Source: a virus (lineage: Duplodnaviria > Heunggongvirae > Uroviricota > Caudoviricetes). Taken from it: a DNA stretch of 64,000 nucleotides. Of this stretch, positions 1-64,000 are shown piece by piece; position 1 is the stretch's first letter, and the number at the start of each line of letters is the position of its first letter. A program made the position numbers and the translations under genes. Where the stretch lies: positions 1 through 64,000 of IMG/VR virus record IMGVR_UViG_3300023174_000136; one strand, given 5' to 3'. Under the pieces are notes generated by a model. That model had not been told where the DNA came from, did not search any database, and worked only from the letters and a program-made list of their open reading frames with translations.

Positions 1-79
1 CTCGTGAAACACCATGTGCATTTTCATCAGCGGCTCTTGACAGGGACTACTGTATTCTTTCGTTAGAGCCAGTGAATCA

Positions 80-328
80 ATGATCAACGACACCGTTGTC
101 ATTTCAGCAAGTAGGTGGCATGAAATTTGTCATGAATTAAATCTGGATGAATACGGTGGTGCCAATGACAGAAAAACAGCATTCGAAGATTGCTTCAACT
201 GTACAGTTACCTGGCGTAGTGGATTACATGAATGGGGTGGCGATCCCTCTACACGGCCTAACCCAACCATGGCTTTGCGATTTTTCGATCCCATTGATGC
301 TACTATTTTTTCTTTGAAGTGGTCATGA
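80..328 (+). CDS. small protein, member 1 of an 'LKWS' C-terminal-motif paralog family
   Basis: ATG ORF of 82 aa. The C-terminus ...DATIFSLKWS shares the motif [DE]A..[FV].L[KR]WS with three neighbouring ORFs. The stop overlaps the next start (ATGA). Confidence 0.5.
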   Translation: MINDTVVISASRWHEICHELNLDEYGGANDRKTAFEDCFNCTVTWRSGLHEWGGDPSTRPNPTMALRFFDPIDATIFSLKWS

Positions 329-654
329 TTCAAACTTATCATGAATATCTAAAGGAAAGAAAGATTATGCAAAACGAACAAAAAATTCACGAGTCTAGGT
401 ATTTTAAACTAGTCAAGGATGTTCATAGGCATCAAAGTGGTAGAGGAGCTAGATTTCAGAATCACAAGATCACTAGTTATAAGATTGTTTCTAAGTATAA
501 TCGTTGGGCTGCTGCTTGGAGTCCTCCCTATAAGGAAGTGACTGCGTTAATTAATGCAGACTTCTATAGGGATAAAGAGTATTCAACATGGAAGTTTTAC
601 AACAGACGAGATGCTGAAAGGGCTTGGGTCTTACTCGCGTTAAAATGGTCATGA
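325..654 (+). CDS. small protein, LKWS-family member 2
   Basis: ATGA overlap with the upstream stop. An alternative start at 367 has a strong AAGGAAAG RBS. The C-terminus is ...AERAWVLLALKWS. Confidence 0.45.
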   Translation: MIQTYHEYLKERKIMQNEQKIHESRYFKLVKDVHRHQSGRGARFQNHKITSYKIVSKYNRWAAAWSPPYKEVTALINADFYRDKEYSTWKFYNRRDAERAWVLLALKWS

Positions 655-830
655 CATCACCGTGGATTCCTGTTACTATCAAGTATGGTAAAAACAGCGA
701 TGGATTAACAACCCACTGGCTAGAGAAAAATTGCCGTGGTCCTTTTAAGATAGAGGATGACTGTGGCGGTTATCGAATTTTATTCAAGAGCAGCAAAGAC
801 GCTGCTTATGTTTTATTGAAGTGGTCTTGA
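651..830 (+). CDS. small protein, LKWS-family member 3
   Basis: ATGA overlap with the previous stop. The C-terminus is ...KDAAYVLLKWS. The track's longer ORF 624..830 is in the same frame. Confidence 0.45.
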   Translation: MTSPWIPVTIKYGKNSDGLTTHWLEKNCRGPFKIEDDCGGYRILFKSSKDAAYVLLKWS

Positions 831-855
831 CACACTAACATTTCCAAGATATAAT
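827..855 (+). promoter_or_regulatory. sigma70-consensus promoter TTGACA-N17-TATAAT
   Basis: TTGACA at 827-832, a 17-nt spacer and TATAAT at 850-855. It lies about 30 nt upstream of the RBS/ATG of the 885 gene. Confidence 0.5.
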
Positions 856-884
856 CAATTTTTAACTAAACGGAGTATTAAAGA

Positions 885-1175
885 ATGGTTACCCCTCCTA
901 TTCCTACTTGCTGGCGTTGCGGTAGTCCTGTGTTCAATCACTTCTTTCGAGGATACGTATGTCCTCACTGTGAGAATATCAAAGCCCTTAAAAACATCGC
1001 TAGAAATCAACAGCCGGTTCAAAGAGATAACCATTATAACAATGGATACCAGCACGAGGAATATCATCAGGACAATAACATCTTCCTTCAAGAAGATAAT
1101 CCTTTTACTTCATTTTTATTGGGATGCGCGGTCTGGTTTGTGATAGGCTACTTTGTATATAAGATGTTTGTGTGA
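885..1175 (+). CDS. zinc-ribbon protein (CxxC...CxxC) with a C-terminal transmembrane helix
   Basis: RBS ACGGAG before the ATG. The protein has CWRC...CPHC and a hydrophobic C-terminus, LLGCAVWFVIGYFVY. Confidence 0.5.
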   Translation: MVTPPIPTCWRCGSPVFNHFFRGYVCPHCENIKALKNIARNQQPVQRDNHYNNGYQHEEYHQDNNIFLQEDNPFTSFLLGCAVWFVIGYFVYKMFV

Positions 1176-1212
1176 ATTACACTGTCAGTGCTAACCTAAA
1201 TGGAGAATAACA

Positions 1213-1455
1213 ATGATTGTACAAATGCAAGACGTTAAATTTAACGAGATCACCCAGGAACGGTTCGACGCCATGATCTCATGGTCAAGGGAACATTTTG
1301 GGCGAAACGCACTTTGGCAGCAGCAGGTTGATAGCGGCAACAGTCGCTGGTTTGCTGCCGTTAACATTCCTCGAAATGAGGAAACTGGTAGAGCCAGATT
1401 TGTATTCAAAAACAACGAAGACGCAACTATGTTTGCACTTCGTTGGAGTTCATAA
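1213..1455 (+). CDS. small protein, LKWS-family member 4
   Basis: RBS TGGAGA before the ATG. The C-terminus ...EDATMFALRWSS matches the family motif. Confidence 0.5.
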   Translation: MIVQMQDVKFNEITQERFDAMISWSREHFGRNALWQQQVDSGNSRWFAAVNIPRNEETGRARFVFKNNEDATMFALRWSS

Positions 1456-1470
1456 TTATAAGGAGAAAAA

Positions 1471-1606
1471 TGTGGACGAAGTAACAGTAGAGCAGATTAT
1501 CAATAATTACCAGGCATATGTATTCTGGGCATCTAAACAAATTTTAGAACTAGAAGATGAAATTAACATATTAAAAAATCAAGAGAGAGCGATAAACAGT
1601 GATTGA
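1471..1606 (+). CDS. hypothetical small protein with a GTG start
   Basis: AAGGAG sits 6 nt upstream of GTG at 1471. The track's ORF 1298..1606 is in the same frame but overlaps the previous gene. Confidence 0.25.
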
Positions 1607-1678
1607 ATACTTTAAGGTATTAATACCATTTACAATTTACAAACTACGAACTACCATTCGTCGGTTATTCACGAGAAA

Positions 1679-2488
1679 ATGATTATGACCGATAATACGG
1701 AAGTTAGGCCAACTTGTCAGGAACCTGGCTGTGATCGACCTTGTCATTTAAATAGTACTCATAAGAAGACAGGAAGAAAAATTTGGCGAAAGTTATGTGG
1801 CAAATGTCATGGTGATAAAATTGCTGCTAAACATGGACTAAAGAACTTATCTCAGGTAATTGCCAAGAAAGCTGGATTTGATAGTCCTCGTGCGCTTCAA
1901 CTTCATCGCATCAAAGAGCAAGGCTTTGAAAGTGAACGAGACTATCTAGACTACAAGGCAAGAGAGCAAGGATTTGAAAATCATCGCGCGCTTGAACTAC
2001 ATCGCATCAAGGAACGAGGTTTTAGTAGTGAGCGTGAATATCTAGACCACAGGGCCAGAGAACAAGGATTTGAAAATCTTCGTGCGCTTGAACTACATCG
2101 TCTCAAGGAACGAGGTTTTAGTAGTGAGCGTGAATATCTAGAACATAAGGCCAGAGAGCAAGGCTTTGAAAGTCATTATGCGTTACTAGATCACCGAGCG
2201 GTCCAAAAGGGATTTGCAAATCATATTGAATATACCAACTCCAGGCATCCTTATCTGCGATACCGAAAGAATTATTGCGAAAACCACGATGGATCGAAAT
2301 TAGGATTTCGGTGTACATCGACTATTTTAATCTCGGCACAGTTGGATGTTGATCACATAGACGGCGATCCATCTAATAATGATCCTAGTAATCTACAGAC
2401 CTTGTGCAAGTGTTGCCACACATATAAAACACATGAAAGCAAAGACTGGCGCTCACCAGGTCGAAAATCTCTAGGAATCAAATACTGA
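1679..2488 (+). CDS. HNH endonuclease with an N-terminal Cys/His zinc-finger-like region and internal 32-aa tandem repeats
   Basis: The C-terminal motif DVDHIDGDPSNNDPSNLQTLCKCCH is an HNH signature. Three and a bit copies of the unit RALELHRIKERGFSSEREYLDHRAREQGFENx are visible. Confidence 0.75.
   Translation: MIMTDNTEVRPTCQEPGCDRPCHLNSTHKKTGRKIWRKLCGKCHGDKIAAKHGLKNLSQVIAKKAGFDSPRALQLHRIKEQGFESERDYLDYKAREQGFENHRALELHRIKERGFSSEREYLDHRAREQGFENLRALELHRLKERGFSSEREYLEHKAREQGFESHYALLDHRAVQKGFANHIEYTNSRHPYLRYRKNYCENHDGSKLGFRCTSTILISAQLDVDHIDGDPSNNDPSNLQTLCKCCHTYKTHESKDWRSPGRKSLGIKY
1889..2230 (+). repeat. 96-bp coding tandem repeat (about 3.4 copies) inside the HNH gene
   Basis: Near-identical DNA units, for example ...cttgaactacatcgcatcaaggaacgaggttttagtagtgagcgtgaatatctaga..., are repeated. 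Confidence 0.7.
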
Positions 2489-2498
2489 ATTGTTTCTG

Positions 2499-2539
2499 TG
2501 TTGTCAACCTGTTTTTTACATGTGATCAGGTTGACAACA
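2499..2539. promoter_or_regulatory. perfect 13-bp inverted repeat with a 15-nt loop, overlapping the -35 of the downstream promoter
   Basis: tgttgtcaacctg at 2499-2511 is the exact reverse complement of caggttgacaaca at 2527-2539. No U-tract follows, so this is more likely an operator or processing site than an intrinsic terminator. Confidence 0.45.
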
Positions 2540-2559
2540 GGAATGCAATGGGATATAAT
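2531..2559 (+). promoter_or_regulatory. sigma70-consensus promoter TTGACA-N17-TATAAT
   Basis: TTGACA at 2531-2536 and TATAAT at 2554-2559 with an exact 17-nt spacer. It sits upstream of the GGAGG RBS of the 2587 gene. Confidence 0.55.
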
Positions 2560-2586
2560 CACGTCATCAACACATGGAGGTGATTT

Positions 2587-2892
2587 ATGAGCAGAGGCAA
2601 ATATAGTCCAGCACTTAGCTTCAAGGATGCAAATCGTCCGTATACTGATTATTGCTATAATGCTGATGGACAGATTCCGCCTGAAACGTGGGCCGAAGGT
2701 GAATACGACACCCGAACTCATTTCGGCAACTACGACGAAAACGGCTATGACAGTTACGGCTATAGTGCGTTTGATATCGATGGCAACTACATCGGAATTG
2801 GCGAAGGTATCGATCGGTGGGGTTACACAGAAATGGATTACCTCACCATGAGTGATGAGGAATTTGAACGCATTTGTTATGGTGGAGGCTGA
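2587..2892 (+). CDS. acidic Asp/Glu/Tyr-rich small protein
   Basis: Strong RBS GGAGGTGA. The 101-aa ORF is of low complexity and acidic (YDENGYDSYGYSAFDIDGNY). Confidence 0.6.
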   Translation: MSRGKYSPALSFKDANRPYTDYCYNADGQIPPETWAEGEYDTRTHFGNYDENGYDSYGYSAFDIDGNYIGIGEGIDRWGYTEMDYLTMSDEEFERICYGGG

Positions 2893-2893
2893 T

Positions 2894-2992
2894 ATGACAT
2901 CGCTTGATAAATTACTGCTTGCGCTATTGATGGTTAATTTCTGTGCTTGGACGTATGGCATTATTGTCGCCAAGCGCTGTGGTAAAATCTAA
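2894..2992 (+). CDS. possible 32-aa hydrophobic micro-protein
   Basis: ATG lies immediately after the upstream stop. The peptide MTSLDKLLLALLMVNFCAWTYGIIVAKRCGKI is hydrophobic. Confidence 0.2.
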   Translation: MTSLDKLLLALLMVNFCAWTYGIIVAKRCGKI

Positions 2993-2998
2993 GGAGAA

Positions 2999-3289
2999 AT
3001 GAGTATGCTGAATGCCAAAGAACTTACTGATAAGATCGCTGAATATAAGAGCCTGCTTTGGTTGCAGAAGCGATATGTCGAAGACAACCACCGTCTTACC
3101 AAGAGCAACGATCTTGTGCCACCTGTTTTTAATCAGGCCGGATCTTATGGTATTAATCGCACAGACAGTAAGGAAACTATTGAGACTATTATCAAGTATT
3201 CCGCTGTTAACGCAATCGAAGGGCAGATCAAAGTGCTTGAAGGCGAATTTAAGCGCATGAAAGTTTCTCTGGAAGGAATTGAAGCATGA
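2999..3289 (+). CDS. hypothetical protein
   Basis: AAGGAG RBS. An alternative ATG at 3005 has better spacing. 96 aa. Confidence 0.55.
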   Translation: MSMLNAKELTDKIAEYKSLLWLQKRYVEDNHRLTKSNDLVPPVFNQAGSYGINRTDSKETIETIIKYSAVNAIEGQIKVLEGEFKRMKVSLEGIEA

Positions 3290-3444
3290 TGGATCGTTAT
3301 CAACAAATCAAGCAACTTGCAGGCGCTGCTGAAATGCTTTATCGGCTAATGCCTTATGTAGATGCCAAATATGCAGAGACGCTCCTAACTATCGCAGACA
3401 ACATTGCTGATCTTGCAGATAAAATCGAAGAGGACGAAGACTAA
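3286..3444 (+). CDS. hypothetical small protein (52 aa)
   Basis: ATGA overlap with the upstream stop. The peptide MMDRYQQIKQLAGAAEMLYRLMPYVDAKYAETLLTIADNIADLADKIEEDED fills the gap left by the 60-aa ORF-track cutoff. Confidence 0.4.
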   Translation: MMDRYQQIKQLAGAAEMLYRLMPYVDAKYAETLLTIADNIADLADKIEEDED

Positions 3445-3599
3445 TGGACTACAACAAAACTCCACATGCCGAAGACTTTTCTTTTGAAATTGACAAGCTC
3501 ATTGACGAATACTATCGTCGTGATCTCAGTCTTGAAAACATGATGAAGATCATTAACGACGTTTTTGAATTATACAATATTGGCGACGAGTACGTATAA
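3444..3599 (+). CDS. hypothetical small protein (51 aa)
   Basis: TAATG overlaps at both ends. The peptide is MDYNKTPHAEDFSFEIDKLIDEYYRRDLSLENMMKIINDVFELYNIGDEYV. Confidence 0.4.
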   Translation: MDYNKTPHAEDFSFEIDKLIDEYYRRDLSLENMMKIINDVFELYNIGDEYV

Positions 3600-3799
3600 T
3601 GGCAACGCCCGAGCAATACACATATTCGTTAACGGACACTGATGGTCGGGCGTACCAGGAAATCACCATGCCTACCGGCATCACTTTCCGTATGTATGAA
3701 GATACCCCTTATGTATGGACACAGGCCACATCTGGTGAAAACTGGTTCGAACCCTGCTTACAAGCATGGGAACGTGGTGATATGAAAGCGAAAAAGTAA
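3599..3799 (+). CDS. hypothetical protein
   Basis: Translationally coupled by TAATG. 66 aa. Confidence 0.5.
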   Translation: MATPEQYTYSLTDTDGRAYQEITMPTGITFRMYEDTPYVWTQATSGENWFEPCLQAWERGDMKAKK

Positions 3800-4140
3800 T
3801 GGAACAGAATTCTCCGTTCAATATTGACTCGTGGAATCGCAACGACGAACGAGTTGGGTATTTTCCTTATGCTCCAGGGGTCGACCGTAACGGCAATGAA
3901 TGTATCATGGTTGTTCAGTATGATCCTAGTGCATCTGGCTGTAATCCCTACTATTGGGAACCTTCACGCAACGGCGTGTATCCCGGTTGGGAATTTGCTT
4001 CGCAAGAGTCAGCAGAACACCAGGCCAAGTATGCTCGCGGATCATGGGCGACGACAAGTGTTGACACCGACAGCATCAAAATTGCTGCAATTTTTTCCAC
4101 TGTAACAAAGACAGCGGTTTATATGGGAGACGTAGCATGA
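3799..4140 (+). CDS. hypothetical protein
   Basis: TAATG overlap. 113 aa. Confidence 0.55.
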   Translation: MEQNSPFNIDSWNRNDERVGYFPYAPGVDRNGNECIMVVQYDPSASGCNPYYWEPSRNGVYPGWEFASQESAEHQAKYARGSWATTSVDTDSIKIAAIFSTVTKTAVYMGDVA

Positions 4141-4301
4141 CAGTCAAGGAACTTAAAGAACTACTTGACAAAATGCCTGACGATGCTAAAGTATTCTATG
4201 AAGGCGGCGAATACCTGTATGATTATCGCAGCGTCTACAAAGTAGAATACAACGAACATGCAACTTTGGCCTCGTCTGGCCATTCAGTTTTTATTAGGTG
4301 A
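4137..4301 (+). CDS. hypothetical small protein (54 aa)
   Basis: ATGA overlap. The peptide begins MTVKELKELLDKMPDDAKVFYEGGEYLYDY... Confidence 0.4.
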   Translation: MTVKELKELLDKMPDDAKVFYEGGEYLYDYRSVYKVEYNEHATLASSGHSVFIR

Positions 4302-4304
4302 CAT

Positions 4305-4670
4305 ATGGGCATTAACACTCATTATTATACTGCCTATGGCGTTTACGTCGAGGACTACGACGACGATCTTTCTGATGAACTGTTCGGCGAAAACGATCTT
4401 TATAACCTGTTTGAAGACGGCACATTGCCTGAAGACTTTGGTCTTATCATGGATGGCATGAGTGGCAACTATATGGTCTTTGGTAAGATCCTATTTGACT
4501 CTGGCGACTTACGATACAATGATTTCAAGGATACTTTTGTCGAGATCGAAGTGGATGCGCTTGCTGAACACAAAGAGCAGTATATAGAACAGTTTATGAA
4601 CTATTTTCCTAGCTTTGGTCATTACATGGATCGGGAATGGAAGTTAATGACTTTCATGCACCTTAGCTAA
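4305..4670 (+). CDS. hypothetical acidic protein
   Basis: ORF of 121 aa, coupled to the next gene. Confidence 0.55.
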   Translation: MGINTHYYTAYGVYVEDYDDDLSDELFGENDLYNLFEDGTLPEDFGLIMDGMSGNYMVFGKILFDSGDLRYNDFKDTFVEIEVDALAEHKEQYIEQFMNYFPSFGHYMDREWKLMTFMHLS

Positions 4671-4951
4671 TGAAACTACCAGTTAACTATAATGATCTGA
4701 CGCCTAAGCAAAGACGAGAAGTTAGAGAGTTCTACTGTCGATGGCAAGATTGGAAATGCTGTCATTGTAACAATCATTTGCTCAAGGACCCAGCAGATTT
4801 TGTGCAGAAGTTGCGGTTAGATCTGGATTTGTTTCCTCTAGGCTTTCTAAAGCATCCTATACATTTGCACCACGATCATAAAACAGGCTTGACCATAGGC
4901 GCAGTTCATGCTAAATGTAACGGCGTCCTGTGGCAATACCACGAAGAGTAA
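4670..4951 (+). CDS. HNH / endonuclease-VII-like zinc-binding nuclease motif protein
   Basis: CCHCNN...HLHHDHKTGLTIGAVHAKCN matches the HNH layout (H-x-D-H...G...H..CN). Confidence 0.45.
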   Translation: MKLPVNYNDLTPKQRREVREFYCRWQDWKCCHCNNHLLKDPADFVQKLRLDLDLFPLGFLKHPIHLHHDHKTGLTIGAVHAKCNGVLWQYHEE

Positions 4952-4996
4952 GAAATCTAAAAATTTGTTAGCGTTGGCAATATCACGGAGAATAAA

Positions 4997-5323
4997 ATGA
5001 ATAACGAGATTAGAACCGCAATGCAGCTTTTTGAAAACAAGCTGGCATCCTTTTGGCAGATCGATGGTGAGATGCAGTGGTGTGAAGACGACCGCATCTA
5101 CAAGATGGAATCCCGTCAAAGAACTCTTGAGAAGGAAGTTGACCGGGCTCGTGAAAATCTAATCATGGAAATTATGAAGATTGAACAGGCTGTTGCGCAT
5201 CCTGAATCAATTAACAAGCGACGTGATCATGCTGCAAGTTGGGACATCAATCCTGATCGCATGGGTGGACAGTTCACTCAGGACGAAATTGATGAATCAA
5301 GCCGCGGCGGTCATGGGTGGTGA
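4997..5323 (+). CDS. hypothetical protein
   Basis: RBS CGGAGA before the ATG. 108 aa. Confidence 0.55.
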   Translation: MNNEIRTAMQLFENKLASFWQIDGEMQWCEDDRIYKMESRQRTLEKEVDRARENLIMEIMKIEQAVAHPESINKRRDHAASWDINPDRMGGQFTQDEIDESSRGGHGW

Positions 5324-5327
5324 AACT

Positions 5328-5492
5328 ATGAAACCTAAAATAGCATATCTCATTGACGAAAACGCCGGCTGGGACGACGAAGCTAGCTGGCAATTTTATA
5401 CCGAAGAGGATGTTCCTCACTATAAGATTGAACATGCTCGCAAAGATCGCATCAAGCGAATTGTTTATTGGGAGATTGATGAGTCCATATAA
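5328..5492 (+). CDS. hypothetical small protein
   Basis: ATG follows a GGTGGTGA RBS. It is in the same frame as the track's ORF 5181..5492, which overlaps the previous gene. Confidence 0.35.
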   Translation: MKPKIAYLIDENAGWDDEASWQFYTEEDVPHYKIEHARKDRIKRIVYWEIDESI

Positions 5493-5598
5493 TAACAGTT
5501 GACGTTATTAGACTAATCAAATATACTAATCACAGTTAAACACACAAGGAGTTAATACTACTCTTGCCGCCGCATCGCTTGCTCTTTCTGGCTGCGAA

Positions 5599-6036
5599 TT
5601 GCCTGAATCTTCTGATAGTCTTCAGAATCAGAAGCAGGAACAACTTTCTAAGGCTTCTGTACAGTCTGTAGGACTTCCTGCAATTGTTAACTTTCAGGAA
5701 AAGCGTATTCTCAAGGACATCCTGGAACTGCGTGACCGTGCAGACCTACGCACATATACCTATGTTACCGACATGAACGGCCGCTTGCACAAGCGTTGTG
5801 ACAGCATTGGCTACGGCATTCCTTACGCCACGCAGTTCACAAATCCTGAGAAGATTGCAGCCTCTTATCAGAGCGGTTATGCAATCATGCCTCAGGCTGA
5901 TCCCAATGGCTTGTTTAGCCCTGCTAGTGCTGATGGCACTTGGGTGCTTTGCAAGGTTCCAGGCAGCGACAAGGTGTCGCCTACCTTCTTTGAAGACCGC
6001 GTGACGGTCTCCACTTTCCCTCTTGAAAACAACTAA
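5599..6036 (+). CDS. lipoprotein-like paralog A (start uncertain)
   Basis: About 50% identical to the next gene. In frame upstream is a lipobox-like TTLAAASLALSGC, but there is no canonical start before the TTG at 5599. Confidence 0.5.
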   Translation: MPESSDSLQNQKQEQLSKASVQSVGLPAIVNFQEKRILKDILELRDRADLRTYTYVTDMNGRLHKRCDSIGYGIPYATQFTNPEKIAASYQSGYAIMPQADPNGLFSPASADGTWVLCKVPGSDKVSPTFFEDRVTVSTFPLENN

Positions 6037-6048
6037 GGAGACTACGCT

Positions 6049-6525
6049 ATGAAGCGTGTTCTAATCCTTGCGGCAATTGCAAGTACATTTACACTTGCCG
6101 GCTGCGGCGATCCCAAGAGTTACCAAACTAGTGATCAGATTCAGAATGAACAGCAGGAGCGGCTGAACAGGAATGCTGTTGAGTCTGTGGGCATGCCTGC
6201 CATCATTAATTTTTCAGAAAAGCGCCTTATGAAGGACATTCTTGAAATGCGTGATCAGAATGCTGTCACCTACACTTATCTAGTTGGCATGAACAACCAG
6301 CTTACCAAGTTCTGTGATTCAGTGGGATTTGGTCTTCCATATGCCACGCAGTATACTAATCCACAGAAGTATAATGGCATGTCTCAAGCCGACCCCAATG
6401 GGTTGTATTCACCTGCTAGTGCAGATGGCACTTGGGTAGCATGTCGGGTTCCTGGTCAAGATAAGGTGAAGCCAGTTTTCATTGAACCTCGCGTTATTGT
6501 TTCACCGTTTCCAATTAACATTTAA
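6049..6525 (+). CDS. lipoprotein paralog B (signal peptide plus lipobox LAGC)
   Basis: AAGGAG RBS. The N-terminus is MKRVLILAAIASTFTLAGCGD. It is a paralog of the 5599 ORF. Confidence 0.65.
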   Translation: MKRVLILAAIASTFTLAGCGDPKSYQTSDQIQNEQQERLNRNAVESVGMPAIINFSEKRLMKDILEMRDQNAVTYTYLVGMNNQLTKFCDSVGFGLPYATQYTNPQKYNGMSQADPNGLYSPASADGTWVACRVPGQDKVKPVFIEPRVIVSPFPINI

Positions 6526-6537
6526 GGAGTTAATATA

Positions 6538-6879
6538 ATGAAAGAATTGTTTGGAGCCGTATTTTCGGCAGTTATTATGGGTTGCTTGGCTGTTGCATTC
6601 ATTGTAGGTCTTAGTTTTGGCAGCTATAAGATGTATGAGTATTTTGCTCCACGATATACCGCGATTGATGCCAAGGTTTTTAAGGAATCGGTGCAGTACA
6701 ACGAAGGCATGATTCGCGATCTCTCCGAACTCCAGCGTCAGTATATTACCGCTGACGCAGACGGCAAGGCAGCACTTAAGCCGATCATCCTGCACCGCTT
6801 TGAAGTATATGATCGTGATCGTCTTCCTGCTGATCTTCGTAGCTTTTACGACAGCATTAATTCGCCTACCTCTAATTAA
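6538..6879 (+). CDS. membrane protein (N-terminal transmembrane helix)
   Basis: AAGGAG RBS. The N-terminus is hydrophobic, VFSAVIMGCLAVAFIVGL. Confidence 0.55.
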   Translation: MKELFGAVFSAVIMGCLAVAFIVGLSFGSYKMYEYFAPRYTAIDAKVFKESVQYNEGMIRDLSELQRQYITADADGKAALKPIILHRFEVYDRDRLPADLRSFYDSINSPTSN

Positions 6880-6895
6880 GGATATATTAAATGAA
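6859..6895 (+). repeat. 37-bp direct repeat, copy 1 (36/37 identical to 8189-8225)
   Basis: The sequence is aattcgcctaYctctaattaaggatatattaaatga. Here it encodes the C-terminus of the 6538 gene plus the RBS and ATG of the 6891 gene. Confidence 0.6.
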
Positions 6896-7055
6896 TTTTG
6901 AAGAAAAACTCGAAGCATTGCGTAGTGATGTCAACCAAATTATGGAACACTTAAACTTGCAAAGCGACTATGTGGGTCTTGCGGAAGTTGCGCAGGATAT
7001 TGAACGCTGCAAACAGCGAGCAGAAATTATCTTTCGTCTCGTTGATTCTAACTAA
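6891..7055 (+). CDS. hypothetical small protein (54 aa)
   Basis: AAGGAT RBS. The peptide begins MNFEEKLEALRSDVNQIMEHLNLQSDYVGLAEVAQDIERC... Confidence 0.4.
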   Translation: MNFEEKLEALRSDVNQIMEHLNLQSDYVGLAEVAQDIERCKQRAEIIFRLVDSN

Positions 7056-7125
7056 GGAAATAGATTATAATATTTGGGGAGTAGTTGCCTACTCCCCAAT
7101 TTGTTTGATGCCTTGTGGAGTTTTA

Positions 7126-8046
7126 TTATTCATGCTTCTCTAGGCGCCATCCGTATGCGCTTTTTCTTTTACCATGCGCCAACATGCTAAGCATCGATCC
7201 TCCAAGATCATATTTCTTCTTTAATTCATATCTTGTGCAAATTTCCACAACGCCAGAGTCGTGTATAAATTTATATACGGTGTGGTCATAGCTGTGATGT
7301 TTTTTGCCTTTGTTGCCGTATTCATGTGGAGCAGATTCTAATTGGTCCGTGCGTACTAGTCGCCATCCATTTGTGCTATATTGGCGCCCATGGATCAGTC
7401 TGCTCAGAGATACTTGGTCAATATCATAAGTTTCTCTCATCTCATATCTGGTGCATTTCATTATGCCATGTACTGAATGTATGAATGTATATATAGATTG
7501 GTCGCCCATATTTGCTCTATGCGACTCGGATTTCAACTTGCCATTACTGGACTTGCTTATATTGACACGATGAGATTCAGATTTTGGCTTATGCATTTTC
7601 TTCCTAGTTTCGTCAGTCTTGTGTCTGCCTTTGAGAACATGATCAATCCTGTTGGGATTTATACTGCATGTTTTCTCGTGAGTTGAATGATTTCTTTTGT
7701 CTATCATTTTGTCGCAGTGAGTACATTTCTTTCTCGCACAGGGCGCTCCGAAGAATTTGTCGTCACCATTGTGTTTGTTATATGACATGGGATCGCGCTT
7801 GGCGTCTAGTGATCGGAGGAGTTCAGTCTCAAGAAGGCGCATTTCCTGTACATTTCCGATAGCCAAAATCTCTCTGTTCCAGTTATCGGGATTTCCTTCA
7901 ATGAGTGGCTCGACGACATCGGAGGAGCAGATATAGCCATCATCTGGATGACATTTCTTGGCGGTTCGTGATCCGATATACCATTTGCCGGTCGATTTTT
8001 CTGTCCATTTGTATACAAATGGAACATGGGTATTATAAATATTCAT
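7126..8046 (-). CDS. GIY-YIG homing endonuclease with NUMOD3-like motifs and two tandem C-terminal DNA-binding repeats
   Basis: KWYIGSRTAKK...DDGYICSS is the GIY-YIG motif. PKSESHRVNISKS and LKSESHRANMG are NUMOD3-like. Two homologous ~45-aa C-terminal modules follow (IYTFIHSVHGIMKCTRYEMRETYD... and VYKFIHDSGVVEICTRYELKKKYD...). Confidence 0.8.
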   Translation of the reverse strand: MNIYNTHVPFVYKWTEKSTGKWYIGSRTAKKCHPDDGYICSSDVVEPLIEGNPDNWNREILAIGNVQEMRLLETELLRSLDAKRDPMSYNKHNGDDKFFGAPCARKKCTHCDKMIDKRNHSTHEKTCSINPNRIDHVLKGRHKTDETRKKMHKPKSESHRVNISKSSNGKLKSESHRANMGDQSIYTFIHSVHGIMKCTRYEMRETYDIDQVSLSRLIHGRQYSTNGWRLVRTDQLESAPHEYGNKGKKHHSYDHTVYKFIHDSGVVEICTRYELKKKYDLGGSMLSMLAHGKRKSAYGWRLEKHE

Positions 8047-8188
8047 GCTGATGGTTCCCTTTTAACTATTAGAGCCTGGGGGCATTTGCGGTGCCGCGAC
8101 AGGTACATCTTTATTTATTATTTTACGCTTGACGCAATCACACAAAATCTGTAAACTATAAAATATCATGCCGCTCTTGTCATGTTAT

Positions 8189-8225
8189 CAATTCGCCTAT
8201 CTCTAATTAAGGATATATTAAATGA
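8189..8225 (+). repeat. 37-bp direct repeat, copy 2
   Basis: Same sequence as 6859-6895 with one mismatch. Here it is noncoding and supplies the RBS and ATG of the 8222 gene. Confidence 0.6.
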
Positions 8226-9613
8226 TTATTGCTGGTATTATTGGATTTCTTCTTCTCTCTGTTCTGGCTGTTGGTCTCACGTTCGCCATGATTTGGCGCG
8301 TAGTTGTGCCTACCAACATGGTACATATTGTACAACGTGCAACTAAAACAGTATCATATGGATCTTCGCAACCTAGTGGCAATATCTACTACGAATTCCC
8401 CACATGGCTACCTATGGTGGGTGTCAGTGTTAGTAAGTTTCCTGAATCAAATTTTGAAATTTCACTCAAAGATTATGAAGCGTATGATATCGGACGACTG
8501 CCATTCAAGGTAGACATTACTGCGTTCTTTCGTATCAGTGATAGCCAAGTCGCTGCAAAGCGTGTTGCCACTTTTGGCGATCTACAGACACAGTTAACTC
8601 GTGTCCTTCAAGGCGCAGTTCGTCGTATTCTTGCTACAAATTCACTTGAACATATTCTTGAAGCTCGTTCAACATTGGGTAAGCAATTCACCGATGAAGT
8701 CAATGAGCAGCTTAAAGAGTGGGGTGTTACCAATGTGAAGATGATTGAAATGATGGACATTCGAGATTACGATGGTTCACAGGTTATTCATAACATGATG
8801 GCCAAAGAAAAATCACGCATTGAAATGGAGTCGCGTGTTGAAGTTGCCAAGAATATTCAGGCAGCAGAAACCAAGGAAATTGAAGCCAAGCGCCAGATTG
8901 CACTTAGCCGCACCGAAGCTGAACAGCAGGTAGGTATTCGCCAAGCCGAGAAGGAAAAGACTATCGGTATTGCTCAGGAAAAGAACAAGCAGGAAGTCCA
9001 GCTTGAAGCTAAGTTGACCACTGAGCGCCAGATGGAAGTTCAAAAGGTGCAGAGTGTTCGTCAGGCTGAAATTGACAAGGAAGTTGCAACTGTTAAAGCT
9101 GAACAGGACAAGCAGGTACAAGTTGTCAATGCAGAGGCTGCAAAGCAGGCACAGATTACCAATGCAGAAGCTGAAAAGGAATCAGTGACACAGATTGCAG
9201 AAGGTAAGTTGGCTGCTACATTGAAGAATGCCGAAGGTATACAAGCAGAAGGTACTGCACGAGCCGAAGCTGAAAAGGCACTGCTACTTGCTCCAGTTAA
9301 CGCTCAGATCACGCTTGCTAATGAAATTGGCAGCAACGAAGGTTATCAGGCGTACTTGATCAAGGTGCGTAACATTGAAGCTACTGAGGCAGTTGGCAAG
9401 GAAATGGCAGGCGCTATCAAGGCTGCTGATCTTAAGATTATTGCTAATAGTGGTGATGTGCAGAGCGGCATTGGCAACCTCGCTGATGTGTTTACTCCCA
9501 AGGGCGGTACGAGTATTGCAGGCATGCTTGCAGCACTTAACCAGACCGAAGAAGGATCTGCGCTACTAGGCAAGGTAGTTGGCGCTGTTACTGATGCTGC
9601 CAAGACCAAGTAA
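8222..9613 (+). CDS. SPFH/band-7 (flotillin/stomatin-like) domain protein with an N-terminal transmembrane helix and a long coiled-coil
   Basis: The N-terminus has a transmembrane helix, IIAGIIGFLLLSVLAVGL. An SPFH-like core is followed by an AEKE/Q-rich coiled-coil repeat region. Confidence 0.75.
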   Translation: MIIAGIIGFLLLSVLAVGLTFAMIWRVVVPTNMVHIVQRATKTVSYGSSQPSGNIYYEFPTWLPMVGVSVSKFPESNFEISLKDYEAYDIGRLPFKVDITAFFRISDSQVAAKRVATFGDLQTQLTRVLQGAVRRILATNSLEHILEARSTLGKQFTDEVNEQLKEWGVTNVKMIEMMDIRDYDGSQVIHNMMAKEKSRIEMESRVEVAKNIQAAETKEIEAKRQIALSRTEAEQQVGIRQAEKEKTIGIAQEKNKQEVQLEAKLTTERQMEVQKVQSVRQAEIDKEVATVKAEQDKQVQVVNAEAAKQAQITNAEAEKESVTQIAEGKLAATLKNAEGIQAEGTARAEAEKALLLAPVNAQITLANEIGSNEGYQAYLIKVRNIEATEAVGKEMAGAIKAADLKIIANSGDVQSGIGNLADVFTPKGGTSIAGMLAALNQTEEGSALLGKVVGAVTDAAKTK

Positions 9614-9634
9614 TTAAAAGTCTAATACAATGTG

Positions 9635-9665
9635 AAGGGCTCGTATCTCTACGAGCCCTTTTTGT
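9635..9665 (+). terminator. rho-independent terminator
   Basis: An 11-bp stem aagggctcgta / tacgagccctt with a 4-nt loop, followed by a T-run. Confidence 0.6.
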
Positions 9666-9684
9666 ATGAACAATAAATACACGC

Positions 9685-11457
9685 ATGTTATTACGAGATT
9701 TCTTTGTCGAAGGCTATCGAGAGGTAGAGTCTAAATTTGTAGCAAGTGGCGCTGACATAAACAGTGTTAAGAAAACACTTGATCAATTCCGTAATCTGGT
9801 AAACAAAAATCAGATACAGGATTACAAAGACGAGAAGGGCAAGATTCAAAATATCCGCAATATAGATTGGTGGGGTAAAAATAAAACTTTCGATGAATTC
9901 TCTAAATTCATCAATGACAAGATGCAGGTACCTACTGCCACTCAAGTCAAGCGCAGTAAAGTTCCTGGAAAAAGTATTAATCTAATAGAGAATGATCAAT
10001 GGTTAGTTGTTATTCCACTTGACAAAGATGCGTCATGTTTTCATGGCAAAGGGTCAAATTGGTGTACTACTAAACGACATCAATCACATTTTGAGAGTTA
10101 TTTTTATCGAAGAGAAATCATATTGATATACTGTCTCAATAAGCAGTCTGGAGGAATGTGGGCTATTGCTGGTCATAGAGATCTATCAGAGTTTGAAATG
10201 TTTGATCAACAAGATAACTCAATTGGCGTAGCCCAGTTTAAACAAGAAACTGGACTAGATCCACAGCAAATATTGCAGACTGCTATTAAAAAACATGGTG
10301 ATCCAATTGCTGCAACTCAAGAAGAATTTCAAGACAAAGATGCAGAATTATCAGAGAGACTCTATGGCTTCTATGACAATGTCAAGCGTGATTCAGAAAT
10401 TGAGAAACTATTGATTTATACTAAGAGTGGCAAGAATTCATTTGATTATGTACAAACATTGGCAGAGAATAATATACCAGTTGATGATATAGCTGTTGAA
10501 ATTTTAATTGCGGCAACCGGATATAGTTGGACGACTATCAAATATTTGAAAAAGCCCAAAGAACGAGTGATAGAGGCCGCTCTACATGGCGGTATAAACA
10601 AAGCGTTAGAGTATGTTATTGATGACCTTGGAATATTTCCTCCTACCGACAGAATGATTCAGTCATTCTTGACAAATGATATTGATACGCCTATCGACGG
10701 TGAGATTCTCCTACTGCGTTCTTATAATATTGATATCAGTGAAAAGGTTGTGATCAACATTGTTAAACATAATATTAGTGTTGTATATAATTTACTACAC
10801 CGTGGCTATACTGTACCCGATGAATATCAAATCAAATATATTCATTATCATGATGAAAAATATAACTGGAGCGATTATAGTGCAAAAATGTTCAAAAATT
10901 CGTCAGATGATGTCAAGGCAGCAGTATTAGAACTTTATCCAGGTGCTTTAGAATTTTTTGAAAATCCCAGTGAGCGGCTGCGTTTAATTTCTTACAAAAG
11001 GAATCCTTACATGCTTGAATACGGTGCTTGGCATGGAGCCTTTCCTAGTAAAGAGGAACAACAAGCACTGTGGGACGGCGGATTTGATGATACGAATACT
11101 AAGACGTACATTGACAGAATTGTTTATTCTCTAACAAGTCGCATTGAGAATAATAAAATTGATTTTAAAAATGATATAAAGAATATTGAAATTGAAAAAG
11201 AAAAAATTAATGTACTAAAAAAAGAAAGTGAGGATACAGAGTGGACTAAGGTACCAGGCATTGATGTAGAAAAAATTATGAAAATTTATCAAAAAATGAT
11301 TGAAGACATCGAGACAAAAATTAAAAATATAAAAGAACTTGCAAATAATAAAAAATATTGGATTGATGAATATCAAAAACGTTTAAATTCATTACAGCAT
11401 GGAATAGAAAATATTGGATACTTGTCAGAATTTAACAAATCAAAGTATGAACGTTAA
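9685..11457 (+). CDS. large hypothetical protein (590 aa) with a Lys-rich coiled-coil C-terminus
   Basis: A long ATG ORF. It is visibly AT-richer than its neighbours. It contains CFHGKGSNWCT and I recognise no other motif. Confidence 0.6.
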   Translation: MLLRDFFVEGYREVESKFVASGADINSVKKTLDQFRNLVNKNQIQDYKDEKGKIQNIRNIDWWGKNKTFDEFSKFINDKMQVPTATQVKRSKVPGKSINLIENDQWLVVIPLDKDASCFHGKGSNWCTTKRHQSHFESYFYRREIILIYCLNKQSGGMWAIAGHRDLSEFEMFDQQDNSIGVAQFKQETGLDPQQILQTAIKKHGDPIAATQEEFQDKDAELSERLYGFYDNVKRDSEIEKLLIYTKSGKNSFDYVQTLAENNIPVDDIAVEILIAATGYSWTTIKYLKKPKERVIEAALHGGINKALEYVIDDLGIFPPTDRMIQSFLTNDIDTPIDGEILLLRSYNIDISEKVVINIVKHNISVVYNLLHRGYTVPDEYQIKYIHYHDEKYNWSDYSAKMFKNSSDDVKAAVLELYPGALEFFENPSERLRLISYKRNPYMLEYGAWHGAFPSKEEQQALWDGGFDDTNTKTYIDRIVYSLTSRIENNKIDFKNDIKNIEIEKEKINVLKKESEDTEWTKVPGIDVEKIMKIYQKMIEDIETKIKNIKELANNKKYWIDEYQKRLNSLQHGIENIGYLSEFNKSKYER

Positions 11458-11666
11458 CTTATACGACCGATTCTATGCAGCAAATTAGCTACACTAGATA
11501 CGCGCTCATCACCTTCGTCAAGTGTCTTTAGTAATGCATAGAGTGCATCTTTGATTAGTGGCATATCTGCAGGAGCGAAGGCTCCGCCTCTTGCCTCTTT
11601 AGGTTGGCTATGCGAGCCATGACTTGGAACATAATCAGCTATAGCTGGTTTAATGGTAGCACTCAT
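11454..11666 (-). CDS. hypothetical small protein
   Basis: 70-aa ORF on the minus strand, convergent with the + genes. Confidence 0.4.
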   Translation of the reverse strand: MSATIKPAIADYVPSHGSHSQPKEARGGAFAPADMPLIKDALYALLKTLDEGDERVSSVANLLHRIGRIS

Positions 11667-11670
11667 TTTA

Positions 11671-11931
11671 TTATCCTATTAGTGGTTGATCTGGTCCACT
11701 GTTAATTGCAGGTCTTTCAGGTGGCCTAGGCGGCGCATTTTCAAATGCAGAGAGTTTACCTTCCCACATTTTGATATTCTCAGTGACTCTGGTGAGTGCT
11801 CGGTCAATGTCCTTGAGTCTGGCAGGATTAGGCGCATCCTTGCGATTTTCTTCTGCTCGATACCTAGTTAGCTTGAGTTCATGTAGCTTCTGCATCTTAA
11901 TGTGGCCGCGAATTTTATTTAAATTGAACAT
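11671..11931 (-). CDS. hypothetical small protein
   Basis: 86-aa minus-strand ORF in tandem with the previous one. Confidence 0.4.
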   Translation of the reverse strand: MFNLNKIRGHIKMQKLHELKLTRYRAEENRKDAPNPARLKDIDRALTRVTENIKMWEGKLSAFENAPPRPPERPAINSGPDQPLIG

Positions 11932-12102
11932 GTTAATTTTACCTTCAAGTATATTTACTCATTGAAATTTATGCCTCTTACATATTTGAATACTCAATTC
12001 ATCGTGAATATCACTCATCTCATCGTTAAAAGATGTAAATTTGCACAATATTTGTATATAATAAAATTTCACTGACGCTAACTATTACTTCATAAAGGAA
12101 AA

Positions 12103-12273
12103 ATGATGAATAAACCGAATTCAAGCTTCAAACTCAGTAGCGCTGCTAAACGAATTATTGCAACTGCCGGGAACAATTCTCGTGCAATTGCCAAAATTTG
12201 GATAAATGGCGAGTTTAATGCACACCGTAAACAACCCAGGACTGTAAAGTCTGATCATTCAACTACTGACTGA
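12103..12273 (+). CDS. hypothetical small protein (56 aa)
   Basis: AAAGGAAAAATG RBS. The peptide begins MMNKPNSSFKLSSAAKRIIATAGNNSRAIAKIWINGEF... Confidence 0.3.
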   Translation: MMNKPNSSFKLSSAAKRIIATAGNNSRAIAKIWINGEFNAHRKQPRTVKSDHSTTD

Positions 12274-12329
12274 AGCTATTTTAATAATGCACACACAGAC
12301 ACTAAACCCAAACAAAGGAGGACAGCGAT

Positions 12330-12989
12330 ATGTCTATGATACGCAATTTTGCGCTAATAGTATTATCGGTTATGACATTCCAGAGTGCAAGTCATGCCGA
12401 GACCCCAGCAGGGAAACAAGCGGGTCACATACCAGAATTAGTTTCTAGTTCTGTTGATACTAAAACTACAGCAGTTGTAACAACTGTTGATACTAAAAAA
12501 CCGGAAGTCAAATCACTACTATATCCGGATAATGATACGAGAGCATTGTATTCTACATTGCCTAATAAAAGCATCAAAAAAAAGGTAGATGATACAGAAT
12601 TACAATGTCTGGCAAAAAATATCTACTATGAGTCTGGCAATCAGCCCGAAGAAGGCAAAGTTGCAGTTGGTCTAGTTACTCTTAATCGCAAATCAGATTC
12701 GAGATTCCCCTCGACTGTCTGTGGAGTAGTCAACCAGCGTTCTAAACGTGCAGTATGTCAATTCTCTTGGCGCTGTCAACGTGTTCGAGCCCTTGATAAA
12801 AATGGCGCACAATGGACGGAAAGCCACAGAATTGCAATGGCTCTATTATCAGTACCAGCGATGTATCAAAATTTAAAGAAAAAGTATTTTGATGCTCTGT
12901 ATTTTCACGCAACATATGTACGACCAAGTTGGTCTTATGAAAAGTTTCGTGTAGCTCGTGTAGCCGGTCACATCTTCTATAGAGATTAG
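12330..12989 (+). CDS. secreted SleB-like cell-wall hydrolase
   Basis: AGGAGG RBS and a signal peptide, MSMIRNFALIVLSVMTFQSASHA. The motif LAKNIYYESGNQPEEGKVAVGLVTLNR...CQFSW is typical of the SleB hydrolase domain. Confidence 0.7.
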   Translation: MSMIRNFALIVLSVMTFQSASHAETPAGKQAGHIPELVSSSVDTKTTAVVTTVDTKKPEVKSLLYPDNDTRALYSTLPNKSIKKKVDDTELQCLAKNIYYESGNQPEEGKVAVGLVTLNRKSDSRFPSTVCGVVNQRSKRAVCQFSWRCQRVRALDKNGAQWTESHRIAMALLSVPAMYQNLKKKYFDALYFHATYVRPSWSYEKFRVARVAGHIFYRD

Positions 12990-13006
12990 ATTTGATTGTT
13001 ATGAAA

Positions 13007-13036
13007 GGTCCTGTGTTTTCACAGGGCTTTTCTTTT
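13007..13036 (+). terminator. rho-independent terminator
   Basis: Stem ggtcctgtg / cacagggct with loop tttt, followed by ttttctttt. Confidence 0.5.
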
Positions 13037-13055
13037 AATACTCATAAATAAAAAT

Positions 13056-13325
13056 ATGAGATTTCACGAATTTGTCACCGAAAAAGCATCTGCCAAAACT
13101 TGCCGAAAAGGTAATGAAGGTAAAAAAATTGGTATTAGTGCAAGATCGAGTTGCGTAAGTCAAGGACTTATGCCTCACAAATCAAAACATACCGATGGCA
13201 CTGGTAAACAGGGCAAGGATGGTTCAGGTGTACCACTAAACGGTAAATATGCCAAAGGTGAACAATACGGCGGAAAAGTCAAAGACTACAGCGCAATCAG
13301 CCGCGGACGCGCAAATCGTAAATAA
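13056..13325 (+). CDS. basic Gly/Lys-rich small protein
   Basis: 89-aa ORF with a weak RBS. Confidence 0.4.
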   Translation: MRFHEFVTEKASAKTCRKGNEGKKIGISARSSCVSQGLMPHKSKHTDGTGKQGKDGSGVPLNGKYAKGEQYGGKVKDYSAISRGRANRK

Positions 13326-13341
13326 TTCCCACCTATTGTTA

Positions 13342-13370
13342 TTGACCCTGTTGGTATTTTCTGCTAGAAT
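13342..13370 (+). promoter_or_regulatory. sigma70-like promoter TTGACC-N17-TAGAAT
   Basis: Exact 17-nt spacer. It is upstream of the DNA ligase gene. Confidence 0.5.
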
Positions 13371-13395
13371 ATGTTGTTAGCAGAAAAGGGAAATC

Positions 13396-14703
13396 ATGTT
13401 TAAAATTATCAAAGAACTAGAAGCCGATAATAGCCGTCTTGTTAAGGAAGCTATTTTAAAGCGAGAAGCAGATGCCGGTAACACAACGTTGTTTGATGGC
13501 ATTCGAATAGCGTTAAATCCATTTGTTACTTTTGGCGTTAGAAAAGTTCCTATTCATGGTGGCCCTGATGGACAAGGTCTTCCTATTGATGCATTCAATG
13601 AATTAACTAATCTTCTTTACAATCGTCTATTGACCGGCAACGATGCTCGTGATGCAATTGAATTGACAATGAGCGCCGCAACTCAGGATGAATGGAATTA
13701 CTGGTACCGCAGAATTCTAATTAAGGATCTTAGATGCGGAGTCAGTGAGAAGACCGTGAACAAAGTTCTCAAGGGAACTTCAATTCCTCCTGTTCCTATT
13801 TTCGAATGTGCTCTTGCAAATGACGGTGCCAAGCAGGAAAAGAAAATCAAGGGCGTTAGAATTCTAGAACCCAAGTTAGATGGTGTTCGGTGCTTGACTA
13901 TGGTAGATTATTCGGCAAGAACTGCTATCATGTATTCTCGTAACGGTAAAATTCTAGAAAACTTCCCTCACATCACTGATGGAATCATGAAAAATATTGA
14001 TGACATTGGTCGTAGTTATGTTATAGATGGCGAAGTGGTCAGCGATAGTTTTCAGGCCTTGATGAAGCAAGTTCATCGAAAGGATGATGTACAGGCAACT
14101 GATGCTCGTCTAATGGCGTTTGATATTATTCCCTTGTCAGAATTTCAACAAGGAAAGAGTGTCATGACACAGAAGAATCGCAGCGCACTTCTGAAAACTA
14201 TGAAGCCTGTGTTTGACAAGTGTGGTGGAATTGATGTAATCGAACAGAAGTTGGTAGATTTGGACTCTCTAGTAGGCAGTATTGAATTTAATGACTTTAA
14301 TAAATTTGCAATTGAGCAAGGATTTGAAGGTATCATGGTTAAAGATCCAGGTGCTATATATGAATGTAAGCGAACTGACTCCTGGTTGAAAATTAAACCA
14401 GTGATTACTGTGGATTTGACCATTGTTGCAGTAGAGGAAGGCACAGGAAAGAATTTAGGTAAATTAGGCGCACTTGTCTGCGAAGGTACCGACCAAGGAA
14501 AATTTATTAAAGTTAATGTAGGATCTGGATTAACAGATGATCAACGAGATGAGATTTGGACAAATCAATCATCGATTCTTGGTCAGGTAGTGGAAATTAA
14601 AGCGGACTGTATCACTCAGAATCAAGATGCAGAAAATACTTATAGTCTAAGATTTCCAAGATTCGAAAGATTCAGAGGCTTCATTGCAGGTGACAAAATA
14701 TAA
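13396..14703 (+). CDS. ATP-dependent DNA ligase
   Basis: EPKLDGVRCL is adenylation motif I (KxDGxR). The 435-aa size fits phage ATP ligases. Confidence 0.85.
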   Translation: MFKIIKELEADNSRLVKEAILKREADAGNTTLFDGIRIALNPFVTFGVRKVPIHGGPDGQGLPIDAFNELTNLLYNRLLTGNDARDAIELTMSAATQDEWNYWYRRILIKDLRCGVSEKTVNKVLKGTSIPPVPIFECALANDGAKQEKKIKGVRILEPKLDGVRCLTMVDYSARTAIMYSRNGKILENFPHITDGIMKNIDDIGRSYVIDGEVVSDSFQALMKQVHRKDDVQATDARLMAFDIIPLSEFQQGKSVMTQKNRSALLKTMKPVFDKCGGIDVIEQKLVDLDSLVGSIEFNDFNKFAIEQGFEGIMVKDPGAIYECKRTDSWLKIKPVITVDLTIVAVEEGTGKNLGKLGALVCEGTDQGKFIKVNVGSGLTDDQRDEIWTNQSSILGQVVEIKADCITQNQDAENTYSLRFPRFERFRGFIAGDKI

Positions 14704-14918
14704 TGACCATAATTAAATGGCTAGGAACGATTCTTATCATCCTGGCCACAATATTTCGTGCAATTGATATGCACGTAGCAGATATGGCTTGTACATTAAT
14801 TGGTTCAAGTGCATGGGCTTATGCAGCATGGCGAACAAACGATAAAGCGTTGTTGACCATAAACTTATTTTCCGTATTGATAATGATAGCGGGAATATAC
14901 CACTCAAGAGGAGATTAA
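14703..14918 (+). CDS. small membrane protein (two transmembrane helices)
   Basis: TAATG overlap. The peptide is hydrophobic, LGTILIILATIF... and LFSVLIMIAGIY. Confidence 0.45.
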   Translation: MTIIKWLGTILIILATIFRAIDMHVADMACTLIGSSAWAYAAWRTNDKALLTINLFSVLIMIAGIYHSRGD

Positions 14919-14925
14919 AAACTAA

Positions 14926-15144
14926 GTGGCAAAGGAAGAATTAATAGAAGTGGAAGGCGTTGTAGAAGATGTTCTTCCAAATGCAATGTTTAAAGTTCGT
15001 GTCAACGAACATCATCTTATTACCGCGGTAATCAGCGGAAAAATGCGTCAACATAAGATCAGAATATTAACTGGTGATCATGTCAAAGTAGAATTGAGCG
15101 CATATGATTTAACGCGCGGAAGAGTCACTTACCGAAGTAAGTGA
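14926..15144 (+). CDS. infA: translation initiation factor IF-1 homolog (S1-like OB fold)
   Basis: GTG start after an [82 protein letters not shown] aligns closely over its whole length with bacterial IF-1. Confidence 0.85.
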
Positions 15145-15151
15145 CCCTCAT

Positions 15152-15664
15152 TTATGACAAGAATATTTCCCAACTTGGGTGACGATAATCAAATTTCATT
15201 TTCTTGCGCTTTTCAACCAGTTCCCAGTAACTAGGCTTGTGTGGAGCTTTTGAAGGCTTGATCTTTGCATCATTGCCTTTAGCTCCATTACATGGACCAC
15301 ATGCGGTTGTGGAATTTTCCCAACTTGTTTTGCCGCCCTTACTGATAGGCAGAACGTGATCTAGTGTCGCGGTCTTTCCAGTAACAGGCGTGAAGCAATA
15401 CTGGCAAGTGTACTCATCTCTTAAAAAGAGATTTGCTTTACTAAAGCGAACATGTGCCTTTTTCTTGGAATATTCCTTGAGCATGATAACTGATGGAACC
15501 TTAGTACTCCAATTGGCAGAATGAACTTCCCAATCGTCGTGCCATACAAGCACACTAACTTTATCAAGCACGAGGTATTCAATGGCCTTGCGCCATGTAA
15601 TCACGCTCAATGGTAACATAGATGACGGTGATCCGTCAGTGTTGAGTAATAAAGTGTCGGCCAT
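15152..15664 (-). CDS. HNH endonuclease
   Basis: YCFTPVTGKTATLDHVLPISKGGKTSWENSTTACGPCNGAKGN is an HNH motif with Cys pairs. Confidence 0.8.
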   Translation of the reverse strand: MADTLLLNTDGSPSSMLPLSVITWRKAIEYLVLDKVSVLVWHDDWEVHSANWSTKVPSVIMLKEYSKKKAHVRFSKANLFLRDEYTCQYCFTPVTGKTATLDHVLPISKGGKTSWENSTTACGPCNGAKGNDAKIKPSKAPHKPSYWELVEKRKKMKFDYRHPSWEIFLS

Positions 15665-15815
15665 AATTTCTTCTCTCAGCTATTTATAGTTTGCATGTCT
15701 CTTATTATACATGATCGGTGATCTTTAATCAATGACTAGATAGCATAAATATTTACATGGATCAAAATCGCATAGCAAGCTATTTTCATAAATACCAGTA
15801 ACTTCGGAGATTTTT

Positions 15816-16322
15816 ATGAGCATTATACCGCTACCAATTAAAATTTTAGTCAGTGTTTTTATAATTTTAGGTGCATTTGCATTTGGATATATGAAGGGAT
15901 CTGCTTATGCAGAAGCAGAACTACAAAGATTTTCTGCCGAATCATCAAAGAAATACGCAGAACTGGAAAAGAAAAATAGTGAAATCAAAGAAAAAGTCGT
16001 AACTCAATATATTGATAGAGTTAATACAATAAAGGAAAAACAGTATGTCTATCTCGACAATGTTAAAAACAACGTTCCTGCTCAGCACGACATGTCTAAC
16101 GGTTTCGTGTACACACACGACATTAGTGCCACAAATGGTGATGCCGACACCGCCAGAAGTTCTGATGCGAGCCCCTCAGGAATTAAGGACAATCAGGTCC
16201 TCCTCACCGTCGTCTCTAACTACTCCAGATGCCTCCAAAACAACCAGCAATTAATTGCTTTACAAGAGTGGATTACAAAAAATAAGCAAGCAGTTGAATT
16301 AGAAAGTTCTCGCAAGAAATAA
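15816..16322 (+). CDS. i-spanin (Rz-like): N-terminal transmembrane helix plus coiled-coil
   Basis: The N-terminal helix is ILVSVFIILGAFAFGY, followed by a charged coiled-coil. The gene is immediately upstream of the endolysin and contains an embedded +1-frame lipoprotein ORF. Confidence 0.55.
   Translation: MSIIPLPIKILVSVFIILGAFAFGYMKGSAYAEAELQRFSAESSKKYAELEKKNSEIKEKVVTQYIDRVNTIKEKQYVYLDNVKNNVPAQHDMSNGFVYTHDISATNGDADTARSSDASPSGIKDNQVLLTVVSNYSRCLQNNQQLIALQEWITKNKQAVELESSRKK
16045..16254 (+). CDS. o-spanin (Rz1-like) embedded in the i-spanin gene: lipoprotein with a Pro-rich tail
   Basis: +1-frame ORF with lipobox LTVSC (MLKTTFLLSTTCLTVSC), followed by the Pro-rich PQMVMPTPPEVLMRAPQ...SSPSSLTTP. 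Confidence 0.5.
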   Translation: MSISTMLKTTFLLSTTCLTVSCTHTTLVPQMVMPTPPEVLMRAPQELRTIRSSSPSSLTTPDASKTTSN

Positions 16323-16333
16323 GGAATTAATAA

Positions 16334-16966
16334 ATGACTGATTTATCTAAATTATCACCAATTGAAGCATTACAAACAAAATGTGGAATAACAGTTGATG
16401 GCCAGTGGGGACGCAATACATTTGAGGCAGCAGCTGCCCACTTTAAGTTGTCGGGTGCTCGTGCTGCTCACTTCTTTGGACAGTGCAATCACGAAACAGG
16501 AAACTTCAAGGCATTCTCCGAGAACCTTAACTATTCAGATAAGGGATTGAATGGAATCTTTAAGAAGTATTTTCCTACGATAGCTTCTACTGCTGGCTAC
16601 GCGCGTAAGCCAGAGAAGATTGCTAACAAAGTTTATGCAAATAGAATGGGTAATGGCAACGAAGCATCAGGCGATGGCTATAAGTATCGCGGACGCGGAG
16701 CAATCCAATTAACTGGTAAGGCAAACTATCAAGCATTTGCAACGCATATCGGTCGTCCAGATGTAATGACCAACCCAGATATTGTATCAACTGAGTTAGC
16801 ATTTGAATCAGCATTGTTCTTCTTTGAAAAGAATAACCTATGGGCAATTTGTGACAAAGGATTGAACAATGATGTAATCACCTCTGTTACCAAAAAGGTC
16901 AACGGAGGAACAAACGGTCTTGATGATCGAATTGCAAAGACACAGACCTTTGCAGCCTGGATCTAA
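16334..16966 (+). CDS. endolysin, GH19 (class I chitinase-like) lysozyme
   Basis: YANRMGNGNEASGDGYKYRGRGAIQLTGKANYQAF is the GH19 catalytic signature. Confidence 0.8.
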   Translation: MTDLSKLSPIEALQTKCGITVDGQWGRNTFEAAAAHFKLSGARAAHFFGQCNHETGNFKAFSENLNYSDKGLNGIFKKYFPTIASTAGYARKPEKIANKVYANRMGNGNEASGDGYKYRGRGAIQLTGKANYQAFATHIGRPDVMTNPDIVSTELAFESALFFFEKNNLWAICDKGLNNDVITSVTKKVNGGTNGLDDRIAKTQTFAAWI

Positions 16967-16977
16967 GGAGAATAACA

Positions 16978-17226
16978 ATGAAACATATTTTGAACTATAT
17001 GCATAGAATTTTGGCTGATCCAAATGGAAATCCCTCATCAAAACGTTTAGTCACACTTGTTTGTACTATGCTAATGACCATTGGATTTATTGCAAATCTA
17101 TTCTGGGAATTTAAAATTGATGAATTCATTTTTAACTCAGTGATGTACATTATAATTGGTGGTATGGGAATTACTGGCGTTGAGAAATTTGCACCAAAAT
17201 CACCAACTGATAACATTGCTGAATAA
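16978..17226 (+). CDS. holin-like small membrane protein (two transmembrane helices)
   Basis: AAGGAG RBS. It lies directly after the endolysin and has hydrophobic helices LVTLVCTMLMTIGFIANLFW and VMYIIIGGMGITGV. Confidence 0.4.
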   Translation: MKHILNYMHRILADPNGNPSSKRLVTLVCTMLMTIGFIANLFWEFKIDEFIFNSVMYIIIGGMGITGVEKFAPKSPTDNIAE

Positions 17227-17242
17227 TTCGTAGGGGAATATC

Positions 17243-17866
17243 ATGACCATTTATTACATCAACACCGGTACTAGTCCAAATAAAGGTGATGGTGATCCCC
17301 TACGCACGGCATTCAATAAAATTAATCAAAACTTCACATATTTGTCTACTGCTAGTTTCAGTGGTGGCACTGCTGGCGGAAAATATGCTATAGACGGTGG
17401 CAATGCAGCATCCGATGTTACCGGAGAAGTACTAGTTGATGTCTCGACTGTTTTAGTTAATATACTTGGCAGTGTATCAACAATCAATGGCCAGTTAATA
17501 ATAAACGGAGTTACTGGTAAAATTGAATTGTCTGCATTGCCTAATTCATTACCGGCAGTTTTTAATCTCACTGCAAATTTTAACTCTACAGGTAATTTAA
17601 GTAATTTGACCAATCTTCCAACTGGATGGAGTTATTCTCAGGCGGGAAATATAGTTACTATAAATCATAATATTGGAAGACAACCCTTTCAAATTTCATA
17701 TTGGGGTTATTCAGTTACAGAAGGTCAACGATTAAGATTCCCTACAGCGGGGTATCAAGTTAGTAGAACAACCACTTCACCATATTCATTTACTATGAAT
17801 TTAAACTCTGCGGTCACTGGTGCAGATAATAATCAATATGCAGTAGTTGGAATAATGTTTGTATGA
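17243..17866 (+). CDS. tail-fibre/virion structural protein
   Basis: N-terminal motif GDGDPLRTAFNKINQNF, followed by a Thr/Ser/Asn/Gly-rich beta-rich sequence. Confidence 0.5.
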   Translation: MTIYYINTGTSPNKGDGDPLRTAFNKINQNFTYLSTASFSGGTAGGKYAIDGGNAASDVTGEVLVDVSTVLVNILGSVSTINGQLIINGVTGKIELSALPNSLPAVFNLTANFNSTGNLSNLTNLPTGWSYSQAGNIVTINHNIGRQPFQISYWGYSVTEGQRLRFPTAGYQVSRTTTSPYSFTMNLNSAVTGADNNQYAVVGIMFV

Positions 17867-18660
17867 CACAGTTAGCTCCATCAAAGGTTCTTAAAATAAA
17901 CATTTTGAATCTAACTCCGGTTGAGCAATATGGACAAGAACCTAATCCAAATCAACCTTGGAGATTTTCTGCCAATTTAACAATTGTGCCTCAACTACAT
18001 AGTGACCCAAGAACACCTCGTCCTGGAGTATATAACGGATACGATGTTGTTGTAGGTGATTACATTCTTTCACGAACATCTAGAGTTTTAAGAATTATTC
18101 AAATCAATTACCAAGATGATGACCAAGTAACATGTGTGCTAGAAGATCATAAACGATTAAACAGTAGTGTTGATGTGACTCAATCCGGTGAAAGTTCAAT
18201 TGATACAGGCCAGGGATTACTTTTTACATTGGCTTCTGGATTGCCTGTACTGTTTCCACTGCCAGGTGATTTGGGAAATCTTAGTTTTGAAAGTTTAGTT
18301 GAGGTGTTAGGAAGATTCGTTTATTCCGAGGGATTTGCCTTGATTAATATGAATGATCTTGACATTACGAATCTACAACAAGGATCAATTTTAACTTATT
18401 CTACATCAACTGAGACTTGGAATGCAACCTCTTTAAACAGTACAACATTTTCAATATCCAGTGGAACTATTTCTCTTAAAACAATAGGAACTTCTCTAGG
18501 CGGAACAGGTATTACTTCTTATACTACTGGTGATATTCTATACGCATTATCATCATCGACTCTGGTGACTTTGTCCAAACCTTCTACTTTTTCTTTTCTT
18601 ACAATGGATAATAATGGAACACCTAGTTGGGCCAATACAGTTGACGGCGGAACTTACTAA
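17863..18660 (+). CDS. virion structural / fibre-associated protein
   Basis: ATGA overlap. 265 aa, rich in Ser, Thr, Asn and Leu. Confidence 0.45.
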   Translation: MTQLAPSKVLKINILNLTPVEQYGQEPNPNQPWRFSANLTIVPQLHSDPRTPRPGVYNGYDVVVGDYILSRTSRVLRIIQINYQDDDQVTCVLEDHKRLNSSVDVTQSGESSIDTGQGLLFTLASGLPVLFPLPGDLGNLSFESLVEVLGRFVYSEGFALINMNDLDITNLQQGSILTYSTSTETWNATSLNSTTFSISSGTISLKTIGTSLGGTGITSYTTGDILYALSSSTLVTLSKPSTFSFLTMDNNGTPSWANTVDGGTY

Positions 18661-18713
18661 ATAACATAGACTGGTTTTTACCTTAACGTCTTGTGTCCTT
18701 ATTAGGAGTTGCT

Positions 18714-21700
18714 ATGCCCGATTTACCAATATATCTAAAAAGATCATCAGTTTCTGGCAAAGTTCCGACCGCTGCTGATCTAGCCTATGGCGAATTGGCC
18801 CTAAACTACACTGATGGTAAATTATATTTTAAATTATCAAATGATGTAATTCATCAAATTCCTGATAGAGCAAATAATGATTTAAGATATCTACTACAAG
18901 CTGGTGGTACGATGACCGGTACACTGGTCATTAATGAATTGACTATTGCTAATTCAACTATGTCTGGAGCATTACAGGTTCGCGGCGGACTTGGAGTCGG
19001 AGGTAGCATTTATGCTTCTGACGTATATTCAAATGGATTAAAGATAGAGGCATTTAATACTTCAACACTAGTTGCACAATCAGTTAGTGCCACAACATCT
19101 AACTTTGCAACAACATCTGGATTTGCACAGAGTTTTAATACCAGTACACTTGTAGCAAATGCAGTCTCTGCATCTACATCAAACTATGCAACTACTAGTG
19201 GATTTGCACAGAGCTTCAACACTTCAACTCTTGTGGCAAATGCAGTATCAGCCACTACAGCCAGTTTTGCAACAACAAGTGGATATGCAGAATCATTTAA
19301 TACAAGTACACTGGTTGCAAATGCAGTATCAGCCACTACAGCCAGTTTTGCAACAACAAGTGGATATGCAGAATCATTTAATACCAGTACACTGGTTGCA
19401 AATGCAGTCTCTGCAACAACATCTAACTATGCAACAACCAGTGGTTATGCACAGAGCTTCAACACAAGTACTTTAGTGGCAAATGCGGTATCAGCTACAA
19501 CATCTAATTATGCAACTACTAGTGGTTATGCAGAATCATTTAATACTGCGACACTTGTATCAAATGCGGTTACTGCGCAGAGTTTAGGCACTGGTATTAT
19601 TAATATTCATAATGCAACTAGTTCCAGTTACTACGGTGATGGTGCATTGATTGTTGCTGGTGGTGTGGGTATAGCCAATGGATTAAATGTTTATGGTAAT
19701 ACAAATATTACAGGTAATCTCAGTGTCTCTGGTAGTATAACAGGAACTAACATATCAGTCACTGTAAATCAAGTTACAGCAACAAGTGGTGTATTTTTTG
19801 GGGACGATACAGGTGCTGGTGCATTATACGCAGGTATACCGGGATATACTCCATTTGGTCAGACTATGTTCCAGGCCGCAGGTAATTTTAATGATTACAT
19901 GGAAATAAATGTTCAAAATATCAATCCAGGAACTAAGAATAGTACAGATATAGTTGCGTCTGCTGACAATGTTGGATTTAATAATTCATTTATTGATATG
20001 GGCATTACTGGCAGCGGATGGGACGGAAGTCAGCATTATAGCTTTGGTACAGTTTTAAATCCCAATGACGGATACCTATTGGTTGGTCATAACACAGTTG
20101 ACAATAGAGGCTCATTGGTAATAGGTACGACTACCAGCGGTACAAATATTAAATTTGTAGTAGCAGCAACTAATGCAAGCTCATCATTAACTCAGGTTAC
20201 ATCAGAATCGGTTGCAATGTCTATAAATCCAGCTGGTACACTTGCAATTTCAACAACCACTGGTGCATTAGTAGTTGTTGGCGGCGTGGGTATTAGTGAT
20301 AGTCTACATGCTGGTAATATATATTCTAACGGAATACTTCTTCAAAATTTTAGTACATCTACACTGGTAGCAAATGCAGTATCAGCAACAACGTCAAACT
20401 ACGCAACAACTAGTGGATTTGCACAGAGCTTTAATACTTCGACACTGGTAGCAAATGCAGTATCAGCAACAACGTCAAACTACGCAACAACTAGTGGATT
20501 TGCACAGAGCTTTAATACAAGCACTTTAGTAGCAAATGCAGTATCAGCAACAACGTCAAACTACGCAACAACTAGTGGATTTGCACAGAGCTTTAATACA
20601 AGCACTTTAGTAGCAAATGCAGTATCGGCAACTAATTTTACTTCTGGAAGAATTGATGGTAGATTAGTTTTAAGTCCAGGAGCAAATAGTACATCTGCTT
20701 GGACTACTAATGGCGTTGCATTAATTCAATCAAGTGCTACTTATACTGACCTAACGTCTTCAGGTACTGTTGCCGCGACGTATGTTAATTTATTTGGTGC
20801 ACCGACTGTCGCGGCAACTAATACTACCACATATACAGAAGCATATAATACATATTTTAAAAGTCCAGTTGCTGGTACAAATACTGCTATTACTAGTGCT
20901 TATGCATTGGGCGCAGATTCGTTAAGTGTGAATGGTAGCGTAGGCGTCCCATTAGGTGGTGCTGGCCTCATTTTTAGTGTGGGTTCATCACAGAGCAACT
21001 CGACTATTAGAATAGGCGGCGCCTCTCAAACTGGTGAATTGACTTTTGGTAGATCCACAGTATCGCAAACTACTTATATTCAGGCTTCTGCTAACACATC
21101 TGGAACAATTAAGACCATTAACTTTGGCACAAGTGGTCTTACAAACTCAAACACTTTACTTAATATCGGTCCAGTATTAGGCACGGGAACTTTTGCAGTT
21201 AACGCAGGTACTGTAGTAACGATTGCTAATACTGCTTCATCTAATAGTACGACTACTGGTGCATTGCAGGTTGTGGGTGGAGTTGGAGTAGGAGGCAATC
21301 TCAATGTTGGCGGCGTAATTACTGCAACAAACATTTATGTTGGAACTTGGCCAGTATCAACCGGTTCAGGTGGTGGCGGACTTTCCTCTGTTGCGATTCA
21401 GTACAACGGTGCATCTATTGGATCTGCTACTACTATTAACTTTGCCACTGGCACTACAGCCACCGTTACTGGATCAGTAGTAACATTGCAAGTATTGTCA
21501 GTAAACACCGCATCATTTGCAACTACTAGTGGATTTGCACAATCATTTAATACTTCAACATTAGTTGCTAATGCAGTATCGGCATCTACATCAAACTATG
21601 CAACTACCTCTGGATTTGCACAATCATTTAATACAAGTACATTAGTTGCTAATGCAGTTTCTGCATCTACATCAAACTATGCAACAACTAGTGGTTTTGC

Positions 21701-22109
21701 ACAGAGCTTCAATACAAGTACACTCGTTGCAAATGCGGTATCGGCAACTACAGCTTCATTTGCAACAACATCTGGTTATGTGCCTAGCTATCAAACAACT
21801 GCGTCAATTACAAATAATGTGCTAACCATAAATCTAACAACAAGTACACTATTTAATGTCAATATGACTGCGGCTATAAACACAGTGACTATAACAAATG
21901 TTGCTGCATCTGGAACAATTTCCAGCTTTATACTAGCACTAAATAATCAAGGATCAGTGTATTCAGTAGTTTGGCCTACATCATTTAGATGGTCCGGAGG
22001 CACTGCGCCAACACTAACTGGTACATTGAATAAAAAAGATGTTATTGTTGCATACACAGATGACAGTGGATCTAACTATTATGCATTTGTTTCAGGAAAT
22101 AATTTATAA
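18714..22109 (+). CDS. large tail fibre with three arrays of a 27-aa (81-bp) tandem repeat
   Basis: AGGAG RBS before ATG 18714. The track's TTG at 18693 is in the same frame. The unit FNTSTLVANAVSATTSNYATTSGFAQS occurs 13 or more times. The N-terminus, LKRSSVSGKVPTAADLAYGELALNYTDGKLYFK, is fibre-like. Confidence 0.7.
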   Translation: MPDLPIYLKRSSVSGKVPTAADLAYGELALNYTDGKLYFKLSNDVIHQIPDRANNDLRYLLQAGGTMTGTLVINELTIANSTMSGALQVRGGLGVGGSIYASDVYSNGLKIEAFNTSTLVAQSVSATTSNFATTSGFAQSFNTSTLVANAVSASTSNYATTSGFAQSFNTSTLVANAVSATTASFATTSGYAESFNTSTLVANAVSATTASFATTSGYAESFNTSTLVANAVSATTSNYATTSGYAQSFNTSTLVANAVSATTSNYATTSGYAESFNTATLVSNAVTAQSLGTGIINIHNATSSSYYGDGALIVAGGVGIANGLNVYGNTNITGNLSVSGSITGTNISVTVNQVTATSGVFFGDDTGAGALYAGIPGYTPFGQTMFQAAGNFNDYMEINVQNINPGTKNSTDIVASADNVGFNNSFIDMGITGSGWDGSQHYSFGTVLNPNDGYLLVGHNTVDNRGSLVIGTTTSGTNIKFVVAATNASSSLTQVTSESVAMSINPAGTLAISTTTGALVVVGGVGISDSLHAGNIYSNGILLQNFSTSTLVANAVSATTSNYATTSGFAQSFNTSTLVANAVSATTSNYATTSGFAQSFNTSTLVANAVSATTSNYATTSGFAQSFNTSTLVANAVSATNFTSGRIDGRLVLSPGANSTSAWTTNGVALIQSSATYTDLTSSGTVAATYVNLFGAPTVAATNTTTYTEAYNTYFKSPVAGTNTAITSAYALGADSLSVNGSVGVPLGGAGLIFSVGSSQSNSTIRIGGASQTGELTFGRSTVSQTTYIQASANTSGTIKTINFGTSGLTNSNTLLNIGPVLGTGTFAVNAGTVVTIANTASSNSTTTGALQVVGGVGVGGNLNVGGVITATNIYVGTWPVSTGSGGGGLSSVAIQYNGASIGSATTINFATGTTATVTGSVVTLQVLSVNTASFATTSGFAQSFNTSTLVANAVSASTSNYATTSGFAQSFNTSTLVANAVSASTSNYATTSGFAQSFNTSTLVANAVSATTASFATTSGYVPSYQTTASITNNVLTINLTTSTLFNVNMTAAINTVTITNVAASGTISSFILALNNQGSVYSVVWPTSFRWSGGTAPTLTGTLNKKDVIVAYTDDSGSNYYAFVSGNNL
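19053..19590 (+). repeat. 81-bp coding tandem repeat array 1 (about 6.5 copies)
   Basis: Repeated DNA and peptide units are visible. Copies differ at a few codons (SNY/ASF, FAQ/YAE). Confidence 0.8.
20347..20640 (+). repeat. 81-bp coding tandem repeat array 2 (about 3.5 copies, nearly identical DNA)
   Basis: The unit tttaatac...gcaaatgcagtatcagcaacaacgtcaaactacgcaacaactagtggatttgcacagagc is repeated almost exactly. Confidence 0.8.
21507..21790 (+). repeat. 81-bp coding tandem repeat array 3 (about 3.5 copies)
   Basis: Same unit, with SAS/SAT variants. Confidence 0.8.
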
Positions 22110-22591
22110 TGAGTAATTGGGCTTATGTTGAAAATAATCAAGTAACTGATCTTTATTATGATCTGCCAACTAATTGGCGCAACATCAGTAACTTTTTTAC
22201 TCTTGCGGATAATCTTGCGTTTTTGCAAACATTCGGCTGGTATCCTGTTGAAAAAGTAACTCCAAGTTTTAATTCATCTACCCAAGAATTATCTGCGCCA
22301 AGATTTGAAATTACAGATGACAAAGTTTTAGAAATTAGAGATATCATTGATCTTCCTGTTATTCCCCAAGAAGTATTGTTGAATCAACAATGGAATGTGA
22401 TAAAAGCCGAACGCGATCAATTGATGATACAAAATGATTGGAGATATGCTCGAAACTCGCGAGAAATTAGACTAGGTTTGACTCCTACTGAAACTTTAGA
22501 AACAATAGATAATTATATGCAAGCATTAGCAGACATTACTAAACAAACAGATCCATTTAATATAATATGGCCAACATATAACGGAGTATAA
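22109..22591 (+). CDS. hypothetical protein, possibly a fibre assembly/chaperone protein by position
   Basis: TAATG-coupled to the fibre gene. 160 aa. I recognise no motif. Confidence 0.45.
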   Translation: MSNWAYVENNQVTDLYYDLPTNWRNISNFFTLADNLAFLQTFGWYPVEKVTPSFNSSTQELSAPRFEITDDKVLEIRDIIDLPVIPQEVLLNQQWNVIKAERDQLMIQNDWRYARNSREIRLGLTPTETLETIDNYMQALADITKQTDPFNIIWPTYNGV

Positions 22592-22592
22592 T

Positions 22593-25500
22593 ATGCCATT
22601 CTTATTAGAAAAATGGTTATTGACAATTGCACAACAACAAACTTCAGTAACTCCAGTAACTTCTGGATATCTTTATCAAGGTGGTATTAATGCTAATCTT
22701 ACTCAAATTGGAGTAAGTTCCTGGTCTCAGGTTTCATCAGGTTATGCAGACGATAATACCTATGTTCTTCAAGATTCCACGGCTAAAATTACAGTCTTTT
22801 CTACTAGTAATTCTTGGGGACAACTGGGATCAGGAGTCACTGGATCTAGTGGAGGAACTAGTTATCAGCATTCTGGGTCTTGGAAAACTGTTAGCACGGA
22901 TGGAAATTCTGTTATAGGTATAAAAACAGATGGTACATTGTGGGTCTGGGGAAAAAATGACATAGGTCAATTGGGCCTTGTTAATGTAGTTACACTTTCT
23001 AAAGTATCTCCTAGTGGCGATCATACTCTTGGAATTGATCCATTAGGAAAATTATATGCATGGGGAAGAAATCATGTAGGTCAATTAGGTGTTAATAACA
23101 CTACACTACAACCAAATATTCCTACATTAATAGATTCAGGATCTTGGATTCAAGTATCAGCTAGTCTCGGTAATTTTAGTAGTGCAGCAATTCGCGGTGA
23201 TAATACTCTTTGGACATGGGGCGGTAATTCCAGTGCTCAATTAGGACATGGAGATACTGAATCTAAAAGTTCCCCTACGCAAATAGCAGGATCTTGGGCG
23301 CAGGTTTCCATGGGAACAAGTCACACACTGATGCTGAAAACAGATGGCACTGTTTGGGGGACAGGTGTTAATAATAAGGGACAACTAGGAACTTTATCAC
23401 AATCTTGGACTCAAGTTGCAATTGGAGCAAGCCACTCTCTTGCAATTAGCTCTAATGGAACACTCTGGGGATGGGGTTCTAATGGTTATTTACAAATTGG
23501 ATATAGTGTTGGTGGATTTTATAGAAGTCAGCCAGGTTTAGTAACATCAGGATCTTGGAAATCAGTTAGTGCTGGTGTTAGCTATAGTTTGGCGATTGAT
23601 AGCAATGGACTTCTTTATGCCTGGGGCGATAATTTATGGGGACAATTAGGTACAGGAACAAGTGATGATCAGTATTCCACTCCTCAGTTAGTGTCTGGAG
23701 GCGGATCGTGGAAGATAGTATCTGCTACTGAAAGAGGCACGATAGCAATAAAAACAGATGGTACTCTTTGGGCCTGGGGGTATAATCAGCTGTTTAATCA
23801 ACTTGGTCTGAGTTTTACAGATAATTATTATTTAGTTCCTGCCAGACCTTCAAATTCCGCTGGAAGCTGGAATACAGTATCAGCTGGTTCTTCTCACACC
23901 TTGGCAATAAAATCAGATGGTACACTTTATGCCTGGGGTGATAATACTTATGGTCAATTAGGTAATCAACCTTCAGCAGCACTATCATGGTCGCAAATAG
24001 TTTTAGGTAATGCTCACACAGTTGCACTTAGGTCCGATGGAGCATTGTTTACTTGGGGCGCAAATACATACGGGCAGTTAGGTAATAGTAGCTCAACTGC
24101 GGCACAGTCGCCATTCAAAGTAGGATCAAGTTCTTGGGCATTTGTTTCCGCTGGAGCATCACACTCTGCTGCCATTGACATTAATGGATCTCTTTACTTA
24201 TGGGGTCTTAATACTGGTGGCAGACTTGGCGACGGTACAGTAGTATCAAGATCGTCGCCGGTTCAAGTATCGGGTGGTGGAGTTTGGACTCGCGTGGCAT
24301 GTGGACTAACCCATACAACTGCAATAAAATCTGGCGGACTATTATTTTCGTGGGGCGCAAATACTAGTGGTGTTTTAGGACTAGGTACATCAACTGCGGC
24401 TGCTTCAAGTCGTTCGACTCCTCAACAAATTGGTGCCAGTACTTGGTCATTTGTTTCATCTATAAATCTTCATGTTGCAGCTATAACTACTACTGGATTA
24501 CTATTTGCATGGGGCGACGGTGCCGATAGTAAAATTGGAGACGGATTTGCAGTGAACCGTTCATCTCCGGTTCAAGTAGGAACTGGATTTTCTTGGAAAA
24601 CAGCAAGTGCTGGAATAAACCACACGTCCGCAATAAGAACGGATGACACTTTATGGCTGTGGGGACTAGGAACCACTGGACAACTTGGTGATAATACAAG
24701 AGTTACAAAAGCTAGTCCTGTACAGGTTGCAGGCACAGGAACATGGGCCGCAACTGCATCAGGTAATAGTTATACAGTAGCAATCAAAACAGACGGATCA
24801 CTGTTTTCTTGGGGAGCTACGAGTCATATTTTAGGTGATGGCACTACTGTGAGTAGAAGCAGCCCAGTGCAGATTGCTTCATTCGCAGGAACATGGACGT
24901 CGGTTTCTGCAAACTTAAGCACTGCGGTTCTGGTAAACAACAATCGAAGTATTTGGGGATGGGGTGCAAACGCCTCGGGGCAGTTAGGTATTGGAGATAT
25001 TACTACCAGAAGTTCTCCGGTACAAATTGGTGCATCGTTTGCTACAGCAGGAGTTTCTCTAATTTCTTCTGCAACTAATTGGACCGCAGTCTCTGCCGGT
25101 CAATATCATTCTTTGGCCTTAAAATCAGATGGTACACTATGGGCTTGGGGGTCAGGAGTATATGGTCAGTTAGGTCAAGGTAATATTACTTCTTATGCCA
25201 GTCCCGTACAAGTTGTTGGTACATGGACAGCAATAGCAGTGGGAGTGAATCATTCATTGGCAATTAAAAATGATCTTAAAGTTTATGGATGGGGCAGAGG
25301 TGACCTTTATGCTCTTGGAGGCAGTTCTAACATATATACTCCTACTATACTCTACAATTCAACTAATTCAAATTCAATTGCAGCCGGAGGCAACAATTCT
25401 GCGTACTTGATTCCAGGAAATGATAACCTATATACCACGGGATTGAATACTCAAGGACAAAATGGATGGTTCAATACATTTGCTCCTTCTGGTACCGGAT

Positions 25501-28037
25501 TTTCACCGGTTACAAACATAACTGCATTTTCACTTAGTCCTAAACAAATATTGCCAACACAAAGTGGATTTTGGTCGAGTACAACTGCAACTGATATTTC
25601 TGCAGGTGGTTTACATAGTCTTGCCGTCATTTATAACACAAATCCGGATTCAGTTTATGCAATAGCATGGGGTGATAACACTTATGGGCAGTTAGGAAGA
25701 GGAAGTGTAGGATCGCTCGGCTTTGGTCAGGAGGCTACTCCGAGTGTTATGCTAACTCCCGCTGTTGTAGCACTGTCTTATGTAGTGGCAGTTTCTGCTG
25801 GCGGACAACACTCGTTGGTTTTGGATAGATCTGGCAATCTGTCCTCAACGGGAAATAATAATTTTGGTCAATTGGGTACAACATTGTATTTTACAGCAAC
25901 TGGATATTGTAGACCAATGCTTTCGCCTGTAGTAGCGTGTAGTGCTGGATTTTATCACTCATTAGCAATAACATCTAATAGAACTGTATGGGCATGGGGC
26001 GAAAATAGTTATCGTCAAGTTGATAACACAGGAATCTCTCGTAGTTCTCCAGTTCAAGTTTCGGCCACATTATCTGCTAATTTTATTGCTGCTGGTAGCA
26101 TATCAACATTTATAATTCAAACTGCAACTAACACTTTGTTTGTAGCAGGTTATAATCTTTATGGACAATTAGGAATTGGTACAAATAACACCTTTTCTGC
26201 ACTTGTAAGTTCAAGACAAACAACCTTCACAAGCCCATTACAGCTTGGAACCGATATGTGGTCTGCTGTTTCATCAGGTTATTTGTATAATACCGCAATA
26301 AGATCAGATGGGTCGTTGTGGGCATGGGGTACTAATAGCACAGGACAACTTGGAGATATCACAACAGTCACACGCTCTAGTCCTGTTCAAATTGGCACAG
26401 GTGTTTCATGGAAAGCAGTTAGTGCAGGTTATGATCATACATTGGCAATCACTAGCCAAGGAACATTGTACACATGGGGTGATAATTCTAGTGGAAAATT
26501 AGGAACAGTGGACTTGGTAACTCGTTCATCACCTGTTGCTATTGGTGCAGGAACTTGGAATTCAGTAAGTGCTGGTAGAAGTCATAGTTTAGCCATAAAC
26601 AGTCAACGGCAGATGTTTGGGTGGGGATCATATGCTGGTGGAACATTAACGCAAAATTATTCATGGACACAGTCAGCCTCTGGATTATCTCATGCTGCTG
26701 CAATTAAAGCAGATAACACATTATGGCTATGGGGGAAAAATACTTACGGACAGCTTGGAGATTTAACAACAAACTCACGATCTAGTCCTGTTCAAGTTTC
26801 CGGCGGAGGTTTGTGGCAACAGGTTGCCACCGGCGCTTATAGTACTTTTGGCATTAAAACAGATGGAACTCTTTGGGCATGGGGCAGAAATACTCAGGGA
26901 GAACTAGGTACAAATAGCACTGTTAGTGCATCTAGTCCTGTTCAAGTTGCAGGCGGAGGATCTTGGAAAACTGTTGCCGGTAGCAGCAACAGTATTAGTT
27001 TTTTTACATATGGTATTAAAACAGATGGAACTCTTTGGGCATGGGGAGACAACAGTTATGGACAGCTTGGTAAAGGTGATACGATTGCTAGATCAAGTCC
27101 TGTACAAGTTGGCACTGCAACATCATGGTCAAAATTACAAGTAGGATCTTTTGGTCCCTGTGTTATTGACACTGCAGGAAGATTGTGGGTATGTGGATAT
27201 AATAATGACGGAGCGTTAGCACAAAATGATATAGCTGGTCGATCAACACTAGTGCAAGTTACCAGTGGCGCGGTGTCATGGACAACAGTTTCAGCTTCTT
27301 TTGGCGTTTTAGCAATTGATGTTGCTGGTAACTTGTGGGGATGGGGATATAATATATATGGTTCATTGGGAATAGGCGACCAGACGCGCAGAAGCACTCC
27401 TGTACAAGTTACCGCAGTTGCATCTACATGGACCGACGTTGCTTTTATAGGCCATCCTTCTAAGGGTAATAGACAGAGTGCAATAGGAATTGCAGGCAAT
27501 CAAATGTATGGCTGGGGATTTTCAGTCCTTGCTAATACATTAAATATTAACCTTACTCCTGTTACAAATGGATTAAGTGGATTATCATGGAAACCATTGC
27601 CATCTATGAATAGTGTAGCAACATTAATCACACAACGAGGACAACTATGGACATGGGGCTACAATGGACAGGGAAATTTAGGAATAGGAACAACAGATTT
27701 TTATAGTAGCTATTATGGTTATTATGAAATACAACGCGCTTCTTTGCCAATGGACGCAGTATCAGCATATTCTCTAGTCGCAAGATCTAGTCCTGTGCAA
27801 GTCGGTTCGAGTAATCAATGGCAGTCAGCATTTGCCGGAAACAATTTTAATTTAGCAATTAATAATAATGCACTCTATGGGTGGGGATTAAATAACACTA
27901 ATGCAAGCATATCTGGTAGCTTGAGTAATCCTGCTTTCCTTGGTCTACCAGATACATATATTGCTGATCCACAGTTACTTGCAACAACAGCAACATCGGC
28001 ATCGGCAAAGAATCTAACATACATATTAAAGAATTGA
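22593..28037 (+). CDS. giant RCC1-repeat (beta-propeller) protein, 1814 aa
   Basis: About 30 repeats of the RCC1-like signature ...G.LW.WG.N.YGQLG.G....SSPVQV... run throughout. RBS ACGGAG. Confidence 0.75.
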   Translation: MPFLLEKWLLTIAQQQTSVTPVTSGYLYQGGINANLTQIGVSSWSQVSSGYADDNTYVLQDSTAKITVFSTSNSWGQLGSGVTGSSGGTSYQHSGSWKTVSTDGNSVIGIKTDGTLWVWGKNDIGQLGLVNVVTLSKVSPSGDHTLGIDPLGKLYAWGRNHVGQLGVNNTTLQPNIPTLIDSGSWIQVSASLGNFSSAAIRGDNTLWTWGGNSSAQLGHGDTESKSSPTQIAGSWAQVSMGTSHTLMLKTDGTVWGTGVNNKGQLGTLSQSWTQVAIGASHSLAISSNGTLWGWGSNGYLQIGYSVGGFYRSQPGLVTSGSWKSVSAGVSYSLAIDSNGLLYAWGDNLWGQLGTGTSDDQYSTPQLVSGGGSWKIVSATERGTIAIKTDGTLWAWGYNQLFNQLGLSFTDNYYLVPARPSNSAGSWNTVSAGSSHTLAIKSDGTLYAWGDNTYGQLGNQPSAALSWSQIVLGNAHTVALRSDGALFTWGANTYGQLGNSSSTAAQSPFKVGSSSWAFVSAGASHSAAIDINGSLYLWGLNTGGRLGDGTVVSRSSPVQVSGGGVWTRVACGLTHTTAIKSGGLLFSWGANTSGVLGLGTSTAAASSRSTPQQIGASTWSFVSSINLHVAAITTTGLLFAWGDGADSKIGDGFAVNRSSPVQVGTGFSWKTASAGINHTSAIRTDDTLWLWGLGTTGQLGDNTRVTKASPVQVAGTGTWAATASGNSYTVAIKTDGSLFSWGATSHILGDGTTVSRSSPVQIASFAGTWTSVSANLSTAVLVNNNRSIWGWGANASGQLGIGDITTRSSPVQIGASFATAGVSLISSATNWTAVSAGQYHSLALKSDGTLWAWGSGVYGQLGQGNITSYASPVQVVGTWTAIAVGVNHSLAIKNDLKVYGWGRGDLYALGGSSNIYTPTILYNSTNSNSIAAGGNNSAYLIPGNDNLYTTGLNTQGQNGWFNTFAPSGTGFSPVTNITAFSLSPKQILPTQSGFWSSTTATDISAGGLHSLAVIYNTNPDSVYAIAWGDNTYGQLGRGSVGSLGFGQEATPSVMLTPAVVALSYVVAVSAGGQHSLVLDRSGNLSSTGNNNFGQLGTTLYFTATGYCRPMLSPVVACSAGFYHSLAITSNRTVWAWGENSYRQVDNTGISRSSPVQVSATLSANFIAAGSISTFIIQTATNTLFVAGYNLYGQLGIGTNNTFSALVSSRQTTFTSPLQLGTDMWSAVSSGYLYNTAIRSDGSLWAWGTNSTGQLGDITTVTRSSPVQIGTGVSWKAVSAGYDHTLAITSQGTLYTWGDNSSGKLGTVDLVTRSSPVAIGAGTWNSVSAGRSHSLAINSQRQMFGWGSYAGGTLTQNYSWTQSASGLSHAAAIKADNTLWLWGKNTYGQLGDLTTNSRSSPVQVSGGGLWQQVATGAYSTFGIKTDGTLWAWGRNTQGELGTNSTVSASSPVQVAGGGSWKTVAGSSNSISFFTYGIKTDGTLWAWGDNSYGQLGKGDTIARSSPVQVGTATSWSKLQVGSFGPCVIDTAGRLWVCGYNNDGALAQNDIAGRSTLVQVTSGAVSWTTVSASFGVLAIDVAGNLWGWGYNIYGSLGIGDQTRRSTPVQVTAVASTWTDVAFIGHPSKGNRQSAIGIAGNQMYGWGFSVLANTLNINLTPVTNGLSGLSWKPLPSMNSVATLITQRGQLWTWGYNGQGNLGIGTTDFYSSYYGYYEIQRASLPMDAVSAYSLVARSSPVQVGSSNQWQSAFAGNNFNLAINNNALYGWGLNNTNASISGSLSNPAFLGLPDTYIADPQLLATTATSASAKNLTYILKN

Positions 28038-28045
28038 AGGTAAAA

Positions 28046-29770
28046 ATGCACGAAATTGATAAAATGCTACAACTACAGCTTGTTGGAGAACACCAAGCTG
28101 CCAAAGAACTTTCAGACCGATTAGAAAATATTGGTAAAGATCAGATTCTAGATCCTAATGGCAAAAATACCGAGGATATTTGGTTTAGGCACTGCTTTAA
28201 TCGAGGATGGTTCAAACTACAGGAAGGCGAATATCAAGAGGGAAGCCAACTATTAGAGTATGGTAGATTTCTTCAAGTCTATGGTAGTCCTCCATTAAAA
28301 ACCACTAAGCCTATCTATAATCCTGATCAACATGATCTTGAGGGTCGATCTTTAATTATTAGTCTTGAAGGCGGGTTTGGTGACGAAATTATCCATGCAA
28401 GATTTGCAACATCATTTAAGAAAAAAGGCGCCAAAAAGGTTTATATAGCTGCTGCTCCAGAGTTAGTAAGTTTGCTTGAACGTATCGAAGGAGTCGATGG
28501 AGTAATACTCAGAGATCAAGCAGATACAATAGAACATGATTATTGGTTACCGGGATTTAGTGCTGGTTGGTTAGCAGGATACAATTACGATACACTGCCT
28601 AGTGATCCATACCTAAATGCAAATCCAGGCAGTCAGCAAATTTGGAAAAGCATCATTAATAGCGACAAGATAAAAGTTGGTATAAGATGGGCAGGAAATC
28701 CTAAATTTGAACATCAGCAGTTCAGAAGATTTCCTGAAGAATTTATAATCAATTTGTCCAAATACAAGGAACTGCAACTCTATAGTTTTCAAAAAGATTT
28801 CAATACAGTCAATTTGCCTGAAAATGTCGTAGATTTAAATAATCTGTTGATCAGCTGGGAAGATACTGCTGCTGCAATTTCATGTTTAGATATTGTCATT
28901 ACCAGTTGCACCAGTGTTGCTCATCTATCAGCTGCATTAGGCAAAGAAACTTGGGTATTAACTCCGATCTTGCCATATCATACTTGGACTTATCAATGTC
29001 CTGAATCTAACACTTCACCATACTATAAATCAATCACGCTTTATCGTCAACGCACTCCAGGAAAATGGAATGATTGTTTTCAACAACTATACAAGGATAT
29101 CGAGCAGCGATTCAATTTAGAACACATAGATTTGCCCGATCAAGATAAAACTTATCAAAAATTAAATCTTGGATGTGGTGTTAAACATGCTTCGGGATTT
29201 ATTAATGTTGATCGATCTCAGATTTTTTCACCAGACGAGTGTGTTGATCTAGAAGTGTTTCCGTGGCCATGGGCAGATAATTCAATTGATCACATTATAG
29301 CCAAGGATGTGCTTGAACATCTTGGTGATACTTCACAAGATTTTATAAACATAATAAAAGAAATGTATAGAGTCAGTGCAAATGGAGCACTCTGGGAAAT
29401 TCAGGTCCCTCACTGGAGATCCGATAACGCACTAGGCGATCTCACGCATAAACAAATAATAACCAAAAATACATTCCAATTATTTGATCGACAATATGCC
29501 TATGACAAATTGAAAAGCGGGTACAGTGAATCATTATTGGCATTTGAGCATGACATAGATTTAATGATTTGCGGCACAGAATTTGACTATGCCAAAAACT
29601 GGCAAGATAGAATTGCTAAAAATCAAATTTCTGTCGAAGAGCTTGAATATGCTTTAAATACATTTAATAATGTTGCGATTTCAACCAGACTTTTAATTCA
29701 AGTCCATAAGCCTGGTAGATTTAACAACAACGAATTGATGGCATTAATTGATGATTTGCAGAGACCTTAA
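28046..29770 (+). CDS. bifunctional glycosyltransferase family 9 (heptosyltransferase-like) plus class I SAM-dependent methyltransferase
   Basis: The N-terminal half has GT9-like EGGFGDEII...DIVITSCTSVAHLSAALGKETWVL. The C-terminal half has methyltransferase motif I LNLGCGVKHASGFINVD and IIAKDVLEHL. ATG 28046 follows GAAGG. The track's TTG at 28034 is in the same frame. Confidence 0.6.
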   Translation: MHEIDKMLQLQLVGEHQAAKELSDRLENIGKDQILDPNGKNTEDIWFRHCFNRGWFKLQEGEYQEGSQLLEYGRFLQVYGSPPLKTTKPIYNPDQHDLEGRSLIISLEGGFGDEIIHARFATSFKKKGAKKVYIAAAPELVSLLERIEGVDGVILRDQADTIEHDYWLPGFSAGWLAGYNYDTLPSDPYLNANPGSQQIWKSIINSDKIKVGIRWAGNPKFEHQQFRRFPEEFIINLSKYKELQLYSFQKDFNTVNLPENVVDLNNLLISWEDTAAAISCLDIVITSCTSVAHLSAALGKETWVLTPILPYHTWTYQCPESNTSPYYKSITLYRQRTPGKWNDCFQQLYKDIEQRFNLEHIDLPDQDKTYQKLNLGCGVKHASGFINVDRSQIFSPDECVDLEVFPWPWADNSIDHIIAKDVLEHLGDTSQDFINIIKEMYRVSANGALWEIQVPHWRSDNALGDLTHKQIITKNTFQLFDRQYAYDKLKSGYSESLLAFEHDIDLMICGTEFDYAKNWQDRIAKNQISVEELEYALNTFNNVAISTRLLIQVHKPGRFNNNELMALIDDLQRP

Positions 29771-30464
29771 TTTACATTACAGTCATAATACAAAAGTTGA
29801 AAAAGCATATATCATAACAGTAACCGATAATAGCAAGAGTCAACAATACTCACAACGGTGCCAGGCAAGCTGCGATAGGGTTGGCATGCCATGGCAAACA
29901 TGGGAAGCTTACAACGGATACAACAATCCTATAACGGTTCCTGGACATGCAACCAATCATGCTGTTATGAATATATTAAAAGTTACCGATCACTATTTGA
30001 CCCGAGGTGAAGTTGCTTGCGCACTCAGTCATATTAGTTTGTGGAGTCATTGTGCTACTATAGATCAGCCCATTGTTATTTTAGAGCACGATGCCGTTAT
30101 GATCCAAAGATTTGAAGAGCATAGTTCATTTAATTCCATTATCTATCTTGGTGGAGCAGAATGGGTAAAACATAACTGGCCAATATTAAATATACCTCCA
30201 CATGCAACAGAGGGTCCAAATTATCACTTTATTTGTCGAGCGCACGCTTATTCAATTGATCCTACTATGGCAAAAAATCTTTTAGCTCATGTGATTAAAC
30301 ATGGAATTTGTGCTCCTTTAGATATCATGTTAAGAGCTGATTTGTTTAATATCACGCATAATGGTGTTTTTGCCTACGATGACGGAGATGCTGCCCTGAC
30401 AACAATTGAAAATCGACCCGCTGAAGGCAGAACTACTAAACGCAATGACAGGCTAGAGTATTAA
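29748..30464 (+). CDS. glycosyltransferase family 25 (LPS/LOS beta-glycosyltransferase-like)
   Basis: GEVACALSHISLWSHCA...PIVILEHD matches the GT25 signature (GEiGCxLSHxxLW). Confidence 0.65.
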   Translation: MMICRDLNLHYSHNTKVEKAYIITVTDNSKSQQYSQRCQASCDRVGMPWQTWEAYNGYNNPITVPGHATNHAVMNILKVTDHYLTRGEVACALSHISLWSHCATIDQPIVILEHDAVMIQRFEEHSSFNSIIYLGGAEWVKHNWPILNIPPHATEGPNYHFICRAHAYSIDPTMAKNLLAHVIKHGICAPLDIMLRADLFNITHNGVFAYDDGDAALTTIENRPAEGRTTKRNDRLEY

Positions 30465-31072
30465 TGTATAAGTTTACTTGGGATTTTAATTTTAACAAAG
30501 AAGGTGGCGCAAAAGCAAATATTGCTGCACTGATCAATGAATTTGGCCTTCCAACAACTATTGTTGAAATAGGATCATACGAAGGATTAACTACTTTTTG
30601 GATGAATGATGAAATTGGACCGTTGAATCCTAATCTTAAAATTTATAGTATAGATCCGCATGGCGGAAGTATAGACATAAAAGACGATTTTAACACAGTT
30701 GCTGAAAATTTTCACCACAATATGCAGGTATGCGAAAATAATAAAATCACTCACCTTAATAAAAAAAGTGAGCATGGCCTCGTTGATTTAATAAATCAAA
30801 GAATAGAAGCTGAATTGATTTATATTGATGGTGATCACACTGCCGGTACTGTATTAACTGACCTAGTCTTATCGTGGCAAATATTGAAAAATGGCGGAGT
30901 TATACTCTGTGACGATACAGTGGTGTGGAAATACAAAGATAAAAACGGAGCCTGTTCTGCGCAAATGAGTCCTAGACTAGCGGTTGAAACATTCATTCAA
31001 TGCCATTGGCATGAACTTGAAATTTTGGCCTTGCCAAACAGTACTCAAACAGCATTTAGGAAAATTATATGA
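30464..31072 (+). CDS. class I SAM-dependent methyltransferase (CmcI/TylF-like, Methyltransf_24-type)
   Basis: TIVEIGSYEGLTTFW, IYSIDPHGG, LIYIDGDHTAGTVLTDL and NGGVILCDD are the motifs of this family. Confidence 0.6.
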   Translation: MYKFTWDFNFNKEGGAKANIAALINEFGLPTTIVEIGSYEGLTTFWMNDEIGPLNPNLKIYSIDPHGGSIDIKDDFNTVAENFHHNMQVCENNKITHLNKKSEHGLVDLINQRIEAELIYIDGDHTAGTVLTDLVLSWQILKNGGVILCDDTVVWKYKDKNGACSAQMSPRLAVETFIQCHWHELEILALPNSTQTAFRKII

Positions 31073-31863
31073 ACAAAATAGTTTTTACCGCAGGATTGCC
31101 AAGAGCCGGATCTACTCTTCTTGGCGCAATATTAAATCAAAATCCTAGATTTTCAGCAGGTATTACAAATCCCTTGGCACCATGTATTCGATCAGTAATT
31201 AAAGAAACCTCGACTAGACTAGGAAATAGACAAGTTTGCGATATTGAAACAAGAAAGCGCATGGTTAAATCTCTCATAGAAATGTATCATGAAGAGGACT
31301 CTGCTGAAGTAATTTTTAACCATAACCGTACTTGGCCACTGGCTTTGAACATTATCAAGGATATATATCCAGATGCAAAATTAATATTATTAGTTCGTGA
31401 CCTAGGATGGATATTAGATAGTTTTGAAGTTTTATTAAGAAAGAATCCCTATGTATATTCAAGATTATTTGATAATCTTGAGACGGATACAGTTTACGCT
31501 AGGTGTGAATCTCTTTTGAAAGAAAAAGGCACAGTTGGATTTGCCTATGATTGTGTTAAACAAGCAATGACAAGTGAATTTTCTGAAGATATTATGATCA
31601 TTGATTATGATTCTTTTGTGTCGAATCCCAAATTAGCAATTGAAAATTTATATAATTTCATTGATGAACCGCTATTTGAGCATGACTTTGAAAATGTTGA
31701 GAGTAGTTTTGACGAATATGATGAAGATTTAAGTGCTCCAGGATTACACACTGTAAAACGCAGAGTGGAGTTTGTTCCTAGAAAATCAATTATTCCTCCT
31801 GATATTTGGTTAAGTGTTGAGGGCAAAGAAGTTTGGAAAATTCAAAATTCAAAGAATAGCTAA
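31069..31863 (+). CDS. sulfotransferase (PAPS-dependent)
   Basis: FTAGLPRAGSTLLGAIL is the 5'-PSB P-loop. LLVRDLGWILDSF is a 3'-PB-like motif. Confidence 0.6.
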   Translation: MNKIVFTAGLPRAGSTLLGAILNQNPRFSAGITNPLAPCIRSVIKETSTRLGNRQVCDIETRKRMVKSLIEMYHEEDSAEVIFNHNRTWPLALNIIKDIYPDAKLILLVRDLGWILDSFEVLLRKNPYVYSRLFDNLETDTVYARCESLLKEKGTVGFAYDCVKQAMTSEFSEDIMIIDYDSFVSNPKLAIENLYNFIDEPLFEHDFENVESSFDEYDEDLSAPGLHTVKRRVEFVPRKSIIPPDIWLSVEGKEVWKIQNSKNS

Positions 31864-31893
31864 ATAAGTGAAAGTAACTTATGGAGTTAATCT

Positions 31894-34800
31894 GTGTCCA
31901 AAATAAAACTACGTAGAGATCTAGCTGCCAACTGGGAAAGCATTAATCCTGTGTTATCCTCGGGAGAGCCTGGATTTGATTTAACATCTAAAAAATTAAA
32001 AATAGGCAATGGTATCACCGCATGGAACGGATTACCATATGTTTCTTCGGATAATACAGCTACTCCAGGACCACAGGGTCCACAAGGTATACAAGGTATA
32101 CAAGGATCAGAAGGACCTCCTGGACCACAAGGTATTCAAGGACCTCGAGGACTTCAAGGATCTCAGGGTGTTCGTGGCGTACAAGGAATACAAGGACTTC
32201 GCGGCTCAACCGGAACACAGGGTATTCAAGGACTACAAGGCGCACAAGGTGCGGCAGTAAGATTACTTGGCACTGTTACCGATTTTACATCATTGCCAGG
32301 ATCGGCCGAAATTGGCGACGGGTATATTACGGTTGATACTGGCGATCTTTGGTTTTGGGGAACAAATACACAATGGTATGACGTTGGTAGAATTGTTGGA
32401 CCCCAGGGCATTCAAGGAATCCAGGGTCCCGTAGGTCCACAAGGTCCACAAGGGTCCACGGGCACTCAAGGAATTCAAGGTATTGAAGGTCCTCAAGGCG
32501 AACAAGGTCCTCGAGGACTTCAAGGAAATACCGGAACTCAAGGCATTCAAGGTCCACAAGGACTTCAAGGACTTCAGGGTCTAGTAGGTCCCGGAGTTGC
32601 ATCTGGTGGAACTATTGGGCAAATATTAGTCAAAGCTAGTTCAAGTGATTACGATACCGCATGGTCAATACCATCAACCATAGCATTTACCGTTACTAAC
32701 ATAAGTTATTTTACAAATGATGTAGGATATATCACCTCAACTTCGTCATTGATAAATGGAACTGCAACTTTCTCTCTCAATACAGCCGGTACACTTACTT
32801 CGCCTGGATCTATTATTCCCGATACGGATTTATCATATGATTTGGGATCTACGTCTAGTCAATGGCGTAGTTTGTATGTAGGAACTGGCACTATCTATAT
32901 AGGCGGAGTAGCTCTAGGCGTTAACCAGGACAACTATGTCACAGTCGATGGTAATCCTATTATTACATTAAACACCGCCGGTAATATCACACTTCAGGGT
33001 AATAATATTGTTGGTACTGTTACTATATCAGACACGGCGCCTGTAGTCAACACAGGAACACAATGGTTTAATACTGTTGAAGGACGTACTTATATTGCTG
33101 CCAACGGTTTGTGGTTAGATTCTAACCCAACACAAATTCCAAGTCCGGAAACATATCTAGATGGATTGGCAATTGATGGTACCATTATTAGTACTGCTAA
33201 TGTTGACAGCGATGCTATTGTGGTAGATGGCGGGGATAATACAAAGTTATCTGTCAGCAACAATAGTGTAAAGATACAAACTCCCGGAGAGCAAACTCGT
33301 TCATTTTGGGTAGCAGAATACGGTGGTATAACCACCGCGACTACTACGTCTACATTTACTCTAGGCACCGGTGCTTTCTATGATAGTCTAGGCAATGTAT
33401 ATGTACTAGGAGCTATACAGTATGGTGACTTTAATTTTAACAATGTAGATAGTCTATTTTTAAAATATGACACTAATGGTAATTTACTATGGCATAGGAC
33501 ATGGCATGATGATGGAGGCTATAATTGTGGCACCGTCAATCAAGCATTTGCAATAGACAGTAATGACCGTATCTATTGGCTTGCCACTGATGCTACTGGA
33601 TACAATTGTTGGACTGGTTATTTTGATACCGATGGAAATCTCGGGCTTGGCGGAACAGCCCAACAAAGTTTAGGATTTACCAACGGAAGCCTTTCTGCTA
33701 CCGATATAGCATGTGATAATTCTGGAAATTATTATATAGCAGGTTCTTACTATAATAGCAATGATACTCCGGTGGTGATTAAAATCGACGGAGACACTGG
33801 AAATGTAATTTGGAACGGTAATATAATACCTGAGGATTTTGAAGACCTTCCTAGTTTCGGACGATATCGTGCTGTAACTGTTAACCCGGTGTCTGGTGAT
33901 GTTTGGGCCATAGGTGATTACGACGACGATGGCGGTTTATATGCCATGCTATCTAAGTGGGACATCAACGGTACACATCAATGGACCAAAAAATTAGTTA
34001 CTCAAACCGGGGATATAGCGTCTGCGGTAATATTTAACAGTGGTTTTGTTTATACCATAGTAAACGATGACGGCGAACAAAAAGCGGTGGTGTCTAAATT
34101 TGACACAGATGGAGTTTTGATATGGGCTTCAGATCTGGCAGTAGGAGCGGTAGATCCTATTGCGAATTACTTGGAGAACTCGGGCGCATACGATTTAAGT
34201 TTTGATGCCAATGGCAATGTCTATGTAACTGGAATAATACCATCTATTAGTAGCACTAATCAGTTGTGGATAACAAAACTTGATCCTTCTAATGGTGAAA
34301 TGTTATACAGTCGTATGCTAGGAACACAATCGGGAGTAGCTATTATTGATGGATCTACCTATGGATTTAACAATGCTATTGGACACAGGGTAGGCGATAT
34401 CTATGAAGATAAAATTGCTGTTACTGCCATAACTCCCTCAGATATTAATGACAGTACTAGTACTAACGAAATAAGAATAATAGTAGCGCAACTGCCTATT
34501 GATGGTAGTATTGTTGGCACATTTGATAATGTAAGTATACTTGACATTACAAATGACTTGAACAGTATCTGTTCAACCGGTACATATACTGTAACCACCT
34601 TAATGTGGTCAACCTCTACCGCAGAAACACTACAATCAACCAGTACATTAGGCATTAGTTATGTTACTGATATAATTGGACTATCTGGCGAAACAATTTC
34701 TTTAGACAGTGTCAGTAGATCTTCTACCGTAACCAACACTTGGACATTTGTCAACAATAATATCATACTACCACCAGGTGGTGATATCCTTAACAGCAAT

Positions 34801-36777
34801 GGAGTTAGTGTGCTGGGCGCTACTAATGGCACCGCAGCAAATGGTTGGCAAATAACTTCTGGTACCTACAATGTATCTGTAGCCGATACAGGCGTTGTTA
34901 CAATGGCAACAAGTCGTGGAAATATAGAGTTTGGCGCATTGCCAGAATGTATCGGCGGAGTAAGTCACTTTCATATTATGAAGGCAGTAGATTCTGATGC
35001 CGTAGATTTATACTTTGGTGATGACTACAACTATGTACTACAGCGTGGTAATTCTGCATCTGAACTAGCTGGAAATACAAACGATTACGGTGTTGAAATT
35101 GGCACTAGGGATTTAAGTACCGAAACTAGCACCCAACATGTCTGGCGTTTTGGCACAGATGGTGTCTTAACATTAAGCACAGCCAGTACAATCCTAGGTA
35201 ATAACAATGATCCTAATATCTACATCGAAACTGCCACAACCAGTACAACCAGTACATGGACATTTGGCACCGACGGTTTACTAACACTGCCTGCGGCTAC
35301 TCCTATAATTCGAGGTGGTGGTACAGGTACGGATGTTACAGTAATTGCCACAACTGGTACAAACACAGCAACCTGGACATTTGCCGCAGATGGTAGTATT
35401 AATGTAGGACAAGCACAAGGTTTTATAGTTCGCACCATGACCGGTGCTAACGCAAGCCCTAGCAACTATGTATCTACATTTGAATTTGGGGTAGACGGTA
35501 CATTAATATTGCCTCAAGGTAGTGTTATAGGTGAAATAAACAACACCACAGTTATTACACCTCCTGGGGCACTGGCAGGCCAGGGATTGGCTATTAGAAC
35601 AACCGCAGGTGGCGGACTGCAAAGCGCCAACACATTCACTCCGGGTGGCACAATAATAGTGACATTCGTTGATAATGGTGCACACTTTAGTGATAGCCAA
35701 ATCAGCGGCGAAAGCAATACCTGGACCTATACTATTACAGGAATATCTCAAGCAGATTTAGGTAGTCCGTTGACTGGTGTATTCTTGGGTGAAAATTGGA
35801 CTATTGTTAACAGTACTAATGTTAATACAGCAACATTTAACATTCCTGCCCTAAGTAACGGAACAGGATTTACAATCACACTAGATAAAATAATGACCCA
35901 GCCTCCATTCAATCTTGGCACTAGTGTTATATTAGATAGCAATGGTCGTAATAGTCTCACCATTGGATCTGTTCCTGAAATAAGTCATGTACACTTGACA
36001 TCTGTTGATCCTTCAACCGTTGACCTATTTCTAGGCGATGATGATCAATATGTTAAGATTGAAAAGAATCACGGTGATGTTGTTATTGGCACTGGTATGA
36101 TAGGTGTTCCAATCGGCTTGGACAGTTGGAGCGGAGAGGGTGGATGGGACTCCACTCCCTACATCAATACAGCCACAACAGGTGGCTCAGGTACAGGTTT
36201 GACAGTAAATGTTAATTCTTCCAACGGTGGATACATTGATATCAATTCCATTACTATAGCTAATCCTGGCACAGGATATACCGTTGGCGATGTTATAACC
36301 ATTAACAATGAAAACGATCTTCCTGGTACATTTACAATCAGTACTGTTACTAATTATTCAAACAATTGGACCTTTAGCAACACCGGTACAGTAACATTCC
36401 CAGATGCCACCGTTCAACACACAGCATATCCTACTGGGCAACAGACTGTTCTTGTTAATGCGGCATCAACTAGCACGGCGATAGAGTTAATGGAACTAAC
36501 AGGATCAGTAGTAATGATATACCCAGAGACTGGTTACGATACGCCAAATGAACTACACGCAATAGTTCTACCATTCGACAATCTTGGACTTAATCCAATT
36601 ATTGCTGTAGGAACACGCATTACAGTTATTAATCAGTATACTGGATCTGTTGATATTACTGGTTGGTCAGGTGGGCCATACACTATGCAAGAGTATGAAA
36701 GTTTAGAGTTAATTTATACATATAATCCAGACTATAATGGAAATATGTGGTGGTTAATTAACTCATATATTTGGTAA
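31894..36777 (+). CDS. collagen-like tail fibre (1627 aa) with a conserved fibre N-terminal domain, two Gly-X-Y blocks and a long beta-rich shaft
   Basis: GTG start after ATGGAG. The N-terminus, [47 protein letters not shown], is shared with the 38510 and 51780 proteins. [22 protein letters not shown]... is a collagen-like repeat. Confidence 0.8.
   Translation: [1627 protein letters not shown]
32059..32257 (+). repeat. collagen-like Gly-X-Y coding repeat block 1 (about 22 triplets)
   Basis: [61 protein letters not shown]. Confidence 0.85.
32398..32593 (+). repeat. collagen-like Gly-X-Y coding repeat block 2 (about 21 triplets)
   Basis: [66 protein letters not shown]. Confidence 0.85.
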
Positions 36778-36781
36778 TAAA

Positions 36782-37537
36782 ATGTCAATAACTATTAAAT
36801 CAGCACAAACTATCAGCAACGGTGTTACATTACGAGGTAACAATACTCAATATGTAATACCAGCTGTCCCAGATAGACTATTTGAACTAGATGCCAGCAT
36901 CTACGAATCGGGTGCCACTTGGTTAGATCAGTCAGGTAATGATAGACACGCTACATTACATGGTACAGTTCCTTACTACACTGATTCAGTGGGTGGATAT
37001 TTTGGTTTTACAGGCCAAGGTGTCAATTACATTGATATAGCAGGTAGTGAGTCGGGTTGGGGTATAGCAGATAATATACCACCTAATGCCACACTCAGCA
37101 TATGGGCAAACATCAATCAAATCTCTTTTTATCAACATGTTGCAGGCTGGCGCGGCGGTTACTTTCATTTTTATTTTTTAATGCTGGCCAACCAACTGAG
37201 TAATATAACAGAAGCAAGAGTTGTAAATTCTGTGGGTAGTTATGATATAACCATACCTTACAATGCTTATTTTAATACCTGGGCTTATATAACATTCGTA
37301 GCCGACAGCAATACTGGACAATCAATACTTTATATTAACTCTACTCAAATAGGAACGGCTAATATTGGCAGTGATAATTGGGTCAATACTAATATACCAT
37401 TTAGGATAGGCAGTGCTGACGGAGGAGACTTTCCCTTAAACGGTTATATTGGTGGAGTAACGGCCTACAGCCGAGCACTTACACAGCAGGAAGTCACTAG
37501 TGAGTTTAACAGAACTAAAACAAGGTACGGACTATGA
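36782..37537 (+). CDS. LamG/concanavalin-A-like lectin-domain protein (fibre tip/adhesin candidate), paralog 1
   Basis: The C-terminus GYIGGVTAYSRALTQQEVTSEFN resembles the Laminin_G_3 end motif (...IYNRALSxxEI...). It is a tandem paralog of the next gene. Confidence 0.5.
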   Translation: MSITIKSAQTISNGVTLRGNNTQYVIPAVPDRLFELDASIYESGATWLDQSGNDRHATLHGTVPYYTDSVGGYFGFTGQGVNYIDIAGSESGWGIADNIPPNATLSIWANINQISFYQHVAGWRGGYFHFYFLMLANQLSNITEARVVNSVGSYDITIPYNAYFNTWAYITFVADSNTGQSILYINSTQIGTANIGSDNWVNTNIPFRIGSADGGDFPLNGYIGGVTAYSRALTQQEVTSEFNRTKTRYGL

Positions 37538-38274
37538 GTCTAATACTTAATTCAGGATTCACTATAGGTCCGGGCGTGGTGCTAGATGCTAATCCTTATA
37601 TCCCGCCATCTGTTGTCAGCAGTGGATTGGTGCTACACCTTGATGCCAGCAACCCCTACTGCTACACTGGATCAACAGGTATAGTACCACATCAAAGCGT
37701 AATTGATGATTTGTCTATCTATGCGGGTTATCCCTATGCCCAAGCCGGCTATGTTCAAAATCCAAGTTACAGTATAACCTGGACTGATGATGGATCAGCC
37801 AGTTATTTTACTTGGCCAAGCAATGCCTATGCCGATGATTACATTAATATAACTACGCAACGCATCTACAGAGACTTTACCATAGTATTCCAACCAGATT
37901 TCTCGGCTAATGGATTTGGTGGGCTATTTGGCGTGACCGCAGATAAGAGTATGAGATTCTACAGTGGCGTCAACGGCACAGGGCCTTGGGTTGCGGCCAA
38001 TCCGGGCAACGGAGACGATTGGGCCGCCGGTCCAACTACCTATTACATAAACGGTCAGGCCAGTGACACTACAGTAGCAGGCTGGAACATCATGGGCGGA
38101 GCAAGAAACAACGCAGGATTCCCTGAGCCTTCAGATTTAAGGATCGGTACCAGTTGGTATCAGTATCGCGGCTTTCAAGGTAAGATCGCAGTGGTTCTAA
38201 TGTATGACAGAGTGCTAACAGATCAAGAGCAACTACAGAACTATAATGTTCTACGAGCAAGGTTCGGACTATAA
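37534..38274 (+). CDS. LamG/concanavalin-A-like lectin-domain protein, paralog 2
   Basis: ATGA overlap. The C-terminus is KIAVVLMYDRVLTDQEQLQNYNVLRARFGL. Confidence 0.5.
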   Translation: MSLILNSGFTIGPGVVLDANPYIPPSVVSSGLVLHLDASNPYCYTGSTGIVPHQSVIDDLSIYAGYPYAQAGYVQNPSYSITWTDDGSASYFTWPSNAYADDYINITTQRIYRDFTIVFQPDFSANGFGGLFGVTADKSMRFYSGVNGTGPWVAANPGNGDDWAAGPTTYYINGQASDTTVAGWNIMGGARNNAGFPEPSDLRIGTSWYQYRGFQGKIAVVLMYDRVLTDQEQLQNYNVLRARFGL

Positions 38275-38290
38275 ACGAGTAAATAAAGAC

Positions 38291-38497
38291 ATGACAGCAA
38301 TAACATTTCCAACAAACCCTATAATAGGACAATCGTATGTGGCTACTAACGCTGTAACCTATACATGGACGGGTGATCGATGGTCATCTAGTCAGGCGAT
38401 CGGTAGTAATCAAGCAAAATATTATGTGGAGGGTGGCGATTCTGCATGGACCTACACTACAGCAACAGACATCACCCTAGATGGTGGAACAGCATAA
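38291..38497 (+). CDS. small structural-like protein
   Basis: An ATG in the same frame as the track's ORF 38246..38497, chosen because it avoids overlapping the upstream gene. The peptide is Thr/Gly/Tyr-rich. Confidence 0.35.
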   Translation: MTAITFPTNPIIGQSYVATNAVTYTWTGDRWSSSQAIGSNQAKYYVEGGDSAWTYTTATDITLDGGTA

Positions 38498-38509
38498 TCG
38501 GAGTATACA

Positions 38510-40339
38510 ATGACAGCAAGAATTAAACTAAGAAGAGATACAGCCGCTAATTGGACCACTAATGATCCGGTATTGGCATTAGGTGAAGCAGGATACGACT
38601 CTACTAACAATGAACTGAGAGTAGGTGACGGTACCACTGCATGGAGCGGATTAGAAGCTGTTGGCGGCGGAGTTAGCAATGCTGTTGCTATTGCTCCAGA
38701 ATTTGGACCTGCTATAACTTTTGCCCGTCCAGAAAATACAGCAACAGATGCTGTTAATGCTGTTGATGTTATTGACGCAGGTGTGGCACTAGGTCGTAAC
38801 AGTAATCAGGGTGGACTATTAAACACTTTAGAAGACAGCCTAAGCGGTTACAACAGCGGTAACTATGCTGGCCAACCAACATATACAGAGTGGAACACAG
38901 ATGGTTTAGCAGATTTAAGCAACGTAACCACTAGAGTTTATGACAACTTTAAGAACATGAAACAGAGTCTCAGCGACGACGAGTTTCTTGCCACCCATTT
39001 GATCATGCACGATACACTCAACGACAAGTATTACACATTTAAGTTCAGTCGCTGGAGTGTGAGGGATAATGGTGGTGATGGTGGATACAGTTATGTTCGT
39101 AGATTGATCAATCATACTCAATACTTTACTAAACCTAACTATCAAACTACCACTACCGACACGGTTGCTACTGGATTAACAATCAAACGAGGAAACAACG
39201 GCGGTATCTATAATGTTGCAGCTGAAGGTAGTTTTAACAGTGATGTTAGTCCAAGTGGCACAGAATGGAATATTGATGGATGGAGTGACCTAAGCAATCT
39301 ACTCACAAGAACTTATACTAACTTTACATCAGCATTCAGTTATCAAATTGGCGAAAGAATCATTGGCAAAGAAGCTGTCATGCACGATACTATCAATGAC
39401 AAATATTATGCTGTAAAATTCCTGGAATGGGGACAGAATAATGGCGGCAGTTTTACCTGGCAACGCAGATTAATTGATACTACTCAACTCAATGAAGGTC
39501 TACACTTTGCTGATGGCACAGTACAGACCACAGCTGGTGTTACATTCAATGATGACGGGAGTTTGAATTTAGATGGCGGACTTGCCTTGCCATATCAAAA
39601 TAACCCATCCTATCGGACTGGCAACAACAACTACGGCCGAACATTAAAGTTAAGTAATGACAGCAAAAATTCAATTGTTATCACAGGACCGGTGGCTACA
39701 GAGAACAACTCATATGCCCAGCGTATCGTAATCCAGGGACAGCGTGGCTATGGCTCAACCAGTACTACAGGTGAAGGTGGTGATGTTTATATCTGGGGAG
39801 GAGTTGGTGGAGAAACCAACAATAACAGCAATGGCTGGGGCTACGGTGGTGGCAGCGGCGGTGATGTTAAATTACGCGGTGGTGAAGGCCTTAACAGCGA
39901 CGGTGGTTATGCTAAAATTGAAGGTGGCAATGTTGCTCACTTTAACACCTCTACCACAGGCAATGCTGGATTTGTGGAAATCACCGGCGGTGATGTAACT
40001 GTTGATAATGCCGCAGTTAGTAGCCACGGCGGCGACATTAGAATCACAGGTGGTCGTGCTTACTCAGCAACCACACAGTCTGGAGTTGTTCAGGTAATCA
40101 CAGGCGGTCGTGCCAATGGTGATGTTATTGGTGACAAGATTTGGACATTTGGCAATGATGGTAGGACTAAAATTCCGCACGGCTCTAGTAATCCAACCAC
40201 CGCTCGTGGTGCTGACGGAGACAAAGCAGGTATGATACTAGTTTCAGGTGCTTATCTATACTATTGCTACGCTGATTATACAGATGGTCAATCAGCAATT
40301 TGGCAAAAAGTAAGTATGGATAATACAGACTGGGATTAA
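38510..40339 (+). CDS. tail fibre with the conserved N-terminal domain, an internal ~80-aa duplication and a Gly-rich GGD-repeat C-terminus
   Basis: CGGAG RBS. The N-terminus is ARIKLRRDTAANWTTNDPVLALGEAGYDSTNNELRVGDGTTAWSGL. Duplicated segments EWNTDGLADLSNVTTRVYDNF...HDTLNDKYYTFKF and EWNIDGWSDLSNLLTRTYTNF...HDTINDKYYAVKF are visible. Confidence 0.65.
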   Translation: MTARIKLRRDTAANWTTNDPVLALGEAGYDSTNNELRVGDGTTAWSGLEAVGGGVSNAVAIAPEFGPAITFARPENTATDAVNAVDVIDAGVALGRNSNQGGLLNTLEDSLSGYNSGNYAGQPTYTEWNTDGLADLSNVTTRVYDNFKNMKQSLSDDEFLATHLIMHDTLNDKYYTFKFSRWSVRDNGGDGGYSYVRRLINHTQYFTKPNYQTTTTDTVATGLTIKRGNNGGIYNVAAEGSFNSDVSPSGTEWNIDGWSDLSNLLTRTYTNFTSAFSYQIGERIIGKEAVMHDTINDKYYAVKFLEWGQNNGGSFTWQRRLIDTTQLNEGLHFADGTVQTTAGVTFNDDGSLNLDGGLALPYQNNPSYRTGNNNYGRTLKLSNDSKNSIVITGPVATENNSYAQRIVIQGQRGYGSTSTTGEGGDVYIWGGVGGETNNNSNGWGYGGGSGGDVKLRGGEGLNSDGGYAKIEGGNVAHFNTSTTGNAGFVEITGGDVTVDNAAVSSHGGDIRITGGRAYSATTQSGVVQVITGGRANGDVIGDKIWTFGNDGRTKIPHGSSNPTTARGADGDKAGMILVSGAYLYYCYADYTDGQSAIWQKVSMDNTDWD

Positions 40340-40929
40340 CTTCTAATACCCTGTTCTTTTAACTTAATACAAGTATCGCATCTTCCACAAGGTGCGATAC
40401 TTTTTTCATTGTACACAGGGTGGCGACATGACCAAAACATGTTACGCAATGATTCAGGCAAACTATCATAAATCTCACGCTTGCTCATTTCAAGCACGGG
40501 ATATATTTTCTCCACAGTTGTAAATGCCGCAAGTATAGCATTTGCTCGTTTGCGCCTATCTTCTAAACTATAGTTACTATCATTGGCCTGCATTCCCATA
40601 GCAACTCGTACAATGTTAGGATTAACACTACAAATATATCCAGCAAAGAAGTTGATACTGTCTGTGTCATACATAAACTGTCCATTGTAGGGTTGTGATC
40701 CTATTTCGCTTTCACTATAGATAAAACTAAATCCCAGTTTTTCTAGCTCTTTGAGAACACGATCAACAACTATTGCTTCGGCGCGATCTCTGTGTTCTAC
40801 ATTACGATTGTGTATGTGATGTATGTGTAGAATGTAGTCTTTATATTCTTTATCAGTTAACAGTTTGTATATCATGCCCAAGCTGTCTAATCCGCCCGAA
40901 TACATGGCTAATATTATTTGTTGTTCCAT
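40336..40929 (-). CDS. QueC-like PP-loop ATPase (7-cyano-7-deazaguanine synthase family)
   Basis: The N-terminal PP-loop is SGGLDS. The C-terminal Cys cluster CRHPVYNEKSIAPCGRCDTC matches the QueC zinc-site spacing. The gene is on the minus strand inside a + strand fibre cluster. Confidence 0.5.
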   Translation of the reverse strand: MEQQIILAMYSGGLDSLGMIYKLLTDKEYKDYILHIHHIHNRNVEHRDRAEAIVVDRVLKELEKLGFSFIYSESEIGSQPYNGQFMYDTDSINFFAGYICSVNPNIVRVAMGMQANDSNYSLEDRRKRANAILAAFTTVEKIYPVLEMSKREIYDSLPESLRNMFWSCRHPVYNEKSIAPCGRCDTCIKLKEQGIRS

Positions 40930-41381
40930 ATATAAAATGTATAAACCTCATTAATAGGATGTTCTTGTGGTCGTGGTGTTAGTTCTTCAGCACAGGGAAA
41001 ATAACAAGCATACTTAGTAGGCCAGTTGGGATTTAGAAAAGTTCGTGATATAAAGCAATCACAGTTTGCTAGTACAATAGGCAATAGATGATGTGTAAAC
41101 TCTTTGCCAAGACTTAGACCGCCATCTATGATAATAGTATCCCAGTGTTCATTCAGAGTGAACCAATCTTTTATTAATATCTTAGGATCGTCATACACTG
41201 GCTCTAGGTCCCATGCTTCCGTGCATAAAGGTAACAACAGTTTAGTGCTACCTAACAGCAACACGCGGCCTTTGCAATAACTTTCAAATACACGATAATC
41301 ATCATCATTGGGCGCGGCAGGCCATTGTAATCCTGACCAAAATATAGAATCGTTGATTATACTCATGTGGGTATTTAACAC
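40914..41381 (-). CDS. hypothetical protein co-oriented with the QueC-like gene (16-nt overlap), possibly a degenerate Rossmann-fold methyltransferase
   Basis: 155-aa ORF with weak motif-I/IV-like segments (VLLLGSTKLL, DTIIIDGG). I recognise no confident family. Confidence 0.4.
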   Translation of the reverse strand: MLNTHMSIINDSIFWSGLQWPAAPNDDDYRVFESYCKGRVLLLGSTKLLLPLCTEAWDLEPVYDDPKILIKDWFTLNEHWDTIIIDGGLSLGKEFTHHLLPIVLANCDCFISRTFLNPNWPTKYACYFPCAEELTPRPQEHPINEVYTFYIWNNK

Positions 41382-41516
41382 CGAGTAGATCAGCTAATGC
41401 AATAAAGAATGCGATATTCTAACTAGATAAATATAGAATTCAGAGATAAACAATAACATTAATATTTAATAAATAATAATGTGCAGGGACAATACAGGCC
41501 CGCCTAGGAGAATTAA

Positions 41517-41876
41517 ATGTTAACTAAAGTCATCGGAACACCTACTGTTATAACAATGTCAGGAACTGCTCAAACAGTTTCTATTACCACAAATGAATTT
41601 GGAACTGTATTGGGAATACCAAACCTCAGACTTCCTGCTACAAAAATTCGAATCGCAACTAATTCACAGCCTGCATATGTTAGTTTTGATGGTACAACTG
41701 CTACCACAACCACTAGTGTGTTAATTCCTGCAAATTCGTCCGAGCATTTCAAATTAAATATCAATACTGTTAGTACAACTACTAATAGCATAATTGTTAA
41801 AAGTGCAGTAACAGCGACTATTAGTGTGTTACAAGCAGGAACTGCTGGAATACTTTCAGTTGTTGCAGTAGCGTAA
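41517..41876 (+). CDS. Thr/Ser/Ala-rich small virion protein
   Basis: GGAGAA RBS. 119 aa, beta-rich, of low complexity. Confidence 0.45.
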   Translation: MLTKVIGTPTVITMSGTAQTVSITTNEFGTVLGIPNLRLPATKIRIATNSQPAYVSFDGTTATTTTSVLIPANSSEHFKLNINTVSTTTNSIIVKSAVTATISVLQAGTAGILSVVAVA

Positions 41877-41886
41877 GGAAACGACG

Positions 41887-42195
41887 ATGAAGATTAGCGA
41901 ACTATTAAGACAACTGTTAGACGTAATAACTGCTGCTGAACAGGAACAAAATAACCACAATGTTGTACCTAATGCAGCAGAACTAACGGCAGTTAATGCA
42001 GATGATGAGGATCATACTGACGGCACAACAATGATTCCGCCTCTTCAACAAAAGTTAGAATTACTGAAAAAGTCAAATGATGTTGATAGCTATTATGATG
42101 ATGAATGTGATTCAAGTCATGATGAGCTTAATGACATAAAGAAAAATGCAGGAATTGCGTTCATCGCCGGTGAAGACAACGACATAGGAGATTAA
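41887..42195 (+). CDS. small acidic protein, paralog of the 44674 gene
   Basis: AAGGAAACGACG RBS. The two share PPLQQKLELLKKSNDV and an acidic tail. Each sits directly upstream of a fibre gene. Confidence 0.5.
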   Translation: MKISELLRQLLDVITAAEQEQNNHNVVPNAAELTAVNADDEDHTDGTTMIPPLQQKLELLKKSNDVDSYYDDECDSSHDELNDIKKNAGIAFIAGEDNDIGD

Positions 42196-42200
42196 TCCCT

Positions 42201-44360
42201 ATGGGACGTACTAGGAAATTACAAGCTGGATTAGCTCAACGAGATTTCTCACTATTCGTTGGTGAATACGGCCATTTATTCTACGATAATGATACGGGTT
42301 TAATTAGAAGAAGTGATGGACAAACACCAGGCGGAGTTGCAATTTCCGTAAACACTAATGTTGTTACCACAGAGAGTATTCTTCCTGATGTTGATAATGT
42401 GCATGGAATAGGCACACCTGAATTGCGATGGAATCATATACACTTAGGCGATGGAGGTGTTTATTTTGACGGTGTATATAGCACTCCACAGACAGTTCCT
42501 TATATTCCAAATGCATTGACAGGAAGTCTAGTTCCAGCAGTAGACAACAACGTTAGTTTGGGTAGTACTTCCACCAGGTTTGCTAACTTGTATCTAGGAT
42601 ATCAAGGATTATTTCTAGCCGATGTCACTACTGATGCTAATGTTAATATCACTGTTAATAGCGGAACACTATACGTTGCCGGCGCCGCGAATTTAGCTAT
42701 TGGCAATCTTGTGATCCAAGACACTACATTAAAAAGTGCAAATTCAACACTTAACATTAGCATCGGAGACACCAACGACACTGGTTTTTTCTATGTAAAG
42801 CGCAAGTCACAATTTAATAATATATCATTTAGTGACACAGAACCAATGGTTTCCTTTAATGCAGCTGGTGGCATTGAACCTCTCACTATTTTCCCAGACA
42901 CCGTACTACAAACCGTAGGTCGACCAAATAAAAATAGCAGAATAATTCAGCGCGCATATGGTAGCACCAGTGAATCAGGTGGCAATAGTTCATATGCAGT
43001 GTGGGGCAGTTATGCTGCTCGAGGTACAATAGCAGCGCCACAAGCATTAAAACAAAATGACATTCTTGCAAGAGTTAGTGCTAATGGATATGGCACAAGC
43101 ACATGGACTGCAGGAGGTGCAAGAATTGAATTTATTGCGTTAGAAAATTTTACAGACACTGCTAAAGGTACCAGAATTAATTTTTGGACAACTCCTGTGG
43201 GCCAAGTTGCTTCTCAGAATGTTGCTAGTATTAATAGTGTAGGCATGGTAACATCAGGCGTAGAGTTTTCTGCAACAGGCAGGGTTCAAACAGATGCAGG
43301 AATTCCAATTACTGCCAAAGCTGTTTCAAGTGCTACATATGTGGCAACACTAGGCGTAGATGGAAAGTTAGATTCAAGTCAAATACCTACGAGCTTATCA
43401 GGTGCATTGGTGTACAAAGGCGGCTGGGATGCTAATGCGAATTCTCCGTCTCTAAGCAATGGTGTGGGCACAGACGGCTGGGAATATTCTATTACTATAA
43501 CGGGTACTCGTAGTCTAGGAACACAAACAGGCACATTAACGTATGAAGCGGGTGGATTTATAATCTACGGTGCAGGAATTTGGAACTATACTCCGCCATT
43601 TAGTAATTTTACATATGTTACTGCTGCCAGCGGATCACATATTCGAATTAATAACAATCAAGGCACACAGGAAACCGGAGTTATTGGAATAAGTTTAGAT
43701 GCTACTCCTACTGCATCCACTTCAACTATAGTAAGCCGTGATGGCAGTGGAAACTTTGCCGCAAATATGATTACTGCTAATCTAACAGGAGTAGTAACTG
43801 GATCAGTAAGTGGCAATGCTGGAAGTGTTTCTAATGGTGTTTATACTATTGGCGATCAAACAATAGGTGGAACTAAAACTTTTACCAGCGTTATACAGGG
43901 TACCATAACCAGTGCAACTCTTGCCGCTAGTGTAGTTGGTGGTATAGGAGTAGCCTCTCTTACGGCAGGAACTGGCACAGTGGTATCAGCTTCTACTGGA
44001 GCAGTGACTGTGTGGATTAACACCGCTACATTAGTTGCAAATGCAGTGTCAGCTACTACATCCAGCCGTGCAACGACCGCAACAAATCTCGCAGTTGCTA
44101 CTTCAATACTTGCTGGAACATTATCAGCGGCCACTGGGAATATTGGTAAAAACTCGATTGCTACAGTGACATATACAATAACAGGATTGACTACCAGTCA
44201 TAAGATTATAATAACTCCAGGCACAGATATGCCAGATCATCAATTTGCGGTAACAGCAGCTTATGCCAGTGCTCTCAATACAGTTAGTATACAGTATGCT
44301 AATAATAGCGGCAATGCTATTAGTGTTACATTAAATATAAATTATTTTGCGTTTGTATAA
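42201..44360 (+). CDS. tail fibre-like protein (719 aa)
   Basis: AGGAG RBS. The N-terminus LFVGEYGHLFYDNDTGLIRRSDGQTPGG is related to that of the 44978 protein. The C-terminus carries one copy of the ATLVANAVSATTSS repeat seen in the 18714 fibre. Confidence 0.6.
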   Translation: MGRTRKLQAGLAQRDFSLFVGEYGHLFYDNDTGLIRRSDGQTPGGVAISVNTNVVTTESILPDVDNVHGIGTPELRWNHIHLGDGGVYFDGVYSTPQTVPYIPNALTGSLVPAVDNNVSLGSTSTRFANLYLGYQGLFLADVTTDANVNITVNSGTLYVAGAANLAIGNLVIQDTTLKSANSTLNISIGDTNDTGFFYVKRKSQFNNISFSDTEPMVSFNAAGGIEPLTIFPDTVLQTVGRPNKNSRIIQRAYGSTSESGGNSSYAVWGSYAARGTIAAPQALKQNDILARVSANGYGTSTWTAGGARIEFIALENFTDTAKGTRINFWTTPVGQVASQNVASINSVGMVTSGVEFSATGRVQTDAGIPITAKAVSSATYVATLGVDGKLDSSQIPTSLSGALVYKGGWDANANSPSLSNGVGTDGWEYSITITGTRSLGTQTGTLTYEAGGFIIYGAGIWNYTPPFSNFTYVTAASGSHIRINNNQGTQETGVIGISLDATPTASTSTIVSRDGSGNFAANMITANLTGVVTGSVSGNAGSVSNGVYTIGDQTIGGTKTFTSVIQGTITSATLAASVVGGIGVASLTAGTGTVVSASTGAVTVWINTATLVANAVSATTSSRATTATNLAVATSILAGTLSAATGNIGKNSIATVTYTITGLTTSHKIIITPGTDMPDHQFAVTAAYASALNTVSIQYANNSGNAISVTLNINYFAFV

Positions 44361-44614
44361 TGGATAAGCAGTTGAAAAATCCTGTAGTTAAAGGTACTTG
44401 TGATTCCAGTAAATGCGGCGCTATATGTTGTTATACTAAGATTTTCGATAATCAAGGAAAATTTGTACTTGAACCGTGTGAATATCTTGACACAGTTGAA
44501 TTAAAGTGTAAAATATACGAAACACGACCTGAAGGATGCAGGACATATCCTATGGTTAATAATTTGAAATCATATATACATCCTGGTTGTGGATATTATC
44601 TAGATGAAGAATAA
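44360..44614 (+). CDS. Cys-rich YkgJ-type putative zinc/iron-chelating domain protein
   Basis: CDSSKCGAICC...CEYLD...CKIYETRPEGCRTYP. The CxxCGxCC core is typical of the YkgJ/UPF0153 domain. Confidence 0.45.
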   Translation: MDKQLKNPVVKGTCDSSKCGAICCYTKIFDNQGKFVLEPCEYLDTVELKCKIYETRPEGCRTYPMVNNLKSYIHPGCGYYLDEE

Positions 44615-44673
44615 GTAAATTTTGAGAACGATATACTTATAAATAACAATAAGAATCAAAAGGCGTAAATTTT

Positions 44674-44967
44674 ATGAGAGCGGCAGAATTTTTAAGAGGA
44701 TTAGTTGACATGGTTTCCTCGATGGACCGTGCAACTCCTATTGTGTTTAACGTCACTGTCAATGATTCTGCTCCTGCTGCTCCGGTAGTTGTAAATGTGA
44801 ATAATGGCGCAACTGCTGCACCTGAAAAAGAAGAACCAGTAGTAGACGATGATGTTGGTCAATTCGTTCCTCCACTACAGGCAAAAATTGAATTACTTAA
44901 AAAGTCATCAAACGTTAAATCTGTTTTCGATACAGCGGCCGATGAGGACGAACCTTTCGAAGGATAA
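44674..44967 (+). CDS. small acidic protein, paralog of the 41887 gene
   Basis: The N-terminus is MRAAEFLRGLVD. The peptide contains PPLQAKIELLKKSSNV. Confidence 0.5.
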   Translation: MRAAEFLRGLVDMVSSMDRATPIVFNVTVNDSAPAAPVVVNVNNGATAAPEKEEPVVDDDVGQFVPPLQAKIELLKKSSNVKSVFDTAADEDEPFEG

Positions 44968-44977
44968 GGAATAACAC

Positions 44978-45295
44978 ATGTCCTTTATCCAAAAATTCAA
45001 CACCAGTTTTCAACGGTATAATAACGGCGATACTCGTATCGGCGAGATCAATCGTATATGGTACGATGCCAACACCAATACACTAAGGATTGGTGATGGA
45101 ACACCCGGTGGCCGATTAATTTCAGGAGGAACCGGCACCGGTACTTCAGTAATTACTGCTGCTACCACTTCTACTCTAGGTGGAATTTATGTCGGACCAG
45201 CGGGATATATATTACAAAGTGATGGAACTACTGCAACATGGGTTGCAACAACTGACTTATTAAATCTTGCCTCAATTGATGGCGGAACTTACTAA
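44978..45295 (+). CDS. short fibre-like protein
   Basis: AAGGA RBS. The N-terminus RIGEINRIWYDANTNTLRIGDGTPGG is shared with the 42201 protein. Confidence 0.5.
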   Translation: MSFIQKFNTSFQRYNNGDTRIGEINRIWYDANTNTLRIGDGTPGGRLISGGTGTGTSVITAATTSTLGGIYVGPAGYILQSDGTTATWVATTDLLNLASIDGGTY

Positions 45296-45305
45296 AGGAA
45301 ACAAA

Positions 45306-45950
45306 ATGAAAAAACTATTCTATGCATTATTACTATTTTTACCATCGACAGCATTTGCAAGTCCATGTGATCAATTCTATCCTAATGGTAAAGAAATCGT
45401 AGTACCTGATACAACGGTACTTTGTAATTCATTCTTTGTGTCAGTTTTTGATCAAAAAACACATGCAAATATTTTTTCATCGGAAATAGTTCAGCCAAGG
45501 ATCAAAAAGGTGGAACGTACTAACAACTTTCGTGCTGACAAACGAATTCCAAACTCTCCCACGCCGGAAGATTATACCAATACGGGCTACGATAGAGGAC
45601 ATATGGTACCTGCGGCTGACGCTGACGATCAAGTTGAAATGAGCGACACATTTCTCATGACTAATATGACTCCACAGCTGCCTTCTGTGAATCGTATAGC
45701 ATGGAAGAACCTAGAGGATCGTGTTCGCTCAGTGCCATTTAAGTACGTTGTTACAGGTGCATATTACAGTTCTGCGCCAAAAACAATTGGTGTCCATGAA
45801 GTTCCAGTTCCTGATATGCTATATAAGGTGGTGTTTTTTGAGAGCGGAAATACCGCAGTTTATATCGTAGACAACATTGTTCCTAAATCAACTATTTCTA
45901 CGATGAGTTTAGATGCACTAGAAGCTAAAATTGGTTACAAACTACGCTGA
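45306..45950 (+). CDS. secreted non-specific DNA/RNA endonuclease (Serratia NucA/EndoG family)
   Basis: AAAGGAAACAAAATG start with signal peptide MKKLFYALLLFLPSTAFASP. The DRGH catalytic motif is present in GYDRGHMVPAADA. The track's ORF 45267 is in the same frame. Confidence 0.75.
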   Translation: MKKLFYALLLFLPSTAFASPCDQFYPNGKEIVVPDTTVLCNSFFVSVFDQKTHANIFSSEIVQPRIKKVERTNNFRADKRIPNSPTPEDYTNTGYDRGHMVPAADADDQVEMSDTFLMTNMTPQLPSVNRIAWKNLEDRVRSVPFKYVVTGAYYSSAPKTIGVHEVPVPDMLYKVVFFESGNTAVYIVDNIVPKSTISTMSLDALEAKIGYKLR

Positions 45951-45956
45951 AAATAA

Positions 45957-45995
45957 AAGGCACTCATCAAATCAATGATGAGTGCCTTATTTCTT
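45957..45995. terminator. hairpin terminator, possibly bidirectional
   Basis: A 12-bp stem aaggcactcatc / gatgagtgcctt with a 7-nt loop, followed by atttctt. It lies between convergent genes. Confidence 0.55.
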
Positions 45996-46057
45996 ATAAA
46001 ATATATTACTTAATTACGGGCTATGCCCCACATACATTATTATTTTTAGTAATATTA

Positions 46058-46330
46058 TTATTTCTTGGTTGCACCTGCGTTAACAAATGCATACATCTTT
46101 TCGGCAGTTTCAATTACTTTTTCGAGACCAGGAAATTCAGGCATGCCCACCGTAGTTACAAGTTGTCCTGTCTTTTGGTCTCGCTCAGTAGACATTTCCC
46201 AACCATTGAACTTAAAGTGAAACTCTTCAGCTACAAGTTCTTTGGCCAACTTTAAAATATCACTGCGGATTTCATATCCGTTCTTGTTGAACTTAACTTC
46301 TGGTAGTTTTGGCATTTCAAATGATGACAT
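46058..46330 (-). CDS. hypothetical protein
   Basis: Minus-strand ORF of 90 aa with an AGGAA RBS. Confidence 0.45.
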   Translation of the reverse strand: MSSFEMPKLPEVKFNKNGYEIRSDILKLAKELVAEEFHFKFNGWEMSTERDQKTGQLVTTVGMPEFPGLEKVIETAEKMYAFVNAGATKK

Positions 46331-46460
46331 AATAATTCCTTTCTGTGTATGTCTGTCACAGCATTCACTGTTGCTGTATTATATATTTATAATTTTGTAA
46401 AATCAAATGAAAAAAATAATATTGTTGTAAAATCTATAAATACAACAAAGGAAAAGATTA

Positions 46461-46760
46461 GTGAAACGTCAAACCCGCAGCTTACTTGAAGAACTCAACG
46501 ATATCTCTGTTAAAAAAGATACGGAAGCAGTAGTTGAAAGTAGAGCAGTACACGTTATTAATAGTGCAATTAATCTTCTAGGATTAATAAGAGAACACTT
46601 TGAGCCAGATGCTGCATACGAATTAGAAAGACGTTTATTAAACTCGATCAAAGGCAGTGACCCTGCTAAATTCACCAGAGGTATTCGCAAAATACGTGAT
46701 TCTCGCATAGTCAAAAATAATCTCAAAGTCATTACTGGTGATGTAAAAGACGACGATTAA
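46461..46760 (+). CDS. hypothetical protein (GTG start)
   Basis: AAAGGA RBS before the GTG. 99 aa. Confidence 0.4.
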   Translation: MKRQTRSLLEELNDISVKKDTEAVVESRAVHVINSAINLLGLIREHFEPDAAYELERRLLNSIKGSDPAKFTRGIRKIRDSRIVKNNLKVITGDVKDDD

Positions 46761-46843
46761 CTCCTATTTTTTTGATTTTTTAATAAATAATTATATCAAA
46801 ATACTTCGGAGCGAAGTATATTGTCATAAGAGGAGAATTTAAT

Positions 46844-47248
46844 ATGGCATACGGAATTACACGAGTTAACGGTGGTGCACTACCAACAACGGAAGCTCAA
46901 GCAAGAACTCAGGGAACTTTTCACGGCGGTTATCAAATTCGTTGGTTTGAAGTGGCAGATACAGGATATGACACTACTCCAGGCATCGTAGACAGCAATT
47001 TTGAAAAAGCTGTCCGCGCAATTCAAAACCTTGCAACTATTGTTGTGCTTGGTGTTCCAGGATCAGCCGGTTTCATCGTTGGTGTTGATGGTGGATCATA
47101 TTACGGTCGCGGCGACAATACTGGTTATGCAGCTAATGAAAGTGCAGCAGACCTTGAGTCAGCAATTGAAGCAGCAGTTCCAACATGCACTGTTACTGAA
47201 AAGTATCTTGGTGGTGGTACCGGTCTAGTATTCACAACTGTTTCGTAA
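46844..47248 (+). CDS. probably highly expressed small virion protein
   Basis: Strong RBS AAGAGGAG and a strong terminator directly downstream. 134 aa, Gly/Ala/Thr-rich. Confidence 0.55.
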   Translation: MAYGITRVNGGALPTTEAQARTQGTFHGGYQIRWFEVADTGYDTTPGIVDSNFEKAVRAIQNLATIVVLGVPGSAGFIVGVDGGSYYGRGDNTGYAANESAADLESAIEAAVPTCTVTEKYLGGGTGLVFTTVS

Positions 47249-47270
47249 TTAATACTTAACAAACTAATGG

Positions 47271-47299
47271 AAAAGGGGGTTTTAGCCCCCTTTTCTTTT
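47271..47299 (+). terminator. strong rho-independent terminator
   Basis: aaaaggggg-ttttag-ccccctttt followed by cttttg. Confidence 0.7.
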
Positions 47300-47327
47300 G
47301 ACTATAAATATCAACAACAGGTTGATA

Positions 47328-47741
47328 ATGGAAATAATAGAAATTAAAACATTGGTTGATATTACCAATACCAATGTTAGACGAGTAAATCAAGGCACTC
47401 AGTTGCAATTTTTCCAATTTAGAAATTGGACAACTCTATTGCAATGCATTAGTTTACGATCAAATATTGAATATGAACATGATCCATATTTTAAAGAGAT
47501 AGATATAACAGGAATGGGATTCGGTAAAAACTATTCAGGAATTCATAAAATCTGGACATTTAGTTTTACTCCAGCTCAATCAGACACCTTTTTTAACTTA
47601 AATGATCAAACTTTTCTATTAAGAGAAGACCTGGTCAATGTTCCAATTATCATAAATTTAACAGAAACGATAAATATCAAGAATGCGTTATTCGATTTGG
47701 ATTCCGCAGACTTTTGTAACACCATTGTTAAGGCATTTTAG
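47328..47741 (+). CDS. hypothetical protein
   Basis: An ATG in the same frame as the track's ORF 47298 (TTG). 138 aa. Confidence 0.4.
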   Translation: MEIIEIKTLVDITNTNVRRVNQGTQLQFFQFRNWTTLLQCISLRSNIEYEHDPYFKEIDITGMGFGKNYSGIHKIWTFSFTPAQSDTFFNLNDQTFLLREDLVNVPIIINLTETINIKNALFDLDSADFCNTIVKAF

Positions 47742-47794
47742 GCATATCACAGGCATCAATAGACAACCATAATTTATTTCCTGGGAGGAATGAC

Positions 47795-48031
47795 ATGTCT
47801 ACACCAACTGATTTAGAGAAAACAAGTCTGGAAGCTCACGTTGATTTGTGTGCAATTCGTTACAGTCAATTAGAAAATAGACTAACAGTTATTGAAAGTA
47901 AAGTGAGTACATTACAGAGTACAATTGAGAAAAGTCACATGAGCATGATAAAAGTTCTTGTGGGAACAGCAGGAACGGTCATCACCGGCGTCATCTCGAC
48001 GATTATTGTTATTTTAATGAATGCGAATTGA
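47795..48031 (+). CDS. small protein with a coiled-coil and a C-terminal transmembrane helix
   Basis: GGGAGG RBS. The C-terminus is LVGTAGTVITGVISTIIVILM. Confidence 0.45.
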   Translation: MSTPTDLEKTSLEAHVDLCAIRYSQLENRLTVIESKVSTLQSTIEKSHMSMIKVLVGTAGTVITGVISTIIVILMNAN

Positions 48032-48034
48032 TAT

Positions 48035-48370
48035 ATGAGAGCCAGAGAGTTCATTAGTAAAAATATTACAAATGAAGCCGGTATTTTTGATACTTTGGCA
48101 AAAGGAACTCCTGCACCTACCCAAGTGGGTAAAATAACATCCGTTGGTACAAATCAGACAGGGCAATCTTCAGGAGGGCCCTTGTCTACAACAGGTACGA
48201 TGTTACAAAATAAAGACACTGCATCTAATTCATCAAATACTTCTGATAAAACCCCACAACAAATTCTTGCAAATAAACAGCAGCAACAGCTCACTATGAA
48301 TAATTTAGATAAAATTGCTGCACAAATTGTTGCTCTTAAGCAAAATTTAATCAAACAGCAAACATCATGA
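48035..48370 (+). CDS. hypothetical Gln/Thr-rich protein
   Basis: 111 aa. The N-terminus MRAREF resembles that of the 44674 protein. Confidence 0.45.
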   Translation: MRAREFISKNITNEAGIFDTLAKGTPAPTQVGKITSVGTNQTGQSSGGPLSTTGTMLQNKDTASNSSNTSDKTPQQILANKQQQQLTMNNLDKIAAQIVALKQNLIKQQTS

Positions 48371-48585
48371 AAATTCATCAGATTCTAGGTGCACCGGCAA
48401 TTATTCTCACTAATGAAGAGCGTAATTTTATTTTTAGTCATAGTCCTAAAATTTCAATAAGTAAACTCATTGATCGCGATGAAGTAGTAGCAAGAACCTT
48501 GGTACGAAAAGGCGTTTATGAAGTTAGTGATGACAGTCAAAGTATTTTATTGAAGACTGCGAAAGTAAACAAGAATTTACTCTGA
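48367..48585 (+). CDS. hypothetical protein
   Basis: ATGA-coupled. 72 aa. Confidence 0.4.
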   Translation: MKIHQILGAPAIILTNEERNFIFSHSPKISISKLIDRDEVVARTLVRKGVYEVSDDSQSILLKTAKVNKNLL

Positions 48586-48620
48586 GATAAATATACTTAC
48601 TACAAATTTTGGAAACAAAT

Positions 48621-50636
48621 ATGAAAACATTTGAAATAAACCAACCTGTTACAGCCGCTGCTCTGAACGAGAGTTTGCACAAGCAATTCAATGTCAGAAT
48701 TAATTTTGACAAGTACACACGAGCGCAGTTAGAGGATTATCGAAATATTCTCAGAACTAAGGTTCATCAACTTGAAGGTGAAGCGAACTTCAATGATCTT
48801 TTGACCAATGAGAATTATCAACGGGACAAGTTTGTTTTGGGTGTTTTAAATACCAAAATAAAAGAAATGCTAGGCGAAGCAAAATTAGCTGAAAAAGCAG
48901 TAAGCAAGGCGCAGCAGAGATTCATGGGAATGGTCCATGCTGCACAGAAGGGCGAGAAGCCTGCTAGTAAAAAAGTTGCCAATGCTGCTAGAGAAATGAG
49001 CAAGAAAGCTGCCAAGGATTTTGCAGCAACTAAACACAAGGGCCTCCCCGCTCACATTTCAGAATCAATGCATAATAATTTCATGTTCACCACAGAAATT
49101 GAAGACCCACGAAATCCAGGTGATTACATTGATGTCGGTATAAATTATACATATGTTCCTGAAGAACCAGAAACTGGTCCCTCATATTATTCAGGCGGTG
49201 AACCAGGGAGTGCTGCCGGATTCGAAGACCTTGAAGTAATCAATCTGGCAACTGGGCAAGATATTACAAATCTCGTTGACGAACGGTCATTAGAGAATGA
49301 AATTATGCATGACGCAGAAGAACGTCAAGACGCCGAGCATCATGATCGAGGCGATTGGGAATACGAGCGTAGCCGCGAACACAATTATCACGAAGGTAGA
49401 ACAAACATGACAAACAGAATTTCCGAAGCTAAAAAGAAGGCAAAACCAGACTATCTTGATCTAGATAAAGACGGCAACAAGCGAGAGCCAATGAAGGGTG
49501 CAGCAAAGTCTGCTAAGAAGGTCAAAGAAGCACAGGTAAACGAACTTGGTCGTGGTACTGTGGCTTCTTATGCTAAACAACGCACGAGTCAAATGGCGAA
49601 TGATGCTGCGGCTTCGGGATATGCTTCAGGCAGACGAGCCCAGGCTAGTTCGAATGCTGAACGTGATGCAGTTCCTTCTCCGAAGGGAATGAAGCAGCCA
49701 TTTACTAAAATGAATGCAGTCAACACTGCATTTGATAAACTAGCTGGCACTGCTAGAGTTCCAGCCAAGGAAGGCAAGAACGCAAAACCAGACTATCTTG
49801 ATCTAGATAAAGACGGCAACAAGCGAGAGCCAATGAAAAAGGCTGCCAAAGATGCTAAGAAAAAGAAGATGGCAGAAGGCAAGATGAGTGCAGCCGAGAG
49901 AGCACACCACCACGCAGTAGAATATGAACGTCATCACAAGCAGGGTAATCTAGAAATGGCCCTACATCATAGAGATGCATGTGATGAATGTGGTGGTATG
50001 ATTCAACACGGTCCAATGGGCGAATGCTGGCACATGCACTCTGGTAAAAATGGTGGTACACCTTATCGCGTAAGTGATGATACTGCACATAATATGATAA
50101 TGACTCAGGAAAGTCGCAAGTTTTTCAGACTTCGTAGAACTGCAATTGCCGAAAGTATTGCAACTTACATCGCGGAAGATGAAGAAGGCAAAGCAAAAGC
50201 AATCACTGCCGGATCCGATATGGTAAACGATTTTACAACATGGATGCAGCGAGTTGGTAACTATCAGACTAAGTCGATGATTGAGTTGGCTGACAATATT
50301 CGCGCAAACTTTGGAGTTCAAGAGGCAGAACGATTTAAAGGCACAGTTGGACAAGCACTTGAGGGTGCATTGCAGTCGCTAACTGCTACCCGTGAGGAAA
50401 TCAATAATGCAGTTGCGGTACTAGCTGGTGAAGCGCCTGCTGAAGAACAAATGGGACAAGAGCCCATGCTTGGTAACGAAAATCCAATGCAACCAGGTGA
50501 TGAATACACCGATCAGGGAGCAGACGATGAATTTGCAGCAAGCGATGCAGCGGCTGGCGGTATCGAAACAGCAGGCCGTATGAAGAGAGAAAGCATCGAG
50601 CGCGGCAATCGCTTGATGAGAATTCTAGGATCATAA
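48621..50636 (+). CDS. large charged protein (scaffold/internal-virion candidate) with two copies of a KPDYLDLDKDGNKREPMK motif and a His/Cys-rich segment
   Basis: AKPDYLDLDKDGNKREPMK occurs twice; DLDKDGN is a DxDxDG calcium-loop-like motif. A His/Cys-rich stretch HHHAVEYERHHKQGN...CDECGG...CWHMH is present. ATG 48621 is in the same frame as the track's TTG at 48609. Confidence 0.55.
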   Translation: MKTFEINQPVTAAALNESLHKQFNVRINFDKYTRAQLEDYRNILRTKVHQLEGEANFNDLLTNENYQRDKFVLGVLNTKIKEMLGEAKLAEKAVSKAQQRFMGMVHAAQKGEKPASKKVANAAREMSKKAAKDFAATKHKGLPAHISESMHNNFMFTTEIEDPRNPGDYIDVGINYTYVPEEPETGPSYYSGGEPGSAAGFEDLEVINLATGQDITNLVDERSLENEIMHDAEERQDAEHHDRGDWEYERSREHNYHEGRTNMTNRISEAKKKAKPDYLDLDKDGNKREPMKGAAKSAKKVKEAQVNELGRGTVASYAKQRTSQMANDAAASGYASGRRAQASSNAERDAVPSPKGMKQPFTKMNAVNTAFDKLAGTARVPAKEGKNAKPDYLDLDKDGNKREPMKKAAKDAKKKKMAEGKMSAAERAHHHAVEYERHHKQGNLEMALHHRDACDECGGMIQHGPMGECWHMHSGKNGGTPYRVSDDTAHNMIMTQESRKFFRLRRTAIAESIATYIAEDEEGKAKAITAGSDMVNDFTTWMQRVGNYQTKSMIELADNIRANFGVQEAERFKGTVGQALEGALQSLTATREEINNAVAVLAGEAPAEEQMGQEPMLGNENPMQPGDEYTDQGADDEFAASDAAAGGIETAGRMKRESIERGNRLMRILGS

Positions 50637-50989
50637 TGCGTCTTTACGAACTAGCCGGTAGCATGTTTCAGGATGATCTTTTGAATATCCTAAAAGTAAT
50701 GCAAGGTCGTGCTATAAGCAAACATTCGGAATCTATTATATCTTGGACAGCAATTAACAACCTGCTGATGCCTCGTGGTCACGGAAGGGTCAGTAAAGAA
50801 ATATTGGAAAAGATCCAAGATCAGCTTGATCCTGATGGCAGCATAATTCAAGTTGTAGATGATTTTGGAATAACATTGAATACTGGCGAAAGTGATGTAC
50901 CAGAGGAGGAACCACTAGAAATGCCTGGTTCCTCCGCAAAATCTGTTGATCAAATGGCACATAATGTAGTTCAAAAAGAGTTGAAATAA
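50636..50989 (+). CDS. hypothetical protein
   Basis: ATAATG overlap. 117 aa. Confidence 0.45.
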   Translation: MRLYELAGSMFQDDLLNILKVMQGRAISKHSESIISWTAINNLLMPRGHGRVSKEILEKIQDQLDPDGSIIQVVDDFGITLNTGESDVPEEEPLEMPGSSAKSVDQMAHNVVQKELK

Positions 50990-51016
50990 TTAACAAAATG
51001 TTGTACAATATTGTAT

Positions 51017-51742
51017 ATGACAACTATAACTCCTCCTCCATTCGTTGAAAAATTTCAATATCAAACTTGTAAACAAATTAATGATCCTATAACCGGAAAA
51101 CGAGTCTACGCTACTCCTGATGGTGAACGACTACCATCAGTTACGACCATTCTAGGTGCAACCAAAGACATGACAGCACTCAATGAGTGGCGCAATAGAG
51201 TAGGACACGATAAAGCCAATCAAATTACCAGAGAAGCCGCCGGAGTAGGTACTGCCATGCATGCCAATTTGGAGCGTTATCTAAAGGGTGAGCAAAGACA
51301 GCCGGGCAACAATCCAGTACATATAAAAGCAAATGCCATGGCAGACCAAATCATTCACCATGGATTGAGTAAAGTTAACGAAGTGTGGGCAATGGAACAG
51401 TCGTTGTATTTTCCGGGGCTATATTCGGGAACGACCGATTTAGTTGCAGTGTATGATGGCGAGCCTGCAATTTGTGACCACAAACAAACCAATAAACCTA
51501 AGAAAGCTGAATATGTCGAGGATTATAAAATTCAGTTAGTAGCATATGCAATGGCACACAATCAAGTATATGGCACTGATATTCGTCGTGGAGTAGTATT
51601 CATGTGTAGCCGTGGCAATGATTCTGTAAAAGTTGGCGGCGAAACATATCAACAGTTTGATTTATTGCCTGATGATTTTAACAAGTATCAAGATATGTGG
51701 CTTTCAAAAATTGAAGAGTATTATGCCGCCGACAAGAGATAG
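51017..51742 (+). CDS. PD-(D/E)XK-family nuclease (RecB/Cas4-like core without an Fe-S cluster)
   Basis: GTTDLVAVYDGEPAICDHKQTN has a D...D-H-K arrangement. KIQLVAYAMAH is the QxxxY motif. The ATG is in the same frame as the track's ORF 51011. Confidence 0.5.
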   Translation: MTTITPPPFVEKFQYQTCKQINDPITGKRVYATPDGERLPSVTTILGATKDMTALNEWRNRVGHDKANQITREAAGVGTAMHANLERYLKGEQRQPGNNPVHIKANAMADQIIHHGLSKVNEVWAMEQSLYFPGLYSGTTDLVAVYDGEPAICDHKQTNKPKKAEYVEDYKIQLVAYAMAHNQVYGTDIRRGVVFMCSRGNDSVKVGGETYQQFDLLPDDFNKYQDMWLSKIEEYYAADKR

Positions 51743-51779
51743 ACTGTTCAGATAAATACTTTGTATTAGGAGAATCTAG

Positions 51780-53366
51780 GTGTCCATAGTTCAAATCAGC
51801 AGAATTCAAGTCCGTCGAGGTCAAACCACAATCACAGGTGTTCCACAACTTGCTAGCGGTGAACTTGGATGGAGCGTCGATCAGCAACAGTTGTATATTG
51901 GAAATGGAACGGTCAGTGATGGTGCGCCAGCAGTAGGTAATACTAGAATTTTGACTGAACATGATGCAAACATTTTTGCACTTACTACTCCTAATTATAT
52001 CTACTTAAATACGGAAAGCGGACCTTCGGTCCAAACAGGTCCATCTAGTAATCCTAACATTATTAGATTCATGCAGAATAAACTGGATGATACAGTTAAC
52101 TTACGAGACTTTGGTGCAACAGGAAATGGAGCGGTTGCAGACACTGGTGCTATACAACGAGCAGTCCTTCATGCGTCTTCCACTGGAAAAATTCTAAATT
52201 TTCCTGAAGGTACTTATCTAGTAACTGCCACAATATATCTTCCTCCACGTACTGAGATCAGAGGATCAGGAATTAATAAGACCACACTGGTCGCGACTAC
52301 TACTGCAACCATATTTCAAACAGTAGGCAGAGATATTAATGGAAGTATAGTATTGAATCCAAGCGGAGCGGTATCGACTCCTAGAGATATTGTCATTGAT
52401 AAAATTGGATTTGTTTCCTCATTAACTAACGCAGCTGCCATCATCAAATTTAACAGTGTTCTGGACGGTGTTATTTCTTCGTGTGGATTTAAAGGAAATC
52501 TATCACAGGTATCAACAAGTACCCATGCACCTGCTATTGAAATATTAGGCAGTGGATTATTAACTTGTGATGGAATTTCTATTAGGAATTCCATATTTCA
52601 AAGCTTGGGCACTGCATTGATTTCTAACTATGATGTAAAACGAGTAGAAATTTCAAATAATAAATTTAAAGACATTGATGCAGGTATGGTATTCATGAAA
52701 AATCCAGTATCCGGAAATATTATAGGACCTGATGCAGTTGTTATTCATGACAATACATTCTATAACATTAACAATCAAGCAGTATTTGATGGCAGCACTG
52801 GTACCAATAATTCATCTGTGAAAAGTTATAACAATTCTTATACAAGAGTGGGAGTTGGATATAATAATATTCAAGGAGATCTGGTTCAGGTCACTGAAGT
52901 TTTAAAATTTTCAAATTTTGATAACGTATCAATTAATGATGATTTTTCCAGACTGTATTCAATCAATACTGGATCTGTTTCTGCATTTTCTACTATTGTG
53001 CCAATCATCAACGGCCCAGTGTCATTTACAACTCAATTAATTAAACCTATTATTATCGCCTCTGCTGGTACTTATAATGTTTTTGCTTGGCCAACTAATG
53101 TTTATACTGCAAGCGGTGTTACTTGTCCAGGACAATCAATTTCTATCAATTATACTTTTGCAGCATCAAATACACTACGTGAAGGATCTGTTGATGTAGT
53201 AGTTAACGCAAACCGCTCTACTATCAATGACATATTTTCATACACCGACGCAAATGACGGTGGGTTGACCTTTGCATTAAATCAGTCCAGGAACGATGTA
53301 ACGGTGATAACTGTTACCGCTAGTGTTACTGGCACCTTAACTTATTCAATTAATATAAGACAATAA
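51780..53366 (+). CDS. tailspike/depolymerase with the conserved fibre N-terminal domain plus a pectate-lyase-fold (right-handed beta-helix) domain
   Basis: GTG start after AGGAGA. The N-terminus is ISRIQVRRGQ...LASGELGWSVDQQQLYIGNG. NLRDFGATGNGAVADTGAIQRAV is the pectate_lyase_3-type N-cap motif. Confidence 0.65.
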   Translation: MSIVQISRIQVRRGQTTITGVPQLASGELGWSVDQQQLYIGNGTVSDGAPAVGNTRILTEHDANIFALTTPNYIYLNTESGPSVQTGPSSNPNIIRFMQNKLDDTVNLRDFGATGNGAVADTGAIQRAVLHASSTGKILNFPEGTYLVTATIYLPPRTEIRGSGINKTTLVATTTATIFQTVGRDINGSIVLNPSGAVSTPRDIVIDKIGFVSSLTNAAAIIKFNSVLDGVISSCGFKGNLSQVSTSTHAPAIEILGSGLLTCDGISIRNSIFQSLGTALISNYDVKRVEISNNKFKDIDAGMVFMKNPVSGNIIGPDAVVIHDNTFYNINNQAVFDGSTGTNNSSVKSYNNSYTRVGVGYNNIQGDLVQVTEVLKFSNFDNVSINDDFSRLYSINTGSVSAFSTIVPIINGPVSFTTQLIKPIIIASAGTYNVFAWPTNVYTASGVTCPGQSISINYTFAASNTLREGSVDVVVNANRSTINDIFSYTDANDGGLTFALNQSRNDVTVITVTASVTGTLTYSINIRQ

Positions 53367-53651
53367 ATGTTTACATTAGATATTGATGACAGGCTTGCTT
53401 GTTGGTCTGACTTTAGAAAATCATTGGATATGAGTGCAACTCCAATAGAAGATTTGATCGCATTTTGGTCAAATGTATCGTTGATACCTCACAATCATAA
53501 CATAGATCCATATTATCAAGGCAGTTGGCCTACTCCGTGGGAAATAGTCGTAGAAAATAGATATGACGATTTTACTAAGGCCATTATGATGGGATATACA
53601 CTATTGCTACTGAAAGATTTAAAAAAAGTAATATTCAGATTAATACTTTAG
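53367..53651 (+). CDS. hypothetical protein
   Basis: TAAATG overlap. 94 aa. Confidence 0.4.
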   Translation: MFTLDIDDRLACWSDFRKSLDMSATPIEDLIAFWSNVSLIPHNHNIDPYYQGSWPTPWEIVVENRYDDFTKAIMMGYTLLLLKDLKKVIFRLIL

Positions 53652-53680
53652 TAGACAGGGAGCGTAATAGACTGTATAAT
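53652..53680 (+). promoter_or_regulatory. sigma70-like promoter TAGACA-N17-TATAAT upstream of nrdA
   Basis: Exact 17-nt spacer. It lies about 160 nt upstream of the nrdA ATG. Confidence 0.45.
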
Positions 53681-53843
53681 GTCGTTTTAGTAGATGATAA
53701 ATGGATTTTAAATTTTCGAGATGACAGATCAGTGATAAGTGAAGAAATTCCAAATTCTTGCAATTTAGAAAATTTGGTCGAGCTATCTCGTCCAAGGTAA
53801 ATACATACCTTGAAAAGATAAAAATAAAACAAAGAGGTGAAGA

Positions 53844-56162
53844 ATGATTTCAGTCGTTAAACGCAGTGGTGTCCGTGTGCCACTAGATCTAGAAAAGTGG
53901 CAGTCACAAATTTCTAAGATATGTAGCGGAATAGCGGATGTGAGTCAATCAATGATTGAAATCAAAGCATCACCAAATTTCTTTGATGGTATTACCACTA
54001 GAGAAATTGATCAACTTACATTAAGAGCAGTAGTTGACTTAATTGATATAGAATCTAATCCCAGTATCGGACACACCAATTATCAGTATGCTGCTGGAAA
54101 ACAACGACTTTCCATGCTTCGCAAAGACGTATATACTCAATACAATCCTCCACATCTATATGAAATTGTAAAAAAGAATGTAGCAGCAGGCCTTTATACT
54201 GCTGAACTTCTTGAGTGGTATACCGAAGACGATTGGAATAAAATGAATGATATTATTGATCATTCAAAAGACGAGGAATACTCATACGCTGCTATTGAAC
54301 AACTTATTGAAAAATATCTTGTAAGAAATAGAGCCACAAAAGAAATCTATGAAACTCCCCAAGTTCGTTACATGGTTGCGGCAGCAACAGTATTTCACCG
54401 AGAAGAGCCAAATTCCGCAAGAATGCGATATATTAAAGAATATTACAATGCAGCAAGTGATGGTTTATTTACGTTGGCTACTCCTGTGCTTGCTGGTCTC
54501 GGTACACCTACTAAGCAGTTCTCCTCTTGTGTTCTCATTCGTAGCGATGATGACCTTGATAGCATTTTTGCTTCGGGAGAGATGATGGCAAAATATGCCA
54601 GTAAACGAGCTGGTATTGGCTTAGAAATAGGTAGACTTCGTCCTCTTGGTTCTCCTATTCGCGGTGGTGAAATCATGCATACTGGAATGATTCCTTTTCT
54701 AAAGAAGTGGTTTGGTGACCTTCGTAGTTGTAGTCAAGGAGGCATTCGTAATGCTAGTGCTACTGTTTTCTACCCAATTTGGCATCATCAGTTTGATGAT
54801 CTAATTGTTCTTAAAAACAATCAAGGAACCGAAGAAACCCGTGTCCGTCATATGGACTATGGTGTTGTTCTATCTGCATTCTTTTGGCGTCGTTTTAAAA
54901 ACAAAGAGAATATTACATTCTTTGATCCTAATGAAGTGCCAGATCTTTATGAAGCATTTTATACAAACACTACAAAGTTTGAAGAACTTTATGTAAAGTA
55001 TGAAAAGCGCCGAGATTTACGAAAAAAGACCATGAGTGCTGAAGAAGTATTCAAAAGTGGCATTCTCAAGGAACGCACTGATACGGGTAGAATCTATCTT
55101 GTGTTTATTGACAATGTGATGAATCAGGGACCATTTGACCCTGAGTATCATACAATCTATCAATCAAACTTGTGTGTTGAGATCCTTCTTCCCACAAAGT
55201 CATTCAAGCGATTAGATGACCCGACTGGCCGAATAGCACTCTGTACCCTCGGAAGTATAAATTGGGGTGCCTTTAGAAATCCAGAAGACATGCGGAGAGC
55301 GTGTCGCATTCTACTTCGTAGCTTGAATAACGTTCTAGACTATCAGGACTTCTTGTCAATTCAGTCTAAATTGTCAAACGATGAGATTCGTCCGATTGGT
55401 ATTGGTGTTACTAATCTTGCTTATTGGCATGCCAAGCGTAGTTTTAAGTATGGTGAAGCAGATGCGCTTCAAGAAGTCAAGAGTTGGGCAGAACACCAGA
55501 CCTACTATCTAATGGAAGCGAATGTAGAACTTGCTAAAGAGCGCGGCAAATGTGTAGACAGTGACAAGACTCGTTATGGTCATGGTATTTTTCCCTGGGA
55601 ACTCCGCGCAAAGGGATCAAACGAACTTACAGATTTTACTCCTGAACTTGATTGGGAATCGCTTCGAAGTGCTATGATAGAACATGGTGTTCGCAATGCA
55701 ACAGTGGGTGCTATTGCTCCTGTTGAATCCTCGTCGGTTGTGATTAATTCTACTAACGGTATTGCATTGCCAATGAGTTTGATTTCTATTAAGGAATCAA
55801 AGGCAGGTTCATTTGTTCAGGTAGTTCCTGAATACCACAATACAAAAGTTCGTAAGAATTACCAACTTATGTGGGAACAAACTGATTGCGTTGGATATCT
55901 CAAGACTTCCGCCGTTCTTGCTGCGTACATGGATCAGAGTATATCTACTGATACTTTTTATAATCCAGCACATTTTCCTGATCGTAAAGTTCCTACTACG
56001 CTTATTGCCAAGAATTTGATGCTCGCGCATTACTGGGGAATAAAAACTCTATACTATAGTTTGGTTAATAAACAAGGTGCCAAAGAAGAAGCAGACGAAG
56101 CTCCGCTTGAAGAAATTGATTTCTTTGATGAGGATTCTGATTGCGATTCGTGTAAGTTATAA
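53844..56162 (+). CDS. nrdA: ribonucleoside-diphosphate reductase alpha subunit (class Ia) with an ATP-cone
   Basis: The N-terminal ATP-cone is VVKRSGVRVPLDLEKW. The active-site motif is SNLCVEILLP and the C-terminal redox pair is CDSCKL. 772 aa. Confidence 0.9.
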   Translation: MISVVKRSGVRVPLDLEKWQSQISKICSGIADVSQSMIEIKASPNFFDGITTREIDQLTLRAVVDLIDIESNPSIGHTNYQYAAGKQRLSMLRKDVYTQYNPPHLYEIVKKNVAAGLYTAELLEWYTEDDWNKMNDIIDHSKDEEYSYAAIEQLIEKYLVRNRATKEIYETPQVRYMVAAATVFHREEPNSARMRYIKEYYNAASDGLFTLATPVLAGLGTPTKQFSSCVLIRSDDDLDSIFASGEMMAKYASKRAGIGLEIGRLRPLGSPIRGGEIMHTGMIPFLKKWFGDLRSCSQGGIRNASATVFYPIWHHQFDDLIVLKNNQGTEETRVRHMDYGVVLSAFFWRRFKNKENITFFDPNEVPDLYEAFYTNTTKFEELYVKYEKRRDLRKKTMSAEEVFKSGILKERTDTGRIYLVFIDNVMNQGPFDPEYHTIYQSNLCVEILLPTKSFKRLDDPTGRIALCTLGSINWGAFRNPEDMRRACRILLRSLNNVLDYQDFLSIQSKLSNDEIRPIGIGVTNLAYWHAKRSFKYGEADALQEVKSWAEHQTYYLMEANVELAKERGKCVDSDKTRYGHGIFPWELRAKGSNELTDFTPELDWESLRSAMIEHGVRNATVGAIAPVESSSVVINSTNGIALPMSLISIKESKAGSFVQVVPEYHNTKVRKNYQLMWEQTDCVGYLKTSAVLAAYMDQSISTDTFYNPAHFPDRKVPTTLIAKNLMLAHYWGIKTLYYSLVNKQGAKEEADEAPLEEIDFFDEDSDCDSCKL

Positions 56163-56173
56163 GGATAAAAATA

Positions 56174-57274
56174 ATGTCTAAACAGCAATACAATTTAAAC
56201 ACTAAGCCCGACTACCTACAGCGAAAAATGTTTCTTGATCCTGCCGGCCCAGTGGTCGTACAACGGTTTGAGGAAGTCAAGTATCAGAAATTACAGAAGA
56301 TTGAACAGACGGCTCGTGGTTTCTTTTGGGTTCCAGAAGAAGTGTCATTGACTAAAGACGCAAATGACATGAAAGAAGCTAGTGAAGCTGTTGCTCATAT
56401 ATTTACTGGCAATGTTCTTAGACAAACTGCATTAGATAGCTTACAGGGCAGAGCACCTGCGCAGGTATTTACTCCTGTGTGTTCTATTCCTGAACTTGAA
56501 GCAATCATGGCTAACTGGAGCTTTTTTGAAACCAATATTCATTCACGGTCATACAGTCACATCATTCGCAATATTTACAATGTGCCTAAAGAAGTATTCA
56601 ACACGATCCATGACACTAAAGAAATTATTGACATGGCCGCTAGTGTTGGGGACTATTATGATCGTCTTCACCTTCTCAATTGTCAAAAGGAACTTGGTCA
56701 AGAAGTTTCCGAGCAAGATCACATCAATGCAATTTGGCTAGCACTTCATGCATCATATGCACTTGAAGCATTTAGGTTTATGGTATCATTTGCCACTTCA
56801 CTGGCAATGGTTGAGAACAAGATTTTCATAGGCAATGGAAATATAATTAGCCTAATTTTACAAGATGAGCTACTTCACAAAGAGTGGACTGCTTGGATAA
56901 TTAACCAAGTTATCAAAGAAGATCCTAGATTTCAAGTTGCAAAAACTATGTGCGAAGCAGAAGTTCGTAAGATTTACGAAGGCGTGATTCGAGAAGAAAA
57001 AGAATGGGCTACTTATCTATTCAAGAAGGGCCCAGTAATTGGACTTAATGAACGTATTATGATTGACTTTGTTGATTATAATGCAGTGGACGCACTTAAA
57101 CAAATTGGTATCAAATATTGGAATCCAGCGCCAAAGACTACCCCTATTCCGTGGTTTAATAAACATACTGATACCTCTAAGAAACAAACTGCACTACAAG
57201 AATCAGAATCAACATCGTATGTCATAGGAGTTATGACCGATTCACTTGATTACGAAGAATTACCGGATTTATAA
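56174..57274 (+). CDS. nrdB: ribonucleoside-diphosphate reductase beta subunit
   Basis: It immediately follows nrdA. The 366-aa ferritin-like protein carries the conserved Glu/His iron-ligand layout. Confidence 0.85.
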   Translation: MSKQQYNLNTKPDYLQRKMFLDPAGPVVVQRFEEVKYQKLQKIEQTARGFFWVPEEVSLTKDANDMKEASEAVAHIFTGNVLRQTALDSLQGRAPAQVFTPVCSIPELEAIMANWSFFETNIHSRSYSHIIRNIYNVPKEVFNTIHDTKEIIDMAASVGDYYDRLHLLNCQKELGQEVSEQDHINAIWLALHASYALEAFRFMVSFATSLAMVENKIFIGNGNIISLILQDELLHKEWTAWIINQVIKEDPRFQVAKTMCEAEVRKIYEGVIREEKEWATYLFKKGPVIGLNERIMIDFVDYNAVDALKQIGIKYWNPAPKTTPIPWFNKHTDTSKKQTALQESESTSYVIGVMTDSLDYEELPDL

Positions 57275-57287
57275 GGAAATATAGGAA

Positions 57288-57914
57288 ATGGATTATAATT
57301 CATTTTACGAAATATTTTTAAATGAAATGCCTCAGAGAATAAATGGAGGCAATCCTTTTCCTTATCTTAGTTCGGTAATAGATCAGTTAATTTCAAATGG
57401 AGCGCCAGTTCAACATGTAATTAACGATATTTACCAAGTTGGTGATTTTTATTGGGCTGGTTCAGAAGACGGATCATTGAAAAAGATATGTATGTCAGCA
57501 TCGTTGACTTCTAACTTATTTAAGGTTAATGCCACGGGCAAAAATCCAGAATATAAATCTAAGCCTCCGTTTGCAATGGATTTTTATTTAACACTGTCAA
57601 ATATACTAAAGCGAGGAATAAAATTTTCAAGTGATAATGTTCTTAGTGACGGCGGATTTAATATCTGGAAACATATTTTTGATAATGGACACAGTTTATT
57701 AGTCTATGATTCATCAATAGGATCATATAAGTCAGATAACATCAGATCATATGACGAACTCATGACATATTTTTCTGATAAGTCCGCCAGTAATAAGTAT
57801 CAATTCGTCATTGATGGAATTAACGAAAATATTAATTTATTAGGTAAATTTGAAATAATGGAATGGAAAAGACTATCCGGTTATCCCTTAGAAGATTTAT
57901 TCAAAAGAAAATAA
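57288..57914 (+). CDS. hypothetical protein
   Basis: AAGGAAATATAGGAAATG. 208 aa. Confidence 0.5.
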   Translation: MDYNSFYEIFLNEMPQRINGGNPFPYLSSVIDQLISNGAPVQHVINDIYQVGDFYWAGSEDGSLKKICMSASLTSNLFKVNATGKNPEYKSKPPFAMDFYLTLSNILKRGIKFSSDNVLSDGGFNIWKHIFDNGHSLLVYDSSIGSYKSDNIRSYDELMTYFSDKSASNKYQFVIDGINENINLLGKFEIMEWKRLSGYPLEDLFKRK

Positions 57915-57960
57915 TAAAATAAAAGGAATTATAAATTATGTCAGAAATAGGAAAAACACG

Positions 57961-58185
57961 ATGAATGCAATTATTTGGTCAAAAGACGCCTGTCCGTTTT
58001 GTGTGCAGGCAAAAGTACTTCTAGAGAAGAAGGGTATTGAATTTGAAGAGCGCAAAATTGGCGATGGATATACTCGTGAGGATCTTCTAGCAGAAGTTCC
58101 AAACGCACGAACAGTTCCTCAGATTTTTCTAGACGGTGAACTTATTGGCGGATACACTGATCTTCGCGATTATTTCGATAGGTGA
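57961..58185 (+). CDS. glutaredoxin (NrdH/Grx-like, CPFC active site)
   Basis: WSKDACPFCVQAKVLL...TVPQIFLDGELIGGYTDL. Confidence 0.8.
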   Translation: MNAIIWSKDACPFCVQAKVLLEKKGIEFEERKIGDGYTREDLLAEVPNARTVPQIFLDGELIGGYTDLRDYFDR

Positions 58186-58188
58186 ATT

Positions 58189-58548
58189 ATGGAAGGTGAC
58201 TCCACTTCGCTTGGCGCCAGTAGTTTATATAATTATACCACTCTTGACGTAGGCAACTATTATAAAAATATTACCGCACCAACTTATGCCCATTCAACCA
58301 TTAATTCAACAATTGGTTCCGGAGGATTGTATACTAATAGTTCAGGACTAAAAGTTACGGGTTCAGCAGAATTTGAAGGTGATGTTAAAATCAATGGAAA
58401 AAGTCTTGTTGATAGACTCGATGCAATTGAAAAGAGGTTGTCTATTTTGACTCCTGATCCTAAGAAATTGGCTAAGTACGAAGCGCTACAAAAAGCCTAC
58501 GATAACTATAAAATTTTAGAAAAGTTGTGTTTTGATGACGACAAATAA
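58189..58548 (+). CDS. hypothetical protein
   Basis: AGGTGA RBS. 119 aa. Confidence 0.45.
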   Translation: MEGDSTSLGASSLYNYTTLDVGNYYKNITAPTYAHSTINSTIGSGGLYTNSSGLKVTGSAEFEGDVKINGKSLVDRLDAIEKRLSILTPDPKKLAKYEALQKAYDNYKILEKLCFDDDK

Positions 58549-58678
58549 CGATCAGACAGTAAGACAACTTGCAGAGCAAGTGCGTGAACTATCAAAACAG
58601 GTAGAATTTCTCAAACGAGAGAATAGTAGGCGAAAGTCAGAAATAAATCAAATAATATCAGCAATAAGAAAAGGTTAA
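58535..58678 (+). CDS. possible small coiled-coil protein (47 aa)
   Basis: ATG ORF giving MTTNNDQTVRQLAEQVRELSKQVEFLKRENSRRKSEINQIISAIRKG. It overlaps the previous gene's end out of frame. Confidence 0.25.
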   Translation: MTTNNDQTVRQLAEQVRELSKQVEFLKRENSRRKSEINQIISAIRKG

Positions 58679-58680
58679 TA

Positions 58681-58854
58681 GTGTCCAAGCGAGATAAAGA
58701 ACGCGATCCTAACGCAATTTTAAAGTTTAATTTGAAAATTTTAGAAGGCCTTAAGCAAAGGTTGCAGTCATGTAAGTCAGAAGATATCAATGTACTATTG
58801 AGGCGGGATATCAAAGAATTAGAAGAAAAAATAGAAAGAATAAAGAAACTATGA
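58681..58854 (+). CDS. possible small coiled-coil protein (GTG start, 57 aa)
   Basis: ORF VSKRDKERDPNAILKFNLKILEGLKQRLQ... There is no clear RBS. Confidence 0.2.
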   Translation: MSKRDKERDPNAILKFNLKILEGLKQRLQSCKSEDINVLLRRDIKELEEKIERIKKL

Positions 58855-58892
58855 AAGATGCAAAATGAGTATTGATATATCAACATGAAATA

Positions 58893-59474
58893 TTATGATT
58901 TTTTAGATTTACTTTTTAAATGATTCGCAAGATTACCGGCATTTAATTCTTTTTGACAACACAGACAACATGCGTACGGCTTGCCATTGGATTTTTTTAA
59001 TTTTTGTAGGGTTTCGAGAGAGTGTTTTTTTCCTTTTCTAGAAGCACTCATCTTGGCTTTTGATTCATCGGAATGTCCCTTGTTGTACAATGGATGTTTT
59101 TCTCCCGCAAATTGTCCAATTCTTGCTAATGAATTTTTTGCCCTTGTTTCAACAGAATGTTTTCGCCCATACATAGGATTGTCTACACCTGAATTTCTTG
59201 GTCCTCTATTTCCACCAAGCTTCATATTATATGTGTCTTTTCTAGCGATGAATTCATCATTCACTAAGGTTTCTTCTAATTTATAGGCTTCGTCGATGCT
59301 CTCGAATATATGTAAAATTTCTTTGATAAAATGTTCTTTTCCGTGTTTCTTTATTGCACGTTTTAAAGAAGTACCAGATCCCATATAAGAATCGTGTAAA
59401 TCATTTGTACCGTGTACTCCAATATAAATTTTATTATTGACTTTATTGGTTATTTTATATATAATGTACATCAT
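58893..59474 (-). CDS. GIY-YIG homing endonuclease (I-TevI-like) with NUMOD3-like repeats and a C-terminal zinc finger
   Basis: The GIY-YIG core is YIIYKITNKVNNKIYIGVHGT...SYMGSG. KHSVETRAKNS, KHSDESKAKMS and KHSLETLQKL are NUMOD3-like. The C-terminal Cys cluster is CCLCCQK. Confidence 0.8.
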   Translation of the reverse strand: MMYIIYKITNKVNNKIYIGVHGTNDLHDSYMGSGTSLKRAIKKHGKEHFIKEILHIFESIDEAYKLEETLVNDEFIARKDTYNMKLGGNRGPRNSGVDNPMYGRKHSVETRAKNSLARIGQFAGEKHPLYNKGHSDESKAKMSASRKGKKHSLETLQKLKKSNGKPYACCLCCQKELNAGNLANHLKSKSKKS

Positions 59475-59512
59475 AAAGTTATCCTTTATGATATTTATAA
59501 GAAAGTTAGATC

Positions 59513-60211
59513 ATGGAAGTTAATTTAGTAGGCATCACACAGCCAAATTATCGTTATACAGGGTGCGATACAGCAAACGAGTTAGTGGCGTGGTGCGCTA
59601 GGATATCTAACCCAAGTAACCAAAATAATACTGCAACTGCTCCAAAGCTAGTTGAATACCTGATTAGAAATCAGCATTGGTCACCTCTTGAAATGGTCAG
59701 TGTGCAGATGGAAATTAAAACTACTAGGGATATCGCTCGCCAGTTACTGCGACATCGTAGTTTCAGTTTTCAAGAATATAGTCAGCGATACGCTGATCCT
59801 ACCAAGGATTTAAATTGGCAATTACGGGATGCTCGTCTCCAGGACACCAAGAATCGTCAAAATAGTATTGAAACTGACGATACGGAACTTACAAAAGACT
59901 GGGATAATAGACAGGATGAAGTAATGCAAAATGCTTTAACAGCATATAATTGGGCAATCGAAAACGGCATCGCCAAGGAACAAGCTCGTGCAGTTCTCCC
60001 TGAAGGATTAACTGAATCAGTGGTTATTGTCTCCGGATCACTTCGGTCATGGGTACACTATTGCCAGCTTCGCATGGACAAAGCAACTCAGAAAGAACAC
60101 AGAATTGTTGCAGAACAGTGCTGGGCAATTATTGCCAACGAGTTTCCTGATATTGATCGAGCTTTAACAGAAATCGCAGAATTTGAAGAATTTAAGAGAA
60201 AGTTACCATAA
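59513..60211 (+). CDS. thyX: flavin-dependent thymidylate synthase
   Basis: ThyX signature RHRSFSFQEYS (RHR-x7-S). 232 aa. Confidence 0.85.
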   Translation: MEVNLVGITQPNYRYTGCDTANELVAWCARISNPSNQNNTATAPKLVEYLIRNQHWSPLEMVSVQMEIKTTRDIARQLLRHRSFSFQEYSQRYADPTKDLNWQLRDARLQDTKNRQNSIETDDTELTKDWDNRQDEVMQNALTAYNWAIENGIAKEQARAVLPEGLTESVVIVSGSLRSWVHYCQLRMDKATQKEHRIVAEQCWAIIANEFPDIDRALTEIAEFEEFKRKLP

Positions 60212-60495
60212 TGATTATTAATAAACCTTTTGAAGTAAATGATGTCGTTACACTTAAATTAGCCAGTGGTGAAGAACTAATCGCCAAGTTGGTAAATACT
60301 GCAGGCGCAGAATGGACGATTAGTAATCCCTATGCGGTAGTGATGACTACTCAAGGTCCTGGACTTCAACATTGGTTAGTAACAGCCGATGCTAAGAATG
60401 TCAGAATTTCCAAAGATAAAGTAGTGGCAATAGAGACTACTATCAAAGATTATAAATCACAATATGTTGAAATAACAACCGGACTGGTTGTCTAA
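60211..60495 (+). CDS. hypothetical protein
   Basis: TAATG overlap. 94 aa. Confidence 0.45.
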   Translation: MIINKPFEVNDVVTLKLASGEELIAKLVNTAGAEWTISNPYAVVMTTQGPGLQHWLVTADAKNVRISKDKVVAIETTIKDYKSQYVEITTGLVV

Positions 60496-60792
60496 ATAAT
60501 ACATCCCTTGGATGTATACAACATAGTTGTTGACAGGGTGAGAGTCCCTTGAGATCAGGCGGGGATCGTATAAATCCAAGGGTCCCGCCACTTAATATGC
60601 ACATTTAAGTTTGTTATTTGCCTATTTAAATATAGACATTGATTCCGATGCAGACAATTCTAAGTAGTCCTTACATGCGAGAAATATGATACATTATTAA
60701 ATGAAATTAATTGGACAATTCCAACAGTCATTTTGTACATGCTAATAAATATTCATTGATTAGATTATCTTTTTCGTATAAAATAGGCACAT

Positions 60793-61572
60793 ATGAAACA
60801 TAAACAAAAATATAGAACAATTTTTATATCCGACGTCCACCTTGGTACCAAAGATTGTCAAGCAGACTTGCTTAACAATTTTTTAAAAAACAATAGTTGT
60901 GAAACTCTGTATCTTGTAGGTGATATCATTGACGGCTGGAAGATTCAAAAAAATAAGTTCCGATGGAAACAGAGTCATAGTAATGTAATACGTAGAATTC
61001 TTGGATTTGCTAAACACGGAACAAGAGTAGTTTATGTGTTAGGTAATCATGATGAATTTCTGCGTCCATATTTGCGTTTTGGACTTGCATTTGGTAATGT
61101 GGAAATTGTCAATCAAATTGAACACATTGGCGCAGACAATAAACATTATCTAGTTGTGCATGGAGATTTATTTGACGGCATAACTCGTATAAACAAGTGG
61201 ATTAGTTTTCTTGGCGACAGTGCCTATGATTTTGTTCTAGCATTAAACACTAAATTCAATTGGCTCAGACACAAGATGGGTTTTGGATATTGGTCCTTGA
61301 GTAAGTATCTTAAACATAGAGTAAAGCGAGCAGTGGACTTTATGTTTGAGTTTGAAAAGAATTTGGCTGCATATTGCAAACGCAAAGGCTATGATGGCGT
61401 GGTCTGTGGCCACATCCATAATGCCGAAATCAAAGAAATTTACGGAGTTGCCTACATGAACACAGGAGACTGGGTGGAATCCTGTACCGCGCTGGTAGAG
61501 CATCATGATGGTCGATGGGAAATTATAAATTGGACAAGCAACGATGTCGGTACTGATACTAACAAAGCGTAA
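60793..61572 (+). CDS. LpxH-family calcineurin-like metallophosphoesterase
   Basis: FISDVHLG, LYLVGDIIDGW, VLGNHDEFL, HGDLFD, CGHIHNAEI and TGDWVE match the motif order of the UDP-2,3-diacylglucosamine hydrolase family. Confidence 0.6.
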   Translation: MKHKQKYRTIFISDVHLGTKDCQADLLNNFLKNNSCETLYLVGDIIDGWKIQKNKFRWKQSHSNVIRRILGFAKHGTRVVYVLGNHDEFLRPYLRFGLAFGNVEIVNQIEHIGADNKHYLVVHGDLFDGITRINKWISFLGDSAYDFVLALNTKFNWLRHKMGFGYWSLSKYLKHRVKRAVDFMFEFEKNLAAYCKRKGYDGVVCGHIHNAEIKEIYGVAYMNTGDWVESCTALVEHHDGRWEIINWTSNDVGTDTNKA

Positions 61573-62425
61573 CGAAGCAGAATACGAGACTAATAGACTC
61601 ATAGAAAGTTTCGATAAACACGGAATTAAAACTACAATTGCCAATCCTGAAAATTTTGACATTATTATAGGAACTGATATTGGTAATAGTTTAAAATATA
61701 AGGGCAAATGTATTGAGCCTCCTAAACTTGTACTAACTAGAACAGGTTCGGGAACAAATGGATTCATTACATCTTTGATAAGACAATTTGAAGAATCTGG
61801 TGTATGCTGCATCAACGGTTCTAAAAGCATCGAGGTTGCCAAAGATAAACTTCGAACTAATCAACTGTTAGCTAAAAATAATATTCCTATTCCAAATACC
61901 ATGTTGGTAAGATTTCCCGTTGACATTGAAATCGTAGATCAAAATATTGGATGGCCATGTGTTGTCAAAGTTATTACAGGCAGTCATGGTGATGGAGTTT
62001 ATCTCTGTGAGAAAAAGCGCGATTTCAAGAAACTCATGGAATTTATTGATAGTCTCAAAACCCGCGAAACACTGATAGTACAAGAATATATCAACGAACG
62101 ACCCGGTGAAGATTTGAGAGTCTTGGTAATAGGCGGTAAAGTAGTTGGTGCAATGAAAAGAACTGCACCTGACGGAGACTTTCGAGCAAACATTAGTGCA
62201 GGCGGTCATGGCGAAGCGTTTGAAGTTACTGAAGAAATAGACTATATTGCCAGAGAAACTGCCAGAGTGTGCGGACTTCATATTGCAGGAATAGACTTGC
62301 TTTTCGACAAGACGGGCTTTAAAGTATGCGAAGCTAATTCTGCACCAGGATTTTCAGGATTTGAAAAATACTGCGATTTTGATGTAGCAGACCAGATTAC
62401 GGATTACATCAAGTTCAAGTTGTAG
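61544..62425 (+). CDS. RimK-type ATP-grasp ligase
   Basis: WPCVVKVITGSHGDGVYLCE...LIVQEYI...DLRVLVIGGKVVGAMKR...GDFRANISAGG is an ATP-grasp layout. Confidence 0.7.
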   Translation: MSVLILTKRNEAEYETNRLIESFDKHGIKTTIANPENFDIIIGTDIGNSLKYKGKCIEPPKLVLTRTGSGTNGFITSLIRQFEESGVCCINGSKSIEVAKDKLRTNQLLAKNNIPIPNTMLVRFPVDIEIVDQNIGWPCVVKVITGSHGDGVYLCEKKRDFKKLMEFIDSLKTRETLIVQEYINERPGEDLRVLVIGGKVVGAMKRTAPDGDFRANISAGGHGEAFEVTEEIDYIARETARVCGLHIAGIDLLFDKTGFKVCEANSAPGFSGFEKYCDFDVADQITDYIKFKL

Positions 62426-62434
62426 GAGACCACG

Positions 62435-62566
62435 ATGAAAGTCAATAAAATCATTATGAAAATGTATAAGGCCATTATTGATAAAGACATTAAGCTAGAA
62501 AAGAAGCTTTGGTTCAAAGCTCTCAAGAAATCTCTTAAGAGCAAGAAAACACAGGTGATCAAATGA
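62435..62566 (+). CDS. small Lys-rich protein (43 aa)
   Basis: TAGGAG RBS 6 nt upstream. ATGA-coupled to the Nudix gene. Confidence 0.4.
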   Translation: MKVNKIIMKMYKAIIDKDIKLEKKLWFKALKKSLKSKKTQVIK

Positions 62567-63078
62567 GTAATCGAAAATATTGTGGAAACTGCGGAAATCT
62601 CTATCAACGACAGGATTGGCCCAGACATTGTGGTGAATGTGGTGAAATTGCATGGAAGAATCCTATTCCTGCAACTTTTCTGCTGCAACCGATTTATGAT
62701 CCTGTAACTGATGGAATGGGTCTTGCAATTGCTCGTCGTGCGATAAATCCTCATGCAGGTGAATGGGCATTCATGGGCGGATATGTGGACATGTCGGACA
62801 GTGATTTTATTTCAGCAGCAAAACGAGAGTTTCAAGAAGAATCAAGGCTTGATCCACTAGGTGTTGGCCGCATTGTTCACACAGAAGCAAACGGCAATGG
62901 CATTATGATGATTGCGGTTCTCATGTCGGAAGCTATGAATGTCAACGATTTCATTACACATGGTCAAACATGTCCAGAAAATCATGAATTAGGCGTGATG
63001 TGGCATTATGATGAATATAAATTGTGCTTCTCAATTAATCGTAAAGTTGCACAAATGTGGTTTGACAGAGAAATTTAA
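62563..63078 (+). CDS. Nudix hydrolase with an N-terminal zinc ribbon (NudC-like)
   Basis: The zinc ribbon is CGNCGN...CGECGE. The Nudix box is GGYVDMSDSDFISAAKREFQEESRL. Confidence 0.7.
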   Translation: MSNRKYCGNCGNLYQRQDWPRHCGECGEIAWKNPIPATFLLQPIYDPVTDGMGLAIARRAINPHAGEWAFMGGYVDMSDSDFISAAKREFQEESRLDPLGVGRIVHTEANGNGIMMIAVLMSEAMNVNDFITHGQTCPENHELGVMWHYDEYKLCFSINRKVAQMWFDREI

Positions 63079-63269
63079 TGACTAGAAAAATAAACACGGA
63101 TCTCGAAACTTATACAGATGAACAACAGCGCCTTAAAGCAACATTTGAACAAAACAAATATGAGATCAAGCCTAACGATCCATTGCGTCTTCGCAAGGTT
63201 GAGATGGATCGTGAACAGGCAGAGTTCAAAGAAAAATCTAAAAACTTTGTAGTTCGAATTATCTCTTGA
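63078..63269 (+). CDS. hypothetical small protein
   Basis: TAATG overlap. 63 aa. Confidence 0.4.
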   Translation: MTRKINTDLETYTDEQQRLKATFEQNKYEIKPNDPLRLRKVEMDREQAEFKEKSKNFVVRIIS

Positions 63270-63294
63270 CACTGCGTTAAAATTAGTGTTAAAT
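63266..63294 (+). promoter_or_regulatory. sigma70-like promoter TTGACA-N17-TTAAAT directly upstream of the tRNA-like element
   Basis: TTGACA at 63266-63271 and TTAAAT at 63289-63294. Confidence 0.45.
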
Positions 63295-63303
63295 AACGTT
63301 ATC

Positions 63304-63365
63304 AGTTGCTCGAAAGCTAACTGAAAGATGTAAAGACGGCGGTTCGACTCCGCCCATCTCCACCA
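63304..63365 (+). ncRNA. tRNA-like 3' fragment (hairpin, T-arm, acceptor 3' strand, ACCA). It is a putative small RNA or attP-type tRNA 3' end, not a complete tRNA
   Basis: GGCGG-TTCGACT-CCGCC is a canonical T-arm with a TTCGA loop. It is followed by CATCTCC, A and CCA. No matching 5' acceptor strand (GGAGATG) or D/anticodon arm is present upstream. A 7-bp hairpin lies at 63304-63322. Confidence 0.35.
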
Positions 63366-63650
63366 TCTACGCTGTGCATTTAGTATCTGCTAGATAGTAT
63401 TGTCTAAAGACTTAGACTAACGCTATCCTTATATAGCACAGTGTAGTTGATGGGGATGAACTGGGATCGATTTGCATTACATAGGAAAGTCTAGACTGAT
63501 TGGTTGGCCGCATATAAGCCAAAACTGTAAATGTCAACTTTGTTGCACATAATGATAATGATCTTTCAGTAATGGAAATTGCTGCTTGATCTAACGATCA
63601 TTCGGAGTTTGTGGGTGTACTCTGTCAAATAAACACCCTCACTTTTCTTA

Positions 63651-63679
63651 TTGACAACCTCTATTCAAGGTGTTAAAAT
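63651..63679 (+). promoter_or_regulatory. sigma70-like promoter TTGACA-N17-TAAAAT
   Basis: Exact 17-nt spacer. It lies upstream of the ATG at 63686. Confidence 0.5.
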
Positions 63680-63685
63680 CTAATC

Positions 63686-64000
63686 ATGAAAAAATATTGC
63701 TACTATTTCACGCGCCAGGACATCTTTAAAGAGTACCAACTCGTTCAAACGGCGCATGTTGCCTATAAATTGGGATCTAAGCTAGGCAAGGATGCAGATC
63801 CTAATAATACCTATTTTACTTGCATAGGCGTTCGTAATCTTACGGCACTTGAAGCTGTTGAAAAAATTCTCCAAACATTTGGATTCAAATACGAATCGTT
63901 TATTGAGCCCGATCTCAATGCCGGTGAACAAACTGCTATTGCCGTTTATCCCATTGATGAAGACAGGCGCGATGTTTTAATGGCATTTAATTTGCTAAAA
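63686..64000 (+). CDS. hypothetical protein, 3'-partial (runs off the window end)
   Basis: ATG ORF giving MKKYCYYFTRQDIFKEYQLVQTAHVAYKLGSKLG... It stays open to position 64000. Confidence 0.45.
   Translation, partial: MKKYCYYFTRQDIFKEYQLVQTAHVAYKLGSKLGKDADPNNTYFTCIGVRNLTALEAVEKILQTFGFKYESFIEPDLNAGEQTAIAVYPIDEDRRDVLMAFNLLK

What the first reader, a model, noticed from the sequence alone, without database searches (positions are those of the whole stretch)
14926..15144. Phage-encoded translation initiation factor IF-1 (infA) homolog
The 72-aa product aligns closely over its whole length with bacterial IF-1 ([12 protein letters not shown]...[51 protein letters not shown]). It has a GTG start and a good RBS, and sits between DNA ligase and an HNH endonuclease. 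Core translation-initiation factors are rare in phages. It may bias initiation toward phage messages or compensate for host shutoff.
Basis: partly seen in the sequence, partly recalled or inferred. Interest (0 to 1): 0.55.

Follow-up and report, generated by a model that had tools for sequence, protein, structure and literature searches.

The report
Jumbo-phage copy of initiation factor IF-1
This is a genuine, strongly conserved copy of the bacterial translation initiation factor IF-1 carried by an uncultured jumbo phage; such genes are already reported in huge phages, and here one is fixed in a whole phage lineage, probably to keep host ribosomes initiating during infection.

Summary
The 72-aa GTG-start ORF at 14926-15144 is real and is a bona fide bacterial-type IF-1. 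It scores 106 bits on the TIGR00008 equivalog (cutoff 61). It aligns end to end with solved IF-1s. Its AlphaFold model (pLDDT 92.7) superposes on ribosome-bound IF1.

The window is phage, and an identical neighbouring protein lies on a 334-kb contig, so this is a jumbo phage. The gene is neither contamination nor a recent pick-up. Its composition matches the phage's, dN/dS is 0.06-0.17, and it is the best-conserved gene in its neighbourhood. It sits in a conserved ligase-(small ORF)-infA-HNH(reverse) module. Starting from the ligase, 16 of 16 closest relatives carry infA there, and most more distant relatives do not.

The lineage's IF-1 keeps the main 30S-contact residues. It differs at a few interface positions (Q42; V35 and A59 in this subgroup) and keeps a GTG start.

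IF1 in huge phages is already published, with no functional test found. This is a new member of a known kind. The most likely role is topping up or replacing host IF1 on the 30S A site. Biased initiation remains possible. Donor and host are unresolved.

The parts
14926..15144 (+). infA: 72-aa bacterial-type translation initiation factor IF-1, GTG start, TGA stop
   Evidence: ORF. TIGR00008 106 bits against cutoff 61.15. PF01176 80 bits. PDB IF-1s at E about 1e-24. AF2 pLDDT 92.7. Foldseek top 14 hits are all IF-1.
14907..14914 (+). Shine-Dalgarno AGAGGAGA for infA, inside the 3' end of the upstream ORF. The same AAGGAG-type SD plus GTG start recurs in nearly all syntenic lineages.
   Evidence: Sequence. 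Conservation of SD and GTG start.
15124..15145 (+). 9-bp hairpin GTCACTTAC-CGAA-GTAAGTGAC overlapping the last infA codons and the stop. Probable 3' stem-loop or weak terminator shared with the convergent HNH gene.
   Evidence: Terminator-like scan. RNAfold -12.9 kcal/mol. Conserved and extended in the L005 and L009 lineages, with a compensatory C:G to T:A change coupling Val GTC>GTT with stop TGA>TAA.
14703..14918 (+). 71-aa DUF6552 small hydrophobic ORF. Its ATG overlaps the ligase stop (ATGA) and it is translationally linked to infA. It is a variable element of the module: absent or replaced in other lineages.
   Evidence: PF20189 30 bits. Present in the window, L005 and L009 groups. Ligase-to-infA spacing varies from +21 to +901 nt elsewhere.
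13396..14703 (+). ATP-dependent DNA ligase, first gene of the putative ligase-DUF6552-infA operon and the conserved upstream anchor of the module
   Evidence: PF01068 and PF14743. Synteny.
13342..13370 (+). sigma70-like promoter candidate TTGACC-17-TAGAAT with extended-10 TG, upstream of the ligase. Consensus match only.
   Evidence: 10 of 12 matches. It follows a strong terminator-like hairpin at 13003-13032.
15152..15664 (-). 170-aa HNH endonuclease, convergent with infA. The conserved downstream anchor of the module.
   Evidence: PF14279 and PF01844. On the reverse strand just after infA in all syntenic loci at 55-79% identity. Homologues also occur in sister phages lacking infA.

Best explanation
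The ORF encodes a functional bacterial-type IF-1 made by a jumbo phage during infection. It most likely binds the A site of the host 30S subunit as host IF1 does, contacting helix 44, the 530 loop and protein S12, and works with host IF2 and IF3. Its main effect is probably quantitative. It would keep the IF1-to-ribosome ratio high when host infA expression falls, for example after host shutoff or mRNA decay, or under ppGpp, which blocks translation of host infA mRNA. That would maintain a pool of free, initiation-competent 30S subunits for phage mRNAs. Shown: identity, fold, retention of contact residues, purifying selection, and fixation in a phage lineage. Inferred: 30S binding, timing of expression, and the dosage mechanism.
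For: Identity: TIGR00008 equivalog 106 bits against cutoff 61, with full-length alignments to solved IF-1s. Fold: AF2 pLDDT 92.7 with the beta-barrel plus short helix at residues 38-42. TM 0.90-0.92 and rmsd 1.1-1.6 A to 30S-bound IF1 chains 9fco_I, 9h9h_X and 1hr0_W. Contact residues: K39, R41, R46, Y60, R64, R66, R70 and the LPNAMF beta1-beta2 loop are retained. Their roles are described in PMC10913371 and PMC4611024. Selection: dN 0.15-0.25 with saturated dS, giving dN/dS 0.06-0.17, and IF-1 is 75-81% identical between sublineages whose flanking genes are 43-79% identical. Long residence: GC and GC3 equal the phage mean. Fixation: the same ligase-infA-HNH module occurs in 7 of 7 sampled protein subgroups and in 16 of 16 ligase-seeded closest relatives. 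Expression signals: a conserved SD and start codon. Dosage logic: raising IF1/70S and IF3/70S ratios maintains free 30S subunits and shifts translational bias, and host infA mRNA translation is ppGpp-sensitive (PMC7873864). The same window also carries a rimK-like bS6-modifying enzyme and a tmRNA, so the phage invests in the ribosome.
Against: There is no experimental or expression data for this or any phage IF-1; none was found in seven literature searches. The host is unknown, so compatibility with host 30S, IF2 and IF3 cannot be assessed. The lineage carries substitutions at ribosome-facing positions: 42 (K/M to Q, a 530-loop contact) and 35 (H/Y to V, the S12 side). Most sister lineages also have R46 to Q (an A1492/A1493 contact). 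A pure 'extra copy of host IF1' model does not predict these changes. A conserved, less efficient GTG start is odd for a gene whose role would be simply to raise dosage.
Confidence: 0.6

Rival explanations
1. Re-tuned initiation factor. The phage IF-1 binds the 30S A site, but its lineage-specific interface changes alter the 30S conformation or the cooperation with IF3 and IF2. Initiation would then be biased toward phage mRNAs (particular start codons or translation initiation regions) or away from host mRNAs, possibly together with the phage rimK-like bS6 modifier.
For: Q42 occurs in 19 of 20 IF-1s in the ligase-seeded sample and in none of 80 sampled bacterial IF-1s. V35, I36, E14 and E28 are derived and conserved in the window's subgroup. 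Positions 35, 42 and 46 are ribosome-contact positions (PMC10913371). IF1 strengthens IF3-dependent mRNA selection (PMC7873864). The GTG start is kept in about 14 of 16 syntenic lineages despite saturated synonymous change. rimK-like and tmRNA genes lie in the same window.
Against: The changes are few and mostly conservative in size. All strongly basic contacts are kept in the window protein, including R46. Position 35 is not invariant in bacteria: it is T in S. pneumoniae IF1. The bacterial comparison set was pattern-selected and so is biased. There is no evidence that phage mRNAs in this window use unusual starts: about 37 of 45 SD-supported starts are ATG.
Confidence: 0.22
2. Off-ribosome RNA chaperone. 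The protein acts mainly as a small OB-fold RNA-binding protein, like a cold-shock protein, melting structures in phage transcripts in cold aquatic hosts rather than acting as an initiation factor.
For: IF1 shares the OB fold with CspA and S1 domains (established knowledge). IF1 is itself cold-induced in E. coli (PMC7873864). RNA-chaperone activity of IF1 is recalled from my own knowledge and was not verified in the library.
Against: No hit to cold-shock or S1 domain families at E<=0.01, and the sub-threshold RsgA_N hit is only 22 bits. All top structural matches are IF-1, then a/eIF1A. The residues under strongest conservation are the ribosome-contact ones. A chaperone role would not require equivalog-level conservation of the whole IF-1 surface.
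Confidence: 0.08
3. Passenger or artefact. The gene is host DNA in a chimeric contig, a recent non-functional capture, or cargo hitch-hiking with the adjacent HNH homing endonuclease.
For: An HNH endonuclease is always adjacent. Some 'phage' database records with IF-1 look like host contamination: short unannotated contigs with bacterial-type IF-1. IMG/VR copies occur at contig ends with a betaproteobacterial-type sequence.
Against: Identical synteny recurs in dozens of independent assemblies from different samples. Phage genes lie on both sides for tens of kb. Composition is ameliorated. Purifying selection is strong. No cellular genome among the GTDB hits carries this sequence type. HNH homologues persist in sister phages without infA, so infA is not simply HNH cargo.
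Confidence: 0.02

Closest known systems
Bacterial translation initiation factor IF-1 (InfA; TIGR00008 / Pfam PF01176; e.g. E. coli 1AH9, T. thermophilus 1HR0, C. difficile 6C00)
   Same: Same length (72 aa) with no indels. 56-62% identity in the structural alignments to solved IF-1s and 67-74% identity to the closest cellular-type sequences. Same OB barrel with a short helix. Basic 30S-contact residues K39, R41, R46, R64, R66, R70, plus Y60 and the beta1-beta2 loop, are retained.
   Different: It is encoded by a phage, in a ligase-infA-HNH module never seen in the 80 bacterial loci. It has a GTG start. It carries derived residues at positions that are near-invariant in the sampled bacteria: V26 for L, E28 for N, H29 for G, V35 for H/Y, Q42 for K/M, K44 for an aromatic or R, and A59 for P.
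IF1 genes of huge phages (Al-Shayeb et al. 2020, PMC7162821; Lak megaphages; Jug gut jumbo phages, PMC12880540; Sinorhizobium phage Phosso)
   Same: A jumbo-size phage genome (contig of 334 kb) carrying IF-1 alongside other translation genes such as a tmRNA, exactly the pattern described for huge phages. IF-1 is a conserved core-like gene within the lineage, as reported for Jug phages.
   Different: A different lineage and an independent acquisition: only 47-50% identity to the Lak, Phosso and LR756511 copies. Those sit in other contexts, and most lack the signature. Phosso has a TTG start, K42 and N46. Lak-B1 has M42 and K46. LR756511 shares Q42 and R46 but has an ATG start. No deposited phage shares DNA similarity with this region.
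Phage-encoded ribosomal protein bS21 (PMC9723584) and other phage ribosomal or initiation proteins
   Same: A small host-derived component of the 30S initiation machinery, fixed in clades of large aquatic phages and proposed to redirect or sustain initiation.
   Different: A different protein and binding site: bS21 sits at the platform and anti-SD region, IF-1 at the A site. IF-1 is a transient factor, not a ribosomal subunit component.
Cold-shock proteins and S1-domain OB-fold proteins
   Same: The general five-stranded OB fold for RNA binding.
   Different: No family-level sequence match. Structural neighbours are IF-1, then aIF1A/eIF1A and RsgA N-domains, not Csp or S1.

Membership tests
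Bacterial IF-1 (InfA, TIGR00008 equivalog / PF01176) | Sequence scores above the curated family cutoffs over the full model | tested here: met
   TIGR00008 106 bits against 61.15, model positions 1-69 of 69. PF01176 80.3 bits against 30.2, model positions 1-64 of 64.
Bacterial IF-1 (InfA, TIGR00008 equivalog / PF01176) | Single-domain protein of about 71-72 aa that is collinear with known IF-1s | tested here: met
   72 aa, with gapless alignment of residues 1-72 to solved IF-1s from seven or more species.
Bacterial IF-1 (InfA, TIGR00008 equivalog / PF01176) | [quoted passage not shown] | tested here: met
   AF2 pLDDT 92.7, strands at 7-17, 21-25, 31-36, 52-57 and 64-71, helix at 38-42. Foldseek TM 0.77-0.92 to all solved IF-1s.
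Bacterial IF-1 (InfA, TIGR00008 equivalog / PF01176) | Conserved 30S-contact residues: K39 and M/K42 (530 loop), R41 and R46 (A1492/A1493), the beta1-beta2 loop (h44), H35, Y60, R64 and R66 (S12 side), and R70 | tested here: met
   K39, R41, R46, Y60, R64, R66, R70 and LPNAMF are present. Two positions differ: 42 is Q and 35 is V. Residue roles are taken from PMC10913371 and PMC4611024.
Bacterial IF-1 (InfA, TIGR00008 equivalog / PF01176) | Binds the 30S A site and stimulates IF2/IF3-dependent initiation; essential function | not testable with these tools
   This needs 30S binding assays, toeprinting or complementation of an infA depletion strain.
Archaeal/eukaryotic aIF1A/eIF1A | Scores above the family cutoff, with N- and C-terminal extensions | tested here: not met
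   TIGR00523 22 bits against cutoff 102.9, and other aIF1A models 16-20 bits against 91-202. No extensions are present.
Cold-shock domain / S1 domain proteins | Match to the CSD or S1 family models | tested here: not met
   No such Pfam family at E<=0.01. None appear among the top structural neighbours.
Huge/jumbo phage translation-gene repertoire (Al-Shayeb et al. 2020) | Phage genome above 200 kb carrying host-like translation genes (IFs, tmRNA, ribosomal proteins) | tested here: met
   An identical rimK-like protein with the same gene order lies on a 334,494-bp contig. The window holds infA, a permuted tmRNA and a rimK-like gene. The description of the class comes from PMC7162821.
Free-standing homing-endonuclease cassette (infA as cargo of HNH) | Sporadic presence or absence among close relatives, with cargo not under independent selection | tested here: not met
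   infA plus HNH is present in 16 of 16 closest ligase-seeded relatives. dN/dS is 0.06-0.17. HNH homologues occur without infA in sister phages.

The most novel reading that the evidence does not exclude
This lineage's IF-1 may not be a spare part but a re-tuned factor. Its changes at 530-loop- and S12-facing positions are Q42 throughout the lineage, V35 in this subgroup, and Q46 in most sister lineages. These could alter A-site and helix-44 conformation or IF3 cooperation. Together with the phage's rimK-like bS6 glutamyl-ligase and its own permuted tmRNA, it would then form a ribosome-reprogramming kit that biases initiation toward phage messages. The conserved GTG start could be part of an autoregulatory loop.
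Probability: 0.15. Interest if true: 0.7.

Novelty: new member of a known kind. Interest (0 to 1): 0.4.

Why it matters
Phage-encoded initiation factors have been catalogued in huge phages, but I found no report of one being tested functionally. This lineage is an unusually clean natural experiment:

- It shows a single ancient gain and then fixation in a defined, abundant clade.
- Purifying selection is strong.
- A short list of derived substitutions falls on known ribosome-contact positions. It includes natural R46 and Q46 variants within the same clade.

The protein is only 72 aa and collinear with E. coli IF1. The dosage and re-tuning hypotheses can therefore be separated by simple complementation, toeprinting and back-mutation experiments, without culturing the phage. 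If the factor only supplements host IF1, that supports the view that jumbo phages buffer themselves against host translational decline. If it alters selectivity, it would be the first viral initiation factor shown to reprogram bacterial start-site choice.

Tried and rejected
- **Megablast to deposited phages.** A search of 12000-18500 against 50,697 records found nothing.
- **Placing the phage with other genes.** The ligase's best hits were SPO1-like Bacillus phages at about 35%. A 590-aa conserved protein hit only Salicola phage SCTP-2 at 25%. NrdA hit Xanthomonas, Ralstonia and Stenotrophomonas phages at 55-60%. None of these is diagnostic of lineage or host.
- **Donor search.** The GTDB scan gave at most 68% identity, spread over Omnitrophota, Planctomycetota, Proteobacteria and Bacillota. 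The 5.8-billion-protein search gave cellular-type sequences at no more than 74%. I conclude that 72 residues cannot resolve the donor.
- **Tree building.** A neighbour-joining tree of 232 IF-1s was poorly resolved and split known syntenic members. An earlier Biopython attempt timed out. I relied on synteny and signature residues instead.
- **Single-protein IMG/VR scan.** This was biased by its own peptide patterns, including GKMRQHKI and the ATG-containing MAKEELIE. I therefore re-sampled from the ligase.
- **P59A as a clade marker.** Rejected. It marks only the window's subgroup.
- **Q42 as a general feature of all phage IF-1s.** Rejected. Lak, Phosso and DAC phages lack it.
- **The 2025 'moraphage' aquatic jumbo lineage as the identity of this phage.** That paper mentions no initiation factor or tmRNA and predicts Bacteroidota hosts.
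- **More translation genes in the window.** Scanning 20 further ORFs found none.

Full report
**1. The observation**

The window contains, at 14926-15144 on the + strand, a 219-nt ORF with a GTG start and a TGA stop. An AGAGGAGA Shine-Dalgarno sequence (14907-14914) lies inside the last codons of the upstream ORF. No ORF of 40 aa or more overlaps infA on the opposite strand.

One detail needs correcting. A 71-aa DUF6552 ORF (14703-14918) separates the ATP-dependent DNA ligase (13396-14703) from infA. The HNH endonuclease gene (15152-15664) is convergent on the minus strand, and its stop is 7 nt from the infA stop.

**2. Identity**

The protein scores 106 bits on NCBIfam TIGR00008 (infA, equivalog; cutoff 61.15) over the full model. 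Archaeal and eukaryotic IF1A models score only 16-22 bits against cutoffs of 91-202. Pfam PF01176 gives 80 bits. The only other hit is a sub-threshold RsgA N-domain, and no cold-shock or S1 family appears.

The protein aligns without gaps, residues 1-72, to solved IF-1s from P. aeruginosa, S. pneumoniae, S. aureus, C. difficile, E. coli, M. tuberculosis and T. thermophilus, at E=1e-24 to 1e-19.

An AlphaFold2 model built on 39 homologues has mean pLDDT 92.7. It shows the expected five strands plus a short helix at residues 38-42. Foldseek against the PDB returns bacterial IF-1 for the top 14 hits, including 30S-bound copies (9fco_I, 9h9h_X, 1hr0_W; TM 0.90-0.92, rmsd 1.1-1.6 A). These are followed by aIF1A/eIF1A and RsgA N-domains.

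**3. The window is a jumbo phage**

- Large ORFs match phage tail-fibre and tail proteins, giant RCC1-repeat proteins and NrdA.
- Other genes include NrdB, ThyX, GIY-YIG and HNH homing-type endonucleases, a GH19 lysin, a SleB-like hydrolase, an SPFH protein, a tail assembly chaperone and sugar-modifying enzymes.
- Forty of 45 SD-supported genes are on one strand.
- There is no nucleotide-level match to any of 50,697 deposited phage genomes, and marker proteins have only distant cultured relatives.
- The window's rimK-like protein occurs identically, with the same surrounding gene order, on a 334,494-bp metagenomic contig. The genome is therefore of jumbo size.

**4. The gene is an old, fixed, selected part of a phage lineage**

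*Protein search.* In a search of 5.8 billion proteins, about 105 of the best 120 hits (65-99% identity) share a distinctive sequence type. Canonical bacterial-type sequences appear only near the bottom of the list, at 67-74% identity.

*Genomic context.* I looked up seven subgroups of that type, at 99, 81, 76, 75, 72, 71 and 69% identity. Every one shows the same module: ligase, an optional small ORF, infA, and a reverse-strand HNH. The contigs reach 333 kb.

*Control for ascertainment bias.* To avoid the bias of starting from infA, I built a ligase alignment and fetched 80 ligase-seeded IMG/VR loci. At least 577 exist. Of the 70 with at least 1.5 kb downstream:

| Ligase identity to the window | Loci | With infA |
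|---|---|---|
| 61% or more | 15 | 15, all downstream and followed by reverse-strand HNH |
| 59% | 3 | 1, in the same arrangement |
| 58% or less | 52 | 4, all with ATG starts and none followed by the reverse-strand HNH (three have infA 2.5-4.2 kb upstream of the ligase) |

This pattern indicates one gain at the base of a defined sublineage, followed by vertical inheritance.

*Selection and composition.* Between sublineages, dN is 0.15-0.25 while dS is saturated (above 1.4 or incalculable), so dN/dS is about 0.06-0.17. IF-1 (75-81% identity) is better conserved than the adjacent ligase (67-73%), HNH (69-79%), DUF6552 (59-62%), SPFH protein (69%) and SleB-like hydrolase (43-47%). infA GC and GC3 (0.393 and 0.301) equal the phage gene means (0.396 and 0.319).

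Contamination, recent capture and hitch-hiking with the HNH gene are thus effectively excluded.

**5. What is conserved and what is different**

Residue roles come from the C. difficile IF1 study modelled on the T. thermophilus 30S-IF1 crystal structure, which uses the same numbering, and from a review:

| Residues | Contact or role |
|---|---|
| K39, M42 | 530 loop |
| R41, R46 | flipped-out A1492/A1493 |
| beta1-beta2 loop | enters the helix 44 minor groove |
| H35, Y60, R64, R66 | S12 side |
| C-terminal Arg (R70 here) | critical in E. coli |

Sources are PMC10913371 and PMC4611024.

The window protein keeps K39, R41, R46, Y60, R64, R66, R70 and the LPNAMF loop. Against a sample of 80 bacterial IF-1s, it differs at V26 (bacteria L), E28 (N), H29 (G), V35 (H/Y), Q42 (K/M), K44 (aromatic or R), A59 (P) and V67 (I). 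That sample is pattern-selected and so imperfect.

In the ligase-seeded sample, which was not selected on infA:

- Q42 is present in 19 of 20 IF-1s and is the lineage's hallmark.
- Basal lineages keep the bacterial H35, so V35 and A59 are derived in the window's subgroup.
- Position 46 is Q in 14 of 20 and R only in the subgroup resembling the window.

Other phage IF-1s lack the full signature and the synteny (Lak-B1, Phosso and DAC16 also lack Q42; LR756511 has it) and are only 41-50% identical. They are independent acquisitions.

**6. Gene-expression anatomy**

A strong terminator-like hairpin (13003-13032) precedes a promoter-like site, TTGACC-17-TAGAAT with an upstream TG (13342-13370). 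Then come the ligase, DUF6552 (its ATG overlaps the ligase stop) and infA. These are consensus matches only.

A 9-bp hairpin (15124-15145) overlaps the infA stop. It is conserved and longer in the two nearest sublineages. It shows a compensatory pair: the Val codon changes GTC to GTT together with the stop changing TGA to TAA.

The GTG start behind an AAGGAG-type SD is conserved in 11 of 12 infA-seeded syntenic lineages and about 14 of 16 ligase-seeded ones, although synonymous sites are saturated. Non-ATG starts are a minority in this window. This suggests selection on the start codon itself. I cannot say why; autoregulation is speculation.

**7. Mechanism**

*Best explanation (confidence about 0.6).* This is a working IF-1 that occupies the host 30S A site and keeps the IF1-to-ribosome ratio high during infection. 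The logic rests on published E. coli physiology. Raising the IF1/70S and IF3/70S ratios counteracts subunit association and maintains initiation-competent 30S subunits. IF1 strengthens IF3-dependent mRNA selection. Translation of host infA mRNA is itself inhibited by ppGpp (PMC7873864).

*Main rival (about 0.22).* The interface substitutions re-tune the factor to bias initiation.

*Off-ribosome RNA-chaperone role (about 0.08).* This is not excluded, but it is disfavoured by the equivalog-level conservation of ribosome-contact residues and the absence of Csp or S1 similarity.

*Passenger or artefact (about 0.02).* Effectively refuted, as described in section 4.

**8. Comparison with what is known, and novelty**

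IF1 and IF3 genes, and tmRNAs, were reported across huge phages in 2020 as likely tools for intercepting host translation (PMC7162821). An IF-1A-annotated gene is a core gene of Jug gut jumbo phages (PMC12880540). Among deposited phage records, 36 of 50,697 contain an IF-1-like ORF. The credible ones are Lak megaphages, huge-phage MAGs, Sinorhizobium phage Phosso and Bacteroides DAC phages. Comparative reviews of jumbo phages that I checked mention IF3 but not IF1, and a marine jumbo-phage survey mentions neither. I found no functional study of any phage IF-1.

The finding is therefore a new member of a known kind. It is a separate, uncultured, apparently abundant lineage with its own IF-1 subfamily and a fixed gene module.

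**9. Limits**

- Host and donor are unresolved. The permuted tmRNA's second-best Rfam family is the betaproteobacterial two-piece tmRNA, below threshold, which is only a hint.
- The bacterial comparison set and the first IMG/VR set were selected by peptide patterns. The key conclusions rest on the ligase-seeded sample and the large protein search.
- All functional statements beyond identity, fold, conservation and synteny are inference.

Noticed in passing
window 63301-63589 (+) (ARAGORN 63273-63680): A phage-encoded permuted (two-piece) tmRNA: Rfam RF04321 at 87.5 bits against GA 47, with tag peptide AKTVNVNFVAHNDNDLSVMEIAA. The second-best family is beta_tmRNA (52 bits, below GA 84), a weak hint of a betaproteobacterial host. 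It is conserved next to rimK-NUDIX in closely related contigs L218-L220. No SmpB was seen in the window.
   Followed up: partly
window 61544-62425 (+): A RimK-family ATP-grasp enzyme (PF08443 174 bits plus Rimk_N), the family of the ribosomal protein bS6 glutamyl-ligase. It is 47-49% identical to genes annotated 'ribosomal protein S6 glutaminyl transferase' in cyanophages S-RIM12 and S-RIM8, and homologues also occur in Methylophilales and Pelagibacter phages. It is a second ribosome-directed gene in the same phage.
   Followed up: partly
window 14926-14928 and related loci L001-L023, L035-L037, L120-L125, L138-L158: The GTG start codon of phage infA, behind an AAGGAG-type SD, is conserved in nearly all lineages with the ligase-infA-HNH module despite saturated synonymous divergence. 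Non-syntenic viral IF-1 copies use ATG. The reason is unknown.
   Followed up: partly
related loci, e.g. L120-L125, L013-L023, L138-L150 (IF-1 position 46): Most lineages of this phage IF-1 family have Gln, and some Lys, in place of the near-universal Arg46 that contacts the flipped-out A1492/A1493. The window's subgroup has Arg (AGA codon). This natural R/Q polymorphism at a decoding-centre contact is unexplained (residue role from PMC10913371).
   Followed up: partly
window 15124-15145 (+); L005 and L009 equivalents: A hairpin overlapping the infA stop codon. It shows a compensatory change that couples a synonymous Val codon change with a TGA-to-TAA stop change. It sits between convergent genes only 7 nt apart.
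   Followed up: partly
window 22593-28037 (+): An 1,814-aa protein made of many RCC1/WD40-like repeats (PHROG 'regulator of chromosome condensation' families, E about 1e-150). It is embedded among tail-fibre genes and conserved in relatives (1,775 aa in L001).
   Followed up: no
window 28034-31863 (+): A run of modifying enzymes sits between the RCC1-repeat giant and a 1,627-aa tail-fibre protein: a methyltransferase-domain protein, a family-25 glycosyltransferase, Methyltransf_24 and a sulfotransferase. This could indicate virion or receptor glycan modification.
   Followed up: no
window 1679-2488 (+), 7126-8046 (-), 15152-15664 (-), 58893-59474 (-): Several homing-endonuclease-type genes (two HNH, a GIY-YIG plus NUMOD3, and a weak SegE-like hit), mostly on the minority strand. 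The GIY-YIG gene next to thyX is present in the window and L218 but absent from L219, L220 and L222, which is typical mobile behaviour.
   Followed up: no
window 40336-40929 (-): A weak QueC-like / PP-loop ATPase match (25.6 bits, partial). It might point to 7-deazaguanine base modification, but it is not confirmed.
   Followed up: no
phage collection hits H1-H7: Several deposited 'phage' records with bacterial-type IF-1 at 62-66% identity look like host-derived sequence rather than phage genes. They include short unannotated Listeria contigs, Enterococcus and Staphylococcus records, and Acinetobacter phage MD-2021a. The true count of phage IF-1s in that database is therefore below 36.
   Followed up: no

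Follow-up and report, generated by a model that had tools for sequence, protein, structure and literature searches.

An array of about 35 RCC1-type repeats in a candidate host-recognition protein encoded among the tail-fibre genes of an environmental phage

The window, a stretch of 64,000 nucleotides from a virus of the Caudoviricetes (positions 1 to 64,000 of IMG/VR record IMGVR_UViG_3300023174_000136), contains a run of abutting genes, all on one strand, from position 17243 to position 38274. Within this run lies a gene for a protein made almost wholly of RCC1-type repeats, here termed the multi-RCC1 protein. As the original prediction stated, it is located among tail-fibre genes: its neighbors encode a fibre ending in a phrog_9017 domain, a Phage_tail_APC chaperone, a 1,627-aa fibre with Mtd_N and collagen sequences, two LamG proteins, and another Mtd_N fibre. 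The features on either side of the gene are as follows.

18693..22109: fibre protein, 1,138 aa
21801..22106, + strand: C-terminal tip domain of the fibre (residues 1037-1138), matching PHROG phrog_9017 'tail fiber protein' (E 4e-8)
22109..22591, + strand: Tfa/APC-like tail-fibre assembly chaperone, 160 aa (Pfam Phage_tail_APC, E 7.7e-8, above the gathering score)
22593..28037, + strand: multi-RCC1 protein gene, one ORF of 1,814 aa with an ATG start and no internal stops
28034..29770, + strand: conserved partner protein, 578 aa, with a likely true start at the ATG at 28046
29748..30464, + strand: GT25 glycosyltransferase (Pfam, E 3e-15)
30464..31072, + strand: Methyltransf_24 protein (Pfam, E 8e-17)
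31069..31863, + strand: sulfotransferase (Pfam, E 1e-15)

The predicted multi-RCC1 reading frame was borne out exactly in position, strand, length and integrity. Its ATG lies 2 nt past the stop codon of the chaperone gene, with the sequence GGAG 8-11 nt upstream, and a promoter and terminator scan returned nothing beyond chance. The chaperone also matches PHROGs 4912 and 188 ('tail fiber assembly'). The fibre tip domain ends in an Asp-box-like T.DGG..W motif and has no significant match in the PDB or Pfam. The C-terminal part of the partner resembles a SAM methyltransferase (Methyltransf_11, E 2.7e-4, residues 399-451); judged from sequence, its N-terminal domain (about 360 aa) is possibly a TPR plus GT9-like glycosyltransferase, as TPR_2 and Glyco_transf_9 matches were obtained below threshold and in only two of six members, and neither a PDB profile search nor NCBIfam gave a significant match for this domain.

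The assignment of the repeats to the RCC1/ATS1 type is upheld by sequence profiles, by PDB sequence matches and by fold. Against Pfam, the multi-RCC1 protein matches WD40_RLD (E 3e-294, 974.8 bits, 10 stretches; gathering cut-off 150), RCC1 (PF00415; E 5.9e-197, 638.7 bits, 23 stretches; cut-off 21.7) and RCC1_2 (PF13540; E 4.1e-164, 529.4 bits, 20 stretches; cut-off 22), so that the two families named in the original prediction as the ones to search both score far above their gathering thresholds. Among the PHROGs it matches phrog_7220 (E 4.6e-151), phrog_4219 (E 1.6e-148) and phrog_16766 (E 2.3e-121), and all 30 of its 30 PDB sequence matches belong to the RCC1 family (phmmer, E 2e-51 to 1e-24). 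A strict regular expression for the core W.WG.N..GQLG finds 20 copies, an iterated HMM trained on these repeats themselves places 34 of them in the stretch from residue 23 to residue 1809, and one more (residues 1624-1682, NQMYGWGF...SWKPL...) was recognized by eye. The total of about 35 makes the predicted figure of about 30 a slight undercount of repeats that are themselves real; as 5x7 blades it is enough for about five seven-bladed propellers, in keeping with the 'four or more' that had been proposed. Likewise, the claim that the protein consists almost entirely of repeats agrees with the layout below, in which only some 22 N-terminal residues lie outside the array.

22593..22658, + strand: N-terminal 22 residues, MPFLLEKWLLTIAQQQTSVTPV, outside the repeat array; a short amphipathic motif common to many homologues
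22659..23606, + strand: repeats 1-7, nominal propeller 1 (residues 23-338; repeat HMM, first two repeats weak)
23607..24644, + strand: repeats 8-14, nominal propeller 2 (residues 339-684; repeat HMM)
24645..25832, + strand: repeats 15-21, nominal propeller 3 (residues 685-1080; repeat HMM, long insertions in repeats 20-21)
25833..26864, + strand: repeats 22-28, nominal propeller 4 (residues 1081-1424; repeat HMM)
26865..28034, + strand: repeats 29-35, nominal propeller 5 (residues 1425-1814; includes the by-eye repeat at 1624-1682, last repeat degenerate)

The grouping into sevens is nominal, and the register may shift by one blade, because the best whole-propeller stretch found by Pfam (1037-1355) is offset by about one blade. 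Among the 120 best homologues, repeat counts modulo 7 equal 0 in 32 proteins and 6 in 29, with 8-14 proteins in each of the other classes.

AlphaFold was applied to the multi-RCC1 protein as two overlapping segments, A and B, and the models are of moderate quality (mean pLDDT about 60), with low confidence at both termini. Segment A is best at residues 450-900 (pLDDT about 70-90), and the region of low confidence at residues 903-981 coincides with the insertions in repeats 20-21; segment B reaches pLDDT 65-90 across nominal propeller 4 and 75-93 at residues 1400-1600, and falls below 50 at 1687-1814. Both segments are all-beta, built of four-stranded blades with a period of about 50 aa, the one exception being a helix predicted with low confidence at residues 3-11. 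The 42 best Foldseek matches in the PDB are all to UVR8, RPGR, HERC1/2, RCC1, RCC2 or WBSCR16 (E 1e-30 to 5e-19), the match to the seven-bladed UVR8 having E 1e-30 and a TM-score of 0.62-0.65 on the target over about 395 columns, values to be read with the moderate quality of the models; multi-propeller WD40 proteins reach only about 1e-15. The original prediction had named assignment to another propeller family as the result that would count against it; since the AlphaFold segments lie far closer to UVR8, RPGR, HERC2 and RCC1 than to WD40 proteins, that objection fails, and Kelch, WD40 and NHL propellers are rejected in view of the Pfam matches, the PDB sequence matches and the fold. The protein has its repeat signature and fold class in common with the RCC1-like domain (RLD) superfamily (PDB 4dnu, 1a12, 4jhn, 3kci). 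UVR8, RCC1, RPGR and HERC1/2, however, carry one propeller per domain and act inside eukaryotic cells, whereas the multi-RCC1 protein would have about five in tandem and little else. It is regarded here as no more than a fold relative of RCC1 proper, and a Ran-binding or chromatin-binding role is not expected.

Outside the repeats there is little. The N-terminal peptide, which reads MPFLLEKWLL..., is kept in homologues: about 40 of the 120 best open, as judged by eye, on M-x-[LF]-x-[EKQ]-x-[LW]-L-L or on a similar sequence, and the 22 residues are 65% identical to those of the homologue P0037, against 31% for the next repeat. The helix predicted at residues 3-11 falls within this peptide, which may serve as a docking element. 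Pfam reveals RCC1-type families only and no virion-anchor domain (neither Mtd_N nor a T7-tail N-domain), and the trimeric shaft of classical fibres is absent. No signal peptide or transmembrane segment is evident. The protein has a very high content of Ser, Thr and Gly, its charges are nearly balanced (K+R 77 vs D+E 70, with no basic tail), and nothing in its sequence points to DNA binding. NxS/T sequons are not enriched (31 vs 26.4 +/- 4.4 in shuffled sequences), and the idea that the protein is a substrate of an N-glycosyltransferase is rejected on that ground.

Tandem Repeats Finder detected no DNA-level tandem repeats within the gene, and collinear orthologues occur in independent assemblies (48% aa identity in the contigs L001 and L002, 89% in L003); together these mark the array as old and not as a product of faulty assembly, and the absence of DNA repeats also excludes a recent expansion. 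Duplication of whole propellers was considered and rejected, as the blades give no similarity signal at lag 7 and adjacent blades are the most alike.

The gene is part of a larger conserved module. Its core order, namely fibre-tip domain, Phage_tail_APC chaperone, multi-RCC1 protein and partner of about 575 aa, followed by sugar-, methyl- and sulfo-transferases, is repeated across some ten divergent phage contigs and is also present in BUCT-ZZ01, a cultured T4-like Synechococcus phage. The tip domain of about 100 aa lies just upstream of the multi-RCC1 gene in L001, L006, L007, L011, L018, L019, L020, L021 (three copies) and L022; it may terminate a large fibre or be encoded by a separate ORF of about 125 aa. 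Directly 5' of the RCC1 gene there is a Phage_tail_APC gene in L001, L018, L019, L020, L021, L022 and BUCT-ZZ01 (in the last with a match slightly under the gathering score), and homologues of the partner, full-length or N-domain only, adjoin RCC1 genes in L001, L003, L004, L006, L008 (phage S-SRM01), L011 (BUCT-ZZ01, 50% identity), L018, L020, L021 and L022. Enzymes of the same types come after the RCC1-partner pair in L001, L003, L018, L020, L022, the contig of homologue P0094 and S-SRM01; the P0094 contig has an APS kinase among its modification enzymes as well, and some contigs additionally contain genes for APS kinase, an epimerase and HldE-like sugar-nucleotide enzymes.

BUCT-ZZ01 provides the nearest counterpart in a cultured phage, UTS52180.1, which is about 40% identical to the multi-RCC1 protein and is flanked in the same order by a tail fibre (tip 41% identical), an APC-like protein of 166 aa and a 571-aa partner that is 50% identical over its full length. 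The two systems differ in scale, as UTS52180.1 has only 700 aa and 14 Pfam RCC1 repeats (which would make two propellers) against repeats for about five propellers in the window protein, and in lineage, as BUCT-ZZ01 is a T4-like cyanophage (Kyanoviridae) while the window phage has no close cultured relative. The deposited annotation of UTS52180.1 as a 'BNR repeat domain protein' is wrong.

Comparison with the near-identical relative L001 reveals how sharply divergence is concentrated at this locus. Flanking genes are 93-99.6% identical between the two, including genes a few kb from the chaperone (97-99.6%), whereas identity drops to 47.6% in the multi-RCC1 protein, 53% in the chaperone and 69.5% in the partner. 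The divergence begins within the C-terminal part of the fibre, whose first 650 or so residues remain 89% identical (tblastn; 95-100 identical residues per 100 columns outside indels). Within the multi-RCC1 protein, repeats 14-15 are the best conserved (80-92%). Against L003, the nucleotide identity of the gene alternates in blocks between 68% and 100%, a pattern of mosaic recombination. Across orthologues, the core G/W/N positions have conservation values of 0.9-1.0, and loop positions and insertions only 0.16-0.36; the hypervariable loop positions within the repeat are 8, 10-11, 16-21, 35-36 and 41-42. The multi-RCC1 gene lies in the most variable part of the tail-fibre cluster, and is most likely the gene of a host-recognition protein.

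The original prediction regarded RCC1 repeats as mainly a eukaryotic and partly a bacterial feature, and a phage protein of this size built from them as unusual; neither view holds. Homologues are present in 50 phage records, PHROGs contains three RCC1 families, more than 5,800 database proteins match the multi-RCC1 protein at E<=1e-20, and 108 of the 120 best homologues have at least 35 repeats (up to 60), most of the 120 being larger than the window protein. The N-termini of the homologues are modular, and a few bacterial homologues appear, by eye, to carry N-terminal signal-like sequences and surface-protein domains. At the nucleotide level, neither the multi-RCC1 gene nor a 20-kb portion of the window had a megablast match among 50,697 phage records; the DNA ligase of the window is only 36% identical to its counterparts in Bacillus phages, and a scan of bacterial genomes gave only distant matches (25-37%, in Bacteroidota and other MAGs) that are uninformative on the host. 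A literature search for RCC1 in receptor binding, propellers or host range found no paper, most matches to 'RCC1' being strain numbers of the Roscoff culture collection.

Several homologues in other phages are also found at tail positions. In Clostridium phage phiCD211 (and its relatives LIBA2945 and phiCDIF1296T), PHICD211_20030 is, at 1,759 aa with many RCC1 repeats, near the window protein in size, and directly follows tape-measure, minor-tail, tail and tail-fibre genes. It is about 24% identical, and differs in that its repeats (52-1467) leave a C-terminal region of about 290 aa free of RCC1 sequence, in that phiCD211 is a large phage of a Gram-positive host with a tail module that starts with the tape-measure gene, and in that neither an APC chaperone nor a partner is annotated beside the RCC1 gene. 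In Pseudomonas phage PollyC, gp12 occupies the slot of T7 gp17 and joins a Phage_T7_tail N-domain (E 6.7e-5, 23.1 bits, slightly under the cut-off of 25.2) to RCC1 repeats. With a covalent anchor and repeats only at about 430-710 (one or two propellers), it differs from the window protein, which has no such anchor and repeats for about five propellers; it demonstrates that an RCC1 propeller can form the distal part of a tail fibre, presumably the receptor-binding part. The RCC1 genes of S-SRM01 come after those for a baseplate wedge and the distal subunit of the long tail fibre.

Other homologues are known from virions. W70_237-239 of Escherichia phage W70, members of phrog_4219 (one of the families matched by the multi-RCC1 protein), were detected in virions by ESI-MS/MS (PMC11370258), and gp1 of Cronobacter phage GAP32, a fold match to the multi-RCC1 protein, was identified as a structural protein by mass spectrometry (PMC5259590). 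The RCC1 proteins of W70, GAP32 and phAPEC6 differ from the window protein in being single propellers of about 40 kDa, often encoded in multi-copy arrays (11 copies in phAPEC6) away from the main tail cluster; the W70 genes, by their locus numbers, stand apart from the main structural cluster.

We favor, if by no wide measure of certainty, the reading that the multi-RCC1 protein is a virion-borne accessory adhesin associated with the tail fibre. On this view some five seven-bladed RCC1-type propellers would be strung like beads behind a short N-terminal peptide; the protein would be co-expressed with the 1,138-aa fibre and the Tfa/APC chaperone, probably be mounted on or beside the distal tip of that fibre, and contribute to host range through variable propeller loops that may bind a glycan or protein of the host surface. 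This reading draws on the operon position, the conserved neighborhood, the host-range-like divergence and the pattern of constant scaffold and variable loops, as well as on homologues that occupy tail positions or are carried in virions and on their modular N-termini, as expected of proteins that combine an anchor with a binding module. The lack of an evident signal peptide or transmembrane segment and the few surface-type bacterial homologues also fit an extracellular binding scaffold. Parallels exist in classical fibre systems: gp38 of the T2/T6/S16 type sits on gp37, and Tfa of Mu and P2 stays on the fibre tip. There, as at the window locus with its Phage_tail_APC family member, the fibre gene is followed by a chaperone or adhesin gene and then by the next gene. 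In the classical systems specificity is set by a fast-evolving distal protein with a gene of its own, a role that the RCC1 protein may hold by analogy, although gp38 is unrelated to RCC1 propellers in both sequence and fold. That the RCC1 protein attaches to the fibre tip is suggested by gene neighborhood only. Weighing against the adhesin reading are the missing anchor domain, with just 22 residues before the repeats, the missing trimeric shaft, the fact that the virion RCC1 proteins of W70 and GAP32 are single propellers, the moderate quality of the AlphaFold models, and the consideration that a conserved core with variable loops is expected of any propeller; the constant glycosyl-, methyl- and sulfo-transferase neighbors, moreover, could mean glycan metabolism rather than adsorption.

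This last point leads to a second explanation, which we consider rather unlikely: that the protein stays outside the virion as part of a phage glycan-modification island, acting in the infected cell as scaffold, lectin or substrate, and that with the partner, GT25, methyltransferases and sulfotransferase it could alter the host envelope or assemble a glycan bearing methyl or sulfate groups. The partner and these three enzyme types are nearly always found 3' of the RCC1 gene, in some contigs with the APS kinase, epimerase and HldE-like genes in addition, and the Ser-, Thr- and Gly-rich composition would suit such a role. Yet the fibre-tip domain and chaperone upstream are equally constant, phiCD211 and PollyC have RCC1 proteins at tail positions without such enzymes, homologues occur in virions, sequons are not enriched, and the protein has neither signal peptide nor membrane segment. 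The adhesin and glycan-island readings are compatible to the extent that the enzymes could modify a virion protein. A location in the virion but off the fibre, as an internal head or ejected protein or as a decoration of head or tail, with the N-terminal peptide as a packaging or targeting signal, strikes us as quite improbable. N-terminal capsid-targeting peptides do occur on internal proteins of T4, and the very short peptide conserved among the RCC1 homologues is loosely similar to them; the RCC1 proteins of W70 and GAP32 are virion-associated, and the authors of the phAPEC6 study guessed at a role in DNA organisation or in an inner body (PMC7247149). A 190-kDa chain of rigid propellers, however, would be improbable as ejected cargo, the sequence bears no sign of DNA binding, the gene is enclosed by a fibre chaperone gene and further fibre genes and travels together with the tip domain in about ten contexts, and in PollyC the propeller is joined to a tail-fibre N-domain. 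Exceedingly improbable, finally, is a functional analogue of eukaryotic RCC1, that is, a guanine-nucleotide exchange factor or a condensation factor of chromatin or nucleoid. Its sole support is the family name together with the labels in Pfam and PHROG (the PHROG category being 'DNA, RNA and nucleotide metabolism'); bacteria are not known to have a Ran GTPase, the best structural matches (UVR8, RPGR, HERC2) are generic protein-binding propellers, and the genomic context is one of tail fibres and not of replication or nucleoid genes. A structural or adhesin role for the protein is plausible, and is now better supported by the conserved gene order, the hypervariability and the mass spectrometry of homologous virion proteins.

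A broader hypothesis, which we offer tentatively as a possibility, is that RCC1 proteins of 4-8 propellers (1,400 to more than 4,000 aa) constitute the distal host-recognition element of a widespread and undescribed tail-fibre supermodule of aquatic phages. They would dock through an N-terminal peptide of about 12 residues on a tip domain held by the APC chaperone and diversify by mosaic recombination at the level of blades, and either the RCC1 chain or the fibre would bear a methylated or sulfated glycan made by the adjacent enzymes. If so, this would be a new receptor-binding architecture, non-trimeric, composed of tandem propellers and possibly glycosylated.

Receptor-binding proteins set which bacteria a phage infects, and those characterised to date are, with few exceptions, trimeric fibres or spikes. 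The window protein is of a kind common in environmental phages and most likely serves in host recognition; should it prove to be a fibre-tip adhesin, RCC1 propeller chains would represent a large and overlooked class of host-recognition modules. Current labels for such proteins, namely 'regulator of chromosome condensation' (under DNA metabolism), 'BNR' and 'alpha-tubulin suppressor', hide the RCC1 homologues from host-range prediction. The adjacent glycan-modifying enzymes prompt one to ask whether phages direct the glycosylation or sulfation of virion proteins. The conserved module is open to experiment, because BUCT-ZZ01, a phage in culture, carries it and infects a model host, Synechococcus elongatus PCC 7942. 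Public data contain thousands of homologues, and the nearest of those examined here come from phage-like contigs.

The RCC1 gene is a single uninterrupted ORF with an ATG start (window 22593..28037, + strand), which encodes 1,814 aa; the ATG lies 2 nt past the stop of the upstream gene, with GGAG 8-11 nt 5' of it. The product contains 13.6% Ser, 13.5% Gly, 10.4% Thr and 77 Trp residues, and matches the Pfam families WD40_RLD (E 3e-294), RCC1 (E 5.9e-197, 23 stretches) and RCC1_2 (E 4.1e-164, 20 stretches). The W.WG.N..GQLG core was recovered 20 times by a strict regular expression; an HMM built and refined on the repeats of this protein found 34 of them in residues 23-1809, and a 35th was read by eye at 1624-1682, giving a total of about 35, or five sets of seven, with 22 residues ahead of the array. 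No DNA-level tandem repeat was found inside the gene by TRF, and orthologues in independent metagenome assemblies are collinear with it, so the array is ancient and real rather than an artefact. Its blades are most similar to adjacent blades; since there is no lag-7 signal, growth of the array by recent whole-propeller duplication can be ruled out. A 147-aa antisense ORF entirely within the gene (window 27056-27499, - strand) most likely arises from the composition of the repeats and is no real gene.

All 30 PDB chains that match the protein by sequence (E<=1e-10) are RCC1-family propellers, including UVR8, HERC1/2, RPGR, RCC1 and RCC2. Structure was modelled in two overlapping segments, residues 1-1080 and 1014-1814, from alignments of 29 and 21 homologues, respectively. 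The models are of moderate quality (mean pLDDT 59.9 and 61.6): the best stretches reach pLDDT 70-93 and form regular four-stranded blades, and the first ~95 residues, the insertion-rich region 903-981 and the last ~130 residues are poorly modelled. Foldseek against the PDB placed UVR8 first (E 1.4e-30, target-normalised TM 0.62-0.65, ~395 aligned columns), followed by RPGR, HERC2, RCC1, WBSCR16 and RCC2, with WD40 multi-propeller proteins only near 1e-15. This ranking and the PDB sequence matches rule out a Kelch, WD40 or NHL identity, and the original prediction of a protein built of RCC1 repeats is thus upheld in both its composition and its family. Seven blades per ring are supported only indirectly, by the count of 35 and by the repeat counts modulo 7 of the 120 best homologues, which pile up at 0 (32 proteins) and 6 (29; other classes 8-14); propeller boundaries in the protein are nominal, to within one blade.

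The window is part of a tailed-phage genome that has no close cultured relative: megablast gave no hit, and the DNA ligase does not exceed 36% identity to any phage record. All genes between 17243 and 38274 run in one direction and abut one another, and the RCC1 gene lies, as originally predicted, among tail-fibre genes, with a fibre, a chaperone and an Mtd_N/collagen fibre nearby:

18693..22109, fibre of 1,138 aa, matched over its last 120 aa by phrog_9017 'tail fiber protein'
22109..22591, 160-aa chaperone (Phage_tail_APC, E 7.7e-8)
22593..28037 (+), RCC1 protein (Pfam RCC1-type families)
28034..29770 (+), 578-aa partner protein with a weak methyltransferase-like C-terminal part
29748..30464 (+), GT25 glycosyltransferase
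30464..31072 (+), Methyltransf_24 protein
31069..31863 (+), sulfotransferase
31894..36777, 1,627-aa fibre (Mtd_N and collagen)
36782..37537, LamG protein
37534..38274, second LamG protein, with a match below Pfam's cut-off
38510..40339, 609-aa protein with an Mtd_N N-terminal domain
42201..44360, protein with a borderline endosialidase-like match (E 1e-5)
51780..53366, Mtd_N and pectate-lyase-like spike

Within 35 kb there are no fewer than four, and probably five, distinct genes for fibres or spikes (18693-22109, 31894-36777, 38510-40339, 42201-44360 and 51780-53366), several with an Mtd_N-type N-terminal motif, which suggests a multivalent adsorption apparatus. The four putative modification genes in the middle of the tail-fibre operon (28034-31863, + strand) begin with the partner, which has an N-domain possibly related to TPR/GT9 (matches below threshold only). 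They could act on virion proteins by glycosylation, methylation or sulfation, or instead alter the host surface.

By inspecting the neighbourhoods of eleven homologues on their contigs and of two cultured cyanophages, we define a conserved module, consisting of a tip domain, an APC chaperone, a multi-RCC1 protein, the partner and modification enzymes. The tip domain, of ~100 aa and homologous to the tip of the 1,138-aa fibre in the window, either ends a large fibre or is present as one to three stand-alone ORFs of ~125 aa; it is followed by a Phage_tail_APC protein of 154-175 aa abutting the RCC1 gene, by the multi-RCC1 protein (1,775 to 3,134 aa in environmental contigs), and by a homologue of the partner or of its 345-363-aa N-domain. 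GT25, methyltransferase and sulfotransferase genes come next, joined in some contigs by genes for APS kinase, an epimerase and HldE-like proteins. The module was found in seven environmental contigs (L001, L018, L019, L020, L021, L022 and, judged without its DNA, that encoding homologue P0094, where the chaperone's place is taken by a 174-aa gene with no Pfam match) and in the cultured, tractable Synechococcus phage BUCT-ZZ01; its definition and this cultured carrier are new here. The BUCT-ZZ01 protein (UTS52180.1; ON615601.1, 5974-8076) has 700 aa and 14 repeats (RCC1 E 2e-130), and its label 'BNR repeat domain protein' is a mis-annotation. In the cyanophage S-SRM01, the genes for the baseplate wedge and the long-tail-fibre distal subunit precede three single-propeller RCC1 genes, among which lie genes for a TPR protein (the partner homologue), a sulfotransferase and a glycosyltransferase. 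In contigs L006 and L007 the tip domain lies immediately 5' of the RCC1 gene; L004 and L005 are the sole neighbourhoods inspected in which neither tip nor chaperone was detectable. Two of these phage-like contigs carry adjacent pairs of giant RCC1 genes, at 1-9493 and 10001-18724 in L005 (3,546 and 2,907 aa) and at 10001-18445 and 18507-28445 in L007 (2,814 and 4,121 aa), so that tandem genes encode more than 6,000 residues of propellers.

Comparison with L001, a syntenic 166-kb contig, demonstrates that the module is the hypervariable cassette of this phage. The flanks are nearly identical (ligase 99.5%, product of 17863..18660 99.6%, Mtd_N/collagen fibre 95.5%), and the first ~650 residues of the 1,138-aa fibre are 89% identical by tblastn, or 95-100 per 100 alignment columns outside indels. 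Identity begins to drop in the C-terminal part of this fibre (extreme tip 86%) and a single divergent block follows, comprising the chaperone (53%), the RCC1 protein (47.6% overall, and 26% to 92% per repeat) and the partner (69.5%). Against another homologue-bearing contig, L003, the RCC1 protein is 89% identical overall, and nucleotide identity within the gene, read in 40-codon blocks, swings between 68% and 100%, the recombination-driven mosaicism that is usual for host-specificity genes. Between orthologues, the G/W/N structural core of the repeat is conserved at 0.9-1.0, versus only 0.16-0.36 at positions 8, 10-11, 16-21, 35-36 and 41-42 and in insertions; this contrast of conserved scaffold and variable loops, which any propeller would be expected to show, is consistent with binding without proving it. 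The 1,138-aa fibre itself has an 81-nt (27-aa) tandem repeat, SFNTSTLVANAVSATTSNYATTSGFAQ, arranged in three arrays (74-94% matches; window 19051-19567, 20349-20632 and 21518-21777), and differences in repeat number explain much of its indel variation relative to L001.

The idea that a giant phage RCC1 protein is a rarity did not survive database comparison. The protein matches three PHROG RCC1 families (7220, 4219 and 16766; E 1e-121 to 5e-151), relatives occur in 50 phage records (tblastn), and a large protein collection yielded 5,878 matches at E<=1e-20 among 8,000 candidates scored, many of 2,000-3,100 aa, with genes adjoining homologues reaching 3,546 and 4,121 aa. With 35 or more repeats in 108 of the 120 best homologues, the protein ranks among the small members of its class; in BFVD it is matched best in fold by RCC1 proteins from 'uncultured Caudovirales' that exceed 1,000 aa. 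PHROGs places its RCC1 families in the category 'DNA, RNA and nucleotide metabolism', where likely tail proteins are hidden. In phage phiCD211, a 1,759-aa protein with ~20 repeats (by the HMM from the window protein) is encoded after tape-measure, minor-tail, tail and tail-fibre genes, and in PollyC, gp12 occupies the T7 gp17 slot and joins a T7-tail-fibre N-domain (E 6.7e-5, just under cut-off) to RCC1 repeats, although its RefSeq label is 'tail fiber assembly'. Homologues are present in virions: three phrog_4219 RCC1 proteins were detected in W70 virions by ESI-MS/MS (PMC11370258), and mass spectrometry identified GAP32 gp1 as structural (PMC5259590). For the eleven RCC1-like genes of phAPEC6, a DNA-organising role was guessed by the authors (PMC7247149). 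Proteins of this kind are known among phages and experimentally uncharacterised; our literature search found no paper testing what any phage RCC1 protein does or where it is located.

On balance, we hypothesize that the RCC1 protein serves the tail-fibre apparatus as an accessory adhesin carried on the virion, a reading we regard as somewhat better than an even bet, in which it would be expressed together with the fibre tip and chaperone, probably mounted at them, and its propeller loops would supply specificity by binding a ligand. Behind this reading stand, as observations, the fold class, the number of repeats, the gene order shared across contigs, the hypervariability and mosaicism, the fusions and placements at tail positions in other phages, and the homologues in virions; that this protein is itself in the virion, docks and binds a ligand is inferred. 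Docking might be through a ~12-residue N-terminal peptide (MPFLLEKWLLTI, within window 22593-22658). By eye, the motif M-x-[LF]-x-[EKQ]-x-[LW]-L-L is shared by about 40 of the top 120 giant homologues (including P0030, P0037, P0052, P0065 and P0093-95); other homologues have at least four different N-terminal modules, for example MIKDILLQVSRSY..., MAFTESGVTLTSYF..., ..DGVDLG..LVTKDYLISVYP.. and MTTRWPGGII.... Such N-termini are to be expected of an anchor with a variable binding body. Counting against an adhesin, Pfam detected no known anchor domain in the protein, and it is without a trimeric shaft.

Glycan-modifying enzymes constantly accompany the RCC1 gene, which favours a protein working with them inside the cell; we consider this unlikely, and it could be reconciled with an adhesin if the enzymes decorate a virion protein. 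The virion homologues would also suit an internal or ejected protein, which we hold to be quite improbable. A true RCC1-like chromatin or GEF role, finally, is highly improbable.

The phage encodes a permuted (two-piece type) tmRNA at window 63301-63589 (+ strand; Rfam tmRNA_permuted 87.5 bits, gathering score 47, E 2e-15); ARAGORN calls it at 63273-63680, with the predicted tag peptide AKTVNVNFVAHNDNDLSVMEIAA. It may hint at the host, since tmRNAs of this type typically occur in Alphaproteobacteria, some Betaproteobacteria and Cyanobacteria. The window also encodes an SPFH/Band 7 protein (8222-9613, +) and two types of cell-wall hydrolase, Hydrolase_2 and GH19 (12330-12989 and 16334-16966, +), to which the L001 orthologue adds Peptidase_M15. 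L001 further encodes, at 1642-1860, a 72-aa eIF-1a/IF1-like OB-fold protein.

Follow-up and report, generated by a model that had tools for sequence, protein, structure and literature searches.

A GT9-like glycosyltransferase-methyltransferase gene next to a giant RCC1-repeat gene in phages and bacteria: a candidate decoration system for host-recognition proteins

In a window of 64,000 nucleotides of a tailed phage genome (IMG/VR record IMGVR_UViG_3300023174_000136, positions 1 to 64,000) four genes, A to D, coding for glycosyltransferases, methyltransferases and a sulfotransferase lie between the gene of a giant RCC1-repeat protein and that of a collagen-like fibre protein. We propose, with a probability of roughly 0.5, that these enzymes modify the phage's own host-recognition proteins, the RCC1-repeat giant being the main target and the collagen-like fibre perhaps a second one.

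The island spans positions 28046-31863. Genes A (28046-29770, 574 aa), B (29751-30464, 237 aa), C (30464-31072, 202 aa) and D (31069-31863, 264 aa) are all on the + strand and overlap or abut each other. A and B overlap by 20 nt, B and C have the sequence TAATG in common and C and D the sequence ATGA, in agreement with the consecutive arrangement described in the original prediction. Neighbouring structural genes, also on the + strand, overlap or adjoin the island, in line with the structural-gene context given there. Only 8 nt separate the stop codon of the RCC1 gene (22593..28037, + strand) from the start codon of A. Its product, a beta-propeller protein of 1814 aa (PF25390, E 3e-294), contains 23 RCC1 repeats and consists to 24% of Ser and Thr. 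It is preceded by the gene of a tail-fibre assembly chaperone (22109..22591, + strand; Pfam Phage_tail_APC, E 7.7e-8), whose homologues lie 5′ of the RCC1 gene in many related loci; the chaperone is a marker of the fibre module and is mentioned for context only. On the other side, D is separated by a 30-nt gap containing GGAG from the gene of the collagen-like fibre (31894..36777, + strand, 1627 aa), which comprises Mtd_N (Pfam, E 5.7e-14), two collagen stretches (Pfam Collagen, E 5e-17) and beta-propeller-like repeats. Across the scanned fibre region promoter-like sites were not in excess and terminator-like sites were in weak excess (16 found vs 10.9 ± 3.4 expected). No TM-like segment was found in A-D, and the 64-kb window contains neither heptose synthesis nor PAPS synthesis genes. 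In T4-like aquatic phages, hyperplastic regions next to structural genes are places where accessory genes gather, and position alone is therefore weak evidence.

Protein A consists of a helical (TPR-like) region at aa 1-75, a GT9-like GT-B glycosyltransferase domain at about aa 95-360 and a class I SAM methyltransferase domain at about aa 365-574. The helical region, as judged only from predicted helices and from one public annotation as "tetratricopeptide repeat protein", measures about 75 aa in A and at least 150 aa in paralogues. LPS heptosyltransferases are not known to have such an extension. The C-terminal part is matched by Methyltransf_11 just above the cut-off (E 2.7e-4) and by phrog_6636, annotated as "methyltransferase" (E 2.5e-16). 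For the glycosyltransferase domain the assignment comes from the GT-B fold, which is nearest to GT9 enzymes, among them the protein O-heptosyltransferase TibC. A search of A against Pfam/NCBIfam profiles at E<=0.1 left GT9 (PF01075, Glyco_transf_9) unmatched, no GT9 enzyme was matched among the PDB sequences with either the single sequence or a profile, and hhalign against WaaC and WaaF gave E values of 0.016 and 0.005 over only 40-44 columns. Of the predicted GT9-methyltransferase fusion, the methyltransferase is thus supported by profile and the GT9 part by fold, but not by the Pfam GT9 profile.

Residues G110, G112 and D113 of A are invariant across 17 diverse family members and are located at the start of the helix following the first strand of the domain. 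By pattern and topology, rather than by residue-level superposition, D113 would correspond to the catalytic Asp of GT9-type enzymes (WaaC D13, TibC D110; PMC4358343). The C-terminal nucleotide-sugar signature of GT9, D-(T/S)-G-x-x-H, is not found in A: WaaC D261-T-G-L-S-H aligns to C288-T-S-V-A-H, and throughout the A family a near-invariant Cys replaces the Asp and the His is kept. Given this Cys and the missing Pfam GT9 match, the donor of A could be other than ADP-heptose. The A family is large: its metagenomic members form 1846 clusters at 90% identity.

The identification of B as a GT25-family (GT-A) glycosyltransferase proved correct, with Glyco_transf_25 (PF01755) matching at E 3.2e-15 and 57.0 bits (cut-off 24) over profile positions 5-188 of 199; weak PDB matches are GT25 proteins as well. 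The acceptors of GT25 enzymes, and of many sulfotransferases, are LPS or other glycans. C is a class I SAM methyltransferase of the Methyltransf_24 family (PF13578, E 8.3e-17, 62.4 bits vs cut-off 26.3), but the more specific CmcI/TylF-like label proposed earlier does not hold for CmcI, whose model PF04989 gave 18.7 bits and stays below the cut-off of 23.2. The weak PHROG matches of C are annotated "DNA methyltransferase", and phage glycosyltransferases often glucosylate DNA, which together could suggest that the enzymes decorate phage DNA bases against restriction. We give hardly any credence to such a hypermodification, since GT9-like, GT25 and TPST-like folds are without precedent on DNA, the genes are part of the fibre module and not of a nucleotide-metabolism module, and the cassette also accompanies RCC1 proteins bearing Tat-type signals in Bdellovibrio (see below).

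D was matched by Sulfotransfer_3 (PF13469; E 9.9e-16, 59.1 bits vs cut-off 27) and Sulfotransfer_1 (PF00685; E 2.5e-9, 37.3 bits vs cut-off 22). Its PRAGST loop occupies aa 11-16. In 40 homologues P11, R12, G14 and T16 of the 5′-PSB loop and R110 and S118 of the 3′-PB motif are invariant and D111 is nearly so, which confirms the predicted PAPS-type sulfotransferase. By sequence and by fold the nearest relatives of D are the tyrosylprotein sulfotransferases (TPST), a group with RaxST as a bacterial representative. Sulfate may therefore just as plausibly go directly to protein as to a glycan, and the original prediction is right about the sulfotransferase but too narrow in naming a glycan as acceptor. 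D differs from TPST1/2 in the catalytic base, which we take to be the Glu in the G-E-E stretch after the PSB loop: in a phmmer alignment C-G-E-E-T of TPST1 corresponds to A-G-I-T-N of D, the catalytic Glu falling on Ile/Thr, and the consensus of the D family at the G-E-E stretch is S-I-S-G. D-like genes occur in 7 of 80 related viral loci; among 71 genome loci, 18 have one no more than 8 kb from an A-like gene. They are also found in other T4-like phages beside RCC1 proteins and Peptidase_S74 fibres, at times with an APS kinase.

A comparison of related loci showed which genes belong together. Among 80 IMG/VR loci with an A homologue an RCC1 gene is present within 5 kb in 72; the distance is no more than 300 nt in 63 loci, and in 70 the RCC1 gene lies upstream on the same strand. 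RCC1-like proteins are rare in 50,697 phage records, being present in seven, and the four of these which are not from Clostridioides phages are exactly the four records with an A-like domain. Two cultured Synechococcus phages, BUCT-ZZ01 and S-SRM01, carry the A-RCC1 pair. In 63 of the 80 viral loci B lies on one side of A or the other at a distance of up to 8 kb; C is present in 31, in the order B-C or C-B. The complete block recurs identically on a 334-kb metagenome contig and, with 69-91% identity and the same gene order, on a 166-kb contig. The four genes are nonetheless not a fixed unit, a correction to the original prediction: the conserved core consists of RCC1 and A, with B frequent and C and D accessory. 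It is the RCC1 protein, and not the collagen-like fibre, that accompanies the enzymes from locus to locus. No relative lacking the genes with its fibres unchanged was found among the related loci, and where C or D is missing, the fibre genes on either side have likewise diverged strongly or been replaced.

The cassette is not confined to phages. In 43 of 67 evaluable GTDB genome loci the A homologue has an RCC1 gene no more than 5 kb away, in variable order and strand, though many of these loci are MAG contigs that may be mis-binned phage DNA; this does not apply to two complete Bdellovibrio chromosomes and to long contigs of 0.8 and 2.8 Mb. On the chromosome of Bdellovibrio bacteriovorus Bd16 an A-like gene is followed by a separate gene for a 188-aa homologue of the methyltransferase domain and then by two genes for RCC1 proteins, each about 1080 aa long, all between housekeeping flanks. 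The two domains fused in A are thus separate genes in Bdellovibrio. Both RCC1 proteins have an N-terminal twin-arginine motif (SRRAFL) which, recognised by eye, reads as a probable Tat export signal. Tat substrates are folded in the cytoplasm before export, and a cytoplasmic modification would therefore be possible.

Downstream of A the gene content varies strongly among relatives, including GT2-like genes, other methyltransferases, Glf and heptose genes. Such variability, together with the rarity of D-like genes, would be expected if a hyperplastic spot had gathered unrelated metabolic genes without a common substrate. This we consider very unlikely. The variable genes are no random mix but nearly all code for glycan- or group-transfer enzymes, and fusion and fission link the GT9-like domain with the methyltransferase and, in two loci (L018 and L087), a second A-like domain with the D-like sulfotransferase. 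In addition the pairing of A with RCC1 persists across phage-cell transfer.

Related islands also contain genes for nucleotide-sugar synthesis. A heptose-7-phosphate kinase (TIGR02198, E 1.6e-42) and a cupin are present in 25 of 78 related loci; 22 of these 25 also have an ADP-heptose 6-epimerase (TIGR02197, E 3e-62) and 16 a HAD phosphatase, and an rfaE-domain-II-like nucleotidyltransferase was seen in at least one. UDP-galactopyranose mutase is among the related-island genes too. An ADP-heptose pathway and this mutase would also suit a remodelling of the host envelope, in which the enzymes add sugars, methyl groups and sulfate to host LPS, capsule or exopolysaccharide and thereby block superinfection or the sticking of progeny to debris. 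The classical members of both GT9 and GT25 are LPS-core enzymes, and the glycosyltransferase, epimerase and sulfotransferase clusters annotated in the large T4-like cyanophages P-SSM2, S-SCSM1 and S-SCSM2R are usually read as host cell-wall or LPS modification (PMC12801897). Such remodelling is a serious but unlikely explanation: it leaves unexplained why A goes together with RCC1 in viral loci as well as bacterial chromosomes and is found in exactly the RCC1-bearing phage isolates, and why the Bdellovibrio cassette has no LPS genes in its surroundings; the N-terminal helical region of A and the closeness of D to protein-tyrosine sulfotransferases also speak against it. The original prediction had left the choice between virion and host glycan undecided. 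Because A is coupled to the RCC1-repeat gene in phages and bacteria alike, we favour the virion as the probable target.

A conserved neighbourhood indicates functional coupling without giving its direction. The RCC1 protein might therefore be a partner and not the substrate, acting as lectin, scaffold or carrier for a methylated or sulfated glycoconjugate, or the enzymes might modify a fibre component docking on it; the collagen-like fibre is encoded directly 3′ of D both here and in a relative of 70% identity (L007). We regard this as quite unlikely, because the known GT9-like enzymes encoded beside large repeat proteins (TibC/TibA, AAH/AIDA-I) modify that very neighbour (PMC4358343), and the related islands showed no gene for a lipid carrier, a flippase or a polymerase.

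Under our preferred reading, modification of the phage's own recognition proteins, A-D would be soluble cytoplasmic enzymes acting before virion assembly. The GT9-like domain of A would first place a sugar on side chains of the RCC1 protein, probably heptose from ADP-heptose by analogy with TibC and AAH and their adjacent adhesins, a donor indirectly supported by the heptose genes of related islands, with the helical repeats of A helping to recognise the acceptor. The fused methyltransferase domain would then methylate this sugar, B would lengthen the glycan and C would add another methyl group. Finally D would transfer sulfate from PAPS to the glycan, or directly to a tyrosine or other residue. 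Gene anatomy, enzyme folds, the conserved neighbourhood and the fusions and fissions are observed; the acceptor, the donor sugar, this order of steps and the presence of the RCC1 protein in the virion we infer. Points against this reading, besides the Cys of A and its missing Pfam GT9 match, are the lack of heptose and PAPS synthesis genes in the window, the loss of the TPST catalytic Glu in D and the LPS or glycan acceptors usual for GT25 enzymes and many sulfotransferases.

More generally, and with somewhat less than even confidence, we suggest that we are dealing with a previously undescribed decoration system for RCC1-type beta-propeller proteins, with a divergent GT9-like (probably heptosyl-) transferase and a methyltransferase as core and a TPST-like sulfotransferase and further glycosyltransferases in some genomes, used on the fibres of T4-like aquatic phages and on the RCC1 proteins with Tat-type signals of Bdellovibrio. 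If this is true, host- and prey-recognition proteins are glycosylated, methylated and sulfated, and these would be the first sulfated phage virion proteins. Phage recognition proteins would then hold chemical information invisible in the protein sequence, with consequences for adsorption, for host-range prediction and for recognition by grazers or immune systems. Substrate-adjacent protein heptosylation, so far a matter of a few enterobacterial adhesins, would extend to a very abundant family and a new substrate class. The Bdellovibrio cassette hints at a recognition chemistry common to phages and predatory bacteria, and the many giant RCC1-repeat genes of aquatic phages would be offered a testable function.

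Several known systems resemble parts of this one. The T4-like cyanophage clusters likewise assemble GT25, other glycosyltransferases, epimerases and sulfotransferases in aquatic myoviruses (PMC12801897). Sulfation of bacterial collagen-like and tail-collar proteins has been predicted from hydroxylase-sulfotransferase operons (PMC2938197), which differ in that a 2OG-dioxygenase is absent from island A-D. Neither report describes the GT9-like/methyltransferase/RCC1 cassette or its occurrence in bacteria; the earlier notion of an undescribed system may apply to this cassette, but not to glycosyltransferase and sulfotransferase clusters as such, which were already annotated in cyanophages (PMC12801897). 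Virion glycosylation has been demonstrated experimentally for mycobacteriophages (Freeman et al. 2023, Cell Host Microbe; PMC10527164, cited in PMC12801897), whose glycosyltransferases are also phage-encoded near structural genes; virion decoration in our case is proposed from the genes. There the glycosyltransferase families, the hosts and the targets (capsid, tail tube) are others, and neither a methyltransferase fusion nor a sulfotransferase appears. The chlorovirus PBCV-1 protein A064R is a GT-GT-MT protein (PMC9614988), and A064R and the fibril glycosylation of giant viruses (PMC9614988, PMC5408694) share with our system virus-encoded cytoplasmic multi-domain glycosyltransferases and methyltransferases and methylated glycans on structural proteins. 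A comparable 918-aa GT1-MT-GT2 fusion adjoins sulfotransferase and RCC1 genes in the loci L093/L094. The eukaryotic systems differ in belonging to eukaryotic viruses, in their glycosyltransferase families and in having capsid instead of fibre targets. From the LPS heptosyltransferases WaaC and WaaF (CAZy GT9, PF01075) A is set apart by the profile and signature differences described above and by an island without LPS-core gene context. The BAHT enzymes (TibC, AAH; PMC4358343, PDB 4RAP) have no detectable sequence-profile match to A, TibC lacks the N-terminal helical repeats and the fused methyltransferase, and their neighbour is a beta-helix autotransporter instead of an RCC1 beta-propeller. 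A nevertheless resembles them in a gene adjoining that of a huge surface protein rich in repeats and beta-structure, here the putative substrate RCC1, perhaps in the invariant Asp, which by pattern and topology would occupy the place of the catalytic base, and in the proposed action in the cytoplasm before export or assembly.

The four genes A to D lie on the plus strand at 28046-31863 without internal gaps between their open reading frames: A at 28046-29770 (574 aa), B at 29751-30464 (237 aa), C at 30464-31072 (202 aa) and D at 31069-31863 (264 aa). The start of A lies 8 nt beyond the upstream stop codon, 20 nt are common to A and B, TAATG is shared at the B/C junction and ATGA at the C/D junction, and 30 nt separate the end of D from the following gene, which is preceded by a GGAG. 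No membrane-like hydrophobic segments were found in the four proteins. Scans of the fibre region were indecisive as to transcription: sigma-70-type promoter sites showed no excess, terminator-like sites a weak one (16 found versus 10.9 ± 3.4 expected), and the T4 late-promoter motif TATAAATA occurred at chance frequency and not at all from 15.7 to 44.6 kb.

The structural setting proposed for the block in the original prediction is borne out. Upstream there are a fibre-like protein of 1138 aa, a tail-fibre assembly chaperone (PF16778) and the RCC1 giant (22593-28037, plus strand), a protein of 1814 aa with over 20 RCC1 repeats (PF25390, E 3e-294). Downstream follow a fibre of 1627 aa with Mtd_N and collagen domains (31894-36777), two LamG/concanavalin-like paralogues (36782-37537 and 37534-38274) and a second Mtd_N fibre protein (38510-40339). 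With fibre-type genes on both sides, the block thus sits inside a fibre module. Taking the collagen-like fibre together with 36782-40339, no fewer than four different genes for fibres or adhesins stand in succession. The phage affinities across the window form a mosaic: for the fibre-module genes (18693-31863) the freshwater Synechococcus phages BUCT-ZZ01 and S-SRM01 are nearest, while for NrdA (53844-57274) the nearest (60%) are Xanthomonas phage BUDD together with myoviruses of Ralstonia and Stenotrophomonas. A related contig has a T4-like terminase, to which phages of Methylophilales, Pelagibacter and cyanobacteria are about equally close. A cyanophage identity of the window was not confirmed.

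Pfam searches recovered the families that had been named for three of the genes. B belongs to Glyco_transf_25 (E 3.2e-15), C to Methyltransf_24 (E 8.3e-17; a PDB sequence search with C gave noise only) and D is a sulfotransferase matching both Sulfotransfer_3 (E 9.9e-16) and Sulfotransfer_1 (E 2.5e-9). The GT25 family also takes in collagen galactosyltransferases. We considered that hydroxylysine in the neighbouring collagen-like fibre might be the target of B and dropped this idea because the collagen repeats have no lysine and no hydroxylase is present. In D, which has homologues in 517 clusters, the PAPS-binding motifs are invariant among the homologues and the TPST catalytic Glu is not kept, so that the acceptor could be a protein side chain or a glycan. 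That the block serves DNA modification is a very unlikely rival reading.

For A the picture is divided. The N-terminal two thirds had been called GT9, and of this the likeness in fold stands, recovered by structure comparison only, whereas Pfam, NCBIfam, PDB single-sequence and PDB profile searches gave no match for this part. The sole Pfam match of A is a borderline Methyltransf_11 (aa 395-447), and PHROGs assigns it to a 'methyltransferase' family (E 2.5e-16). Alignments by hhalign of the profile of the A N-domain with E. coli WaaC and WaaF were weak and local. G110, G112 and D113 are invariant in all 17 diverse family members compared, and by pattern and topology their G-D motif would correspond to the catalytic Asp in WaaC and TibC (PMC4358343); at the place of WaaC D261 in the C-terminal GT9 signature the family has a near-invariant Cys. 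In view of this exchange and of the searches lacking a GT9 match, A is GT9-like by fold, and its sequence does not demonstrate family membership. The family comprises 1846 clusters at 90% identity, nearly all members being about 575 aa long. A near-invariant loop of the GT9-like domain (NPKFEHQQ, residues 218-225, 28697-28720) is the lowest-confidence stretch of the predicted model (pLDDT below 50) and may be a mobile loop binding substrate or donor.

Looked for beside fibre genes of relatives, the complete block was found again on two metagenome contigs. A contig of 334 kb (ENA ERZ2680843 NODE_37) carries an identical copy, and on one of 166 kb the arrangement RCC1-A-B-C-D-collagen fibre is retained, the four enzymes being 69-91% identical; megablast with the island as query gave no match among 50,697 phage records. 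As a constant unit the block did not hold up. We fetched 80 IMG/VR loci with A homologues and mapped the proteins of the window onto them. An RCC1-like open reading frame lies within 5 kb of the A homologue in 72/80 of these loci, within 300 nt in 63/80, and upstream on the same strand in 70/80. Within 8 kb, B accompanies A in 63 of the 80 loci, C in 31 (in either order relative to B) and a D-like gene in only 7. From these counts, A to D are no fixed system, and the constant pair is RCC1 and A. The account of the block as a hyperplastic spot gathering unrelated genes has to be weighed against this constancy. The fibre chaperone gene, tried as another anchor for the census, yielded no IMG/VR relatives.

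The pairing was checked reciprocally by tblastn of the RCC1 giant against the same phage records (E<1e-10). Only 7 of the 50,697 contain a similar protein. Three of them, the Clostridioides phages CP067352.1, MF547662.1 and MF547663.1, have RCC1-domain proteins of about 25% identity and are the sole RCC1-bearing phage isolates lacking an A-like enzyme; the other four (BUCT-ZZ01, two records of S-SRM01 and marine virus AG-345-E08) are exactly the four with an A-like N-domain. AG-345-E08 has its genes arranged as RCC1, A-like, RCC1, sulfotransferase, GT25. The cultured S-SRM01 (L003, 12329-25159) has an expanded module that follows directly on the baseplate and long-tail-fibre genes; besides three RCC1 genes and the A-like TPR protein gp338 it encodes a 2OG-Fe(II) oxygenase and a sulfotransferase together with a beta-1,4-GT and a nucleotide-sugar epimerase.

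Scanning one genome of each GTDB species with the A N-domain profile gave 71 loci, among them two complete Bdellovibrio chromosomes as well as long Bdellovibrionales and Planctomycetota contigs; many of the others are MAG contigs and possibly phage DNA. An RCC1-like open reading frame was present within 5 kb, on either side and either strand, in 43 of the 67 evaluable loci, and a D-like sulfotransferase within 8 kb in 18 of the 71 loci. The cassette on the Bdellovibrio bacteriovorus Bd16 chromosome (L117, CP168971.1, 4827-16246) is flanked by housekeeping genes (DsbD-like, pseudouridine synthase, EamA). It encodes, in this order, a 1038-aa protein whose N-terminus is hydrophobic and, as judged by eye, signal-like, an A-like GT9-like protein of 336 aa, a separate 188-aa homologue of the A methyltransferase domain (MKLNLGCG...), and two RCC1 proteins, both about 1080 aa long and beginning with a twin-arginine SRRAFL, read by eye as a putative Tat export signal. 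Phage gene A is accordingly a fusion of two genes which adjoin each other in cells. The gene neighbourhoods show joint action of the GT9-like enzyme and its methyltransferase with RCC1-repeat proteins; less probably, the RCC1 protein would be a partner and not the substrate. The main rival holds that the enzymes remodel host LPS or capsule, the customary reading of such clusters in cyanophages (PMC12801897), but it leaves both the coupling to RCC1 and the Bdellovibrio cassette unexplained.

We clustered the open reading frames downstream of A in the related loci and scanned cluster representatives for families. These variable genes again point to glycan chemistry and include GT2-like enzymes, further methyltransferases and a UDP-galactopyranose mutase (E 5e-83). 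A 258-aa family without Pfam or NCBIfam match goes along with A in about 78 viral loci 53 times and is also found in a dozen genome loci (e.g., L059 at 11530-12306, and L097, L099 and L160 beside A-like genes); absent from the window, it has DDHS and EDDY motifs and may be a GT-A enzyme. Roughly 10-15 related loci have the A-like domain twice, the second time with longer helical repeats at its N-terminal side; the clustering put this paralogue together with sulfotransferases (cluster 7, 20 loci overall). An ADP-heptose set lies downstream of A in 25/78 related phage loci (e.g., L029 15768-17245, L027 14441-16000, L085 13470-17743), none of its genes being found within the window. Heptose-7-phosphate kinase (TIGR02198, E 1.6e-42) and a cupin occur in all 25, ADP-heptose 6-epimerase (TIGR02197, E 3e-62) in 22 and a HAD phosphatase in 16; L029 also has a nucleotidyltransferase resembling rfaE domain II. 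Heptose synthesis genes adjoining a GT9-fold enzyme support the reading of the A family as heptosyltransferases.

D-like genes in other T4-like aquatic phages adjoin, in the sampled contexts, RCC1-repeat genes and Peptidase_S74 fibres. One contig (L092, 7759-11375) has three tandem D-like sulfotransferases beside RCC1 genes, and an APS kinase, for PAPS supply, is encoded both there and on L090 (13164-13556), a further T4-like contig carrying D-like sulfotransferase. Genes for heme oxygenase and for bilin reductase on L092 suggest a cyanophage. Directly after a D-like sulfotransferase and RCC1 genes, L093/L094 (9774-12530) encode a 918-aa GT1-Methyltransf_23-GT2 protein resembling chlorovirus A064R in domain architecture. 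In L018 (4425-6212) and L087 (14489-16276) a 595-aa protein combines two parts: residues 1-225 are a D-like sulfotransferase 25% identical to D, and residues 263-593 are a second A-like domain, helical and GT9-like, with 33% identity to residues 1-362 of A. The fusion is a Rosetta-stone tie between the two activities.

The closest characterised parallel to A is TibC/AAH, GT9-fold enzymes which heptosylate, in the cytoplasm, large repeat adhesins encoded beside them (PMC4358343). From this parallel and the neighbourhood of A and RCC1 we propose, with a probability of about one half, that A to D modify the RCC1 giant. A would glycosylate it, probably with heptose, and then methylate that sugar, B would extend the glycan, C would methylate further and D would add sulfate; the collagen-like fibre is a possible second target. 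What the steps are, which molecule is the acceptor and that virions contain the RCC1 protein are our inferences. Full-text searches of incomplete coverage found no literature linking RCC1-repeat proteins to a heptosyltransferase and none on glycosylated RCC1 proteins of Bdellovibrio. Several elements have precedents: phage-encoded virion glycosylation in mycobacteriophages (as cited in PMC12801897), virus-encoded GT-methyltransferase fusions in chloroviruses (PMC9614988) and clusters of GT and sulfotransferase genes in large cyanophages (PMC12801897), and sulfation of bacterial collagen-like and tail-collar proteins was predicted in 2010 (PMC2938197). Compared with these systems, what is presumably new, within substrate-adjacent protein glycosylation, is the enzyme subfamily and the presumed class of substrate, with sulfation as an optional step.
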